Source: Tubulanus polymorphus (taxonomy: Eukaryota; Animalia; Nemertea). From it: a stretch of DNA of 64,000 nt. Positions 1-64,000 of the stretch are shown one piece after another. Numbering within the stretch: the stretch's first letter is position 1; each line of letters opens with the position of its first letter. Below the pieces are notes generated by a model, which was given only the letters and a program-made list of their open reading frames with translations, ran no database searches and was not told where the DNA came from. The DNA is taken from positions 3,427,814 to 3,491,813 of the forward strand of contig NC_134034.1 in the NCBI RefSeq assembly GCF_964204645.1, read 5' to 3'. Both the position numbers and the translations under genes were made by a program.

Positions 1-653
1 TATTCATCATGAACTCGCTGGCCAGTTGTAAAATCTACGAGTTTCTGATGACGCTTGCGTGCAGCAATAGTTCATGGTTAATAGTGGCGGTATCTCTAGA
101 ACGAGCGGCAGTTGTGCTCTTCCCGCTGACATCTCGTTTGATATGTACACCCAGATTCGCTAGATTTACTACTTTGATAATTACTGCAGGGAATGCACTG
201 GTTCTATATTTCACGCCTGTTTTGTCGATACATTTCACCGACGAATTTTTCGGATGTTATCACGAATTACTCGATGAAATAAAGCTTTTCGTCATAATCG
301 TCGTCTACGTTTACCTTTCGCCGTTGATTTTGATTCTGACATTGAATTGCGTTATAATCGTTCAGTTGTTCAAAGGTTCGAAACTGGTTTCGTCCGATCA
401 GAAAACAACGAAATCTAAACGAACAACGATAATGTTGGTAACAGTTTCACTCGAATTTGCGATATTTACACTTCCTTCGACTATAACTGCGTTGTTACCG
501 ATCTCATCGGAACAAAAACATTCGTTGTACGACATTTTCGCGCAGTTTCAAATGTGTAACTTCGTCGTGAATTTCTACATGTATCTTTTGCTGGGACGAG
601 AAATTCGTGAATATTTCTTCTTGAAAATCCGCGGAAGAAATTCAGTCAAATAA
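1..653 (+). CDS. Rhodopsin-family (class A) peptide-receptor-like GPCR, 5'-partial (TM3-TM7)
   Basis: The frame is open from the window start. It has TM3 'SSWLIVAVSLERAAVVLFPL' (ERx), TM6 'TIMLVTVSLEFAIFTLP' and TM7 'NFVVNFYMYLLLGREIR'. Confidence 0.85.
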   Translation, partial: FIMNSLASCKIYEFLMTLACSNSSWLIVAVSLERAAVVLFPLTSRLICTPRFARFTTLIITAGNALVLYFTPVLSIHFTDEFFGCYHELLDEIKLFVIIVVYVYLSPLILILTLNCVIIVQLFKGSKLVSSDQKTTKSKRTTIMLVTVSLEFAIFTLPSTITALLPISSEQKHSLYDIFAQFQMCNFVVNFYMYLLLGREIREYFFLKIRGRNSVK

Positions 654-739
654 TCATCGATTTCAATTGTAATTCATTTCGAACAAATTTACCCGACATA
701 TTAAACAAAAGAAAATTAAGATCTAAAATCTATCATTCA

Positions 740-858
740 TTAATAATAATAATAATGATACTGATGGTGATGGTGATGGTGGTGGCGGTGGCGGTGGCGG
801 TGGCGGTGGCGGTGGCGATGGCGATGGCGATGACGATGACGATGACGATGACGATAAT
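740..858. repeat. Compound microsatellite (TAA)n-(GATGGT)n-(GGTGGC)n-(GATGGC)n-(GATGAC)n, the tail of the adjacent LINE
   Basis: Directly visible; it abuts the 3' end of the L2-type fragment on the minus strand. Confidence 0.85.
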
Positions 859-1200
859 AGAATTTATATAGCGCGATAATTCCATGCGAAAAAGCAAAGT
901 TCAAATGCGCTCCTTCAGGGTAACATCAAGGTATGCATGGAATAGTTGAGTTTTGATCATGGATTTGAATTCATTCAGCGTCAAGTTGAGAACAGTGAGT
1001 GTAGAGATCATGGTGTTCAAGGTTCGCGGTGCTTGTCTCGAAATAGATCTACTACCGAAATTAGCGAGGTCGAAGGAGGGTTCAACAAGTCTGAATCTTT
1101 CGGAGGATCGAAGAGAACGTGTTGGTTTGTAGTACTGAAATAGCTCGCTGATATACATTGGTGCACGATCTGTGAGGGCCTTAAAAGTCAACAGATTCAC
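859..1200 (-). mobile_element. L2/CR1-clade LINE 3' fragment (ORF2 C-terminus plus 3' end)
   Basis: The translation 'LLTFKALTDRAPMYISELF..YKPTRSLRSS..FGSRSISRQAP..EFKSMIKTQLF' matches the typical L2 ORF2 end. It is followed by the GCGCTATATAAAT terminal motif and a short-repeat tail. Confidence 0.8.
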
Positions 1201-1360
1201 TGATTGATGTTTAGACTATTCGATCAAATTACCAATAATTCACTGGACATTTCTCTTTTGGGTGGTCAATTAGGGATGGATCGAGCTTAGATTTAGATAT
1301 CATTCATAATGCTCGTTATAGTAAATCGTATAGAAACAAATTCGAATCGACCCAGTGCCC

Positions 1361-1478
1361 CTGGCCCAGTCTCATAAAAAGATTTATCTAACTCTTCGAT
1401 CGATTTAATTCCTTCATTGATTCAGTTTGATCTTGAATCGATTTAGGCCTTAATCTATTATTGTGATACTGGGCCCAG
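1361..1478. mobile_element. Small MITE-like inverted-repeat element
   Basis: Ends CTGGCCCAGTCTCATAAAAAGATT and AATCTATTATTGTGATACTGGGCCCAG are imperfect TIRs. Confidence 0.5.
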
Positions 1479-2095
1479 AATAACTGATATCATTCAGATG
1501 CGAAATAGTACGATTAATTTCGGAAATCTGTGGTTGGTACCGTATTTCTTTCTGCGGCGAGGCTGCGCACTTTTGTACCCTGGGTTCATTCAGAATGGGC
1601 AAAATATCCTACAAGGAAAAAATCGACGGTAACAACCGATAACAAGTAAAATCTAATATACCCGTTTAAAGATCATGATTACATCTTTATTGACGATTTA
1701 TTTTGGCTGATCATCTCACATTAGTCTAGAATCGACACGTCAAACTGTCTATATCGTACAACCATGTCTGCCGGTACATTCAGCAGATGCGCGCTAATCT
1801 AATTCACTATCGATATATGGAAACTCAAAATAACTTTATTGGAATTAACTTGGAATTATACAATTCATTTTATGATATTAATCGTCGACGATATTAAGCA
1901 ATTATTTTTCAAGATGTCGATACACCTTTAAGTTAGTTTTCTTGTTCACACTGCGCTCGGAAAAATTGTAACATTTCTGCAGCAATTAATCTAAACCTGA
2001 AATATTATTCTTTGTCGATATACGTATGTTTATTTATATATATATTCCGGTAAGCTTAATTGGGTAACGTAATACGTAACGGTGCAGTATCACAG

Positions 2096-3112
2096 ATGTC
2101 TAACGTAACCGAAGCGCGGTGCTACAACACTCCGTCATTCTATAAGCACCAGGCTAATTACCTGTACGGTATCGGGCCGATCGGAGTCGTTGGTACGGTC
2201 CTGAACATCATCTGCGCCCTGGTTCTTTATCGTTTGCAGACTCACTCGGCAGCGTACGCGACGCTATTCATTTTATCTCTCGCCGATATAGGGGTTTCGA
2301 TATCGACGTTTCTCTATCACGACATGGTTACTCTATCGAAACTGATCTATTACGCAGCGGCAATAGTATTCGAAGCCGACTTCGACGACGGCGCGTTCGT
2401 CATGTACGTTTTCGCCAACAACTGCTTGCAGCTGTTTTGGAGATGGCGAAATCTTTTAACGTTACTAATCTCTTTCGATCGTTTCATTCACGTGTACGCC
2501 CCTCTATGGTCGCGCAGAAATTGGAACGTTAAACACTGCATAATCTACGCCGTTTTGACATTTCTGAGCTTTTTGGGATTCCATCTGTTCTACGGATTTT
2601 ACGCTTTCGTACGTGTCCCGGTCACAAACCCTTGTTATCGCGGTAAAGTCTTGGAAAAGAAAGTTCGAATGTTACGAAGGGCAGATCTGATATTTGTCAT
2701 CAATATGATTCACCTTTACATTCCTTCAGCTTGTGTTACGATGTTTACCGTTCTACTCATTTGCAAGTTAGTAGATTACTCAAAACCCAAAGAAAAAGAA
2801 ATAGCAAAGGCGCATGGTAAAAAGTCAATCGATGTCCAGAGTACTTCGATGATAATTTCAGCCGCCATCTTATTCCTATTTTGCAATTGTGCGCAAATGG
2901 CGATTGATATGATAGATCGATTTCCTAATATCCTCGGCTCCACTAAACCGAGGGATAATGCAGGTTGGAGAATATTTTGGACGGACATATACTTGCTCAA
3001 TGAGTACTCGAATGCGATTAATTCCGCTATCAATTTCATCGTATATTGCGTAGTGAGTAAGAGATTCCGCTCCGCCGTATCTTGTCCTAAAATACTTAAT
3101 CGCGCAGCCTGA
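2096..3112 (+). CDS. FMRFamide-receptor-like class A GPCR, intronless CDS
   Basis: Seven hydrophobic segments, with 'LSLADI' (TM2), 'LISFDRFIHVYAPL' (DRF) and 'NSAINFIVYCVVSKRFR' (TM7/H8). The first ATG, at 2096, follows a CAG acceptor and begins MSNVT (N-glycosylation site). Confidence 0.9.
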   Translation: MSNVTEARCYNTPSFYKHQANYLYGIGPIGVVGTVLNIICALVLYRLQTHSAAYATLFILSLADIGVSISTFLYHDMVTLSKLIYYAAAIVFEADFDDGAFVMYVFANNCLQLFWRWRNLLTLLISFDRFIHVYAPLWSRRNWNVKHCIIYAVLTFLSFLGFHLFYGFYAFVRVPVTNPCYRGKVLEKKVRMLRRADLIFVINMIHLYIPSACVTMFTVLLICKLVDYSKPKEKEIAKAHGKKSIDVQSTSMIISAAILFLFCNCAQMAIDMIDRFPNILGSTKPRDNAGWRIFWTDIYLLNEYSNAINSAINFIVYCVVSKRFRSAVSCPKILNRAA

Positions 3113-4069
3113 GCAAAACGTCGAGAAGATTTTATAATGCAGGCGTTTAGAAAAATCCCGACGCCCCTACACTGTCCAGACGTTCGATCTTTCAATATTT
3201 GCAAAAACTCATAATACGACTGTTTGACTTCTACATCAATTCGACTTTATTACTTGATGTTCTTTCAGCCACTGGAAGTCGAAATTGGTTGTATAGAAAC
3301 TGCTTATTTCCAATTAAGCCCAAATGCGTATGTGGCACCTCAACTCAAATATCGACGAGCCTCCGAGCGTCAAATACACGTTCACCCAAAAAAAAAAAAA
3401 AACTAAAGCTTACAGATGACTTAGTGATTTAAATATGTTTATCATAATCGGATAAAATGTTTGATAATTGAGAAACAAATATAATTCTATTCGTTATAGT
3501 ATTATATACTACAAACACTATAGAAGATGATTATTCTGAAACAAATCGAAAAATGAAACGAGTATTATTTGATGGTTACAGAAGTCAAGATGGTATTTCG
3601 GATCAAGTATAAAAATATGGTAAATATGGTATTTCTGCGGGTATCGATCCGCAGTCCGGAACCACACCTGCAGGCAATTAATAAAGGCCAGACACTCTTC
3701 GAAAAAGTGTGTTCATTAAATGTATAATGTTAGTTCCCTTTAGCTGATTCCCAAATTAAACATGATAGAGTTCTGAACAGTGTATAGTGCAGGGATCAGT
3801 TTTTTCAAATGTGCTTAAATGTGTAATGCCCGGTGTTTTAGAACATTTTCGATTAAAAGTATCTCGGCTAAGTTCTGACCAGGAGAAGTCTGGATGATCA
3901 CAAATCGGACAAACCGGCACGATAATGTCTAACGTGTGCAGGCTGCAGAATGACGCCGCCAGGTTAAAGTTGAAAACGGTTTATAGAACTGGCCCTGTTA
4001 TTTTCTAAATCGATTTTTCTAAGATGATTTTTCGTTATCAATGGTTAGCTTCAACGGGGGGTCGTGTTT

Positions 4070-7000
4070 TCATTTCTCCACCAATCCTCGCGCTTCTCCG
4101 CTGTTTCTCATCTGAAATTGATAAGGTTCGATCAATAAACCGTTCAGATATTCAAGCAAAGCGTTGGATTGCCGTGCAAAGTGTCGTTTAATCACTCCAT
4201 AGCCTAAAATTGGGTATAATGATGGCAAAACTGCTAATTTCTGATGGGTGCGGGGTCCAAGCTACCAGTTGAAACCTGCATCACGCTAAATGTATCATGT
4301 TTCGCGAGGATCTTGTAGGTTTTTTTATTCAAATTCGTTTGATACCAAAGTTTGAGATGACGATGGGTAGACGTCATGAACAGATATGATATCGGTGCAC
4401 CACCAGGTGGCAGGACTATAGGTCTGTAATATAGTAGAAATTAGTTCAGTTTCATCTGGTATTTCGAATCCAACATATTGGGCTCGACTATAGTCGAACT
4501 AAACGAGGGGAATGTCAGTTTCAGTCGGAACGTGTTCTTTGATGGCCGATTGATGTACCACAAGAAAAAGATTCTTGAATATGAATTTTTAATGCACACA
4601 TGACCGAGTCGTACGAGCGACAACTGGTTGGTTGTAATCAGCGACACCTGGTGGAACCATTTTTTTCACAAGGCCGCTGCTACTGGTCATATATTGATTA
4701 CCTTGTCGAGTTCGGTTTTGGTTTCTTCCTCCAGTTTACGAATATCCTCGATTGTCAGTCCGTGCCACGAGTCTGTCCAGCAGTGAACCCTTCGGAAAAA
4801 TTGGGTAAATCCCCTAAACAATGCCTGTTAATTAAAGAAAAGCGAAAGGATGATAGATCTTAATGTAGTGTATTTAGTGAAACCCTCCGTGGCGCTGACC
4901 TACATTTTCGTAATCTCAGCGAGACTGATTACGCAATTGAAATATATAATGACACATCAGCGCCACCTGTCGTATGATAACAGCATAACTATAGAAATTG
5001 ACTGAGGGCCACCCGCTGCTTGATTTCGGCAAGACTAATCATGAGAAATTCAACACAAACTGTTGGAAAACACAATCGTTGGTAAGATTGTGGCGATTGT
5101 GAATTACGTGGTTAAAATGCGATTAATGAGTTTTGCTTTCGATCGCGTTCAACGGGCAGCTCTGTCTGGTATGAACAGAAACGGCTCTATTCCACAGATC
5201 GTGAAACTTACTTTCTTTATTAGAGATTCAACTTTCGGTTGCAATCCGAACCATTTGAACTTGTACGAGCACAGTTTGTACACACACATCGTCGGCATGG
5301 AATCCTGCAAATCAAAATATGAACAAAATTCCCATCGTTTTCATTTCTTGTGTTATTCTCCCCCATGAAACTACTGATTCACTTCACGGATATTTCGCGA
5401 GAGAAATAACACTATGAATCTACGTATTTGAACAGGAAATACTACAATATTTACAATATATCGATAATGACGAATTTTCCATGATTGGCTGGCTGACTAA
5501 TAAGTACATAAGTTAGCTAGCTATAGAACCAAAATGTGCATTTATGCCGGTTTTAAAGTTGTTTAATTATCCATAAAACTGAAAGAGAGTCAGAATTAGT
5601 CCATGTTTCATTCATTTCGACCCGGTTATCAAATTCCTAACTGAAGGAGGAGCTGGGGTCGGATTCTGAGATTATTTCAAAACGGGACATCTTCGGGCGT
5701 TAGATTCGCAACATCGCCGACTCGATTGTGCGTCAGAGAGTTTCGCCATCAAAAAGTAAAATATCAACGTCGTTAATAAATAAAAATCCACAGTAGATTT
5801 GTGGAAAAAGTTTATTTTCTAACCGGTTCGAGGTTAATCGCAAACCTCATCTACAGAGTAATTAAAATAATAAAAATAAGGTTTAGAATTAACCTCGAAA
5901 CCGTTAGAAAACAAACTTTTTCTACAAATCTACTGTGGGTCGTTATTCGTTAAACATACTGAAATTTATATCAGTTCACTATAGTCATCAATGTCATTAT
6001 CGGTGGACAGACTCCGCAAATATTCGATACTTGTAGATGTACAATCGAACGCACCGCTAAATGTCACCGTAACGCCGACCGTACAGGGGTGACGTGTACA
6101 CGCAATTCCGGTCAGGTGTATTGACAACTGGTCACCTGAAGTTTCAACCAGCTCACTATAGAATCAGGGATAAAGATAAACAGTTTTTGAAATAAGAAAA
6201 ATAAACAACGTTTTTCCATTTTAGCATTGCAAAGCTTTTAAAGGTCGCTAAGGTAGGCATCCGATAATAGTGTGTGAGCGAATAAGGATAAAAAGGAGAA
6301 GAGTAAGAAGGAAACTGATTCCAGCGTTTGAGAGAACTCTTAGAGAAAGTAAAATAAGTGTGCACGTGATCATCGACTCATTATGATTCGAATGCATTTT
6401 TGGAGAAGGCCATTTTGCATGATGTGAAGGGTTCGAAAGTGAACGGATCTAAGGTTAATTACGAAAGGCCTCTTATAATGGTTTCTTTTCTCTTTCGTCG
6501 TCACATGGGACGTGGCAATGTAATCCGATATGCTTTGGCGTGGTCACTTGACAAGTGATACCTAACCTACTCACCGAATTTCCAATAGATGGCAAACTAG
6601 GAGTTTTTTCAAATGAAGACGTGACCTACTTTTGACCTCAAGATTTGGGTCACAGATTACTCCACATTCAAACTTTGTATACCAAACATTTTCTGATAGC
6701 TCTTACTACTATTGGCAGATGTTAGTTTTATGGGTCTTTATTCATCGAAGACGTATTCGGATCGATTTTGAAATTAAACTCAACACAAATAATGATTTAT
6801 TCCCCACCTTGAATTCATAATCGGCAAAATAGTCCCACGCAAAAGGGAAATATCAAAGTTCGCCTTCGACGGAAAGTGATGTCGCGTCACTAAAAGCCGT
6901 CGGTCAAGCTGGGCGTGGCGTGCAGATGATCAGTAGTTGACCGCATTACTTCCGGCTGAAGATTCGTTTCGTTTCGGCTCTGAATCTGTCGTTCGTTAAA

Positions 7001-10000
7001 CAATACAGAAAGTAATTGACGCTCGAGGCTAGAGGGGTCAGCACGTCGGTACCGAATTTCGATATGGTTTCAATGACTGCGGCTACGTTTGAATTCGGCG
7101 GCGTGAGTCTTACGAATTTCACTAGTAGGTTTATATACGGTTTCAGCGAAGTGGCCGACTGCAAAACGAGGAACGAAACGACGACGGCGATTGCCATTTT
7201 AGTGGCTTCGCGGTCGATGTTTCGGTGTTTGGAATAACGCGTCAGATTCGCGCGATTTTTGCCGACGTTGCGAAGCACGAAAATGAGAATCGCATCGAGC
7301 GCGAGTAGCAACAAAACCGGTAGTACATTCGTGAACAGAGACGTAAACATCGATTGGGCTTTGCGATAGAGTTTTGCAGTTGGTGATAACTTTGTTCTGT
7401 GCAATATTCTGACGCGAATCCCCGAGCATACTTCCGTGGCGTGACCAAAATTGCCAACACGTAACATCAAAGCAATCCCGAAAAAAGCGAATACAACGTA
7501 TTTCAGGAATATACACGCGGATATACGTGGTTTAGTTATCTGGGCCTGCGCGAACAGCGGGAAAGCGATGCCTATTACCCGTTCGGTCGCTATCAGCACC
7601 GTCATCCAGTTCCTCGTCAGTTTAATCGAATTGTCCATTAAATGCATCGCGAAATAAAGCTCGTAAAAACCGACGAATCGTTCGTTTTTCCGCGGATTTC
7701 GTTCGAGATAGCGTCGAAGCGTCGCTCCGTAGACCGCGACGTTCAGCAGATGACGTAGGAACTCGCGAAAGAACTTCGAAACGAGAAACGAAATATCGGC
7801 GACGGCTAACGCTTTCAGCAGGAAAATCGACCTGTGTTGCGACGACTGACGTTTCAGGATCGTTATGTTCAGACTATTCAGGAAAATACCGACAACGATG
7901 ATAATCGGCAGAAGGATGAGTCTTCGTACAAAAGCGCTCGAAATTTGAAGTTCATTACCGCATAATCGACCGGTATTGTTCGACATAGCTGTTACGCGGA
8001 CAATAGGTAATTTGTCGTGGACGCAACACGGGGAATCGGAATACATTCGCCTAATATAATATGCGTTTCCCATCAAAGTGAAAATAGGCAGATCATATAA
8101 ACATATATTGTCTCGGGGGTATGATTAAACCCGCGCAATAGGAAGGAATAGATTCAGTTTAATGAAGTTGCAGATTTTAGGAGGAAAATCAACAGTCTAG
8201 GCAAACCTCGGTTATCGTAGTTAGTCGACCATAGTCGAACTAAATGAAACCGAATGTCCGTTAGTCGGAACTATGGTCCGGAAATGGTCGACCACAGGAT
8301 TCAGCGCGGTCGCTGTATTTCCGACCCATTTCCAAGATGGGCGACACTGTGAAACACGTTACGACCGAATTACAGTGCGTTCGGTTATAGTTCCGACCAT
8401 TAGTCGACTAGCTACGGAAACCGAAGTTGGCCCTAGTAGCTACGTATACGTGGGGGTTAGATATGTTCGCAAACGGACACAACACATTGTCCTTTAAACC
8501 CGACGTGCACGACGCAAGACAACACGGAACAATGAGAGTGAGAAATGTTTCTGAGCGTTTCTTCGTGTCGTTTGCGTTTTAGGGAAACGGCAAACATAGT
8601 TTCGGGAACATTCTGGGATCAAACAAATTTGATTCCCTATTTCTATGTTTCCGTGTTCCTTGCGTCGTGTGCGTTGGCCTTTACAATTCTCAGTCCAAGA
8701 CATCTGACCATTGGGGCGCACTCTTATTTTATTTTTGATAAATTTTGATAATCTTTTTTTTGAGAGGATGTCATCCTCGCTTGCCAGGGGTCCGGTATCA
8801 CTCCCGAACTCGCTGCCACCAGCCCCCTGGCCTCACGAAGCGTGATTTCATTACTGGCGCTGTTGCGCATGACGTCATATATCGATTTGCGAAATACTTC
8901 CTTGTTCAGTGAAACGTTCGCTGATTGGTCCATTTAACGACTCCAACGACTCGTGAGGTCAAGATGTTCGGGGAACAGTTTTAGCGTAGTGGGTTCGAAT
9001 CCCTTGACGGGTGAAGATGAGAGGATGTGTGCTACGTTATTTATAAATTAGGGCTAGACTGGTTGCCGGTCAATTCAATTCAATTCAATTATATATCGAT
9101 ATATTCAAAAGCAAAATCATTTCACTGATCCTTGCTGTCATATGATTTATAATATATTTCGTAATACAACTGTGTTATTTTCAAGGCGTCAATACAATTC
9201 CAAAGTTAGTTTTCTTGTTATTGTTAATCATTACGTTTGACCATAAATAGGACGTCAACATTTGATAAAAACACGTAGCGCTGTATAACCTAGAATAAAC
9301 AAGCGTACTATAAGAGGGTGCATTTCTGGTACCGGTAATACTCACCTGCCAACCTGTGGCTAACGGACCGCGTCCAGTCGTCTTAGAATGATAAAAAGTT
9401 GGATCCTCTTCTTTCTTATAATCCTGAAAATTAAAGCCACATTCAGTAACGGGCTATTTCAATTCAAACTAAATTGTATTTCAAAGAGCCCCTGCACAAT
9501 GTGCAGGACAAAACAGGTACCGATATGTGCAAGGCGATTGTTTGGTTTTAGAGAATTCTAGTTGTGGAGATTAAGGATCCGCCGTGTGTGAGGATCCGAC
9601 ACTCAGGTGTCGTCAGTAGCTATTCGGTTATCCGTGTTTATTAATTTCCCTTCTACATTTCGATTTAAATCGACTCTTTAAGATAATATCTATACTATAC
9701 GCTATACTTGAAGAGTGCATTAAATGGGTTCGTTCGATGATATTTAAAATCGGGAGCCTAAAGTTCCAGTTTAAAGTTAAATGATGCAAGTGAACTAGCT
9801 CTACAAGTCCTGTATTCAGGTGGGAAAGCGCTGATGTTATACCAAGTGCCCTGGGTGAAATGAAAATTGCATGAACTTACATTTGGTTGAACCAAGCTAT
9901 TGTTGGCAATATCGATGTCGACTATTTCTCTTTTGCCGATGAATTCATCTGGTATTTCGAAGACCTACAAAATTGTTATAAAAAAATGGGGATGTTTAAG

Positions 10001-13000
10001 TATAGGCGAATGAAGATAACTCCAAAATCAATTCAAATAGGACTTGCTTAGCTGATAAGACCGAAATCAAGGGACACAAACAAATCACCAGAATCGGCTC
10101 AAAATAATGACTGCCCATTTGCACGAATAACTCATCGGCTCAAGGGACAGTAGCCGCGATCACACGAGCATTTTTGGCACGGCCTAATTTGGCCCGGAAC
10201 AACTGTTTACACGGGTGCCAAATGGGCCCCAGCCTGTTTGGCCCGGGCCAAATTTGGCCCGACCAAAAAGTCGGACCAGGCCCGAGCCATCTATGACAAA
10301 TTATATTGCGTTTGAATTGCAACTGGCACCGGAAATGATCCACTTCGCTTTGTTTGAGCATTGTTTAGTATCGAGTGAATGGCCCGAGCCTGATCCGTGC
10401 TAATTTGGCCCGGACCAAATCGTCTCCGTGTGATCGCGGCTATTGATTGGCTCGAAATTAAACTCAAACAACTGACTAGTCAGCTACAAAAGAAATCTAG
10501 CGGGTTCAAGCGTGTGATCTGTGTGCATTTGTGGCCAGCACACAGATCACATTGTTCATTGGGGTTTGGTCCAGGACTCGCGAGATTTTCAAACAACACG
10601 GAAGTAACGTGTAATAAATGATGACTTGAATTGCATGACTACCTACCACCCCTCATTATTGTTGGAAAACTAAACGTTCGGCACTGACTAAAAATTAGTA
10701 ATAACATTTTAGAAATGGCCAGAATTTTAACTTAGGTTCTATCTCATTTTTATTTTACAATTGCGATTGGTACAATTTTTTTTAAACGGCCGTTAAGGCT
10801 TCATGTTTCGTCTGCAATTCACTGCAAATAGTTACGCAACTACGCACATTTCAGTGTTTTTGGCAGCTGTACACTCAATCGGCACCGTTCGTGACTAGCT
10901 TCACTGCGGAATTATCATTAATTAACATCGCCATATCACATCATCAACTTATATTGTGCCTTAAAACCCTTACAGCCGAAATAATTGAAATGTACACACG
11001 ATTTCTATCATTGAAAATTGAGAGAGTGGCCATGTTTGTGTTTGCTGCTTCGCGTAAATCCCGCGCGGTGGCGCAACCGCGCGGAGTGGGGCCGATACGT
11101 CTAGTCCTAGACTCAGTCCGATTAGTCGAAGGCACAAGTGACTCAGGTAAACTACAGCGTCAGCTCAAAAGGAGTCTTTTATTGATGAAAAGGTAATTCT
11201 AAACTAGTAACCTAAATTAATAAGTTAACAGGAACGCAGCTTAAAGTAACTAAGATAAGAAGACACGCGAGACCAATGCTGATGATTACAATGACCCATA
11301 CGATGAGACATGTTTGAGAAACCGGATTCAGGGACCAAGGACCGAGATTAATATACGTTATTAAGAAGGAAACTTACATTTTCTTTAGTACCGTCGTCGT
11401 TATCGAAGTGAAGAGTATCGACGATGAACAAGAAACCGTCCTTCATGTACGGATTCTGCAACAATACGTGAAAGTCTAAATGAATGATGCATTGATTTTG
11501 TAATCGACTTTTGCCTTATCTTATGTGAATACCAGTACGACATGAAAAATGTAAATCGCTTGCACTATGCCTGAATGAGATTAATGTAACTCCCGAAACA
11601 GTTCAATCGCTACAATGAATATATTTACTCACTAGAAAATGGGATCCGTGCTGTTTTTGCTGCTATGGATTATAAACGATCTGAATTCGCTCCCAAATAT
11701 CTACTTCCTAATTCCCTCAACTTCCCTCAACCTTGGGCGCCATTCGGGGCCTCTTAAAACCCATTGAGCGTCTAGCAGGTTCGACGTTTCTCGTATCCTC
11801 CGACCGACTGAGTGCCATTCGGGGTATTATCAGCAGACCCAAGGGTTCTTCCCAAATAAAGGGAAGCTTTATATAAGACACCATCGACCAATCAGTTAGG
11901 GGCTCTTGCTACCAATCAAACCAATGAAACCTTGTTTGACGGGACCAGTTTTGGAGTGACACACCGCTACTACCGGGGTTCGGGCCCTTCAAATACGGAT
12001 TAACGAAAGATCTGTCGATATCTGAAATCTCCCGAGGGAGAATGCATGGGTGGAAAATTGATTGAACGCAAATAATACCGAAAGCGATGTTTTGCATTTT
12101 GGGTATGCGTTCCAGGCCTCTTCGAGTATTTCAAGCGAACCCGTAGGAGCCAACGTTCGAATAAAACGCGGTACTTTCCTGAAACGATAGAAAGATTTGC
12201 AAATATAAAATCAAAGTGGGAAAACACGCGATTCTAAGACTGCAATAAATAATTCAGGGTCTTTGGTAAATAAGGTTTCGTTTGATAATGTTATCTAACA
12301 GAACCCACTAGTTTTTTCATCCCCATGATTACGATATATGTTATATTTGGTTAGTCATCAGCTCTGACCGTTAAATCGCAATGATAGTTTCTATATCCTC
12401 TTTATAACGTATATGTAAAATATATTATGTATGCGAGCACCAATTCAATACAATAATATAACAATAATTCAACACCTTGTAGTCCTATTTTCGGTCTTAA
12501 TTCCCGGTGTTCAACTAAAAGAACCGGAATGAAAAGTATTCGTTAACCGAAAGTTCGTTAGTTTTCATTTATCTTCAATCTTTAATCATATCTTTCGGTT
12601 TTTCAACCGTTTGTCTGACATTATTGTCGACGAACCGCGAATTCTAAGTTATCATGTCCTAACAACATTTGAAAAAGTTCTAAAAACCTTCAAAAAACGG
12701 TCACACGCCATCCTCCCTCGGCGGGGATTCGAACCTGATGGCATTGCTACACTCAGCCGCGGCACGAACCCCTGCCGCAGTAGACCGTGTGCGCAGGTAC
12801 ATGCGCAGCTTTGCCACACGAAAACTTGCGGCACCAATCAGATTGCTCGTTGTATAATCGCTGAGACAAATTTGGCACGGACGAACTATAAATTTGAAAA
12901 CCCGGTTTAAAATAAAACGGGATATCTGATTGGCTAATAATGACATCATCTAAGCTGCGCGTGTAGCTGCGCACACGGTCTAATGCGGCAGGGTTTCGTA

Positions 13001-15748
13001 CCGTGGCAATCACCACGATACCGTCAGGTTCGAGTCCCTGCCGGAGGAACATCAGGTTTGAATCCCTGCCGCGGGGAGGATGTCATATGCAAGTTCTATG
13101 GAGCGTCGTTGCACGGTTTACTGTCCTGACCTCACTTCTCACAGGCTACCGCCCGCGCCCGAACACCCCCCCCCCCCTCGGGAGGATAAGGAGCTCTAAA
13201 AGGCACGTACGTTTGCAAATGGAGAATCTTGTAGGTGTATTGTCCCTCGTTACTGGGTTCATTCTTCACGACTTCGTATCCTTCACCGCCTCCGGTCTCC
13301 AATTTGTTCGATTCTGATATCGTGTAGAGTCTTGCGATTTCGTGCTGAAAATAAACGCTCGATATCAATATGGATAAACATCTTTTGCTTATTACAATTG
13401 CTGGTCGCAAAATACTCGAGTATTGAGGTCCCCGTGCAACCAAATATACCGCTAGATGGCGTGCGTATCAATATTTCGACATTTTCATTCATTTTCAGTT
13501 AACTTTCTTTCAGATTTCTAGCGTTCCGCATAATAAATCCCTTGATATTTGGGATTCCAATATAGTTCGTCTTGTTCATCGCTTGTTGAGAAATTATGGA
13601 TTAAGACTTTCTTTTTCTACTTCATATATGTAATGTAATATGTAGTTCTTATCATGCATAGTACGTTGTCAATCGTCTATGACAAATAAATATCTGATCC
13701 AATATTTCAACTTAGGAAATACAGCCGCAAGACGTAGTCGACGTTTCATCTCCTGCATAGGATTCGATTTTCATTTTATGTTTACCACATGGCGTGTCAG
13801 GCCCCAATATGGTGTGACGAGCCTCAGGGGCTTGTGACGCCATATGCAGCAGGTCAAGATAAGATTGCCCTAGATGGAATTTTGGAGAAATGGAAAATGC
13901 GAGTGTCGCCGACTGAATTCACACTAGCTAACCACTCGCTTGCCACAAGCGGAATCCTCGACTGCTACGGAGTCGTTTTTTTTCATCGAGGCCTATCTGA
14001 TGATATTTGGACTCGGCAGTTTGAAAATCCAGTTTCATGTTGATCTAAAATTGAAACTGAATTCATTTCAGCTTATGTATAACCGACTGATAAAATGGTA
14101 TTCAAAATCATTCGAAAATTCGAGAGTTTGAATCTCTACCACAGCATAGAATTGATATTGTATGCAATGCTGGGTAATTTTCGATTTTGATTCATTCATT
14201 ATCGTGACGTGTGCAATATAAATAGATATGATTTATCGTATTTATTCCATTTACTTAATTGGCCATATATGGTAAATTATCAATTGGACATACGGGTCAA
14301 TTACCAGTACCCAGCCCCAGTTGGTATGAAATTGGCAACAATAGGTCTTTTTAGAGAATGCATATATACAAAAATTTACAATAAGTCATGTAAGTAAAAG
14401 TGAATTACTGCTTGTCCACGCATTCGTGAGAAAAATTAGCAAATTGTAATTGGAAATTCGACATTTGTACGTTGGTATGGTGTACCTAATGACGGGTGGC
14501 CAAAATTTTCTCGACTAGTAATTACGTAGGAACCGAAAAGAAATGAAACGGTGCACCATGTCGCGACGGCTTCTGTCAATCCGGGGATATTGAATTGTAT
14601 GTGTATCGATTAAAGACGTGTTTAGAAGCGTTAAGCACACGCGGCACGTGTCGGATTTAGGTTTTGCGAACAGCCGTTTCTAGACTGGGCTATTCAAATG
14701 CGCATTGATCGTAAAATCCGGAATCAGATGAATATTTGTATCCGCAATCGAATAAGTATCATTGCGGTCGTATACGATTTGATAACATGTAACCTTACTT
14801 TCTTTTGAAATGCCGTTCATGTATAAATGTACAGTTAAGTCAAGCCTTGGCTAGCCTAAGCCAATCCTATCCATATGACACTGATTAAGGGAGCATCTCA
14901 AAATTTCGATAGTTACTTCAATTAGAATAACTCGCGGAAAGGGGGGGGGGTTGGTGGAGGCCTACCGCGGATTCATCACGACTGTGGGGTGTTAAACCAA
15001 TTAGACAGTTATTCTAATTGGCGGAACTATTGAAATTTTGAGATGCTCCCTAAGAATGATAGCTCTGTTGAGTCTTTGGGATGTAATTATGAAGTTTTTA
15101 ACTCACCTCATCCACTGTCATCGGCAGACGTATTCGGCTGCAAGAAAACATGGACAGATCAGAAGCGATATTAGATGATCTCATAGCTCATCTCAGCAGA
15201 CTTGACATATTGGGGTAAATGTATCGTTTTATGAGAGTACCGATATTGACCCCCTCTAGCCCAGTCACGAGTTCTTAGGTGGTCTAAAATGTATACAAAT
15301 CGGTCATCCTTATTACCGAGATGACGTATTTTACCGAGATCAACCGAGATGAAATGAAATATAACATATTTATTTATTCCTTATCGATTTTAACAATTGA
15401 AATCATATTATATCGGTAATAAATGCCGTTAGATTCAGTTGGATTTTGGCGAATCTGTTTTCCGATGAAAAAGTTGGCGAAAATGTTAAGCAAGCAGTGA
15501 CATTAGAAATGACGGATTTATATAACGGGCTTTGACATGTATGTAGGTTTATTCGTTAAGAGAAATTGCCCAGGACGAAACACAAAATATCATCGGCCGG
15601 GGTGTCAACAATTTTACTCTCTTATCGATCAACCGCTAAATAAAACGTCACAGATAAGTCAATACAAAAGAAACATAAACACCTACTATTCTACAATGAT
15701 CGACGCATCTTCTAGGTAAGGTGCCATATCATCGTATTTCGTCGGCAT
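4070..15748 (-). CDS. Class I phosphatidylinositol transfer protein (PITP alpha/beta-like), 10 exons, 274 aa
   Basis: Exons (minus): 15748-15687, 15137-15107, 13344-13211, 12178-12079, 11455-11378, 9964-9881, 9423-9346, 5304-5212, 4824-4702, 4111-4070. All are GT-AG and phase-compatible, 825 nt in total. Motifs: EYRIRLPMTVDE, ETGGGEGYEVVKNEP, GQYTYKILHL, EEAWNAYPKCKT, NPYMKD, IDIAN, EDPTFYHSKTTGRGPL, MCVYKL..FKWFGLQ, CWTDSWHGLTIEDIRKLEEETK. Confidence 0.95.
5760..5968. mobile_element. Foldback/MITE-like element with ~90-bp inverted arms (PITP intron 7)
   Basis: CCACAGTAGATTTGTGGAAAAAGTTTATTTTCTAACCGGTTCGAGGTTAAT is mirrored by ATTAACCTCGAAACCGTTAGAAAACAAACTTTTTCTACAAATCTACTGTGG. Confidence 0.65.
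6946..7986 (-). CDS. FMRFamide-receptor-like class A GPCR nested in PITP intron 7 (same strand)
   Basis: Motifs 'LAVADISFL', 'RNWMTVLIATERVIGIAFPL' and 'SSVNYFLYCLTNDRFR'. The likely start is MSNNT at 7986, 2 nt after a TAACAG acceptor. Confidence 0.9.
   Translation of the reverse strand: MSNNTGRLCGNELQISSAFVRRLILLPIIIVVGIFLNSLNITILKRQSSQHRSIFLLKALAVADISFLVSKFFREFLRHLLNVAVYGATLRRYLERNPRKNERFVGFYELYFAMHLMDNSIKLTRNWMTVLIATERVIGIAFPLFAQAQITKPRISACIFLKYVVFAFFGIALMLRVGNFGHATEVCSGIRVRILHRTKLSPTAKLYRKAQSMFTSLFTNVLPVLLLLALDAILIFVLRNVGKNRANLTRYSKHRNIDREATKMAIAVVVSFLVLQSATSLKPYINLLVKFVRLTPPNSNVAAVIETISKFGTDVLTPLASSVNYFLYCLTNDRFRAETKRIFSRK
8200..8433. mobile_element. MITE with ~30-bp imperfect TIRs (partial related copy at ~4484-4532)
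   Basis: Ends GGCAAACCTCGGTTATCGTAGTTAGTCGAC and GTCGACTAGCTACGGAAACCGAAGTTGGCC, with CTAG at both flanks. Confidence 0.6.
8772..9019. mobile_element. CATC...GATG-terminated inverted-repeat element with a B-box motif near the right end
   Basis: ~20-bp imperfect TIR CATCCTCGCTTGCCAGGGG / CCCTTGACGGGTGAAGATG. It is flanked by the direct repeat AGAGGATGT (8763-8771, 9020-9028), and GGTTCGAATCCC abuts the right TIR. Confidence 0.55.
10152..10441. mobile_element. MITE (Harbinger-like termini), copy 1
   Basis: TIR AGCCGCGATCACACG / CGTGTGATCGCGGCT with repeated subterminal AAATTTGGCCC motifs. A second, longer copy lies inverted at 35669-36011. Confidence 0.8.
12709..13082. mobile_element. Foldback element with ~100-bp arms carrying outward-facing tRNA-type B boxes
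   Basis: Termini CATCCTCCC...GGGAGGATG, with arms including GCCGCAGTAGACCGTGTGCGCAG / CTGCGCACACGGTCTAATGCGGC. The 8-bp flanks TCACACGC / TCATATGC look like a degenerate TSD. Confidence 0.7.
14889..15050. mobile_element. PIF/Harbinger (Tourist-like) MITE
   Basis: ~45-bp TIR GGGAGCATCTCAAAATTTC.. / ..GAAATTTTGAGATGCTCCC with a perfect 3-bp TSD TAA. Confidence 0.85.
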
Positions 15749-18529
15749 CTTGGTTGGTTTAGTTACTTATAGCCTGTGTGTAGACTTCTCGGAACTAGAG
15801 TTTTTGGGTGAGGTTATTTCGACGCCTGTGCCCTACTGTGCGCGTGCTGGTTATAATCGGCAGCTTAAACCCATGTCAGGCGACGTGGTGCTTAAGGTGC
15901 GTGGTGCTTACATATATATAGGCCTACGCAATATCGTATTAAAGTCTATATACGGTATATATTGAGAGGAAAGCGCTGGTTTTGTGAACATGCGGGTCAT
16001 ATATAAAAAAAACGTGCCTGCTTCGGGTAACAAATGCTATGACCTTATACACACGACTTCAAACGCACAAAAGACCGTCGATCGTACGAAGCTTTTTAAC
16101 CAGAATACCCCACTCTGGTCGTTTCCTTAACTTAAAACTCTCAATTCTATATTCCACCTTGCGACAGCCCACGCAGAAGGCTAAATTTTCGCTTTTTAGA
16201 ATTGTGCTTGTTAAAACGATTTGTAACAACTGGCTTTTTGTCGCATTTCAATTCTAATTCCATTGTGACTGTTGAATAAACAAATCCTGCATTAACATAT
16301 AGATGGGGATGTAGAAACTGCTAGGATCTGGAGGGTTATAATCGTAATGTAATAATAATATGGTTATATAACAAAACATCAAAACATACAATAAGAAATA
16401 AATAGATATAAATAGTATCGCAGTTATTCAAAGGAATCAATAATTATGTGTTTTTCATTTACAATAAATATGCGGTAAAGAGAATCAATTAATATATTAT
16501 TACAATGATTAGTCTAGCAAAAACAAACAGTTAACATCAACAGTTCAAAGCAAAATTTGAATCAATGATATGTACCGAGTAGCCTAGCCAGATTTAAATG
16601 ACTTGGACGTTACAGGACAAGTATCATCAATGGAGGTTCATACAAAATATTTTCCATATTATCAGTGAGGATATAACAATCGCACTATGTTCCAAATTTT
16701 AATCAATTTTTATATCACACTTGGACAAGAATCGTATAAGGTGATGTTTTAAATCACCATCAGTGGTAATTACCAAAGCCTTGTATTTCAGAACATTTGG
16801 CGAACGCCAGAAAAAAAGAGGGAAAGTGTAACTTGCGTTCTTTTCGTAATGAATTGCATTCGAGTAAAACATGGAATTCGTCACCTATTTCTGCTATACC
16901 ACATGGGGTCAAATCAATAGACTATTAATTAATAGATGGTTAACCTATATAGTACTACTCGTCTCGTAGTATTCTGACAGGAGCTCTCTTAAGAAAATGT
17001 ATGTATATATGAGAGATGTTAGAAAAATGATGTCAAACAGTAATACAAAATACAGAATCCTAATATCATCTCGGAAATTTTCAATTAATAGTCCCTCAAT
17101 TTAAGCATAACCGTGCACTTCGTTGGTTGAATGGAGGGGCTTTTCAAATGAACGTACGGTTGGTGTGGTCAATATAGAAAGTACGAAGATCGAACGAGGA
17201 CGAGGGGCCTAAAAACGGCTGGGGCAGAATTTACTGTTAGTTATTTGAATGATAGGCTTTGTACCATTGACGGGTAAGATGGGGTTAGGGGAGGTGTGGG
17301 GTTGGTTCCAAGAACTCTAAACATGTGAAGCATTTAGATTCATTTCCCGGCCAATCAATGAATGATTTTCGTTAGCAGAAAATAACAGGATTCTGCATTT
17401 ATGCGCCGTCCATTGGACGGGTATTCAGCTAGTCTATTCTAAACCTGGTTAACACGGCTACTCTACGAATCTTTCTCACTCTGATGAACGGCGGATTCGT
17501 TATCTGGCACACCCGAGCAGTGACATAGTACAATCTTGCCTCCTTGTCTTGGTAGTAAACCTTGCCGCCTTCGGCCAGCATGTCTCAATTGGAATTTTGG
17601 AATTTTGAAATTTGCCATATATATGAAATAGAGATCGTAAAGTTGTAAGTTTCTAATAGCAGGCTCGGCAGACTCCCCCAGCAACGCGCATACTTGCACG
17701 CCAAGTACGTAGCGTCGCGCTCGTCGGAGTCTAGAGATGAGGTTCGAATCCCTGTCGAGAGAGGCTACAGTCGCCCTCAGGGTAGCAAAATGAGTTGCAT
17801 TTTGATTTAATTTTGGTGCTCTTTCAGTCAGTTTCCCTCAAATCTTTCAAGTAGCAAATTTCTTGTCCATGGCTGAGATCTGATCGCTGAAATCTTACTA
17901 TGCCAGACCCCAGTAAGCAGCTTCGGTAGCTCTGTGAGATAAGGCACGATGTTGTTGCATCCACTATCAGTACTGGGTGACAAGCGGGTTCAAGTCCTCT
18001 GGCTACTTACAGTGCGCGGGCAACAATTCAAAGGCCGTCCCGTCGTGAGGTTAAATGGATAAACCAATAGGGTTAGTCTTGGGAAACCAAGATCCAAGCA
18101 GCCAACAAACAACCAGACCCCCGCGGTTGCAAGCGAGGACACCTTAAATTCAAGATTTGCGTCGTAGGCTTCGACAGGAAACCTGAAGCGGGGCATTGAT
18201 TATGGAACGCCGGAGGGAAATCCTAAAAACAGGATCCAAGAATTTTATTGCTGGTGGTTTGTGCCCGGACACGGCGCTGGTGTATACGCGTAGTGCCAAC
18301 CTGTGATATAACAAATCTATCGAACAAGCAGGAAGTTTCTAGCTTGAATCAGTGCCCGGTATTTCGAAAATAGCATCTATATACAAAGGACACGATGGTT
18401 AACAACAAAATACTTACAAAGGAGGAAGGTTTGCTTATATCATATCTCCATATTTCGCTGTATTGCGTCCTTGTATATACACGGAATTTCGGTCGTCTGT
18501 TCGATGTGATCAGTGACAGGCGGAAGAAA

Positions 18530-21436
18530 ATGACTGCGTCTAAACTTCTAATTATCGTGGTTGCGATACTACTGTGCCGCTGCGGTTACATATCGGAAAC
18601 TATCGATACAATCGAAACAACGCCGTGGAGTTCAGAAAGTAATTTAGTGGATTATCAGAAATACCGGTCACTCGGCGGTAGTCTGACGCCGCATTCTGGA
18701 ATACACGACGAGAACCTCAGCAGGCGTTTTTATTACGGTTGTCCGTCAGTGTGTCGCTGTTATTATATACCTTTCAAGCATGTCATTCGTCGGTAAGTTG
18801 AAACCTATTTTTTGTATCAATTATCAAAGTAGGGTGTATCTAGGTCTAAAATCGAAAGGTGGCGTCCAATAGTAAAGTGAAGCAAAGCTTGAAAAAATCA
18901 TATGGAGCAAAAGGGGATGCGCTGGGTACTGGGGATACCCAACAGTGACATCCGAAGGAAAGCCCATTAAATTTGGAGTTACTAGCGATCACTCTCTTTA
19001 AACACATAAATGCCAACCCCAATCCGATGGTAGATAAGCCTAGACTAGATAAGCCCCGACTAGATATATTGCAATTTAAGTGAAACCTATCACGAGATTA
19101 AATCAATTTTTGAAAAATACCGATAGCGCCTAAACATATTTTCCAGGTATGGTATCGCTAACTGCATGAATGAAGGACTCACGAAGTTCCCCCGAATAAA
19201 AGATAACATAAATATGCTTTACTTATCGAAGAATAGGATAAAGAGCATAAAACCGTTGCGCCGATTACCGAGGTTGTTTGTGTTAAAGATAGCGGAAAAC
19301 GCATTGAGTTCACTGGTTGGACGAAAGTCGTTTCATTATCTACCGAATCTGATGGTGCTCGATGTTTCATGTAATCCAGTACGGTTTATTGACAAACATG
19401 TTTTTTTGAAAAGTAAGCAGCTGAAATGGTTCGCTTACAATTTTTTTATGACACGACGTAATACCTTGCTTATACAGAAAGCGTGTCCTACAAAGCACAC
19501 TGTCAAAGATATTCATAATCTGTTTTATTCTTTGCAAAATTGTGTTCTCTTGAAATATCTATATCTACGGGCTGTGTGGCGGTTTGAATCAATTTCGTTG
19601 ACTATGTCGATAGCGAAATATTTACCTGTGCACAATTTGAAGCTTTTAAGTATCATGTTCAACCGAATACCCGAAATAGATATAGGTTTTTTTCATAGGT
19701 TCAAAAGTTTGCAAATCCTGGAATTGAATTATTGCGAAACGAATTTCAAAAAGTATCAATTCAAAGCACTCGTTCATCTTCGCGAAATAGATTTAACACA
19801 GAACAACATCCGGAATTTGAATCTCACTGAATTCATGATATCCCACCCAAAAATATCGGTGTTCAGATCAAAAAATTCTCCAGGTTTAGCGTGCTTCGAT
19901 AATCGCACGTCATTTGGTAAAAACAACAAACTGACTGTACTAAAAATGTTATGTAGTGTTACTGGACGGTTTTCCGGGTCGCCGTGTAACGGGTCTTTAC
20001 TGCGTGGTTATTATGACAGAAATTTCTACTTGAGAAAGGATATAAGGAACCTGCGGAAATTGCGTCGTTTATTGATAACATTAACTAGTCCTTACGTTTT
20101 CTTATGCCTGAAGTCATTCGATCTGTTACCCGAATCTATGCTTGCCATCGTAATACGCAATCTAGCAGGGCCGTTTGTTAATTATTTAGACGAACGATTG
20201 CTTCAAATCGCGTGTAAAAGCCTGATGTGGCAGAGGGTGTTTTATGAACTATCATGGCTGCAACTGACTGGAACGTTTATTGGCAACTGTCCTAGTTATG
20301 TAATCCGTCACATCCTAAGCCGGGTTCCCTCGATAAAGATACTTGAACTCTCCCGAAACGGAATCAAACATTTGGACAGAAACACGTTTGAAGCAACCCC
20401 TAACTTAATGTTTTTGAGGCTAAGGTATAACAGACTGACAATGATTCAACCAGGTCTGTTAAAACCGCTGATAAACCTACGCACTTTGGATTTAGCATCG
20501 AATCAGCTAAAGACGTTCGATCCTACTGAAATCAAGAATTTGAGACGTTTTAAAACCATTTTTCTTCTCGATAACAACTTCGAATGCGATTGTCAATTGA
20601 GAAAGTTGCGTGATTGGCTTATAGAGTTACCAAGTCATAGAAACAAGAAGCATTACCTTTACGGCGTTTGGGCGGCGGCCGTGCACCGTACAACCACTTT
20701 CAAACTTATATGTGCTTCACCCGGAAAACTGGCCGGAGTTCCTGTCGCAGACTTTAAGTTAGATTGGATAGAATGTGACAACCATAAAGATATAATCATT
20801 TCTCTTTCGACTTTATGCGTCGCTGCTATTATAATGGTTATTGGACGAATTGTTGCCAAAAGCCGATGGTCAATTTACTATTGGTGGATGGTAAAAATCA
20901 ATCGATTGCTACCGAAACTATTACGTATAACAACGGTTGACCGTTCTGATAATTTGAAGTTTGATGGATTTTTAAGCCACAGCATGGAAGACCTTCAATT
21001 TGTCTATTTAGATTTTATACCAGAGATAGAAAAATCCAAACATTTCGCTTCGAAGTTCTGCGTCGAGTTTCGAGATTTTACGCTCGGTGGCTACATACAA
21101 CAGAACATCGCCGATGCTGTTTACGGGTCTCGGTGGGTCGTGTTTCTGTTGACCGAATCATTCGTCAAAGAAAGATGGACGGAATTTGTGATAAGCATGG
21201 CGGCGACCCGGTGCGTGGAGGAGGGCAATAACATCATACTCGTGCTCGATATCGATCATATACCCGAATCGCGCATGCCCGAATCCTTGCAGACGATTTT
21301 TTCAAATATCGTTTACATGAAATACCCGCGAGACGTTAAAGCCCGTTCTACGTTTTGGAAAAGAGTTCGTCTTACCCTGATCGGTAAGCAGAAAAGATTC
21401 ATACAACCAGCCAATATGTTTCGATCTAACCGCTAA
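18530..21436 (+). CDS. Toll-like receptor, single-cysteine-cluster type, 2 exons, 850 aa
   Basis: join(18530..18792,19147..21436), with splice sites CG|GTAAGT and TTCCAG|G. Signal peptide MTASKLLIIVVAILLC; LRRNT CPSVCRC..ANC across the junction; LRRs; LRRCT NNFECDCQL..C..C; TM 'IIISLSTLCVAAIIMVIG'; TIR 'FDGFLSHS..FCVEFRDFTLG..FWKRVR'. Confidence 0.92.
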
Positions 21437-22984
21437 TCGATCAACATTACTCGTACATATTTCAACATAATGTACAAACAATGTGATTCTGCGTGGTCTA
21501 TGCCTCACCCCGCCATTCCCCCTCCCCACCCCTAAGGCTACGGAAAAAAACGCTCCGTTGTTTACAACAACTGATCGTCGACTTCACCAGCGCGCAGGGC
21601 TTGGTCTCACAGGCATACATAATAACCACGTATTAACACTAATTTCAACTCACTCGGTTAAAACCCGTTCAAATCTGTAAAACTAGGCCAAAGTTATTAG
21701 AAGAATTATGGTCCTACATTAGACGAATCATGATCTGTTGAATTGTACCATTGAGTGTGTTGAATATATTCAAAAATTATATTGTATGAATTTATAAATA
21801 TGACCTAAAGATGAAAGATACGTATTTCTTTTTACTTGTTTGTCAAAAATATGATTTCGGGTATAATCTTTGTATATGCAAGTGGGTCCATCCATGATGG
21901 GCATTGTACATATATGTGTATAAATAAGAGATGAACTTATGTATAAACCAAGGAATATTTCATATGATGTATTATTTTGTATTCGGGAATGAAAATAAAT
22001 CAAGAAATCTGACTGTAGTTGAAATGAGTATTCGTGCAATTTGCTTTTGGTGTAATCTTTCGTCGAAAAAAACCGAATCAGTTTCTCACTCGGTATCTTG
22101 TCGGACTTTTTGTGTGGATTCTTAAGAGCGTATTTTGCCGATGTACGTATGAACCATAGCCTAGAAGAACGCGCTCCTTTGTAGAAGCTTAAACTGCGAG
22201 ACATGAAGGCTGTTGTTGGCCTAGAATGCTGAGGGCTCAGGTTGCATTCTCTCAGATTCGAACCTCTGATGGTTTGAACGCCTCTATTCGAAACATGTCC
22301 GAACAATTTGTCCGACAAAACTTTTCTTCTCATTATTTTTGTTGAAATTCGTTGATCTAGTACTAACAATCTATATTTGCATAAAATATTACAAACATTT
22401 TAAGTTTTGCAGCTTATCTTGGATATTTGAAATGTCCGATGCAAATAGTTTTGGTATACGATGACGCCAATGATAGGTTTCGACAGCAATAAAACGCACC
22501 TGCTCTGTACGGGCACCTGCTAGATATAGCTATGATATCGCAATAACGACTAGAATAGAATGGAAATTACAAGCATACTTATCATTGACATACGCTTAAA
22601 TATTATTGTAAGGGTTTTTGCGACGTCAAAAATTACGTCACTCCAAAATGTGTTCAGTTGGTTCTACGGTAATTTTATTTTCGGTCATTTTCTCGAAGAA
22701 CGGTAGACATCGGAAATCCAGGACGGATGCGAAAGAGAAACGACTCAGCAAGCAGCTCGGAATACATAACGTAGACTTTACATAATCTCTTTCTTTTTGG
22801 AGGTTAGTAAAATCCATCGACGGTTTGCCGATTGTGTTATCCCCGGCGCGTGATTTCAATAAAATATCTAAGTGAAATACTTTCAGTCGGTACATATGAA
22901 ATCCGTAGACAATATTCTTCGAAATTTCCTGGCTGAATCTGCTTGGAAATGTTAACCTCTGGGCGAATACGAAACTGTTTTCTC

Positions 22985-23085
22985 TTTAACAGCTTGCAAA
23001 ACTAGTGATTGTAAAATCGACAACTGCATTGAGCTATCATCTAACGTAGCGGCTATTACTAATTGGTGGATCCTCACTTGGCACT
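22985..23085 (+). pseudogene. Degenerate copy of exon 4 and the following intron start of the lectin-ShKT gene
   Basis: ACAGCTTGCAAAACTAGTGATTGTAAAATCGACAACTGCATTGAGCTATCATCT..GGTGGATCCTCACTTG aligns with 34371-34482. Confidence 0.65.
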
Positions 23086-24041
23086 GATCGTGGAATCACA
23101 TTGTGGTAGCACATTGGTAACACCTGATAGATCCTCACTTGCCACTAGTGGAATCCTCTATTGCCGCAGTTGTTGATTTCCTACTGTACACTAGCACACC
23201 TGGTAGATCCGCCATTTTAGTGGAATCCTAGATTGGCAACCATAAGCCTACGTCAGGTGCGGATCCAGGTTCCTATGTTCTCACTATTATGTCACTTTCT
23301 GTGTCAAATCAAGGCATAAAGGGCACTGAACTTCAAACTTGTGGTTTTCAGGGGCACTTACTACGCCAAGTCATGCCAAGCGAGGGCACTTTTACGTCAA
23401 ATCCATGGATAATGGGGCATCTCCAAGGGGCACAGACAAAGCTCGACGGTATTCTCGAACCATACCATCCCCCCTCCCCCAGTAACCATTGTCCCAATTT
23501 CGATGATTGAAGAAATCTTGTCCGAGGTGCAGCTCATCTGAAGCTACAATGCATTTAGTAGCGAAAGTTCTTTTCTTAAATTGAACTAGTCAACCTATGA
23601 ATTATTATCTATGTTACATCTATCATATAAACCTTAAAAGGTTTCTTCATGTTTCCCTCCATCTTGAATTTTTGTATCTGTATTACTTTGTACGATTATT
23701 ATAATTCAAAATGGAAAAATAAAATAATGATAATAATGTTCTACAGCTGGTTAACACGCTTGTTCTGCGAATCTTCGCGTTATGAAAATATAGTCGACAT
23801 CCCCCTCATCGTCATTTAGAAAAATCTGTTTCGATTGGTGTACTAAAATCGTGTCTAACAGTTCGTAGACGGCAGCACCAGTCGTCTCTACCGGTTCGGT
23901 TACTTGTGACAAAACGATCGTGAACTTTCGCTTCTACAAAGATTTCATTTTATGATAAAAACGGGTTTCGTTTTTTGATCATCCATCAACATTTTATTTC
24001 ATCGACTCAAACATATTTAACACGATGTGAAATCAGTAATT

Positions 24042-24230
24042 TTATCCCGGGTAGCTGGTTGGTATTCCTCGGTATTTTTTATACGATTCTGAATACCCGC
24101 GACGAGCGAAATCACGGGCAATTTCTTCTTCGGTCGAATCATCAACTTCGGCTTTAGCGTTCACCATCGACCACAAACAGATCACTAACAACATGATCGG
24201 AAGTAAACTTCTCAACATTTTCATCAGCAT
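24042..24230 (-). CDS. Small secreted prepropeptide (signal + acidic propeptide + RR + Tyr-rich peptide ending in Gly)
   Basis: MLMKMLRSLLPIMLLVICLWSMVNA | KAEVDDSTEEEIARDFARR | GYSESYKKYRGIPTSYPG*. The exon acceptor is at 24298; an upstream exon with an in-frame ATG (24397-24391) ends in a GTAAGT donor. A paralog lies at 38018. Confidence 0.7.
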   Translation of the reverse strand: MLMKMLRSLLPIMLLVICLWSMVNAKAEVDDSTEEEIARDFARRGYSESYKKYRGIPTSYPG

Positions 24231-25009
24231 TGACGCTAAAAATGAGGTAATTGTCATTGCATTACCATTATATTTATCATTGGGATTATTCAATTTGTCT
24301 GAAAATTACTTCTTCATAAAAATCAATCTGACTTTAAACACACTATAAGTTACTATTCCGGGTTTCACGCAGACATTACTAATGACTTACCGATCATTTT
24401 AACAATCGTTTAGGCAACGAATCGAAAATTTTTACGAGCAATTTATGAAGCTAAAATCAGAAAAATACACCATAGTTAACAACGGAAATAACATTGTAAT
24501 TGACCTGAAAACTATATCACCAATAGAATGTAAAAACATTGTAATTGCACTGAAAATGCATTGGGAGTAGAATGTGAATTACATTCTAAAAGCAATGTGC
24601 AAACATTGTAAATATATACACTTAAAATACATTGTAAGTATCGTATGAATGCATTGTTAATAAACCGAAAAACAAAAGTTGTTTACATCGAAAATACAAT
24701 GCAAATACATACAAATACGTTATTAATCAATACAATAGAATCACCAATTGCTGATACACAAAAAAATACTATGTCGTTTTACTTCAAGATACTATATGTG
24801 TTCTTTTTGTGTGACGAGGCTGACCCAAAGATGTGTTCATTACGTGCAGCTATGGCATCTATTGCGCACTGAAAACGTTTTGAGGACGTACTACGAATTG
24901 TATCGAGATCGTTACATATCCGTCCCAAAGACGTGCCAAAAAAACGGACAAAATGCCGTCCAAAAAAAACCGTCTAAAATAACCCAATTTACTCATCAAA
25001 TTATAATAC

Positions 25010-25590
25010 CAATACACAGGAAATTTACTACTTTAGATTTTAAAAGCACTGTCGAGCCGTAAACATCGACAAATCGACGTGTGTCACTACATCGTCGTTC
25101 CGGGAATCAGCTGCGAGTTTCTCCTCATTCTGAGAATCAAATCGAGTACAAATTAATTTATTACTACCAGTGATTTGGCTGCGGGCGTCAAGCAGTTAAT
25201 TTAGCAATACCTATTTTTCTTTACCAAATTTACCGTGTTTTTACTAAGATAAATCATAAGTGTACCGGGGAGTCGTAGGCCTAAACTAAACACGCCGAAG
25301 AGAAATAGCGGAGAAAAGCTGTTATGTCGACGAGGTATCAAAATAAAAGAATATATTACTTTATTCAGCCGCTCCATATCAATACCATCAATATTCTATA
25401 TTTCCTACAGTACATACCGATCATTGTCAAATCCACAAGGCATTTACTAAATACAAGTATAAAACACACTCGTATCCGTATGCTGGACTCACACTTGACA
25501 TTCGGAGTAAGCGTTCGCTGTGGGGGAAAGGAGATCGTTCGCTGGGTCGCATGAAGTGTTTATCGAGTTTTACGCGACTTTAAAGCTTTA
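25010..25590. repeat. ~570-bp direct duplication, copy 1 (copy 2 at ~29410-29985)
   Basis: Near-identical sequence from CAGGAAATTTACTACTTTAGATTTTAAAAGCACTGTCGAGCC to GATCGTTCGCTG. Confidence 0.85.
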
Positions 25591-25689
25591 GTATGGTGGC
25601 TGATAAGATAACAAAACACGAATATGCAAATGAGGGCGACATTACGACAAAACGACAAAACTAAAATAACGCGAGAAAACAATGATTTT

Positions 25690-27220
25690 GATTTTGTCGC
25701 CCGCGACAATTCATTATTTTGGTTTTATCGCCCACGACAATTCATTACTTTGGTTTTATCGCCAGCGACAATGCATTATTTCGGTTTTGTCGCCCGCGAC
25801 AATACTTCTTTTTGGTTTTGTCGCCCGCGACAATTCATTATTTTGGTTTTATATTTTGTTTTTGTCGCCCGCGACAATTTTCTTTTTTGGTTTTGTCGCC
25901 CGCGACAATTCAATATTTTGGTTTTATCGCCTGCGACAATTCAATATTTTGGTTTTATCGCCCGCGATAATTCATTATTTTGGTTTTGTCGCCTGAGAAA
26001 ATTCATTATTTTGGTTTTATCGCCCGCAACAATTCATTATTACGGTTTTATTGCCCGCGACAATTCATTATTTTGGTTTTGTCGCCCGCGACAATTCACC
26101 ATTTTGGTTTTGTCACCCGCGACAATTCATTATTTTGGTTTTTTCGCCCGCGACAATTCATTATTTTGCCAAACTAATGAAAAAAAGAATTGTCGCGGGC
26201 GACAAAACCAAAATATTGAATTGTTGCGGACGACAAAACCAAAAAGAAAATTGTCGCGGGCGACAAAAACAAAGTATAAAACCAAAATAATGAATTGTCG
26301 CGGGCGTCAAAACCAAAAACAAGAATTGTCGCGGGCGACAAAACCAAAATAATGAATTGTCGCTGGAGATAAAACCAAAGCAATGAATTGTCGAGGGCGA
26401 TAAAACCAAAATATTGAATTGTCGCGGGCGACAAAACCAAACTAATGAATTGTCGCGGGCGACAAAACCAAAAAAAGAATTGTCGGGGCGACAAAACAAA
26501 AATAATGAATTGTCTTAATAATGAATTATTTTGGTTTTATCGTCCGCGACAATTCAATATTTTGTTTTTATCGTCCGCGACAATTCATTATTTCGGTTAT
26601 GTCGCTCGAGACAATTCATTATTTTGGTTTTATCGTCCGCGACAATTCATTATTTTGGTTTTGTCGCTCGAGACAATTCATTATTTTAGTTTTATCGCCC
26701 GTGACAATTCATTAGTTTGGATTTATCGCCTGCGACAATTCAATATTTTGGTTTTATCGCCTGCGACAATTCAATATTTTGGTTTTATTTCTCGCGATAA
26801 TTCATTATTTTGGTTTTGTCGCCTGAGAAAATTCATTATTTTGGTTTTATCGCCCAAGACAATTCACCATTTTGGTTTTGTCGCCCGCGACAATTCATTA
26901 GTTTGGTTTTGTCGCCCGCCTCAATTCAATATTTTGGTTTTATCGCCCTCGACAATTCATTGCTTTGGTTTTATCTCCAGCGACAATTCATTATTTTGGT
27001 TTTGTCGCCCGCGACAATTCTTGTTTTTGGTTTTGACGCCCGCGACAATTCATTATTTTGGTTTTATACTTTGTTTTTGTTGCCCGCGACAATTTTTTTT
27101 GGTTTTGTCGCCTGCGACAATTCATTAGTTTGGTTTTGTCGCCCGCGACAATTCAATATTTTGGTTTTATCACCCGCGACAATTCATTAGTTTGGTTTTG
27201 TCGCCCGCGACAATTCTTTT
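25690..27220. repeat. ~30-bp satellite (TTTGGTTTTRTCGCCCGCGACAATTCATTAT)n with an internal inverted block at ~26168-26514
   Basis: Directly visible tandem array that resumes at 28333-28660 after an insertion. Confidence 0.95.
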
Positions 27221-27791
27221 TCAGTCCACTTGGGACTTTAGTCCCAGCGGGCTATTGTGTTCACTTTTCGTCCGTCCGTCCGTCCGTCCATAGACGGAAT
27301 CCAGTTTTTTGGGAAGTTTTGAAGACGCTTTAAGGTCATTGGTTTTAGTATGTGGCCATCAGGGGGCGTTGAATAATACAATAACTTAGTATTGCTATAT
27401 TATATTTGTACCAAGGCATATTTTGTTACCATGATCAATTGCAAAGTTGTAGTTCATGACATCGTCTATGATTGTGGTGAGTTTTAAAGGACATTAGTTA
27501 TTCCATATAGTCACCAGGGGGCGTTGAATAGTAGGAAAGCTTAGTTTTTCCTTATTAGATTGGTACCTAGGCATAGTTTGTTACCATGATCCATTGCAAA
27601 GTTGTAGATCATGACATCGTCTATGATTGTGGTGAGTTTTTAAGGACATTAGTTATTCCATATAGTCACCAGGGGGCGTTGAATAGTAGAATGGCTTAGT
27701 TTTTCCTTATTAGATTGGTACCTAGGCATATTTTGTTACTATGGTCAATTGCAAAGTTGTATTTCATGACATGTACTACGATTGTGGTGAG

Positions 27792-28050
27792 ATAAATGAA
27801 GAAATCCCACACTTCGAATTTGAAATTATACTATCAAATTTATTATTACGAAACCACAACGTTTCGGCTGTTGACTAACAGCCATCATCATCATCATCAT
27901 CATTCCACCTGATGATGGCTGTTAGTCAACAGCCGAAACGTTGTCGTTTCGTAATAATAAATTTGATAGTATAATTTCAAATTCGAAGTGTGGGATTTCT
28001 TCATTCATCTACAGTTTACACGGATTATAGTGTTTATTCGACAACTAACT
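27792..28050 (+). mobile_element. Penelope-like element pLTR fragment with an inverted duplicate, inserted in the HINE
   Basis: Near-perfect palindrome with ~110-bp arms (27790-28010) and a short tail. The target GATTRTGGTGAG is duplicated (27780-27791, 28051-28062). It contains a hammerhead motif. Confidence 0.75.
27905..27946 (+). ncRNA. Minimal type I hammerhead ribozyme motif (Penelope-type)
   Basis: CCAC-CTGATGA-T-GGCTGTT(AGTC)AACAGCC-GAAAC-GTT-GTCG. The inverted copy keeps GTGG, which pairs perfectly with CCAC. The palindromic AACGTT is typical of dimer-dependent helix III. Confidence 0.7.
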
Positions 28051-28332
28051 GATTATGGTGAGTTTTAAGGTCATTGGGTTTTGCATATGGTCACCAGGGG
28101 CGTTGAATAGTAGAATAACTTAGTATTTCCATATTAAATTGGTAACGAGGCATATTTTGTTATCACAATCAATTACAAAATCATAGCTGCTCACATGTTC
28201 TATGATTGTGGTGGGTTTCAAGGTCATTGGTTTTTGTATATGGTCACTAGAGGGCGTTATGTGTTGAAATTGTTAGATTGTTGAGCATTTGAAACCACTT
28301 CCCAAGTGAGCATGGTGTCCCTGGACCCCTAG

Positions 28333-28660
28333 TTTGGTTTTGTCTCCCGCGACAATTCATTATTCTGGTTTTGTCGCACGCAACAATTCAATATTTTGTT
28401 TCTGTCGTCCGCGACAATTCATTATTTTGGTTTTATCGCCGCGACAATTCAATATTTTGGTTTTAACACCCGCGACAATTCATTGTGGTTTTATCGCCCG
28501 CGACAATTCATTATTTTGGTTTTATCGCCCGCGACAATTCATTATTTTGGTTTTATCGCCCGCGACAATTCATTATTTTTGTTTTGTCGCCCGTGACAAT
28601 TCAATATTTTGGTTTTGTCACCCGCGACAATTCATAATTTTGGTTTTGTCCCCGTGGTTT
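28333..28660. repeat. Continuation of the ~30-bp satellite
   Basis: Same unit as 25690-27220. Confidence 0.9.
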
Positions 28661-28779
28661 TGTCGGAACATTAAGTTTTTTGGTCGAACAGTGTGTTAAG
28701 GTCGTTTTGGAAATTTACTCGGTCTGATATATTTTGGATTACTGTGTATGTCATTTGTCAGGACATTAAACAGAAGACG

Positions 28780-29050
28780 ACTTAGGATACTACCTTGCGT
28801 GACTCCACTAGTTAGACCGTCTCATTCCAAGATGAGGCGTTCCGTTGATTTCGGTTACAAGTTTCCGTTCAGAGATAACTGCTGAGCCATTTTAACGACC
28901 TATCATTGATACTGTTTCCTAATAGACTATTTAGTAATGGCTGATGTTGAACCTTATCAAATGCTTTGTTGAAAACCACCGTTGAACAGGATTCTAAGAC
29001 TGTGCAGAAAACCCGTTATCGCTGCTTTGCAGCTATATTTATTATTATTT
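28780..29050 (-). mobile_element. CR1/L2-type reverse transcriptase fragment, duplicate 1
   Basis: Aligns with 31250-31510 and encodes the degenerate ..KAFDKVQH..WLSSYL..GVTQGSILS segment. Confidence 0.7.
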
Positions 29051-29409
29051 TCTTCCACACTATTTTTACTAAAAGAACAAAGGCTTTGTTACCTTGCTGC
29101 TGTTGTCGATACAATCCGTCTGATATCATTCAGCTCACTTCGATCTACAAATACCCCGTGCGTATTTTGAAGAATCATCGTTACAAAAGCCCTGTCGGGC
29201 CGTAAACATCGAAAATTGAGCCCCATTCAAAGAGCCGACATGTTTTTCTAAGTCCTCTTTCCGAAATCTACCGCACGTTTCTTGTCACATCAATTATCAA
29301 TTCAAGCATAAATTAACAAATTTATTACCCAAAGATTGCACATTCTGTCGCAGTTTTTAAAAACTAATTTTAACAATAGCCCATTTTCCTCATCAAATCG
29401 TATTACCGA

Positions 29410-29985
29410 TATACAGGAAATTTACTACTTTAGATTTTAAAAGCACTGTCGAGCCGTAAACATCGACGAATCGACGAGTGACACTACATCGTCGTTCCGG
29501 GGATCAGCTGCGAGTTTCTCCGCATCATGAGAATCAAATCGAGTACAAATTAATTTATTACTACCAGTGAATTGGCTGCGGGCGTCAAGCAGTTAGTTTA
29601 GCAATACCTATTTTTCTTTATCAAATTAACCGTGTATTTACTAAGATAAATCTTTAGTGTACCGGGGAGTCGTAGGCCTAAACTAAACACGCCGAAGAGA
29701 TATAGCGGAGAAAAGCTGTTATGTCGACGAGGTATCAAAATAAAAGAATATATTACTTTATTCGGCCGCGGACTTCAACCTCTATATCAATACCATCAAT
29801 ACTCTATATTTCCTACAGTACATACCGATCATTGTCAAATGCACAAGGTATTTACAAAATATAAGTATATAACACAATCCTATCCGTATGCTGGACTCAC
29901 AATTGACATTCGGAGTAAGCGTTCGCTGTGGGGGAAAAGGAGATCGTTCGCTGTGTCGCTTGAAGATTACGCGACCTTAAGGCTT
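29410..29985. repeat. ~570-bp direct duplication, copy 2
   Basis: Near-identical to 25010-25590. Confidence 0.85.
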
Positions 29986-30420
29986 AGGCCTACCGGAACT
30001 GACCTTTACTGTCTCAAACAAACACAGTATAATTGTTGCGTTTATTAACGGACTCATTGGATGATTGAACTTCAAAACAAAATTTACGATATTTAGGAGG
30101 GTTCTGATTCAATAGGCCTACGACCAATCTGTCCGGATGTTAGGTCTACGCATATTCATAGGCCTACATAAGCTAGTAGCCTCTACTAGGTTAAAGCTAA
30201 GTTCACTGTAAAGGAGGAATCAGATTTATTAAAATGCATGTTAATAAGTGATTAACTGGTTCTGACTTGCAACGATCAATCACAATTATTAATTTCATTG
30301 GCAGAAATGAAGAGTTTTTTTGAAAATTTCGCCTGAGCAGACAGCTTTATAAGCCAGACTCTTCATTTGAGTTTTTTCATCATAGATGAAACAGGTATTT
30401 CATTAATTGCTAATGACTTA

Positions 30421-30738
30421 AGCCGGACGTAGGTCGGCTTTGCGAAGGCTTGTGACTCACTGCGACGCCATTCACTGCAACCGCCAGCGACGATTGTGTC
30501 GCAGCGACTCATCGACCTACGCTCCCTTGCGATGGGTTGCGACTGTCAGCAACGCCAGTCACAAGAAGTCGCACGTGTTCTTCTTTCTGCGGCTGTCACA
30601 ACCGACCTACGCGCTCTTGCGACTGGCAGAAACTAGCCGCACACAGTCACTGACAATCGTATCGCAACCGACTTGCAGTGAAACTTGCGATGCAACGCGA
30701 GGATCGCATCGCGTCGCAAGGCCGACCTACGTCCGGCT
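30421..30738. mobile_element. PIF/Harbinger MITE
   Basis: TIR AGCCGGACGTAGGTCGGCYTTGCGA, perfect TTA TSD (30418-30420, 30739-30741) and internal CGACCTAC repeats. Confidence 0.88.
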
Positions 30739-30769
30739 TTAAGTTACTGCGGAGCCCCAGAAATATCTT

Positions 30770-31250
30770 TTTTTTCGTTCATAAGACCTTTCGTTTGAAA
30801 ATCCTTTCGTCGGAACAAAATTTATTTTGTTCGAATCAATAATATTCTGTTCGATTGAACCAATTTGAAAATCGTTAGAACAAAGTTGAACAAACTTTTT
30901 TTTGTCCAAACGAAAGGTTTTTCGTTCGAACAATCATTCGATCGAACAGAATCGTTTTAATTTGAACAGAATTTTCTTGTCAAAAACATTAAGTTTTTCG
31001 TTCGAACAAGTATATTGTAAAAAGTTTTTTCTCCGAACCAAAAGTATTTCGTTCAATCGAACAGAATTGTTTTCATTCAAACATTTGTTCCAAAAAAGTT
31101 GTTTTCGCTCAACCAAATTTCTTTGCCGGGACAAAAGTTCTTCATTTCAACAATAACATAGCTTTTCATTCGAACACATTTTGTCATAATGAAGAAAATT
31201 TTGGCTCAAACAAACAGAATTGTTTTCAATCGAACAAGATTTTCTTGTCG
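30770..31250. repeat. Degenerate short-motif (TTCGTTCGAACA-like) array
   Basis: Recurrent TTCGAAC/TCGAACAGAA motifs; probably transposon subterminal repeats. Confidence 0.45.
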
Positions 31251-31510
31251 ACTTAGGATACTACTTTGCGTGACTCCACTAGTTAGACCGACTTATTCCA
31301 AGATTCCGTTGATTTTGGCTTCAAGCTTTCGTTCAGAGATAACTGCTGAGCCATTTGAGCGACCTATCATTGATACCGTTTTCTAATAGCCTGTTTAGTA
31401 ATGGCTGATGTTGAACCTTATCAAATGCTTTGTCGAAATCCACCGTTGAACAGGATTCAAGACTGTGCAGAAAACCCGTTATCGCTGCTATGCAGCTATA
31501 TTTTCTATTT
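31250..31510 (-). mobile_element. CR1/L2-type reverse transcriptase fragment, duplicate 2
   Basis: 'DFDKAFDKVQHQPLLNRLLENGINDRSLKWLSSYL' in the ORF track. Confidence 0.8.
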
Positions 31511-31669
31511 ATGTACATGTATGTACATATCCACGCAGGTTGTCTGATACTGCAATACTGGCCATGAACACCAGCTTCCATGCACTACTTGTTGATATTG
31601 TCTAACCGCTGATAACTGAACCCTACTACTATGTTTCTGAAAGCTTTATTGGTATAATTCATGAAAGCC

Positions 31670-31803
<134 letters not shown>

Positions 31804-32493
31804 ATATTTAGAATAGAATATATTTAGATCTATCGATTGCAAATAGAGAAATCATCTCGTTAGAAAATTGAATATATCTTTTAAAACACTTGACAAGTTT
31901 CTGGTAGATCGACGTTTATCTTGAAATGGAAATTATTAACGATCTACATAAAAAGTTTTGTTGATTCTTAGTCGACTTATTATCTCGAAATGGAATCGAT
32001 GATTGATCGTCTGTTCAAAACGTGGTTTCTTCACGCTGCGACATATTTAGAATAGAAAATTGAACATAATTGATACCGAGTAACTCTCTTGCTGAAACTA
32101 AAAGGATTTTTCAGTCATCTACGATGTACTTCTATACAAACTTCGAGGGTTAGTCCAATGTTTGAGGCAAAGTGCCTTTCGCTAAAACTCACGAGTCCAG
32201 TTCTCGAGGTCAACAAGGACACGTTGTCAAACTTTTGTTGAAAATCATTGACAAATTCGATTATGCTTTTTATTAATGTGCACCGTTTGTGAACCATGCC
32301 TCGGTTTGACCCGACGCCCGCCATTGACGGTATAAATATCTTCGATGAACTCGTTATGCCACGGAATTCATTAACGTCTACCACGCCAGGTTGACCCGAC
32401 GCCCGCGTTCAAATCGACGCCATTCATAAATGCCTCAGAAAGTTTCGTTTGTTTATCAGTGAGTCTTTGGCAATGTATCGAGCTAGCTCGAAA

Positions 32494-35400
32494 ATGAAAA
32501 GTATTTTGATGATTTTGGTCGTTACCAGCGTCCGATCGACATCGGCTACAACTTGTAAGTATTCATTTAGTCATAAAAATTTGCAAACGCGTGGTGCTAA
32601 CTTCCAAATGTGTGGAATTCACAATCTAACACCCGTTAACCACCGTGTTTCGTCAATTAGCAAATTATGAATGAATCAATAGATCGTCTACGCAGATATT
32701 ACTTTTTGGAAGACGCTAAATTCTAAAGTTGCGTGCGAAATTTGCCGAATTTCATACCCTGAATGCACCATCCAAATATACATCATCACTTTCTTCCAAT
32801 CCACAGTCAGGCTACATTTTCTAAATCAAAATCTCTAGTCGAGGAATTTGAAATTTTTACACTTTTATTCCGCAGTGTACGATTTGGCGCAAGGACGACA
32901 AGCGGCCCAGAGCAGTACTTTAAGGGACGCCAACCTCGCTATCAGGGGAAAGACGTGGCCCAGAGACATCGATACGTGTAGCGCTACGGAAGATACCGAC
33001 AACGACCCCTGGTGGCAGGTTGATCTGGGCACCGAACGCGAAGTGTCCCGAGTTTTTGTCCAAGGTCACGAATACGACTACTCGAAAAGAAGTGAGTTTT
33101 TGTGCTGCTTATTTCTGGCTTTCTGTCGAGACGATCACGACACAAATTACCCATATCGTGTCAACCCAACCCAACCCAACCCTTCTTAAGCCAACCCAAC
33201 TGAACCGAACCCGTTGATTAGATTCATACAATGCAGACCCAGCCAAGAGTATACAATGCTGGCACCGTTACATTCTTAAACCGCCAAGATGGCCTAACAA
33301 TTTGCAGCTTCTTAAGATAGATTTCAATTTAACATACCATTAACAAAGATTTATATAACCATCGTCCGAAATGATTCTTAACAAAATAAATGTAGCATTC
33401 CTTTTTTCTTTACGTGGGTCGTCTTTCTTTAATTCATATGACTGCTGCGTACTAGTGCGCCATCTAACGGCTTTTGTGGTGATCGCTGACCCGAATGCCG
33501 AAACGTCCGTTTTTGAGGGTCCACCTCCCGCTTCCAAAAGAGGGGTCTGATTCAACGAAAGTAGCTCATGCGTTTTCGTGCTCTTACTTGCTACCAATCT
33601 ATTGGATCTATTCGTCAACATCTAAGCTATTTTCACTCCATTGCTCCTATTGATTTCATGCAACTATAAACGATTTTTTTCAAATCTTGTTTTTATCTAG
33701 GAAAGCTGGAAAACTTCAACATTTTTGTATCGAACCTACCCGCATCTGAGAACGGCCTTCCGACCAAGAGTCGGCTGTGTCACGCGAACACGAACAAACT
33801 GACTAACGAAAAAATGGGAAAGTTCAAGTGCGCTGAACCGATCAAGGGGCGCTACGTAATCATCACATCTCCGGCCAAATTTGGAAAGCTAGAACTATGC
33901 GGAGTTCACGTGTATGAAGGTGAGTTCATGACCAGCTTCCCTCTTAACAAGCTACGCCACCAGGTGGTATTTATCAATGTTACAACCAAATGAATTAGAA
34001 CTGTCGACTTAAAAAAGCGACATTCGACACTTTCACATAAACATTATCGCACATATGCGTATAGATACGGAATTGATCTCTTTCATCGGCGTCGCCACCA
34101 ACGACCCTCGTAGTGACGTACAGCTTCAGATATGGGCGTGGTCACTTGACGCGTGGTAGACCTCGGGACATTTATGTCCGCTAAATGGCAATAGCTGTCT
34201 TACAGTCGTCTCGATAAACAGACGTTAATATGGAGTAGCTTTGGAAATAATTGACAAAATCGAACAAAAAGCGAAAATCGGCCGTAATCTAGAATTCGTT
34301 CTTCGAAAGAAACTAAACCTCAACGAACAGGGCTTTAAGTTTCATTTTTTCTCTTTTTTCCTCTTGACGAACAGAATGCAAAACCGGTGATTGTAAAATC
34401 GACACGTGCATGGACCTGTCATCTCCGAAACGGTAAGCTTACTACATATATACTACTGCAGCACCTGGTGGATCCTCACTTGCCAACGTCAGAGATGGAA
34501 CTTGAGAGGAGCAAAATCCTTACCGACCTCAAATTCGATCGTCCCATTTACTTTTCATGACGCTTTTTCTGTAAAACAAATGCACAATATTGTCGGCAAT
34601 TACTGTTATTGGCGCTGCCGTTATACCATTTTCTTCATATGATTTTTCCTAATGATTTTTGGGAAAACCCTCAGAGATCTTGCTCTCGAATTTTCCTGCC
34701 AGACATTATCCGGATCCTGATGTCTTTGTTAAAGGTATGATAACGTTAAACGAGTTACTTGAAATATGGTAAGTCAAATGTTCTAATGTTCGTTTTTGTA
34801 GATGCGCACTGGCTGCTCTACGGGGATGCCAGGACTATTCATTCTTGAAAAGCTCCGAGCAGTGCAGAGCGACGTGTAAATTGTGCAAGCCAGAATCCGG
34901 AATCCCTAAAGGTTTGTACGCAGCTTGTGGCATCCCGCGAAAACTGTAAATGTGTCTCAAATCCCAGATACACGAAATTATGCTAATGGCAGTAAACCCC
35001 GGGTATTACGTAGCAGTAGGGACCAGAAAACAAATACGTTTGATCTTTATTTATGAAGCGGAGGGGATGCAGGGGGTCAATGGTTTATACCGTGGACGAG
35101 TCTTAGGAGTCTCAGGTGCAAATACCTGCTGAGGGAGGATGCTTACCCTAGACGTAATATAGGGATTCCCGATGATATCAAGTCCAAGTTACTGCTAGCA
35201 AACTTTCTTAACGGTTTTTAAATTTTTTCTAAGACATGTGGTCACAGCCGTAGGAACAGGAAAGAGGACCACAAACGTACACCCCGGCTGCTATGGCGAT
35301 GTATCTTGTAACATTACCTCTCGAACCTTAGGCCTACTAAGTATTAACTCTGTTTGACTCGTAATCGAATAACGAAATGGACATATCTTCATTTGACTGA

Positions 35401-37196
35401 ATTATTAGGACTCTCTTCCGAAAGCGATGTGATTGGAAAAACGATCGAGATGACAGGGCCAGCAACGTCGACTCGTGATGACGCGGCAAGTGAGGTCACG
35501 TGCCCGGAAGGTTATTTCGTCGTCCAGTGTCGTTGTTCCTCGCAAGTTGACTGCGACTCGAACATGGTGATCGGAAACAACACCTGTCGAGTGACTCACA
35601 CACACGGGAGACCAGTAGTGAAGGTACTTATTTGAAATGGAAAATCGTAGATCTTGACAATTGTCTATAGCCGCGATCACATGGAGACGATTTGGCCCGG
35701 GCCAAATTGGCACGGATCAGACTCGGGCCAAATTTGGCCCGTGCCTAATTAGAGAGCGCGGTCACACGCAAACCATTCACTCGCTACTAAACAATGCTCA
35801 AACAAAGCGAAGTTGACCATTTCGGGTGCCAGTTGCAATTCAAACGCAATCATTTGTCTGGTGCTAAAATTTGGCTCGGGCCTGGTCCGACGTTATTGGT
35901 TGGGCCAAATTTGGCCCGGGCCATACAGGCTAGGGCTCATTTGGCACCCGTGTGAACAGTTGTTCCTGGCCAAATTTGGTCCGTGCCAAAAACGCTCGTG
36001 TGATCGCGGCTTAAGAGTTGGACAGACCACAAATTGTCCTAAAGGATGCTGGGTAAAGACAGCAGATTGCCTGAGGGGTGCAAGGTACGGACAGCAAAAT
36101 CATTTGATGGTTGGATTCGAATGCAGCATGTTGTCTGAGGGGTGAAAGGTACATACAACATATCATATCATATCATATTCATTTTCTGCATAATTTGCAT
36201 CAATATATAAAGAATATAAGACACTTACATTACAAAAGCACGATGATTAATTTGTTCTACACACATAAATATATATACTGATGTAAAAATAACAGATGGA
36301 CACGCACGCACGCACGCGCACACACGCATCATACAGTTCAAGATTGATAATTCTCTCCGAAATTCTTTATCGGAAGCAAAGGTTTTAGTTCATCCGCGAA
36401 CAGCTGAAAAAATAGCTGACGCGTCAGCGCAGTCATTAATGTACAATATAAAGAGTATTGAGCACAGGATCACTCCTTGCGGGACTCCACGTGTCATCTC
36501 CATTCTGTCAAATGCTTTATCGCCATACTTTAGGCACTGAAAGCGGTTACAAAGATAATTCTTGAACCATAGGTTAGCTAACATATTGTCTGAGTTTGAA
36601 GTGTATGGACAGCTGATTTACTAACTGTGAGGCCGTGGGGTACAGCTCGTATTTTGGAATACAGCTCGTATTTTATTTTTCCAGCCGATCGCCACCTGTC
36701 AATCATTGTACACTTATCGCGTTGTCAGAACGACTACGTTTTCCAGAACACCGAAGATTTCTTGTCCCGAAGGTTTGGTCGTCAGATCCTGCGGCTTATA
36801 CAACCCGTAAGTGTCCATAGCCTTCCTCATTAGGTAACTGCCAACTCGCTAAATCGCTCGGTAGAACTTTACTCATAATTTGATCGGAAAATGTATTCCT
36901 TTTCCCTTATTCGAATGGGTTCTTCATTACGGGTCCCAACGCTACCGAGTTCCTGATTCAGAGCATTCTCGGCAGCGTGGCATTTTACACTAACTCGTAG
37001 GATATCGCGTTTCGAATTCTACTCAATAACGACCTTTTTATTTTGAATGGTTCATATTTTCAGTTGGGCGTACAACGACAAATCAATGAGAGCAAAGAAA
37101 TCCGGCGTGAATACGTGTGTCGCATCTTCTAGATGTACCGCCCGGCTGGGTTGTATGATACAGGCGATTTGCGTCGATCCAAGAATAATTCAGTAG
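32494..37196 (+). CDS. Secreted mosaic protein: signal peptide - non-canonical F-type lectin domain - ShKT domain - two PCSK9-C/resistin-like Cys modules; 8 exons, 377 aa
   Basis: join(32494..32554,32876..33091,33701..33919,34375..34432,34802..34911,35409..35623,36685..36806,37064..37196); all GT-AG and phase-compatible, 1134 nt (alternative ATG at 32473). FTL motifs: LAQGRQAAQSST, PWWQVDLG, GRYVII, LELCGVHVY. ShKT: CMDLSSPKRC-ALAALRG-C-QDYSFLKSSEQ-CRATCKLC. C-terminal modules: SEVTCPEGYFVVQCRC..NTCRV..PIATC and ISCPEGLVVRSC..NTCVA..QAIC. Confidence 0.82.
35669..36011. mobile_element. MITE (Harbinger-like termini), copy 2, in intron 6 of the lectin gene
   Basis: Same TIRs and body as 10152-10441, opposite orientation, ~50 bp longer. 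Confidence 0.8.
36380..36600 (-). mobile_element. LINE RT fragment
   Basis: 'WFKNYLCNRFQ...GVPQGVILCSILFILYINDC' is the CR1/L2 RT core motif. Confidence 0.75.
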
Positions 37197-38017
37197 TAGT
37201 AGTAGTGTTGACAAGCTAAAATAAATCGTCAATCATAAATACATTGAAATGAAAATCTACATAAATCTGATAGGTGTTACTTGTTATTTGGTCCACCGTC
37301 TATTTGATCCTTGTGCATGATTAGTCGGTGGGACTCGAACCTGGATGGGATCGAGGACTGCCATGAAGCCTTTGTACGGGCTCGGGCGACCATCGTGATC
37401 CCCGACCGAGGTCCACGTTTCCTGGGAACCAATTAAGCATAGAGATCAATGGCTGCATTTGGCTGCCACTTCGTTGTAACCAGGAAGCAGTGCTTGATAA
37501 TCTCCAAACGAAGATGTGGGGAATGTTTAGATCGACTTATATTTACTAATGATTAGTGTTTTTTTTTAGATACGAGCAACTAATGCAAAGAAGCTTTATC
37601 AGGTAGATGAGCTCACGAAGCTACTAAGCATTTGTAGAAGAGTTTGTATCTTAACCTATGAAGTACTATCTATCTCAATACGATAGATAGGCCTACTACT
37701 GATGCAACACGGCTCCTCTCGCATCATGAAAACAAATTCATCACCAATATTTTTTTCACTTGGTACCATATGGTGTCTAAGACTATTCATATGTTGTTAG
37801 ACTGGCTACAGAACTAAAAGATGGTCTGTGTCACGTTTAAAGTCTAAGTTGACGTCCAAAGTCGAAGACTGGGAACTGTTCACACGGTACCACTCATCGT
37901 CTCTGCTGTGATCAAGTATTCCGACGTTACGTATTAAAGACCAAAAATATTCCATTTCCAAAAAGGCCATATCGTCAAGAAAAGGTCAAACAAATTTTTT
38001 TGGCTTTTGGAATCATC

Positions 38018-38225
38018 GAACGCTAAAGCCGCAGTTGATGATTCGACCGAAGAAGAAATCGCTCTTGATCTCGCTCGTCGCGGGTATTCTTATACGAAAT
38101 ACATGAATCCCGGCTACGAGGGAAGACCTATTGCAGTATAACTGATTAAGCATCATGAAATACGTTTGAGTCGATGAGATGAAATTTTGACGGATGATCA
38201 AAAAAGGAAACCCGTTTTTAATAAA
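38018..38225 (+). pseudogene. 5'-truncated paralog of the 24042 prepropeptide (propeptide + divergent mature peptide + 3'UTR)
   Basis: NAKAAVDDSTEEEIALDLARR GYSYTKYMNPGYEGRPIAV* (stop 38139-38141). The 3'UTR is homologous to 23945-24040. There is no ATG or signal peptide upstream (in-frame stop at 37935). Confidence 0.7.
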
Positions 38226-39214
38226 TTGCTTTATCGTTTATGGCTGCGTCAATTCATGTTTCTAAACTTTCTACTGGTGGTGCCCTCTGTGAACGTTAAG
38301 TAGACACCAGTGGCGACCTATAAAAATTCTATCTATCCCATTTAAAAATTCTACATATGAACGTGGAAATCTACAGAATGATCGAATAAACATTGGGTTT
38401 AAAACAACGAATCATCTACGATCATCTACGTGGAACCCGATCTCATCGATACAAACATTAAGACAACACTTTCAAACACTCTTAGTTTCACTTTGAATGA
38501 AGTCTAAGTCAAATTGGAGGAATAAACTGCAAATCTCAGGAAAGGCTGGTATAGTAAAACAAACTAAACGCTCATAAAATCTTAGTTTAGATTTGGGTTT
38601 CTCAGATGTTAGTAAAACCATTGGAGGATTGCCACAGGCTTATTTTACAATTCTAGCACTCTTCGAAAGAATCGAGAAAAGAATTACGTATTCTATTAAA
38701 ACTTAACATAGCATCAACGATTCATATCTTAACGTTTAGGCGGAGGAAGACAAATTCAATACATATTTACGCGCTGAAATATATATATAGGCCTTCACTT
38801 AATATATATTTCAAATCTAACGTTTCTTAAGTGATGGCTTTAATCTAAAACTGCACGCATCACCGAATGGCAAATTTCGTCTGGGTCGATGAAATTAGAT
38901 TAACATACCGAGTAAAATGCGTCTGCTCTAGTCCCGAACGCCTCCAGCATCGAAGGCAATTACGGTTGAAGAAAGGTTCATGGCGGGCAAGTTTAGAAAC
39001 TTTGACATCGCTGCTAATTCTGTGCAGCTTACGATGCTCGGCAACGATGAGTAATGATTAAACGTTTTCCTACGAATACATACATATTATGCAGCTCCAG
39101 AATAAAACTAGATAAATTCACGACCATGGAGCTAAAAGACAAACATAAATGGGACACGCATTTCTATAGGTATTGTCTTAATTGACGTTCGCTGTTTGTT
39201 ACGAGTTGTTCGAT

Positions 39215-42200
39215 ATGACACACCTAAAAAATCTGTTTGTTTTCATGGTGGCTACAAGCCACGTACGCGTCGCACACGCTGATCGCACGGGTTCAACGGA
39301 GGAATCGTCTGTGGCGGTCAGTTCGTCTTGTAACAACACTTGGTACCCCGTCGATTCTACGTCCGGCTACATCGTTTCGCCGAATTATCCGTCGTTAACG
39401 CGCGGTGTCGAATGTCGTTGGCTCGTCAACGGGTCGTTAACGGGAGTCTTTCACGTACGAGTCTACCACGACATCGAGCCGTTAATTTTCTGCGAGGATA
39501 ACTACCTTCTCGTCGGCGGATCTGGTCACAAATTCTGCGGCGAAGGAGAACACGAAATGCGCCGTAACGATTCGATCTCGTTTTTGTTTAGAAGTAACGT
39601 CGATGGTGCGCGAGGAAGTCGGGTTTATATCGTTTATCGTTATGGACGAAGCCGTTTAAATTTAAGTCACAACTGCAAAGAAATATATCATTTACGCATC
39701 AGCAAGTTACAAACATCGAAAGGGTATAAATTTTATATTAACCAATTACTCTGTCAACTCTATTTAGAATGGATTGGACTTACGGATAGTTTTGCAATGA
39801 ATCTGACATTTATAGCTGTTAGCTTTAAGTTAATCCGCATTTCAGAATCGGCTTCAGTTAAAATTTATGACGGCTGGAACACCAGCAGTGAACCTATCGG
39901 CAATATACCTGAACAAACTGGACTGTCATCAGTATCATTGTACACAAAAACCAACAAGGCAGTCATCAAAGGTTTGCCGTATCAGTCCCTATTTCGTACG
40001 GAATTACTAGTGCAAATTTACAAAATGTCCGATTGGAACATCTCTAAACCGTTGATACAGATTTCTGATAAGGATTCTGGAGTGCTCATTCCTGATGACA
40101 ACAGTTTACACGTAATAACTCGATCAAAACGATTACACTGCTGGTCTATCACGGTGCAGGTGTTACAGTACGTCGTCTTCAACTGGACACATGATTTCGT
40201 CACATCCGGTGACGTCATTGGTGTGTATAAACTAGAAGGGTTACGCGTTGTAGGAACTGATATTCTACTCGGTTACAACTACCTGGAACCGCTAAGTGTC
40301 AAATCCGACGGCTTTCTCGTCATACTGTGCGTTTTACTATCGGATCAACTGGCGACGTCTGAAATTGAAATATTCTATAAAATGGAATCGATTTCGATAG
40401 CGGATGTCAGGTTTTCAACGCGGCAAGTAAGTGCAAACAAGATAGTGATGAACTTTTCGACATAAAAAATGTATACATTTTCTAACGACTTTTGTTATTT
40501 TTCTCTATAGTTTCAGAGATCTTTCGACCCCTTTCTCCTATCCGAGACGATATACAATCTGACGATCACCTATGTCGTGACTACAATAAAGTTCAAGTCG
40601 AAAATCGATATTTTTGATGAAGGTTTACGCATGTTGATTTTATCGGAGAATTGCGAGCGAGCCGGATTTTACATACACGACGGAGGCACTTTGACGGCCA
40701 GACGCTACGGACCGTATTGTCCTAGTTCAAATAGATACGACCGCAACGTCGTCAGTTTGATTACATCAGGTGGCGCGGTTACTATAGTAGCGTACGCTTA
40801 CAAATGGGCTGGACAGTTGATGGATACTAGTAAATTTGAAGGATATCTCAGATTTCAACCGACGGATTGTACGGGGTACGTACTAAAGGAAGGAGAACGT
40901 CAGATTAATATGACGTCACACTGCGTCGTCATTTCACCTAACAACCGACGCCTGCCCTTAAAGTACATTTACATATTGTCAGAACACGAATACCAAATCG
41001 ACCGATGTTTTCCCGAGAAGCAGTGGAGAGCTCCATGCAGCAGGTTCATAGCAGCTTTAACTCGTCAGTTTCTCAATAACAGTCTCGTATTGAACACTGT
41101 GACTTTACGCATGGACAACAAGTTCTGGCAATATCCTCTTATAGTTAAACTACGTCGTAAATGCCAACGTTTGAAGAGGGCTTTGGATAATCGTCAAGGA
41201 TTGATGTTACGGGATAAAGATAAATGTGGAATTATACAGTCACCGAACTACCCGGGATCTGCGGACCGACTTACCCAATCGTATATCTATCAATTTCGGA
41301 ACAGAGCATGGGGACACGTAATTGACAAACACAAATATTACAGATTCGTCATCAAATACATCGAAAAGACACCGTGCTTAAAGACATCTCCACGAGACAA
41401 GGATCCGATCATTTTTACTCAATCTATGCATAGTTTACACGAAAATTGGCAGCTTGACCAGAAGATATGTAGAATTAATTATCCATTACTCGGGAGCGTA
41501 TTTCACAGTTTGCACAAAAGTGGTTTCTCCATCGTAGCAAAAGACCACCCTCCGACATTCCAGATACAATATACCTCAGAAGAAGAATTAGCAATCGAAG
41601 GGAATCACTGTAAATCGGGATTATATGACCCCGGTTATGCATCTTGCGTGAAATACATCAAACACGAACGTCTGAATTGGGAGAATGCTGAATTGTACTG
41701 TAGACAGAAATACGGGGGACATCTACTGAGCATCAACACGGAACAGGAGATGATCGCTATCAAAAGATTATTCGCTACAAAACTTCTACGACTGGCGTAT
41801 ACTCAAAAAACGCTAACGATGATGATTGGATTAAAACTGCAGGTAAATTTGATTTTCGAAGCTGCTACAGTTTGAAGTTAAAGTAAATTTGTAATCCACG
41901 ATTTTCTATTCGACGAATATAGAAAGCCTTTTCAATTATAAACAATCTACCATATACCGATAGTATTGCTGATTTTCATCGCCGTTATAAGGGATGCTAC
42001 CATTAACTTCCACGGTGGTTGCGTACCTTATTGTTCGTTTCTTTTTTGCACAGCCAAATACCGATGGTAACTACACGTGGACTGATGGAAAACCATTGAG
42101 CTACACAGAGTGGTACAAACCTACGAATAACGAAACCATACCAGAAGTTATTCAGGGATTGATATCTCCTCTACGAAAACAACCGATCAATGACGTCAAT

Positions 42201-45200
42201 ATGCCGTGTACGGCGATGATACTTAACAATCCACGAGGATCGGCGAACTGGGTTCGATTCCCGTGTTTAATCGAAGAGGTGCACACCACTTTTATTTGTG
42301 AGTCGGATCGCTTTGATAATAGGCAGGACGACAATTCAACTAAAACCAAAAATGAAAGAAAAAACCATAAAATGCTAGATGCCATTACGTTCAACTCAAT
42401 CTGTACTCGAGGTTGGTTAGGTATAGCCGGACGATGTTATCAAATACTGACGGACTGGAATCGATTTCGTGGATTAGACGTAAAGACAGCGACACGGATG
42501 TGTCGCGCTATCAATGGTGAAATAGCTGTGAACCGATCTCTCAAGAAAATTGAAATAGAGGATTTGATAACTACGTTCAACTATCAACACCAATATGGCG
42601 CAGTGTTAGTAAAGGATGGAACGAACAGATCTAGAGCGATACAACCTTCGTTAACCAGGGATGAAATCACATATATTCATACATTAATTTGGTCCGTTTC
42701 AACCCTTGACAACACAACAGAAATAGGGGTTGTGCATTCTGTGTTGTGTTCCACCAATGTAACTGGCGAAGAGTTATCTTCTATAAGCGATTGCAAAATC
42801 TGGCAGTTTCGATGTAACGACGAAAGATGTATCAGCGACCATCGCGTATGTGATACCAGAAACGACTGTCAACACGGTGAAGATGAACTAAATTGTACCG
42901 ATATTAATTTGCACAGTCAGTTCCGTTGTAGAAATGAGCTGGTAATATCAATGAGTAGTTTATGTGACTTCATACCGGATTGTCCTGATGGTTCTGATGA
43001 AAACTCGTGTGTTCATCCCCCGTGTCTGCCTGAACAACATCGCTGTATCAGTGGCCAATGTGTCGCTAGGTCTAACAGATGTGACGGAGTTGGAAATTGT
43101 TATGACGGCTCAGATGAGATAGGTTGCACTGTCCAACTGTGTCACGGGTTCCTCTGTAACAGTGGAGACTGTATCAGTTCTCAATTGTATCAGGACGGTG
43201 TCGTGGATTGCAGTGGAAGCCTTGAAGAAGACGAAGTGGTAACATCAGCTAATGTTACAGTGAATCCTAAAGTTCAGTGCAATAATGAGAACCAATGTAC
43301 AACTAATTTCACAAACCTCTGTGCGGAATCTGATGAACAAAGATGTTCTTTCAATTCCCCGCATTGCTATTCTAGACGTCACAGATGTGTTTTGGAAAGA
43401 ATGTCATTTGGCTACCCAGTTTGTAGAAATCTTGAGCACGTATCGAAATGCGAAGATTTTGAATGTCCAGCAGGTACTGTTAAATGTCCAGCATCGTACT
43501 GTATACCAATCAGACAGGTGTGCGATGGTCAATCGGATTGTCCCCATTCAGAAGATGAGCAAAACTGCGAGACATTTTCATGTCCTGGAATGTTTAAATG
43601 TGGACACGAAAATCGATGTATTCCACAAACTGAAGTGTGTGATAGTGTTATGCATTGTAAAAACACTACCGACGACGAGGCTTTCTGTAACGTCACGTGT
43701 CCAAGTCATTGTACATGTCAAGGTCATTCTGTGGACTGTAGGAATGTTGGTCTCACCGATATTACTGACCTCATCACAGCATCAACTCGAATTCTAATCT
43801 TGTCGAATAACCGAATTCTTTTCAACGTGTCGACGTTTTCTTCCTTCGTTTATCTTCGTACGCTCAACATCTCCTTCAATGGATTGTCGTATGTTTTGCC
43901 GAAGTCGTTTTCAAACCTGCATAATCTAAACACCTTAGACCTCACATATAATATCATAACAGCGTTATCGACAGATGCATTTATTGGCTTGTATAGTTTG
44001 AAGGAACTATTCATAACTGGGAATCCGATACGATACCTAGAAGAAGGAAGCTTTCATGGTTTAATTTCGTTAACAATTTTCGATCTTCACGGACTGCAAA
44101 TTTCGGTACTCGGCGCAAATGTATTCAAAGGCCTGTCCTCAGTGATTTCATTGGATATCAACAGCAACAGAATCTACTACATATCGAAGTATGCTTTCTC
44201 TGGTTTAAGCGAACTTTCGTATCTTGATTTAGCCAATAATTCAAATTATATTTCCACAGAAAGTCACATTTTCGATAACTTGACATCATTAGTCTCTTTG
44301 AAGTCTGATTTCTACAAATTTTGCTGCATGGCTCCGAATGTCGACCAGTGCTTTCCCGAAGCAGATCAATTTTCCACCTGCGCTGAGCTCATAGGTAACA
44401 CAGTCCTCAGAGCGATCATTTGGGTAATAGCTGCATTCAGCTTCTTCGCGAACAGTATTGTCATTCTATTTCGCATTCAAGTTTCATCATCTGAAACACG
44501 AAACAGATCGTCTGACATCCTCATCATCAACCTGGCTGCTTGTGATTTCATGATGTCAATCTATCTGTTCTTGATCGCAGGTGCCGATTACGTTTATAAG
44601 GGAGTTTATTTCCTTAATTCTGAAATTTGGACTGACAGTTTGCTGTGTCGTCTTGCCGGAATTTGCGTTACAATCTCTTGCGAAGGCTCTTTGGCTTTCC
44701 TGCTCGTCATAACACGTCATCGATACTCAAACATCGTCAATCCATTCTCTGAAAGTATGTTCACATCTCCAAAACACGTCACTAAGATTTGCTGTATTTG
44801 CTGGCTCATGCTGAGTATAATCTCTTTGCTACCGCTGTCACAATCGCCGTACTTCGGTACGAAGTTCTATGGCACTACCGGAGTCTGTTTACCTATGAAC
44901 TTGCTGACTATTGACGTCAAAGCCTGGCACTATTCATTGGCCATTTTTGCCGTATCCACCTCGGTCATACTAGCTACGATAATAACGACGTATGCACAGA
45001 TGTACAGACTCGTATCTGGAAGCAGGTCCGGCTCGGGTAGAATTGACCCTACCGAATTAGTTTTGGCACGCAGGAGTTTGGTGATTAATTCGTGTAATCT
45101 ATTTTGTTGGCTGCCGATAATTACCGTTCAGTTTTGCGCGGTATTACGGGTAGAAATACCGAATCAGGTGGCGGCTTGGCTGGCGGTTCTTTTCTTGCCG

Positions 45201-45290
45201 ATCAACTCGTCCCTCAATCCCATTCTTTACACCATACTGACTATCGATTTAAAATCCATACAAGCAAAATACAAACGTCGTCAACGCTGA
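39215..45290 (+). CDS. GRL101-like LDLa-LRR GPCR with N-terminal CUB-like and C-type lectin domains, paralog A; 3 exons, ~1926 aa
   Basis: join(39215..40426,40511..41842,42054..45290), all phase 0. Signal peptide; CUB 'SGYIVSPNYP..CRWLV..KFCG' and further CUB-like repeats; CTLD 'NWENAELYCRQKYGGHLLSI..WTDGKPLSYTEW'; ~7 LDLa; LRRs; hinge 'DQFSTCAELI'; 7TM ending 'NSSLNPILY'. Confidence 0.9.
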
Positions 45291-45887
45291 ACGAACTCAC
45301 AGAAGCTCCATGCACATTCACATAGACGTCACCAAATGGGATCAAATGTCGGATCAAGTATAGTATAATATCCACACTGATCAGTGGTTTCTCGTTCCGC
45401 GGTTATGTAGTGATTGGGGATAAAAAACGAAAACCCGGAACAAGTAGCCACATACGCTGGTTTTTTTTTTAAATATCTTAACCCATCCTGTATTTCATTG
45501 GCCCATTCCCTCCACTGTACAAGGCACACCTGTCACACTCGACTCCCCATCTTCCGCAAACTAAGAAGTGACCGCGTCACTAGTGTCACATGATCAGTGT
45601 GGATAGTATAATATCTACACTGATCAGTGGTTTCTCGTTCCGCGGTTATGTAGTGATTGGGGATAAAAAACGATCCAAACCCCTTACTGATAACCACAAC
45701 AAATACTAAAAACCTTTCCACAACTACACCCAAACCCCAACTATACTAGCTTGTCCCAGAAATCAGAAGACAGAATATGCATCCGAAGTCGATTTATTTA
45801 GACCCGCCTTAGAAATCGGGTATATTAATATACAAAATTCGTATTAGCGTCTAGTTTCTTATCGATATAAATTGGCGTACGTAGAAC

Positions 45888-47218
45888 CTACACGGATGAA
45901 AACATTGGTTTAAACCCGCTTGTAGCATTATTCAGGCGATATGATTCTACACTTTTATCAGTTAACTGTCCCATAGCTTGACCGAGAGAGTCAGAGACTT
46001 TACCCTGCATCACACAAGCATGTTTGGTGTAATGCTTTGCCATGGACTGAAGCTTCCAACCAATATAAGAAGTCACCTCTTTAGATGTATGGCCCAAAGA
46101 AGCCAACATAACGGAGCATCCAACCCTGAAACTATGCGGGGTCTCACCGTCATACATACAAATTTCTTTTAGGTAAGTTTTCAAACGGCTTCCCACCGCA
46201 TTCGAGTCGAGTCCTTTATTAACGATAGCGCCCTCTTTATTCGTTATCCGGAATAAGTAACCCCCTCCAAGGTCAACTCCAAGCGCCTTTACAACAGCAA
46301 AATACCTTTCAATCGCCAAAACCGGGCACAGAACCGGGTTGTTAAAACGAGTAACTACGGATGTCAAAACCGAACCCTCCCGCAGTGTTTTCCCGAACGT
46401 TAGATTTAAAATGATTACCCTTCCATCGTCACTCTGAGAGATCCCATCTGTCAAAAACCGACCTAAGTCTGCCGCCCTATGTCCTGTTAGAAAATCAAGT
46501 TTGAAGAAAGCCTGGTCCCTTGCTAAAATATACTCCGTTACCGCGGGTAAATCTGGGACAGCCAAGCGTTTATCAATACAGAGAATCATTTTCCGTCAAT
46601 TTGCTAAGGTACATTGGGACGGCTTGTTTAGGGGTGATCCGATTGCTCCTTCTCAGTCACTCTCAGGTATTGTTTTACCTCTTCTGAAATGGTAGGATTC
46701 CCAGTTCCGCGCTCGGGATGCCAACAGCCAATTTTACCAATCGAGTTAAATATTGCCCTTATCTGACCCAGATAGGAATCGACCGTTCCGGCTGCTAGTC
46801 TTTTGGGGCATAAACAACCACCGGTCCTTGGTGAGGCCTTCGAGACTGCTTTCCAACCTCGTACCGGACAGGTTAAAGAGTGTACTACTGTTTTACCCCG
46901 AGCATCCCTGAATACCATGAACCTACAGATATCCCTAGGTGATGCCGTCAACAAGGATCTCGATGGGCGCAGTGACCTGAGGAACAAGACCAAATCTTCT
47001 TCCAGTTTTGACTTCTTTCGGCCATAAACAGAGTTGCGCTCACTCTCTGACATAGATTTTAACCGGGCATCCAAATCTTTTAATGGTAAGGCTAGCAATG
47101 TACCGTTCTCGCCATCCGCATTGCTTAACTCTGAACCACAATTGTAGCAGAAATTTGAGTGCTGTCGCGAGCGATGTCCACAGTCCGCACAATGGTTCTC
47201 GTGATGCAGAGACAGATC
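45888..47218 (-). pseudogene. Retrotransposon tyrosine recombinase: Zn ribbon + ALOG domain + catalytic domain, with two frameshifts at ~46595 and ~46640
   Basis: Zn ribbon CADC..FCYNCG. ALOG 'RDARGKTVVH..C..CLCPKRLAAGTVDSYLGQIRAIF..GNP..VKQYLR'. Catalytic residues GHRAADL, FGKT, HSFR, YIGW, KHY. The linker ITPKQAVPMYLSKL lies in a third frame. Confidence 0.88.
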
Positions 47219-47405
47219 CTGTAGAATATGACAGATCTTAAAAGAACCATAATAAACGAGGTATATCAGAAAAGACAAAGCGTTTATTAACGTAAAAGCA
47301 GAGTTATGCATCCGGATTTTACCGTGCATAGATCAGAGTAGAAAATAAAGACCACCGTTACGCAACACCATGTTATCGCTCAGGAAAACATGTCAATTTA
47401 ATCTT

Positions 47406-49586
47406 TCAATCTAATCTATCAAAATCTATCCTATAAACAAACAGATCCCACGGGATGCCTACTGTATCCTCCACAAAACCTTTTTTAGTCGGATATTTCA
47501 AAACACCCACATCTCCCTTTTTGCCAAGCAGGCGACGTTTGGATGCATGAGAGGTTACCAAAGGCCACCAGAATGGCCTCGGAAAGATTTCTGGAATGAC
47601 GATAGATGCTTCTTTGACTGCGTCTGCCAAGAATCGTAAAACCGCCGGTATCTTAGAAATTGGCGGAAACACATATGGATTAACCTCGTCGCATAGATTT
47701 TGTGCGAACAGATCTACACCACTAGAATCAGTAGATGGCGTTGGCGTAAAATGTCGTAGTGGAGAGCCTGACAAATCTACCATTACGTTCGAATCAAGGG
47801 CCATCAAATCAACCGAGTGTCCGTTTTCACCCCCATATTCACGTTGCACGAGCTGCCATATACGCGGAGATAACATACATTCCGATTTTCGCAAAATTCG
47901 CGAGGGAGCGTCTGCTAGATTCTCTTTTGACGGTACATAATGCAATTTCAACAACACATTTTGTTCTGCTGTTAGTTCAAACAAAAGCTTAATTGCTTCT
48001 GACAGATCATGTGATTTGGAACCTTCACCAACCCATGCCGCAATCATAGTTTTATTATCTACAAAAGCGTCTACTCTAATGTCTCTAATTTTATCAGAAA
48101 CCACCATTAAAACGTTTTTAAGTGCCAGGGTTTCCTTTATTACAATGGGTTTTTGTACCAGCTCCTGTGGCCAATAATCGGAGGGCTCAAACCTCTGCTC
48201 ACCAATCGTGACTATCCCACCCCATCTATAAGAGGATGCGTCCGTATACATCTGAATTCTGACATGCCACTCTTGGCGCCACCTTACCACCCTTGGCAAA
48301 CATTCAATTATCTTCCAGTACTCTATCTCAGTTCTGAGATTGCCCTCAACCCTAATGAGTCTCGAGTTTCTGAATGCCTTAGAAATAGCTAAGTTTGACT
48401 CCCTTGTATAAAGCTTCGCAGCTGGTACAACCAACGAGAAGGATATGATCTTACCCACAAACCGCTGAATCGTTTTAATGTTAACGAATTCGGACGATAA
48501 AATATTGTCCCTTAAAATGGCAAATTTCACCACCTTATCATTTGGGATCTCAAAACGTTCCTCTATAGTGTTAACAAATAAGCCTAAATGCTTTAATAAC
48601 TGACACGGTTCCAGGACGCATTTATGGAGGCCTAGAAAATACCCTAGTCTTGTTAAAACTTGGGCCGTCATATATAGAGCTAACCTAGCCTTTGTGATGG
48701 ATTCTAAACCCCTAGCCGAGGAACTTAAAAGCTCCCCATTTAAACGGTCATCAATGTATTGAGTTATCTGTACTCCTAGGTCTCGAAGGTAACCCGTTGC
48801 AACCAAGCCAGTTTTCTGGTATATATAGACCGAGGCCTTAAAACCAAAAGGAATAACGGTGTAAACGTAATACCAACCTTTCCAGCTGATTCCCAAATAC
48901 ACCTCACTTCCCGGTGTTACCCTGATGTGGTCGTAACCACTTTTATCATCGACAGAGGTCATAAACGCGCTTTTATGTAGCATGCGAGGTACGTTTACCA
49001 AAGTTTCCAAATGGAAAGGCGAGTCCCGAATCCATAGATTTAGAAATCGTTCGTCGTGGCACATTCTGGGTTTCGTGGGTTCAACCGTCAAGGGCATAAC
49101 TAAATGCGGGGGTGAATCGACCCCAACCTTTCCCCAGACCTTGAGTGATCCATTAGCCACCCGACCTTTTAATGTTGTAGAAATGAAATCTTCAAATTGT
49201 TCGCAGTTTCCAGCATTCGGGAACACCGTTTTTGGGGGCGCATTACAATCATACGTCTTGCCTTTTAACTGACCCTTAAACCTCTTAAAGAAATCTGGGA
49301 TATGAACACCATCTCGCACCCAAGATAATATCGTGTCTGACAACGGATCCTCTGACTGCCGTAGAATAAATTCCCATTCCTCCAGATGGCGACTCAGTTC
49401 ACCTGCGACGAAATTCTCCGGGTCCCTGTGGGGCAGGTCAAAAATTGTCAAATTGTTATACTTGTCCGCCGATTTCGAAACGGTCTCGGCTGAGACGACC
49501 TCAGGCAATGGTAACTGGACGGATGAACCTCTAGCACCAACCCAAAACACGTCTTTACACACAGGTATCTTCAACGGAACAAAATC
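47406..49586 (-). CDS. Retrotransposon pol: reverse transcriptase - RNase H - DNA adenine methyltransferase-like domain
   Basis: RT motifs DDKSGYDH, IPFGF, QYIDDRL; RNase H TDASSYRWGG, KET, FVDN, NLADAPSR; MT-like 'SVDLMALDSN..VDLFAQ..PYVFPP'. The ORF starts at a splice acceptor (49586) and has no ATG until inside RT. Confidence 0.92.
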   Translation of the reverse strand, partial: DFVPLKIPVCKDVFWVGARGSSVQLPLPEVVSAETVSKSADKYNNLTIFDLPHRDPENFVAGELSRHLEEWEFILRQSEDPLSDTILSWVRDGVHIPDFFKRFKGQLKGKTYDCNAPPKTVFPNAGNCEQFEDFISTTLKGRVANGSLKVWGKVGVDSPPHLVMPLTVEPTKPRMCHDERFLNLWIRDSPFHLETLVNVPRMLHKSAFMTSVDDKSGYDHIRVTPGSEVYLGISWKGWYYVYTVIPFGFKASVYIYQKTGLVATGYLRDLGVQITQYIDDRLNGELLSSSARGLESITKARLALYMTAQVLTRLGYFLGLHKCVLEPCQLLKHLGLFVNTIEERFEIPNDKVVKFAILRDNILSSEFVNIKTIQRFVGKIISFSLVVPAAKLYTRESNLAISKAFRNSRLIRVEGNLRTEIEYWKIIECLPRVVRWRQEWHVRIQMYTDASSYRWGGIVTIGEQRFEPSDYWPQELVQKPIVIKETLALKNVLMVVSDKIRDIRVDAFVDNKTMIAAWVGEGSKSHDLSEAIKLLFELTAEQNVLLKLHYVPSKENLADAPSRILRKSECMLSPRIWQLVQREYGGENGHSVDLMALDSNVMVDLSGSPLRHFTPTPSTDSSGVDLFAQNLCDEVNPYVFPPISKIPAVLRFLADAVKEASIVIPEIFPRPFWWPLVTSHASKRRLLGKKGDVGVLKYPTKKGFVEDTVGIPWDLFVYRIDFDRLD

Positions 49587-49825
49587 CTGAAAAGACACTA
49601 AGGTCCATCAGTCCAGCCCTGTTGCCAGCACGACATAAGCCGTGACAACAGACTTAGATAGCCTGTGACAACAAAGCCAACCGATCACAAACAACCGATA
49701 ACAAAATGAATTATCCAACATATGATCAATTTAATGGAGAGAAAATAACCTTGTTTAACATCTTTAACAACACAATATAACATTACGTATCATCCAAAAC
49801 TAAATTCAATCAGGTTCTAACTCAT

Positions 49826-50368
49826 TTAGACAACCTCACTTTCAGTCTTCGTTACCACTTGTGGTTGCTTATTCTCAGGACAGTCGCGAACAAAATGACT
49901 CTCTTTGCGGCATAAGAAACAATTCCCCCTGGAACTTCTCCCTGCTCTCCTTGTACCGTAACCTCGGCGCCCAACACATCCCCTGCCTACACCCGACCCA
50001 CCCCAATAGCCGTAAGTTGGGTAATAATTGTTTGTGTGCGGCTTTTTAACCCATTTTGCCTCCACTGATGCCACTTTTTCATCATCCGGGGAGCCAATCA
50101 AACGCCTACACAAAGCAGGTAAGTCTGGAGAATCGATATTTCTCTTGATACTTTTCAGCACAGAATCAAAATACCCTTTTTTCGGATCTGTGGTTTCAGC
50201 TGCCACCTCTACCAAGCCTTCCATACAACAATAGAAGGAAGTATGGATCAAAGAAAGAGCCCGGCCTTTGAAGCGCTGCCCTCACCTGCATCAGAGCGCT
50301 CTCTACTGAACGAGCTGGATGTGTAACCTTCTTCTCGAGTTCCTCCAAACGCTTTAACAATTTTTGTC
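49826..50368 (-). CDS. Retrotransposon gag, main exon (zinc knuckle), with probable small indels
   Basis: Coiled-coil 'LLKRLEELEKK', 'FDPYFLL/MEGLVEVAAET' across a frameshift, an RG-rich stretch and CCHC 'CFLCRKESHFVRDC'. Confidence 0.75.
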
Positions 50369-50843
50369 CTGAAACACACGAGATAAATACAAATATAGAC
50401 TAATCAGCATGACTTCGCAGTAAATAGTTTAAAAGATCGCCATGATTTCGGTTAACGAACAATATATAGTCAAATCTATCATCCTAAATGTTTCATGCTT
50501 CTGCTTCATACCATTACCTACATCTTAATGGGTTATCTTTACATTCCATCTTGCATCTTACATTTTCAGAAGCTGTCTTTTAAAAAACCTAATCTCTATA
50601 AACTTTCTCCTCCAGTAAAGGAAACGAAAAATCCTCTAACTTAACCAAAACAGATTCCCATTCTGTACCCACTAAATCCTGGTATGTGCAAGGCCTAGAG
50701 CAATAAACCTTAAACGCACAGAGCTACACATGTTTTAAACAAATGTCTATTAATTTCCCAATAAATCTACCCAGTCCAGGCCTACCGACCCAGCCCGGGG
50801 GCTACAAATACAGATATAAAACTGAGAAAATAAAAACACTCAC

Positions 50844-51236
50844 CGGTTCAGAAACCCCATCTGGGGTTACCGCACCACTCTCCGCACCGACCGTGCTTGT
50901 ACTAGGTGCGGGCACAGACTTCCTTTTCTTTGGTACCTGAAGGAGCTTGTTCGCGTTCTCGTTAGCGAAAATTATCAAGTGGTGCGCTAGCAGCGGACCT
51001 TCCGTCTCCTCCCAGTTCACCAGCGTTAACAGATCACTCATCTTTTTACCAGTCATAGAAAATACCGCATCATCCACATACTTCCTCGGTGCCGCTTCTA
51101 GTGGCTTAAGCCTTTCGAACCTAGCGAAGGCTGTAGGCCGATCTACGTTCAGATCTAACCCTCTTAATTTCAATAACATGGGGATGATGTCCACCGTTTT
51201 CAAACCGTCTGACAATTTTAAAACCACCGGTTCCAT
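50844..51236 (-). CDS. Retrotransposon leader coding exon (131 aa, ATG plus NLS-like PKKRK)
   Basis: Acceptor TTTCAG|AG-ATG at 51238 and phase-0 donor CCG|GTGAGT at 50844. Confidence 0.65.
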
Positions 51237-51924
51237 CTCTGAAACAGATAAGCGAAAAGAACATCAAAATTACTACCGCATCGTACCAGGAATAAAATTT
51301 AAAAGTATTAGCAAACTGATCCTAACAACCGTCGACAAAGTTTAACCAAATATATACATGTGACCAGACCAGAAAAACGTTAAATTTTCGGCCACATGCC
51401 GAAATTATTTCTCTAGCCACCATCTTAAATTAAACAAGAACTAATACGACAGTAATACACTAATAAAAACTCACCTTAAATCCTCTGTACGATACACAGT
51501 CAAACAAGTCTAATAATACCACCGAGCTCCAAAACTGTCCTCAAATCTGAAAAGCGATTTGACTAACAGGACTTGATGCTAACCCAACACTACCGCTAAC
51601 TACAAAACGAGACCAAGGACTAGGTAAAACGTCACCAGATTGCCTTTACACGCCCAGTAAGATTAAACCGAATTTTGAAAAGCCAATGAAATCCCACAAA
51701 TGAATTCCAAATCCAGACCTTGGAAATGCGCCTATGAATGAAATAAATCTAGCGAAATGCACGCACTGTGACTTACAGTATTTACCCACGTCCCAATAAA
51801 GGCAAAAGCAATCACGCATGTAGCACTGTAACCTAAATGTCATTGACGGTCAAAATGTACCAAAGTACCCTAGCACTTCAAACCTGAACGAGAATTTTGC
51901 CTCAATAAAATCACTATCAATCCA

Positions 51925-52275
51925 TCTCCCGTGCTTCATCCAAAATACTGCACTTATCCCAGAAAATCTAAAAGACCATCTGCCCGTGCTTAAACCCAAA
52001 ATCACGGTACAGTATAACCCAAAACATCAAAATCAGTGTTTCATCCGAAATGACTGCACCAAAATTAACAAACCTAGTGCTTCATCCTAAATGACTGCAC
52101 TAAAACTAACAAAACCAGTGTTTCATCCGAAATGACTGCACCAAAAATAAATAAAAACCAGTGTTTCATCCGAAATGACTACACTAAAATCAATAAACTC
52201 CAGTGTTTCATCCAAAATGACTGCACTAAAACTAATAAACCCAGTGTTTCATCCAAGATGACTACACCAAAGTCT
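51925..52275. repeat. ~40-bp tandem repeat (~8 units) in the element's 5' region
   Basis: Unit CCAGTGTTTCATCCGAAATGACTGCACYAAAAYTAAYAAA. Confidence 0.85.
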
Positions 52276-52597
52276 CCAAACCAGGCAAAAGGGGACGAAA
52301 ACTAAAGAAGAAACCACAAACAAAATTCCAAAGAAAAATACCAAATGCTACCGGAAAGGAACCACAGAAAATCGGCAAACGCAGGAGACAAAACTCACCA
52401 CAAAACAGCTGACCACACACGTCCGATAGCTTCGAAAGCAAACTAAGAAGTGACCGCGTCACTAGTGTCACATGATCAGTGTGGATAGTATATGGGATTG
52501 TGGTTCCTTCGGTGTATGATTATATAGAAACGGTAGGTTGTGATTGGCTTCTCAGACGCAATGTTAAGATATCATACAGTGAGAAGTGCCGTCAATT

Positions 52598-52945
52598 GGA
52601 TGTAGGTTAGTTTTACTCGCCGACATCGTCGACATTGGGAAAGAGGATTAGTTTTATTTGCCGACATCGCCGACATTGGGATCGACGGATCCCAGGATCC
52701 CAGCCACTTTATGTAAGGGCAAATCACCCAAACATCCAGCCTCTCGATCCCAGCCACTTTATGTGAGGGTATCCACGCACACACCCAGCCCCTCGATCCA
52801 AGCCACTTTATATAAGGGTTATCCACGCCCAGAATCTCTTTCCCAATGTCGGCGATGTCGGCAAGTAAAACTAACCTACATCAAAATCCCTTTCCCAATG
52901 TCGGCAATATCGGCGATGTCGGAAAGTAAAATTAACCTACACTGA
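52598..52945. mobile_element. Foldback element with ~50-bp inverted arms and internal GATCCCAGCCACTTTAT repeats
   Basis: GATGTAGGTTAGTTTTACTCGCCGACATCGTCGACATTGGGAAAGAG is mirrored at 52835-52882, with a further tandem arm copy to ~52945. Confidence 0.65.
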
Positions 52946-52949
52946 ACTC

Positions 52950-53850
52950 TGGCGCATTGATTTTTTTCTTGTGATAAGTCTCGTCGTTCTACTTTCCCGT
53001 ATATACTCTACTTGAGCCCAAATTTCTAAGCTCCCTTCAAATTCTGTTTTCTGTGCTTTCGCGAAGAGATGCATCTCTAGCTCAGTGAGAGACAGTTTTG
53101 TAGCCTAAAACTGCTCTAGATACTGAGCAGTCCGAATACATCAGTATGTGTTGTCTGCCTACACAGCCACTACCTAGACAATCTGCCGTCTGTACCCATC
53201 CCCTTTGACAACCGAACGACTATCGCTATTCTTTCGAAAAAGTAGTCCATCATGCCTATTCTTTTATTTTTGGGAATAGAAACGATAGTTATAGTAAATG
53301 TTTAATAGTAAATAGTACGGAGTTTTTCCATCATTTGTATGAGGTTTAAGATTCTGTATTCCGTTAACAACATCACCCAAACAAACTGAATAACTCTTCT
53401 GACAAAAACCTTTGCAGCATTGAAACCACTTATCGTATCTTCAGTAAATTTAGCTTGATCATAGCCTACGCTGTACAAGAATAATGTTCACATATTCGGA
53501 GGCTCAACAGACATGATAGTCAACCATAACAGAGCTTATTACGTTTGGATTGATTAATTTCTTTCCACAAATTGTTGTGATAACTGCTAAGATTTTAGCT
53601 TAATTATAGAGTTCATTGCGTTTAGAATAAACTCTATGATATTTGATAGCCGTGTGATACGTCGTTCGTATCGCATCGCGGGTAATCTCACAAATTATAC
53701 CAACATTTGGGCAATCGTTCTCTTTCCATATGTCAAAAAGGCGTTTTCTCTTATTTTTTTTATGTCGGTATTGGCATCAGACGTTTCTTTTTCATTACTG
53801 TTTTTGCGTTCATTGACAGTCTTGAAAAGCGATTACAAGTCCGTTCGCTT
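52950..53850 (-). mobile_element. Degenerate L2/CR1-group LINE ORF2 fragment
   Basis: Reverse-strand remnants 'WKENDCPNVG..TYHTAIK', 'DVVNGIQNLKPHTNDG' and 'TIVSIPKNKR'. Confidence 0.55.
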
Positions 53851-54599
53851 TTAACGAAGCATTAACGATAGAATCAGAATAACTATTCAACGCACCATCA
53901 TGCTTAACACAAAACGGATCACAACTATTCAAAGTTTCAACTGGTACAATTAACTCACTAAGTAAGATAACTAAAAAGATGCTAAAGTTATCACGCTGTT
54001 GGCTCCCTTCCAGTTGACGGTATCATTATAAGATCGAGTAAAATTGTCGTCAGTAGGATCGAAATAATATCGAAATAAAATTGATGTTTTTACCCTACGA
54101 TAATGTCTTACTTACATCATTATTTTGTCACCGATTCGGCGCAATTTTGTACAATCTATGCGCGTGTGTCATAATTTGGCGAAAATCGTAGCTCGTTAGA
54201 GGAAGAAACGATCACAAAATTGATTTTGACCGCGTTATCGTTTAGGCCAAAGAAATTGATACAATTGTTTCTCATTATTTCTGCTGTGCTTAAAATAATT
54301 GACCAGACCGGGTTCACCTATCTATCCGGTACAGTTACGTACTAAAATGACGCTCAAGCTAATAGCAGACCCGGCACTAATAAGAAAGGAACTGATTATG
54401 AATTCTATCGCAGCTTGCAAAATGACCCGACCGATTAGGAGGAAAAAGGTACAATTTCATTCCGGTTGAAATTCAACTTTTTTTCTGTCCCCTTATGTGT
54501 ACGCACTGTCGGTGTTACGCGACGAAATATCACAATTCGAGCCTAAAAAAGGGGCAAGACCGACTTTCCTACTTCTTGATAGATATACGGATGAGCGAG

Positions 54600-54790
54600 T
54601 CGATTCAAATTTTCAAGAAAGGACTGAAAACACATATTTTTAATGAAACTGACAACTGAAATGTTTAAGCTCAAAGGAAAAATGTATTTTGATTATCTGT
54701 TATATTGAATATTCTATCTGTTAAGCGCTCGACGTCATAATGAGATTTAGCGCTATATAAAAATAAATCTTATTTATCATTATCATTTCA
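54600..54790 (+). mobile_element. L2-type LINE 3' end
   Basis: 'FKKGLKTHIF', then AAGCGC..GCGCTATATAAA and a TATC-type tail. Confidence 0.6.
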
Positions 54791-55226
54791 TCGATAATTT
54801 GTGTATGACTTATAAAGAAAAATAGATCAGAAGATATCAGAAGCGACGCGGTTTACCGAGGAACCTGGCGGATCCTTACATTGGAGACCTATTTGGCATC
54901 GGTCGGTGCCTTATCAATTTGAATTGCTTTTCGACCTCATCGTCGAATGGACAAAGGAGCAACGTAACGTATGTCGTCTACGCTGAGCAGCGCACGGCGC
55001 ATTCGAATTGTGGATGGATTGCTCGAATATAATTCAAATAATATAAAAATTATGAAAGCGAATAAACGGAAAAAAGTCGAGAAAATTCTGTATAATGAAG
55101 CACGGCGAGTCTCATCGCGTTACTGCGCTGCTAAATAGCGGTCATTTTCTATAATTTTCTCTCGAATAATCGACACCGATTCGACGATCTTCATTCAGTA
55201 ATCTCTATTGATCGAGCTGTTAGAAG

Positions 55227-56251
55227 ATGGATACGATGAACGCTTCCGTCGTCGTCGCCAAGCGCTGTCCGTATTCGACGCAGAACGCCGTCTGGTTGGT
55301 CGTGCTCGCCTACGTATCGACGCCTATCTGCGCGCTCGGGTTTCTGATGAACGCGCTCAGTTTCGCCGTGTTGCGGCGTCACCGGTCGCGTTCTAACGCC
55401 CTGTACCTGCTCCGACTGCTGGCCGTCGTCGACAACTGTTTCCTGGCGGTGTCCGTGTCGCTGGTGAACGCGCGGCGATTCTACGCGTATTACCAGCACG
55501 CGGCTGAGTTCTTCTACCTGCCGGACGCGTTCATCGGGCCGAGGTTCATCGTCTACTTGGCGCCGCCTCATCTGATCCTGCGTATGTTCAGGAACTGGTT
55601 GATCGTGTTGATCAGCGTCGATCGCGCGTTGCACGTCGTCGCACCGTTGAAGTCGATCGTTCTGTGCAGTCGGAATCGCGTCAACTGCGCGGTTTTAGCG
55701 ATCGCCGCGTTGAGCGTCGCGCTCCACGTGTTCAGGTACTGTTGCCGACCGCTGTCGATGGAGAAGCCCGATTGTTCGCCGCTCGACCGGCATCTGATGC
55801 TGCGATTCGGAAACGAAATACCGCGTGAAGCTAATCTGGTCACTTTATCCGCGTTTGTAATCGTGTTACCTTTCTGCCTCTTAACCGCGACCAATACGAT
55901 CCTATCCGCGGGTCTCTCGCGGCCCGCGCTAAAAGACGGACGATGACCTCGGCTACGTCCGAGCAGGCGTCGGACGGGAGAGACGCCAAACGGACGACCG
56001 GCGATCAAGAATTACAAGCGACCTTGCTGGCGTTTGGTATCGTCGCGATGTTTTTGGTTTGCGAAAGCCCGAACAGCGTGGAGCGCATCGTCGAGGCGGT
56101 TTTTTACGGCGGCAAGAGACTGCGCACGCATCCGCTTGTACAGGTGTTCATACAACTGGATTCGTGCGTGAATTTCATCGTGTATACGACCACCAGTCGT
56201 AAATTCCGCCACGTCACCGGTCAGGTGATCACCTGCTCGAAGATGCCGTAG
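55227..56251 (+). pseudogene. FMRFamide-receptor-like GPCR with a single frameshift at ~55922 (recent pseudogene or consensus error)
   Basis: TM1-5 are in one frame ('LAVVDN','RNWLIVLISVDRALHVVAPL') and TM6-7 in the next ('FLVCESP','DSCVNFIVYTTTSRKFR'). Adding one G restores GLSRARAKRRTMT. Confidence 0.85.
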
Positions 56252-56949
56252 CACCATTATTTTTACAACGATTTCATAGTTGGTGACATCGTTCAAAAGT
56301 CAATAAACTTCACTAAATGGAGTAAGTATTCCCCTATTTAACTGTTGGGCTATGTAAAGACCAAAATGAGACATGTATTCCGCAATCAAGTAAAATACCA
56401 CAGAGAAAAACTTGTCATAAGTTGTTTCCAATCTATTTGTAATTTTGTAGTATTTTTGTTTCTTTGAAAAAGAATGTGTCCTGTTGCAAAATCAAAATAT
56501 GGTGTCAGATTTTTTAGTGTTTCTAGTGGATCAATGCTTTGGAAAATCATACAAATTTTAGATACTCTTAAAACCTATATTTCTATTCAAACTCATGTAA
56601 ATCCACTTTTATTAAGTATCAAAATCTTTTTGGATAAGGCACCAAATATGGAAAATGATATTATCAATACGTAAGTTGTTATCTTAAAAACAGGTAACCG
56701 TCGCGATAGTAAACTCTCAGCAAACAGCGAATGGAATAAAAAGAAATATTAGCGATAGTCAAAAGAATTACAATAGGGTTTAATTTCGAAGGGCAGCAAA
56801 TCCTAATAAGGGTTTTCTGGCTATTCAACAGAAATCCCCACTAAAATTGATGACCTTTTTCAATGGCAAGTGTGGTAAGCATAACAACGGTACCACTATA
56901 GTTTCGTCGGTGGCGGTCTGCATTAAATCCGAAGCCAGGAACCAACCTT

Positions 56950-57650
56950 TTTCACATTAGCGTTACGCGAATTTTGACGACCACAGCTTTCTTCTGAAAT
57001 CGTGCCGATACACTGTAAAATTTCTAGTTTAAAGTTCCTTTTCCACAAATACCCCTCAGTCGTGAACGCATTTGAATTTTGGCAAATAAATGCCTTTGGA
57101 ATACCTCCTGCAAACCTGACAAATGTCTATGAGATGTCATTTCACCGGTAACTGGCCCATCTCTGGCAAAATGTTTCAACTCGAACACTTTTCATCGTGG
57201 TGAATCGATAACAAATCATTGTCGTTTGGACTGTCAACGGAGAAGATAAAAGAAAAATTGAATTTAAGATTTTCTTTGTTAGTTTTCGTTAAAATGTTCG
57301 GCAAAATGAAATTCAGTGGTCACAACATTTAGGGCGTACTCAGTCACAAGCACTTGATACTGAAGAGTCAATTGGATACCAACAACACCAGATCGCGCAA
57401 CAAAACATCGGGTTATTCGTAGTGAAAATCAGTTCCTTTTTCTATGAGATCTGAACTCGATTGTTAGGCTTCCAGCAATTATCAACCGATTCATCGGATA
57501 GATATAAGATTCCCTTTCTTACTCAGTATATGGCATTGATATCACTGAAGATTGATTTGCTAAGCGACAAAAGTTGACTCCAAATCTATTTCGTATGTAG
57601 AAGGAACCCGGGGAAGGAACTTGAAGTGCGGTAACTCAGTGCCACTAGCG
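56950..57650 (+). mobile_element. Highly degenerate Ty3/gypsy pol remnant
   Basis: Ordered remnants 'MPFGIP' (~57090), 'IIVVW' (~57215) and 'PGKELEV' (~57610). Confidence 0.4.
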
Positions 57651-58199
57651 ATCCTTGCGGATTATTACCGAACCCTCGCATCCCTCAGTAACCTTGCAGG
57701 ATCCCATTGATAATCCACTATAGTGAAACGTAAACCTTTTCGCTCATCCGCCATCTTATAAACGAATTGACCCATGAGGCAAAGACTGACGTATACTATA
57801 AAGAAAGGCAGGAAACAATCCTATCTCCGTAATGTTTATGAATTAGAAAACCGTTGAAGTGGGAATTTCCGAACAATGCCTATGATTGCCGAACTGAGTG
57901 CAATACGATATTTTACCATTATTGCAATTCTTGGTGATTATTTCAAGACACTGATACTGTTTCAACGCGGTCGAAATAAGTATCCCGCTATTAAATCGAC
58001 ATCTGTGAATGAGCGGAATATACGATCTGCTGTTTTCTGAAAGTAACAAGCGTCCGCCGTCGATGACGGAATATCGCGATCTACTGATTTGGTTCAAGTT
58101 GATAGCTGTAAGTGTCATGAGCAAGGTGCTATTTATAATTGTTCGGATAAGAAAATTAGCCGTTTAGATTTCGTTAAGAACGTTCACCAGTAGTTACTG

Positions 58200-58800
58200 A
58201 GGAGGCCGCGGATGATGTTTGCTATCGATCTGAAGCTGAGGTGTTGGGTTCGAATCCGTGAGTCCGTATACTACGCCGGAAATGAATTCACCTGCAAACA
58301 ACTTTGGAATCAAAACCTCTACGTGGATTCTGGTGTGTTTTTCCTTGGAACGCAGTACAGCGGTACTTGTCCCAATGCACATCGGGAGACTGTTGACCCG
58401 TACTCGACGCCGGGATCTTGTCATAACGATTTTACTCTATTTCGCCGTAAGGGTGTCATTATACCGCGTCAAACCCATCGGACACGGTTTGAACAATTGC
58501 CAATTGGACAAAGTCTCAGCGATAGTAACACGTATGATCGTTATCTATTATTCGATGATGATGACCACAATTCCTTGGATTGGTTTGATATTCTCGACGG
58601 TTTTGATCGCTACTCAGTTCGTCAGACGGGATTACAGTTCAAAAATTCGAACACCTCCGAACAGGAACGCAAATGCGTACGCAATCTAATTTGCATAATC
58701 ATTGCCGTCTCCGTATTCAACACACCGAACAACATACTGAACTTCGTTCACTTTACGTACGACGGACCGAGGCGTTTACCAATTCGAATCCAGCATTCAG
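58200..58800 (+). pseudogene. Class A GPCR pseudogene (TM3-TM6), frameshifted and truncated by a SINE
   Basis: 'TSTWILVCFSLERSTAVLVPM' and 'ERKCVRNLICIIIAVSVFNTP' are in different frames. Confidence 0.75.
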
Positions 58801-58935
58801 AGGTGCAGTAGCCGAGTGGTTTAAGCCGCCGGTCACTGGTCTCGTCAAACCAGGGTTTATTGGTTCAAACCCTGGTGGCGGCAGAGTTTCTTGGCCGAAG
58901 GTTCTTCTCTGGTCTCCCCCCCCCCAAAAAAAAAT
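58800..58935 (+). mobile_element. tRNA-derived SINE head
   Basis: A box TAGCCGAGTGG (~58809) and B box GGTTCAAACCC (~58862). It does not fold into a complete cloverleaf. Confidence 0.65.
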
Positions 58936-59460
58936 GTCTGACGCAGATAATCAAAAAAAAACTATTGTGCCAAGAAAACTAACCTTGAGAGTTTATTGAC
59001 GCATACATTACTTAAAATTGCTTGAAACTTGTATTCTCCTCTGTTCTTTTGTGTGTTAAGAAATTTCATTTAAAAAAAAATTTCTGACAATATGTGATTT
59101 AAAATAGATTATCCATTATTAAGGATAAATAAAGTTATTTTGAATTTGAACATATCGATAATTGAATTGACCGGCAACCAGTCTAACCCCGATATATTGA
59201 TGACGTAGTGCACATCCTCTCAAAAATAATTATTGAAACTTATCTTAAATATGAGGAGAATTATGAATATATATTTAATCACAAAATAAACGCCAGAATT
59301 CAGAATTGCTATTGTCATTCTAAAACGCAAATATCGATGACGTAAATGAATGAACCGAGCTAGACAGTAAATGAAATAAGATATTCATAAAATACGCGAA
59401 GAGGATGTAATCGTCGATAATACAGTCAAATACCGTTAAACGCCATCTTTTTAATGCCAC

Positions 59461-59777
59461 TGGTATTGGTAATGGTAATGGTAATGGTAATGGTAATGGT
59501 AATGGTAATGGTAATGGTAATGGTAATGGTAATGGTAATGGTAATGGTAATGGTAATGGTAATGGTAATGGTAATGGTAATGGTAATGGTAATGGTAATG
59601 GTAATGGTAATGGTAATGGTAATGGTAATGGTAATGGTAATGGTAATGGTAATGGTAATGGTAATGGTAATGGTAATGGCAATGGTAATGGTAATGGTAA
59701 TGGTAATGGTAATGGTAATGGTAATGGTTATGGTTATGGTTATGGTAATGGTTATGGTTATGGAAATGGTAACGGTA
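59461..59777. repeat. (GGTAAT)n hexamer microsatellite, ~50 units
   Basis: Directly visible, ~120 bp beyond the stop codon of GRL101-like paralog B. Confidence 0.98.
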
Positions 59778-59897
59778 AAATGTAATGAAAATATCGTATT
59801 ATGTAAAATTTCTTATTGTTATCTATTTAAGTGCAGCAATTATCCTTGGAGCCGCGCAATAAACGAAAATGAATCATTATCATTTCCGTTATCGTCA

Positions 59898-62800
59898 TTA
59901 TTTTATTGGTTGTTGTTTTCTGCGTTTATTTCGAGCTCGTATGGATTTCATATCAATAGTTAGAATAGTGTAAAGAAGTGGGTTCAGAGTTGAGTTAATG
60001 GGCAAGAAAAGAACGGCCAGCCAAGCGGCGACCTGTTCCGGTATCTCGACCGAGAATACGGCGCAGAATTGAACGATTATTAACGGTAACCAGCAAAATA
60101 AATTACACAAATTGATTACCAAACTGCGTCGAGCTAGAACGAGTTCTGTAGGATCAGCTCGTCCCGAACTGGACCTGCTTCCGGATACATACTTGTACAT
60201 CTGCGCGTACGACATCATTATCAGAGTGAGAATGATCGCGTTTAATACAGCGAATATAGCGAACGAATATTGCCAACCATTGACATCTATAGATATTAAA
60301 TTCATAGGTAAACAGATACCCGTGCTACCGTAGAAACTATCACCGAAATAAGACGACCGAGACAGCGGCAGAAAGGCGATCAAACTCAGAAATATCCAGC
60401 ATAAACAGGAGAGTATCAAAACAATTTTTGAGGATAAAAGCGGGTTACCTGAAAGCGGATTGAGGATATTTGAATATCTGAAACGCGTGAGGAGAAGGAG
60501 AAATGTTAAAGAGCCTTCGCAAGATATCGTCACCACAATTCCGGCTACGCTGCATAGTGAACTACGAGTCCAAGTTTCAGAATTCAGAAAATAGACACCT
60601 TTATAAACGTAATCAGTTGCAGCGATCATAAACAGATAAACGGACATCAGGAAATCACAAAGCGCGATATTAATGATGAGGATATCCGACGATTTATTTT
60701 GCGTTTTTGGTAAAACTCGAATCGACCTAAAGCGAAATAAAATAACTGCAATGTTGGAAACGCAAGAAAAACAAGCGATGATCCAGACAACAGCTCCGAG
60801 AACAGTGTTCTCAATGAGGTCTGAGCACGATGAGAATTGGTCAGGATCCGGGAGACACCGGTCAATATTCGGTACCATACAACAGAATTTATACGCATCA
60901 GAAGCGAGAAAATACAAAGACGTCAGATTATCGAAGATATTATTTTCCACAGAGATTATCCGGGAATTGTTGGTAAAATCAAGAACTCCCAGTGAAATCA
61001 ACCCAGAAAACGCGTATCTGGATATTGAATTTATTGCGTTATTGCTGATGTTCAAGTATTTCAGCGCTGGTAGGCCTCGGAATACGTTACGAGTAAGAAC
61101 CGATATAGAGAGACCGTGCAGATCGATAACCGGTAGTGACGTCAAACCATTGAAGCTCCCATCGTACAAATATCTCAGCGGATTTCCAGCGAGTAAAAGT
61201 TGCTTTAAATTGTTTAAACCGGTGAATGTATCAACATGTAGTGATACTAGACGATTATGCGACAGATCTAGTGTATTTAGATTGCGTAGATTAGAAAACG
61301 CGTTGGAGACAATGTCAGATAATTCATTACGTGAAATAATGAGTGTGAAAAGGTATAAATAAGGGGAAAATGTCGATTCATTGAATCTAACTTGGTTATT
61401 TGATAAAATCAAAACTCGAGTCGACTCGGCAAAAATGCCGGTAATATCTGATAAAAGGGCGTTTTTACAATTAATGAAACGACCTTGGCATTTACAATAC
61501 TTAGGACAGATGACGTCACAGTAGGCCTCGTCATCCGAGTTATGTTTACAATTGACGACACCATCGCAAACTTCCAACTGAGGAATACATCTGTGTTCAT
61601 CACCGCATTTAAACATTCCTGGACACGAAAACGTTTCACAATTCATTTCATCTTCTGAATGAGGACAATCTGATCGACCATCGCACACGTGTCTAATCGG
61701 TATACAGTAAGACGATGGACATTTCACTGTACCAGCTGGACATTCAAACTCATTACAATGCAATAAATGTTCGAGTCTTCTACAAACAGGAAAACCTGTC
61801 GGCATTCTTTCTAGAATACATCTTTCTTTTCTCGAATAACAATGAGGAGAATTGAATGAACATCTTTGTTCATCTGATTCTGTACAGAGTGAAGTGAAAT
61901 TGGTCGTGCAGTAGTTCTCCGTATTGCAGTGATCTTTTGGTTTAATTGTTATGTTGGTCGTTACTATTTCATCTTCTTCGAGGTCCCCGCCACAATCTAC
62001 AACACCGTCCCGATACAACAGAGAACTGATACATTCACCATTTACACACAGAAACCCGTTACATTTGTCCGAAGAGCAGCCGATCTCATCGGATTTATCT
62101 TTGCAATCAACCAGTCCATCACATCGTTTATATTTACTCACACATTGTCCATTGTCACACGTAAATTGTGCGGAGGAACATGAAGTATGATAGCACGAGT
62201 TCTCATCTGATCCGTCAGCGCAATCTCGTACAAAATCACACAAATTACTCACTGATATAACTCTCAGTCCGTCTGAACACTGGAATTTACTGTGTGAGTT
62301 TATACCCGAACAATCGAGTTCGTCCTCACCGTGTTGACAGTCGTTTCTAGTGTCACATACGCGATGGTCGCTGATACATCTGTGATCGTTACATTGAAAC
62401 TGCCACGATTTACATCCTCTCATAGAAGCTAGCTCTTCATTAGTAACATCATAGGAACATAGCACGGAATGCGCTACATCTGTTACATTATCGAAGGCAG
62501 TCATTGACCATTTCACCGTTTTAATATATGTTATCCAATCTCTAAATACTTCTGGCTTTATTGCCATAATTTTTCCGATTGTATGATTTGTCAGTATAGC
62601 GCCATATTGATGCTGATAGTGGAAAACATTTATCAAATACTGAATGTCAAAATTAGTTTTTATTTTACCTACGTCACCACCAATTTTCAGACACATTTCC
62701 GTGGCTCTCAGGGTTGTTAGGCTTTGAGTGTGGAGCGTTCCCCAGGCCGTAAGTATCTGATAGCAATGCGCTTCTATATGAATCCACCCTTTTAGACACG

Positions 62801-64000
62801 TAGAGTTGAATCGTTCGAAGTTGTTCCGTCTTATTTCAGTTGTATCGTTTTGCGAAGATGCGTTAGAGTCGTTTCTTTCTGTTTCACAAATGAATGTCGT
62901 ATGCGTTTGTATGATTTGACACGGGAATCGAACCCAGTTCGCCGATCCTCGTGGATTATTCAGTATCATCGCCGTGCACGGCATATTGACGTCATTTATC
63001 GGTTGTGTTTTTAACGGAGATATCAATCCTAAAATGACATCTGGTATTGTTTCATTAACAACAGGTTTAAACCACTCTGTGTAACTTAACGGTTTACCAT
63101 CAGACCACGAGTAATAACCACTGGACTCCTTTAAAAAAGACAAACTAACCCTTTGTATACATTCAATAGTGAATATTCCTTTAGAATTATAAGAGGATTA
63201 TTTGATCATTATTTTGAAGTTTCTATGAGATGACGATTTGATAAATGGATCGTTATTTACCTGCCATTTTAATCCAATCATCACAATAAGCGCCGTCTGT
63301 GAATATGCCTCATGAAGCAGTTCTGTAGCGAACAGCTTTTTAACGACCATCATTTCATGTTGAGAGTTGATACTGAGAAGATGTCCTCCATATTTCTGTC
63401 GACAGTAATTTTCCGCGGTCTCCCAATTCATACGTTCTCGTTTGATGTATCTGATACACGAAACACCAGAATCTAGAAAATCTGATCGGCAGCCATTGAT
63501 TCGATGTTTCATTAAAGGCGATTGTTCTAAAGTGTATTGAATTTGAAATATCGGACTATAATCAGTTGACAGCTCAAAATATACGTCATACCCGAGTAGA
63601 CTGTACAACACAAGTCCAGGAACTGCGTTATTTTCACATATATTTGTTATATGACGGGTTTGCGCAAACGTAGAAAATGGATCGTTTGGATCGTCAAATA
63701 TTTTGATGATTTGTGTTAGTAATATTGATTCCCTAACGCGGTAGGAAAGAGATTTAGTGCACGATGTTTGTCCGATGAATTTAAACAGAAATCTGATATA
63801 ATGATTGATACTTTTGTCAGTAGGATTAGTAAATTCAAAGAATTTTGAAGTTGTAGCAGATGGTAATCCTGGGAAGTTCAATGATTGGACGAGTCCACAA
63901 AAATCATTATTTGCGCCCCCACCTCTAAAACCTGGACTCGATTGACCTTTCTTCAATTTCTGACATTTACGTCGTAATACAATCATTAGTGCTGACCTCC
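59898..64000 (-). CDS. GRL101-like LDLa-LRR GPCR with CUB-like/C-type lectin extension, paralog B (5'-partial)
   Basis: complement(join(59898..63128,63261..>64000)). Same phase-0 intron inside the CTLD as paralog A, and collinear domains through 'NSTLNPLLY'. Confidence 0.92.

What the first reader, a model, noticed from the sequence alone, without database searches (positions are those of the whole stretch)
32494..37196. Unusual secreted architecture: F-type lectin + ShKT + two PCSK9-C/resistin-like modules
Eight phase-compatible exons, mostly invisible in the ORF track, join a lectin fold, a six-Cys ShK-toxin-like domain and two Cys-rich modules. The module pattern (vtCpeG..v..C...C....iA.C) resembles the PCSK9 C-terminal/resistin fold, an assignment made by eye. 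I know of no described protein with this combination. It is a candidate mucus, defence or venom component.
Basis: partly seen in the sequence, partly recalled or inferred. Interest (0 to 1): 0.7.

Follow-up and report, generated by a model that had tools for sequence, protein, structure and literature searches.

The report
Fused lectin–resistin-fold gene in ribbon worm
In a toxic ribbon worm, eight intact exons likely encode one secreted protein stitched together from two separate gene families of the same animal (a lectin-fold plus ShK-like front half and a pair of resistin/PCSK9-fold modules at the back), probably a mucus defence protein, though no RNA yet shows the halves are spliced together.

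Summary
The eight exons are real: all GT-AG, phase-compatible, 377 codons, poly(A) signal 23 nt past the stop. The window is from the nemertean Tubulanus polymorphus; RefSeq joins exons 1-6 but stops at 303 aa, missing exons 7-8. The gene looks like a chimera. Exons 1-5 match a paralogue (77%) that is F-type fold + ShK + ShK. Exons 6-8 match, collinearly (46-70%), stand-alone secreted two-module proteins of the same worm, with a relative in Lingula. Exon 6 begins at Gly10 of their signal peptide, whose hydrophobic remainder has turned polar. Module 1 has the PCSK9-C/resistin fold (top 4 of 48,161 chains; Z 5.9-7.0, next 4.2); module 2 matches by family profile only. No other protein with the combination was found (0 of 27 module relatives), but those searches are leaky. 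No RNA holder was available; junction 5-6 rests on a gene model and inference. Verdict: real new domain combination of a familiar kind; function likely mucus defence.

The parts
32331..32336 (+). TATAAA, possible TATA box
   Evidence: sequence; function not tested
32494..32554 (+). Exon 1, predicted signal peptide (alternative in-frame ATG at 32473 used by RefSeq)
   Evidence: 11 of 20 identical to P0002
32876..33091 (+). Exon 2, first half of F-type-lectin-fold domain; calcium and fucose motifs degenerate
   Evidence: Pfam F5_F8_type_C_2 above cut-off; FBP32 3cqo E 4e-9; motif test
33701..33919 (+). Exon 3, second half of the F-type-fold domain
   Evidence: aligns to FBP32; 57 of 72 identical to P0002
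34375..34432 (+). Exon 4, two extra Cys plus first Cys of the ShK-like unit
34802..34911 (+). Exon 5, rest of the six-Cys ShK-like unit (spacing 8-7-11-3-2), ends in phase 1
   Evidence: Pfam ShK E 0.035, below cut-off; 32 of 36 identical to P0002, where Pfam finds two ShK stretches
34912..35408 (+). Intron 5, inferred fusion point between the two parent families (phase 1)
   Evidence: P0002 diverges here; no signal-peptide first exon or poly(A) signal found inside; exon-6 acceptor has a weak pyrimidine tract
35409..35623 (+). Exon 6, polar remnant of a parent signal peptide, then PCSK9-C/resistin-fold module 1 (5 of its 6 Cys)
35664..36016 (.). High-copy MITE inside intron 6 (not part of the protein)
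   Evidence: 18-nt terminal inverted repeat; depth to 82,296 against about 31
36685..36806 (+). Exon 7, last Cys of module 1 and first half of module 2
37064..37196 (+). Exon 8, second half of module 2 and stop
37220..37225 (+). AATAAA poly(A) signal
   Evidence: retained in the decayed copy at 1791-1611

Best explanation
This is an intact eight-exon reading frame of the ribbon worm Tubulanus polymorphus that likely arose by fusing the first five exons of an F-type-fold/ShK gene to the last three exons of a small secreted two-module resistin/PCSK9-fold gene, and would make a secreted, disulfide-rich binding protein of mucus or epithelium. Shown: exon chain, both parent families in the same genome, fold of module 1, loss of the canonical fucose, calcium and Lys-Tyr motifs. 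Inferred: the join at phase-1 intron 5 replaced the parent's terminal second ShK exon; the second parent's half signal peptide decayed into a linker. Inferred by analogy only: the C-terminal modules (module 2 is basic, 12 K/R against 3 D/E) bind anionic membranes or assemble between chains into beta-prisms, as resistin-like molecule beta heads and apicomplexan perforin beta domains do; the F-type-fold domain binds a non-fucose ligand; the ShK unit is a structural knot rather than a potassium-channel blocker. Net role: a tether or recognition protein in surface defence.
For: Exon chain; RefSeq joins exons 1-6 including junction 5-6. P0002 77% identical over 226 aa up to the end of exon 5, then a second ShK domain. 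P0003 and P0004, T. polymorphus, same scaffold length as P0001/P0002, are signal peptide + two modules and match exons 6, 7, 8 in order. Exon 6 starts opposite Gly10 of both; mean hydropathy of the next 8 residues 0.39 against 1.86 and 1.79. Without exons 7-8 the chain has 17 Cys, with them 24. No AATAAA/ATTAAA in introns 5 or 6. Second locus conserves exons 7-8 (2 of 3 listed exon-7 codon changes silent). Fold; module-2 profile scores 12 of 12 PCSK9_C-positive proteins above all 240 shuffles, hhalign 96%, and hits a perforin C-terminal domain (9xda, E 1.7e-4). PCSK9-superfamily proteins were found in the mucus proteome of another nemertean (PMC9132205 section 13).
Against: No transcript evidence for any junction. 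RefSeq omits exons 7-8 and its support for junction 5-6 is unknown. Exon-6 acceptor is weak (failed my pyrimidine filter). Intron positions of the parent genes could not be seen (no genome held), so the phase argument is inferred from protein alignment. Module-1 model is single-sequence, pLDDT 62, Z under 8, Foldseek E 0.5; Pfam hits are below cut-off. Module 2 itself was not folded and resembles module 1 only weakly (71-96 of 5000 shuffles reach the score). Tissue, ligand and oligomer state are untested; decayed copies of exons 4 and 8 in the window show that this family also leaves dead fragments.
Confidence: 0.55

Rival explanations
1. A venom or defensive toxin component in which the ShK-like unit blocks potassium channels and the other domains target or deliver it.
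For: Nemerteans are toxic and ShK-, galactose-binding-like- and PCSK9-superfamily proteins are listed as putative toxins in Antarctonemertes valida; the paralogue's second ShK domain has an adjacent Lys-Tyr and resembles 2mcr and the MMP23 domain 2k72.
Against: The unit in this gene has no adjacent basic-aromatic pair, is internal, and it is the dyad-bearing domain of the paralogue that is absent here; dyad-less ShK domains occur in non-toxin mucus proteins (PMC7333891 passages); no dibasic site flanks the unit.
Confidence: 0.15
2. Two tandem genes or gene remnants (an F-type/ShK gene and a two-module gene) that a gene predictor and the first reader joined because phases happen to fit; or an unexpressed chimeric pseudogene.
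For: No RNA support; each half has stand-alone relatives; exon 5 could read on to a stop at 34949; orphan exon copies nearby.
Against: No hydrophobic first exon with a good phase-1 donor and no poly(A) signal in intron 5; signal remnant has gone polar; all frames and cysteines intact after 30-54% divergence from the parents.
Confidence: 0.2
3. The RefSeq 303-aa form (one incomplete module, ending in intron 6) is the true or main product.
For: It is the only form in the protein collection.
Against: Leaves module 1 with five Cys and without the terminal Cys that 6 of 6 two-module relatives keep; no poly(A) signal in intron 6; exons 7-8 conserved.
Confidence: 0.1

Closest known systems
F-type lectins (fucolectins, e.g. 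MsaFBP32, PDB 3cqo) and mosaic FTLD proteins
   Same: Sequence and predicted fold of exons 2-3; secretion; mosaic combination with other domains is common in the family (PMC5712786 passages)
   Different: HX24RXDX4R/K and h2DGx motifs absent; partner domains differ from those named in the passages read
ShKT/SXC domain proteins (nemertean CAP-ShK proteins; limpet P-vulgata_14; MMP23 domain)
   Same: Six-Cys pattern ending C-x3-C-x2-C inside a secreted multidomain protein
   Different: Follows an F-type fold, not a CAP domain (PMC4986456 passages); two extra Cys in front; no Lys-Tyr
PCSK9 C-terminal (V) domain, resistin/RELM-beta head, apicomplexan perforin beta domain
   Same: Six-stranded beta-sandwich module with four core Cys (PMC6294395 passages)
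   Different: Two modules per chain instead of three (PCSK9, APC-beta) or one (resistin); no subtilisin, MACPF or coiled-coil part; six Cys per module, not resistin's ten
T. polymorphus LOC141912068 (P0002) and LOC141912243 / LOC141912102 (P0003, P0004); Lingula LOC106159076 (P0028)
   Same: P0002 shares exons 1-5; the others share exons 6-8
   Different: Each has only one half; all are annotated as uncharacterized

Membership tests
F-type lectin | F-type jelly-roll domain of about 140 aa | tested here: met
   Pfam F5_F8_type_C_2 41.7 bits (cut-off 27.8), F5_F8_type_C 31.4 (28.2); FBP32 E 4e-9; Atlas structure rows
F-type lectin | Fucose-binding motif HX24RXDX4(R/K) | tested here: not met
   No match in P0001 or P0002 with relaxed spacing; His position is Ala in the FBP32 alignment; motif from PMC5712786
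F-type lectin | Calcium motif h2DGx | tested here: not met
   Asp replaced by Arg in both paralogues
F-type lectin | Fucose binding in assay | not testable with these tools
   needs glycan array
ShKT domain | Six-Cys pattern ending C-x3-C-x2-C | tested here: met
   spacing 8-7-11-3-2
ShKT domain | Pfam ShK above cut-off | tested here: inconclusive
   15.1 bits against 20.9 on exon 5 alone, not reported on P0001; two stretches in P0002, 27.7 bits
ShK-type potassium-channel toxin | Lys-Tyr functional dyad | tested here: not met
   no adjacent K/R-Y/F in residues 173-303 of P0001; a spatial dyad was not modelled (model unreliable there)
PCSK9-C/resistin fold | Six-stranded disulfide-linked beta-sandwich, module 1 | tested here: met
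   six strands; PCSK9 Z 7.0, rmsd 2.6, 66 aligned; resistin Z 5.9, rmsd 2.9, 61 aligned; next 4.2; top 21 rows
PCSK9-C/resistin fold | Same fold, module 2 | tested here: inconclusive
   not folded; family profile 12 of 12 above 240 shuffles and hhalign 96%; no Pfam hit on exons 7 or 8 to these families
Resistin/RELM hormone family | Ten head cysteines and N-terminal coiled-coil tail | tested here: not met
   six Cys per module, no helical tail; definition from PMC13647132 passages
PCSK9 orthologue | Subtilisin domain plus three C-terminal modules | tested here: not met
   no peptidase domain; two modules
PCSK9-C/resistin fold | Three-fold beta-prism assembly | not tested

The most novel reading that the evidence does not exclude
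The stand-alone two-module proteins are an undescribed lophotrochozoan counterpart of resistin-like molecule beta, membrane-active effectors of mucus, and this gene is an expressed, lineage-specific chimera that bolted that effector onto a retargeted lectin-fold/ShK head, with half a dead signal peptide left as the linker: a new defence protein caught with both parents still in the genome.
Probability: 0.2. Interest if true: 0.75.

Novelty: new variant of a known kind. Interest (0 to 1): 0.45.

Why it matters
It is a clean candidate case of a new secreted protein made by exon shuffling, with both parent families and a fossil signal-peptide half still readable, in a phylum whose secretions are poorly known. 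It also exposes a family of small secreted resistin/PCSK9-fold proteins in nemerteans and brachiopods that Pfam does not call at its cut-offs and that may explain the 'PCSK9 superfamily' entries in nemertean mucus. New domain mixes in invertebrate secreted proteins are common, so without expression or function the interest is moderate.

Tried and rejected
RNA support: no RNA holder listed; the one guessed-RNA run laid 0 contigs at 88% and 80%; no evidence either way. No whole genome held. Metagenome scan with exon 6: 234 pattern matches, none confirmed. Word-index search with exon 8: 0 of 2 candidates; the same tool with exon 6 missed P0003/P0004 although in range, so its blanks are weak. Single-sequence fold of P0001: pLDDT 37, Foldseek meaningless. 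PDB sequence search with exon 6: nothing significant. Dumpy_DPY hit on exon 8 (E 0.1) and the LDLa-like hit (E 3.5) rejected as cysteine-driven noise. Searched the window for a second ShK exon or a parent-type first exon: none. Trimer prediction of module 1 could not be run (tool unavailable). Earlier findings of the scan: four look-ups, all empty. Supplement S4 of PMC9132205, which would give the architecture of the mucus PCSK9-superfamily proteins, was cut from the held copy.

Full report
Observation. Donors match 7-9 of 9 consensus positions. A search with exon 6 returned one protein of 25 candidates, XP_074659551.1 of the palaeonemertean Tubulanus polymorphus, 100% identical. That RefSeq model (P0001, 303 aa) uses exons 1-6, starts at an in-frame ATG 21 nt upstream, and ends by reading through the exon-6 donor. 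No RNA holder was listed, so no junction is shown at RNA level.

Are exons 7-8 real? Yes. A DNA contig from another locus matches the 3' part of exon 7 with its donor (52 of 62 nt) and 25 nt of exon 8 without a difference, 342 against 334 nt apart, the intron diverged; reading its loose ends by eye, the frame stays open and the stop falls at the same codon. More decisively, HMMER over 1.84 billion representatives with exon 6 gave 27 hits; the top two are T. polymorphus proteins of 160 and 163 aa, signal peptide plus two modules, with the same scaffold length as P0001. They match exon 6 (47/67, 44/71), exon 7 (18/39, 28/40) and exon 8 (18/37, 16/35) in order. Exon 7 supplies the last cysteine of module 1, invariant in 6 of 6 two-module proteins aligned; the RefSeq form has 17 Cys, the eight-exon form 24. 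Intron 6 has no AATAAA or ATTAAA.

Origin. A search with P0001 found 2 of 657 candidates: itself and P0002 (LOC141912068, 250 aa, same scaffold length), 175/226 identical up to the end of exon 5, after which P0002 has a second ShK domain. So exons 1-5 belong to one family and exons 6-8 to another. Exon 6 begins exactly opposite Gly10 of P0003 and P0004, in the middle of their signal peptides; the next eight residues average 0.39 in hydropathy against 1.86 and 1.79. Intron 5 holds no poly(A) signal, no match to the parents' N-termini, and none of 20 ATG-to-phase-1-GT candidates in 34433-35408 reaches 7 of 9 donor positions. I infer a fusion through phase-1 introns in which the two-module exons replaced the terminal ShK exon and the half signal peptide became a linker. 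The parents' intron positions could not be checked. Decayed copies of exon 4 and exon 8 elsewhere in the window show local duplication of both halves.

Domains. Exons 2-3: F5/8-type C above Pfam cut-offs and best PDB hit the fucolectin FBP32, but neither the fucose motif nor the calcium motif defined in PMC5712786 (passages) is present in P0001 or P0002. Exons 4-5: six-Cys unit, spacing 8-7-11-3-2, below Pfam's ShK cut-off alone, no Lys-Tyr pair. Module 1: single-sequence model, pLDDT 62, six strands; of 48,161 chains the top four are PCSK9 C-terminal (Z 7.0, 6.8) and resistin/RELM-beta (5.9, 5.9), next 4.2; Foldseek ranks resistin first at E 0.5; Pfam Resistin E 0.001 and PCSK9_C3 E 0.022, both under cut-off; 13 of 27 relatives pass a PCSK9_C cut-off. 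Z under 8 is middling, but three methods agree. Module 2 was not folded; directly against module 1 it is weak (71 and 96 of 5000 shuffles reach the score), but a profile from six relatives scores 12 of 12 PCSK9_C-positive proteins (11.7-26.1 bits; P0019 left out as itself a two-module repeat) above 240 shuffles (best 5.2), hhalign 96%; those 12 were selected by similarity to module 1, which biases the test. The family profile also hits a perforin C-terminal domain, which PMC6294395 (passages) groups with the PCSK9 domain as a beta-prism with four conserved Cys per repeat.

How common? 0 of 27 module relatives carry an F5/8 or ShK domain; none of the 10 feature rows or 10 structure rows from the Atlas shows the combination. 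These are leaky: P0001 itself is hidden behind a 50% cluster representative, and the word-index tool missed close paralogues. Paper searches: F-type lectin + ShK + domain architecture gave one review (listing only); resistin + PCSK9 + invertebrate + module, none; PCSK9 + mucus + invertebrate + toxin, none. Stand-alone two-module proteins occur also on another T. polymorphus scaffold and in Lingula.

Function. In Antarctonemertes valida, PCSK9-superfamily proteins were body-wall-enriched and in the mucus proteome, galactose-binding-like proteins in the proboscis, ShK proteins unassigned (PMC9132205, section 13 read; supplement S4 not visible); fucolectin homologues were up in proboscis. RELM-beta's C-terminal head binds anionic lipids and permeabilises bacteria in mucus (PMC13647132 passages); the perforin beta domain inserts into membranes; resistin trimers resemble the PCSK9 domain (PMC6945527 passages). 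Dyad-less ShK domains occur in non-toxin mucus proteins (PMC7333891 passages); published nemertean ShK proteins follow CAP domains (PMC4986456, PMC10674772, PMC6410017 passages); PMC9415933 has no ShK, resistin or fucolectin mention. The best reading is a secreted recognition or tether protein of mucus defence; a channel toxin is less likely. All functional steps are analogy.

Verdict. Observation confirmed, interpretation partly supported, new variant of a known kind (exon-shuffled secreted mosaic). Confidence in the chimeric eight-exon gene about 0.7, in the mucus-defence role about 0.5 given expression; interest 0.45.

Noticed in passing
window 22988-23042 (+): Orphan copy of exon 4 with its acceptor (46 of 55 nt identical) and scraps of intron 4; no other exon nearby.
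   Followed up: partly
window 1791-1611 (-): Decayed copy of the 3' half of exon 8 and 3' UTR, 66% over 204 columns, with in-frame stops but the poly(A) signal intact.
   Followed up: partly
window 35664-36016 and 10148-10445: Two copies of a very high-copy MITE with 18-19 nt terminal inverted repeats.
   Followed up: partly
window 18374-21436 (+): Toll-like receptor (LRR + TIR) about 11 kb upstream.
   Followed up: partly
window 39182-45290 (+) and 59898-63197 (-): Two large LDLa-LRR-7TM receptor genes with very long exons; N-terminal CUB- and C-type-lectin-like parts judged by eye only.
   Followed up: no
window 45888-51263 (-): Retroelement with reverse transcriptase and tyrosine recombinase ORFs, DIRS-like by recalled organisation.
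   Followed up: no
window 2060-3112, 6946-8124, 55224-56251, 58194-58811: Several single-exon rhodopsin-type GPCR ORFs; first two hit 7tm_1/Srw, the last two judged by eye and apparently interrupted.
   Followed up: no
P0005, P0019: Unnamed ENA proteins made of tandem repeats of the same two-module unit (1251 and 545 aa), so the pair is a duplication unit.
   Followed up: no
window 25612-28700: Long tandem satellite that produces spurious ORFs on both strands.
   Followed up: no

Follow-up and report, generated by a model that had tools for sequence, protein, structure and literature searches.

A spliced coding leader in a tyrosine-recombinase retrotransposon of Tubulanus polymorphus, joined to gag and probably shared by Pol and the recombinase

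The window, a 64,000-nt stretch of Tubulanus polymorphus contig NC_134034.1, contains on its minus strand a complete tyrosine-recombinase (YR) retrotransposon of the ALOG-type, PAT-like kind (Table 1). Reverse transcriptase (RT; RVT_1, E 1e-07), a following RNase H recognised by its D-E-D-D motifs, and a YR with its catalytic motifs place it in the order DIRS. The window piece searched alone had no Pfam RNase H match, and RT_RNaseH matched the relatives P0092 (E 6e-06) and P0045 (E 0.002). The label PAT-like rests on the A1-B1-A2-B2 split direct repeats and on the methyltransferase domain modelled at the end of pol, the pol tree comprising only relatives found in this analysis. No sequence match to the methyltransferase-fold region was found in Pfam or PDB; its best structural match was the cap adenosine methyltransferase 6irx (Z 11.0, rmsd 2.9, 135 aligned), almost all listed structural matches were methyltransferases, and the best Foldseek E was 0.003. 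Zinc ribbon, ALOG domain, catalytic YR and a gag zinc knuckle (zf-CCHC) correspond to the ALOG-type DIRS1-like retroposons. The strict DIRS1-like superfamily was ruled out by the ends, which are direct split repeats and not inverted terminal repeats with an internal complementary region, and Ngaro by the methyltransferase-fold domain. The A1 repeat opens with an 8-nt core common to both element ends and the B1/A2 junction. A joint 45367/52503 in sequence runs X1 and X2 is compatible with an empty site (short side 20 letters).

Table 1. Features of the element in window coordinates (a slash within a motif marks the splice site).
Feature	Position	Strand	Details
Whole element	45360-52492	minus	ALOG-type, PAT-like YR retrotransposon; complete, split direct repeats
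Terminal repeat A1, element 5' end	52438..52492	-	55 nt, 100% identity with A2
Non-coding exon 0	52399..52428 (5' limit open)	-	donor GTG/GTGAGT; X4 joint 51599/52399, short side 29 letters
Intron 0	51600..52398	-	799 nt, GT-AG; X4 joint
Non-coding exon 1	51475..51599	-	X4 joint at each end
Intron 1	51239..51474	-	236 nt, GT-AG; X4 joint 51238/51475
Coding leader exon	50844..51238	-	ATG 51236, 131 codons (393 nt), basic PKKRK, phase-0 donor CCG/GTGAGT
Intron 2, leader to gag	50369..50843	-	475 nt, GT-AG; X4 joint 50365/50843, 3 letters between
gag 5' piece	50286..50368	-	ends in internal donor CAG/GTGAGG; 28 codons long in the RefSeq copies; by eye resembles a coiled coil
gag with CCHC zinc knuckle	49826..50368	-	frame broken twice in this copy
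pol exon	47406..49586	-	phase-0 acceptor 49586, use inferred; open 726 codons; RT, RNase H-like, methyltransferase-fold
RT motif YIDD	48758	-	within pol exon
RNase H-like motif YTDAS	48248	-	within pol exon
Methyltransferase-fold domain	47421-47897	-	predicted structure, pLDDT 92
YR exon 5' part	46628..47218	-	phase-0 acceptor 47218, use inferred; zinc ribbon, ALOG domain (Pfam ALOG_dom E 3.7e-21)
YR catalytic part	45888..46595	-	R, K, HxxR, W, Y motifs; Pfam Phage_integrase E 3.7e-08
Internal repeat B1	45603..45673	-	71 nt, 99% identity with B2
Circle junction B1/A2, candidate recombinase site	45592..45625	-	14-bp inverted arms, 6-bp spacer
Internal repeat A2	45556..45610	-	55 nt, 100% identity with A1
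Terminal repeat B2, element 3' end	45360..45430	-	99% identity with B1

The splice-site anatomy described in the first-pass annotation was found in the sequence: a donor AAG/GTGAGT with last exon base 51475 and an acceptor TTTCAG/ at 51238, a 131-codon exon with PKKRK ending in CCG/GTGAGT at 50844, acceptors at 50368, 49586 and 47218, each CAG/GAY with CTGAT upstream, and a second phase-0 donor, CAG/GTGAGG, at 50286. The pol and YR acceptors are in phase with the leader, as had been stated: leader joined to 49586 is open over 857 codons, and leader joined to 47218 over 327, where the frame of this copy breaks behind the ALOG part. Joined to 50368, the leader frame hits a stop after 4 codons here; since the A run past this acceptor differs in length between contigs of runs X2 and X4 and is read through by 2/3 RefSeq members, the earlier argument that one more A restores the gag frame holds. 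The first ATG of the pol frame is codon 171, inside RT, and 240 nt separate the gag stop from the pol acceptor downstream of it, both in agreement with what had been claimed. Overlooked at that stage were intron 0, which contains 41-42-nt tandem repeats at 51994-52271, two ATGs that precede the YR acceptor in frame in this copy, and the frame breaks in gag (one near 50231) and between the ALOG and catalytic parts of YR, which form a single ORF in most relatives. The leader is predicted to form a folded domain of ~100 residues of no known family (model pLDDT 85; 388 homologs). Fold searches gave no clear match (best Z 3.4), the SAP/LEM-like folds (Z 2.5-3.1, roughly residues 42-96) being within noise, and a search of the Atlas gave no usable match. 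PKKRK had been read as an SV40-like NLS and may act as one; a basic cluster between the leader core and the gag piece is present in only 8/15 leader+gag proteins.

Joints were read from assembled contigs, not raw reads, of four public runs of one study (X1-X4), of which X4 is RNA-like with its molecule type not on record. The three joints listed from X4 contigs for this element (51599/52399, 51238/51475 and 50365/50843; 3/3) are exact GT-AG joints and land precisely on predicted intron ends, which is beyond chance. Two of the three are among the 15 joints listed over the four runs, in X4 only (1/4 runs); none is listed for X2, which derives from the same sample as X4, or for X1 and X3. Two of these joints had been proposed from the DNA, namely 51475>51238 (the 236-nt intron 1) and 50844>50368 (leader to gag). 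The latter join also occurs in RefSeq Tubulanus polymorphus leader+gag models, whose leader is 95% identical, and in XP_074653461.1 the leader meets gag at the same codon as in the element. The introns joining the coding leader to gag are thus real. Splicing also removes all ATGs preceding the start codon, 18 in the unspliced RNA versus 0 afterwards.

For this element, no joints to the pol (49586) or YR (47218) acceptors were listed in the run contigs. The X4 gag contig passes unbranched through both 50844 and 50286 and stops at 49869, and no X4 contig covers 49552-49868 or 47224-47274. The pol contig (47275-49551) begins 35 nt inside the acceptor and ends 8 nt beyond an AATAAA at 47288; because contigs cannot show ends, these were not counted for splicing or polyadenylation. 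It contains 7 gap letters and its source copy may therefore be non-coding. At 47223 the YR contig ceases to match and continues for 474 letters, of which 13 nt match 49708-49720. Among Tubulanus proteins no leader+pol or leader+YR fusion was found (1 match among 468 candidates in one search, a best identity of 49% in another, 0/1352 in another), which is weak evidence.

Conservation of the sites was assessed in 47 families, excluding the window, with splice matrices of approximate values; families in which the region was absent or the profile match began late were dropped (24 for gag, 11 for pol, and 29 or 20 for YR under a strict or a wider rule). The best acceptor was in phase 0 in 19/23 families for gag and 26/36 for pol (binomial p about 2e-6 each), and for YR in 15/18 (strict; p about 2e-5) or 21/27 (wider; p about 3e-6). 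Families whose best acceptor was in phase 0 and also led into the ORF without a stop numbered 18 against 2.6 expected for gag, 22 against 6.2 for pol, and 15 against 7.0 (strict) or 20 against 8.4 (wider) for YR. These families share ~45% identity in pol, and in 28/30 the open pol frame begins beyond the gag stop. An internal gag donor was the top-scoring donor of gag, in phase 0, 63-96 nt in and at the homologous place, in 8/30 families, all of which lie with the window on one side of a split in the pol tree (FastTree, support 0.90). It is absent from the other 22/30, so this route is not family-wide. Six families without it carry a short Pro/Ala-rich open frame upstream of gag with a phase-0 donor at its end (by eye, 24 loci listed). 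Locus L043 has no GT donor after the leader, and L044 has the gene order leader-YR-gag-pol, with the second half of the leader within the YR frame (a weak match, E 0.023 alone).

Annotated proteins of relatives indicate where the products part. Four pairs from mussels, a scallop and Lineus have a common N-terminus followed by Gag in one member and Pol (three pairs) or YR (one pair) in the other: P0140/P0139 are identical at 164/168 positions before continuing as Gag and Pol, P0272/P0142 share 97 identical residues, P0223/P0099 are identical at 26/26, and P0227/P0252 match at 147/150 before Gag and YR. All four part at a donor inside gag, the counterpart of 50286 in the window, and P0131 and P0139 map to locus L008 with their joints at the very sites, donor and acceptors, chosen there from the DNA alone. 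These fusions are gene models rather than reads, GT/AG signals guide gene finders as well, and a few of the models (P0216, P0185, P0227) are plainly odd. In 14 pol or YR fusions tested, the gag-piece profile scored below 2 bits in 9 and only 3.5 bits in one more; the route of those fusions, if assigned, therefore rests on inspection by eye. P0092 was considered as a direct leader-to-pol fusion and rejected, as it carries the gag piece. Donors at the gag end (49856, phase 0, weak; 49840, phase 1), which would give a full Gag-Pol splice, were dropped because relatives part early in gag.

Taken together, removal of three introns from the RNA places the leader before gag, and Pol and YR are probably produced by splicing from the donor 28 codons into gag, which would give a common head of ~159 residues. 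The pol and YR joints of this element are likely by analogy with its relatives, from the phase counts and the four annotated pairs. Since the relatives part inside gag, all three proteins likely carry the leader and the 28-codon gag piece. The first-pass annotation had proposed a common N-terminus arising from a single leader donor with a choice of three acceptors. The common N-terminus stands, with the leader spliced to gag in X4 and RefSeq and with Gag, Pol and YR sharing it in annotated relatives; the choice at the leader donor probably does not. As the point of departure for Pol and YR it had offered 50844 or, only as an alternative, 50286, and it is the latter type of donor that the four pairs use.

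A direct choice by the leader donor 50844 among the gag, pol and YR acceptors, with the gag-internal donor incidental, is unlikely: the gag-internal donor is used in 4/4 pairs whose point of divergence can be placed, and the window has a strong donor of this kind and groups with the families that keep it. In its favour, leader joined to pol or YR stays open, phase-0 acceptors precede all three ORFs even in families that lack the internal donor, and P0045 has no fixable parting point; such a choice may hold in the branch with the Pro/Ala-rich frame and phase-0 donor upstream of gag. It is less probable still that the leader-to-gag splice is the only functional one, with Pol and YR started internally (at promoters of their own, by reinitiation or at internal ATGs) and the acceptors kept for another reason. 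The models found for Tubulanus were all leader+gag, and ATGs in frame before the conserved core occur in 20/36 pol and 9/27 YR families and in the YR frame of this copy, but 16/36 pol and 18/27 YR families have none, and the first pol ATG of the window lies inside RT, well beyond residues conserved in relatives. Moreover, the phase-0 bias (p about 1e-6) is unexpected unless the sites join coding frames, and annotated fusion proteins exist.

The X4 joints might also stem from spliced DNA copies or from dead copies processed by the host, with the gene models as gene-finder artefacts, as the unrecorded molecule type of X4 and the frame breaks in this copy and in X4 contigs would allow. We regard this as very improbable, because site, phase and position are kept across the diverged families, which one dead copy cannot give, and a spliced DNA copy itself presupposes splicing; in addition, the joints are listed in none of X1, X2 and X3.

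Under the favoured reading, in which Pol and YR depart from the gag-internal donor, leaving that donor unused would yield Gag, splicing it to the pol acceptor Pol, and splicing it to the YR acceptor the recombinase. From its anatomy, the unspliced RNA with its upstream ATGs would be a poor message and could serve as the genome. The shared head, a folded domain with a coiled-coil-like piece, may recruit Pol and YR into Gag particles and would thereby do the job of the frameshift fusion in LTR elements. The palindrome at the circle junction is dif/loxP-like and likely a recombinase site; the pattern ATA-N4AC-TAT recurs in 4/80 related loci versus 0 in 20 shuffled sets. A copied circle closing at B/A would form this palindrome, and the YR could integrate the circle there. 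The junction therefore offers a putative target for a tyrosine recombinase of eukaryotes.

Metazoan copies of ALOG-domain DIRS1-type retroposons were called fragmented (Iyer and Aravind 2012, PMC3537659). They resemble this element in zinc-knuckle Gag, RT-RNase H, methyltransferase-like domain, YR with zinc ribbon and ALOG domain, direct repeats and occurrence in marine animals; splicing, introns and exons are absent from the main text of that paper, whereas in the present element each ORF is an exon of its own and the coding leader is shared. PAT-like YR retrotransposons likewise have A1-ORFs-B1A2-B2 split direct repeats, a methyltransferase domain and no expected target duplication, but their ORFs often overlap and the passages cited do not mention introns (PMC4157794, PMC3266345), while introns space the ORFs here. 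Foamy viruses also express Pol from a spliced subgenomic RNA without a frameshift, yet foamy Pol is separate, lacks Gag sequence and is packaged through RNA (PMC7828637), whereas Pol and YR here would retain the Gag front end. The element partly works like such spliced-pol retroviruses but is not a member: it lacks envelope and protease, and split repeats and a YR replace LTRs and DDE integrase. No relative was found among the viral contigs searched. In plant Ty1/Copia elements splicing sets the Gag-to-enzyme ratio and unspliced RNA persists, with Gag made from spliced and Pol from unspliced RNA (PMC5580714); here all proteins would need splicing, the enzymes one splice more. In mammals, the LAP2alpha exon of TMPO and its counterpart in ZNF451 are DIRS gag sequences used as spliced last exons, for which an element-borne acceptor and poly(A) signal were inferred (PMC4495291). 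That case is host capture of a DIRS1-like inverted-repeat element, and the part of the source cited is silent on the element's own expression; native acceptors like those described here would explain the acceptor inference. In the literature searched, native splicing was not found described for YR retrotransposons, supplements, Repbase notes and subscription reviews lying outside its scope.

More tentatively, with the balance leaning slightly against it, a wide branch of YR retrotransposons may consist of multi-intron genes whose proteins are all made by host splicing, with head and coiled coil as a particle-assembly tag common to Gag, Pol and recombinase, the unspliced RNA as an untranslated genome, a gene order that is freely shuffled (as in L044), and a dif/loxP-like junction leading to a two-part integration system with the ALOG recombinase. 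How Pol and recombinase are expressed from separate YR-element ORFs had no account in the literature searched, and the splice scheme would supply one. It would also mean that such elements are being taken for dead ORFs that lack an ATG or for 'uncharacterized' genes of the host. The scheme is also a possible reason why DIRS gag was captured twice as a mammalian last exon and, if true, would add to frameshift fusion and foamy-type RNA capture a third route by which retroelement particles acquire their enzymes.

A complete tyrosine-recombinase (YR) retrotransposon spans 52492 to 45360 on the minus strand of the window and carries two split direct repeats, A and B (see the table). Pfam matches to RT, ALOG, zinc ribbon, phage integrase and CCHC knuckle were found within it, and the C-terminal 159 residues of pol are predicted by structure modelling to adopt an adenine methyltransferase-like fold (pLDDT 92; Z 11.0, rmsd 2.9 and 135 aligned versus 6irx). 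Since split repeats and a methyltransferase domain together define this group in the excerpted text of PMC4157794 and PMC3266345, the element is PAT-like by published definitions; it also matches the ALOG retroposons as described in excerpts of PMC3537659. The leader, the coding exon at 51238 to 50844, is 95% identical to RefSeq proteins of Tubulanus polymorphus (ribbon worm). In the window copy the reading frame is broken in gag and in YR, while pol is open across 726 codons. The element end lies 70 nt beyond the stop of one of two facing intron-free frames, that at 41991-45290, which encodes LDL-A repeats, LRRs and a 7-TM domain and which we take to be GRL101-like. Elsewhere, 31-nt repeats of either orientation form arrays at 25560-28780, and a run of 12-nt (GGTAAT-type) repeats lies at 59380-59835.

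Coordinates and details of features of the element, its relatives and its surroundings
Feature	Position	Details
Repeat A, split direct repeat	52438-52492 and 45556-45610	55 nt, copies identical
Repeat B, split direct repeat	45603-45673 and 45360-45430	71 nt, 99%
X4 joint, newly found, absent from the first-pass annotation	51599/52399	intron 799 nt
X4 joint	51238/51475	intron 236 nt
X4 joint, leader to gag		GT-AG ends
Facing intron-free frames	41991-45290 (+) and 59901-63197 (-)	1099 codons each, 70-82% alike in stretches
Junction-like pattern	L018:3963, L020:1435, L044:8604, L048:3579	each past last ORF
Protein pair P0140 (Gag) / P0139 (Pol)		Mytilus; 164/168 identical
Protein pair P0272 / P0142		Lineus; 97 identical residues
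Protein pair P0223 / P0099		Argopecten; 26/26 identical
Protein pair P0227 (Gag) / P0252 (YR)		P0252 from Mytilus edulis; 147/150 identical

All splice sites named in the first-pass annotation, with their phases, are present in the sequence. Four public sequencing runs of a single study (X1 to X4), none recorded as RNA, contain the element, and X4 contigs skip element sequence at three joints listed within 46900-52480, each at GT-AG ends. These include the anticipated junctions 51475>51238 and leader to gag, but no listed joint enters pol or YR at its acceptor. For X2, a run of the same sample, none of these joints is listed and the contigs continue unspliced; among the joints listed in the first comparison, the two stronger ones are confined to X4, one of the four runs, and we infer that X4 is RNA-derived. 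Gag had been proposed to enter phase 0 upon a length change in the A run after its acceptor, and the frame is indeed kept there in the X4 contig that joins leader to gag and in two of the three RefSeq members, the window copy being out of frame. The X4 gag contig traverses the leader donor and the gag-internal donor (50286) without branching. Splicing removes all 18 ATGs ahead of the start codon. At 47223, near the YR acceptor, an X4 YR contig extends upstream into 474 unlike letters, perhaps an insertion or a foreign exon. Loose ends of X2 at 48546-48765 and 51318-51352 have 14 nt in common, which would fit the insertion of a different mobile element into copies of this one.

Relatives were fetched by pol alignment (best 80 of 456 loci; 47 families besides the window). 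The spaced, non-overlapping ORF layout recurs, with the pol open frame beginning past the gag stop in 28/30 families. Every AG ahead of each ORF was scored with an approximate matrix, the window being excluded, and the best one was in phase 0 in 19/23 families for gag, 26/36 for pol and 15/18 (strict) or 21/27 (wide) for YR. Families in which this acceptor was in phase 0 and also led without a stop into the ORF numbered 18 for gag versus 2.6 expected for a random AG, 22 versus 6.2 for pol, and 15 versus 7.0 (strict) or 20 versus 8.4 (wide) for YR; median scores were ~6.7, and the opposite strand gave ~1 or below. An in-frame ATG precedes the core in 20/36 pol and 9/27 YR families, which counts against a strict splicing requirement. 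YR or gag matches flank pol on both sides in three loci (L012, L015, L020), pointing to tandem element copies. In protein P0025 (Pfam PF13472) and, by eye, at L024:3007-3600, pol extends into an SGNH/GDSL hydrolase-like domain, as described for Ngaro elements.

In 8/30 families the donor inside gag outscores all other gag donors, keeps phase 0 and lies 63-96 nt into the ORF; these eight, window included, fall on the same side of a split in the pol tree (support 0.90; L002 representing the family of L043). Four pairs of annotated proteins from relatives have a common front end and then diverge, and in every pair valine comes next in the Gag form, as expected because a phase-0 GT donor read through would encode valine. 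P0131 and P0139 mapped on locus L008 to donor 2077 and acceptors 1901 and 2831, as chosen earlier from DNA. The fusion proteins are gene models, and a gag-piece profile clearly recognized the piece in only 4 of 14 fusions. The proposed common N-terminus agrees with the shared front ends of the four annotated pairs, but the forms part at a gag-internal donor and not at the leader donor (50844 in the window). Families without the internal donor retain all three acceptors and may splice straight to each, as the first-pass annotation proposed, from a short leader of low complexity that was picked out by eye in six of them.

The leader is a conserved domain, located upstream of gag in six related loci. 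A phase-0 donor closes it in L001, L008 and L050 and, as judged by eye, in L052; L043 lacks such a donor. An intron interrupts it at a similar place in L008:1010-1226 and L052:1852-about 2290, and the L008 halves are joined in annotated Mytilus proteins. The predicted structure folds confidently (pLDDT 85), and a fold search gave no clear match to known folds. The putative nuclear localization signal noted in the window leader is variable, a basic cluster at this place occurring in 8/15 leader+gag proteins. A leader profile retrieved 388 proteins; the 150 listed comprise leader alone (124), leader+gag (14), leader+pol (5), leader+ALOG+YR (3) and other (4). In L044:2755-8374 the gene order is leader-YR-gag-pol, and a phase-2 intron interrupts the leader, whose second half lies in the YR frame; this is weak, independent evidence for a leader-YR protein.

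The B1/A2 junction (45592-45625) forms a palindrome with 14-bp arms and a 6-bp spacer, resembling dif or loxP, and is likely a recombinase site. Its ATA-N4AC-TAT pattern with 12/13 arm matches recurs in 4/80 related loci and in none of 20 shuffled sets. A joint at 45367/52503 in X1 and X2, with 20 letters on the short side, spans the whole element and fits an empty target site. Identical 8 nt occur at both element ends and at the B1/A2 junction, suggesting a sequence-matched target.

In the excerpted sources, retroelement splicing is known for foamy virus pol (PMC7828637) and plant Copia gag (PMC5580714), YR elements have three ORFs that often overlap or are frameshifted (PMC6681497, PMC3783388, PMC9210276, PMC3266345), and the splicing in PMC7192593 is that of an engineered marker. 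A search of openly accessible papers returned no report of this splice scheme, and the splice-based expression strategy is apparently undescribed so far. By the route we propose, a single transcript would begin near A1, and removal of introns 0-2, the step shown by the X4 joints, yields leader+gag; judging from the relatives, use of the internal donor would instead yield leader+gag piece+Pol or +YR. Splice-site strength would set Gag in excess, and the shared head with a coiled-coil-like piece might carry the enzymes into Gag particles. Because the introns are inherited, unspliced RNA must persist, and the numerous ATGs ahead of its start codon hint at a pool of genome RNA that is not translated. 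Altogether, a known element class here uses an expression strategy that is real and conserved; its leader-to-gag step is seen as joints, and the pol and YR routes deduced from relatives are probable.
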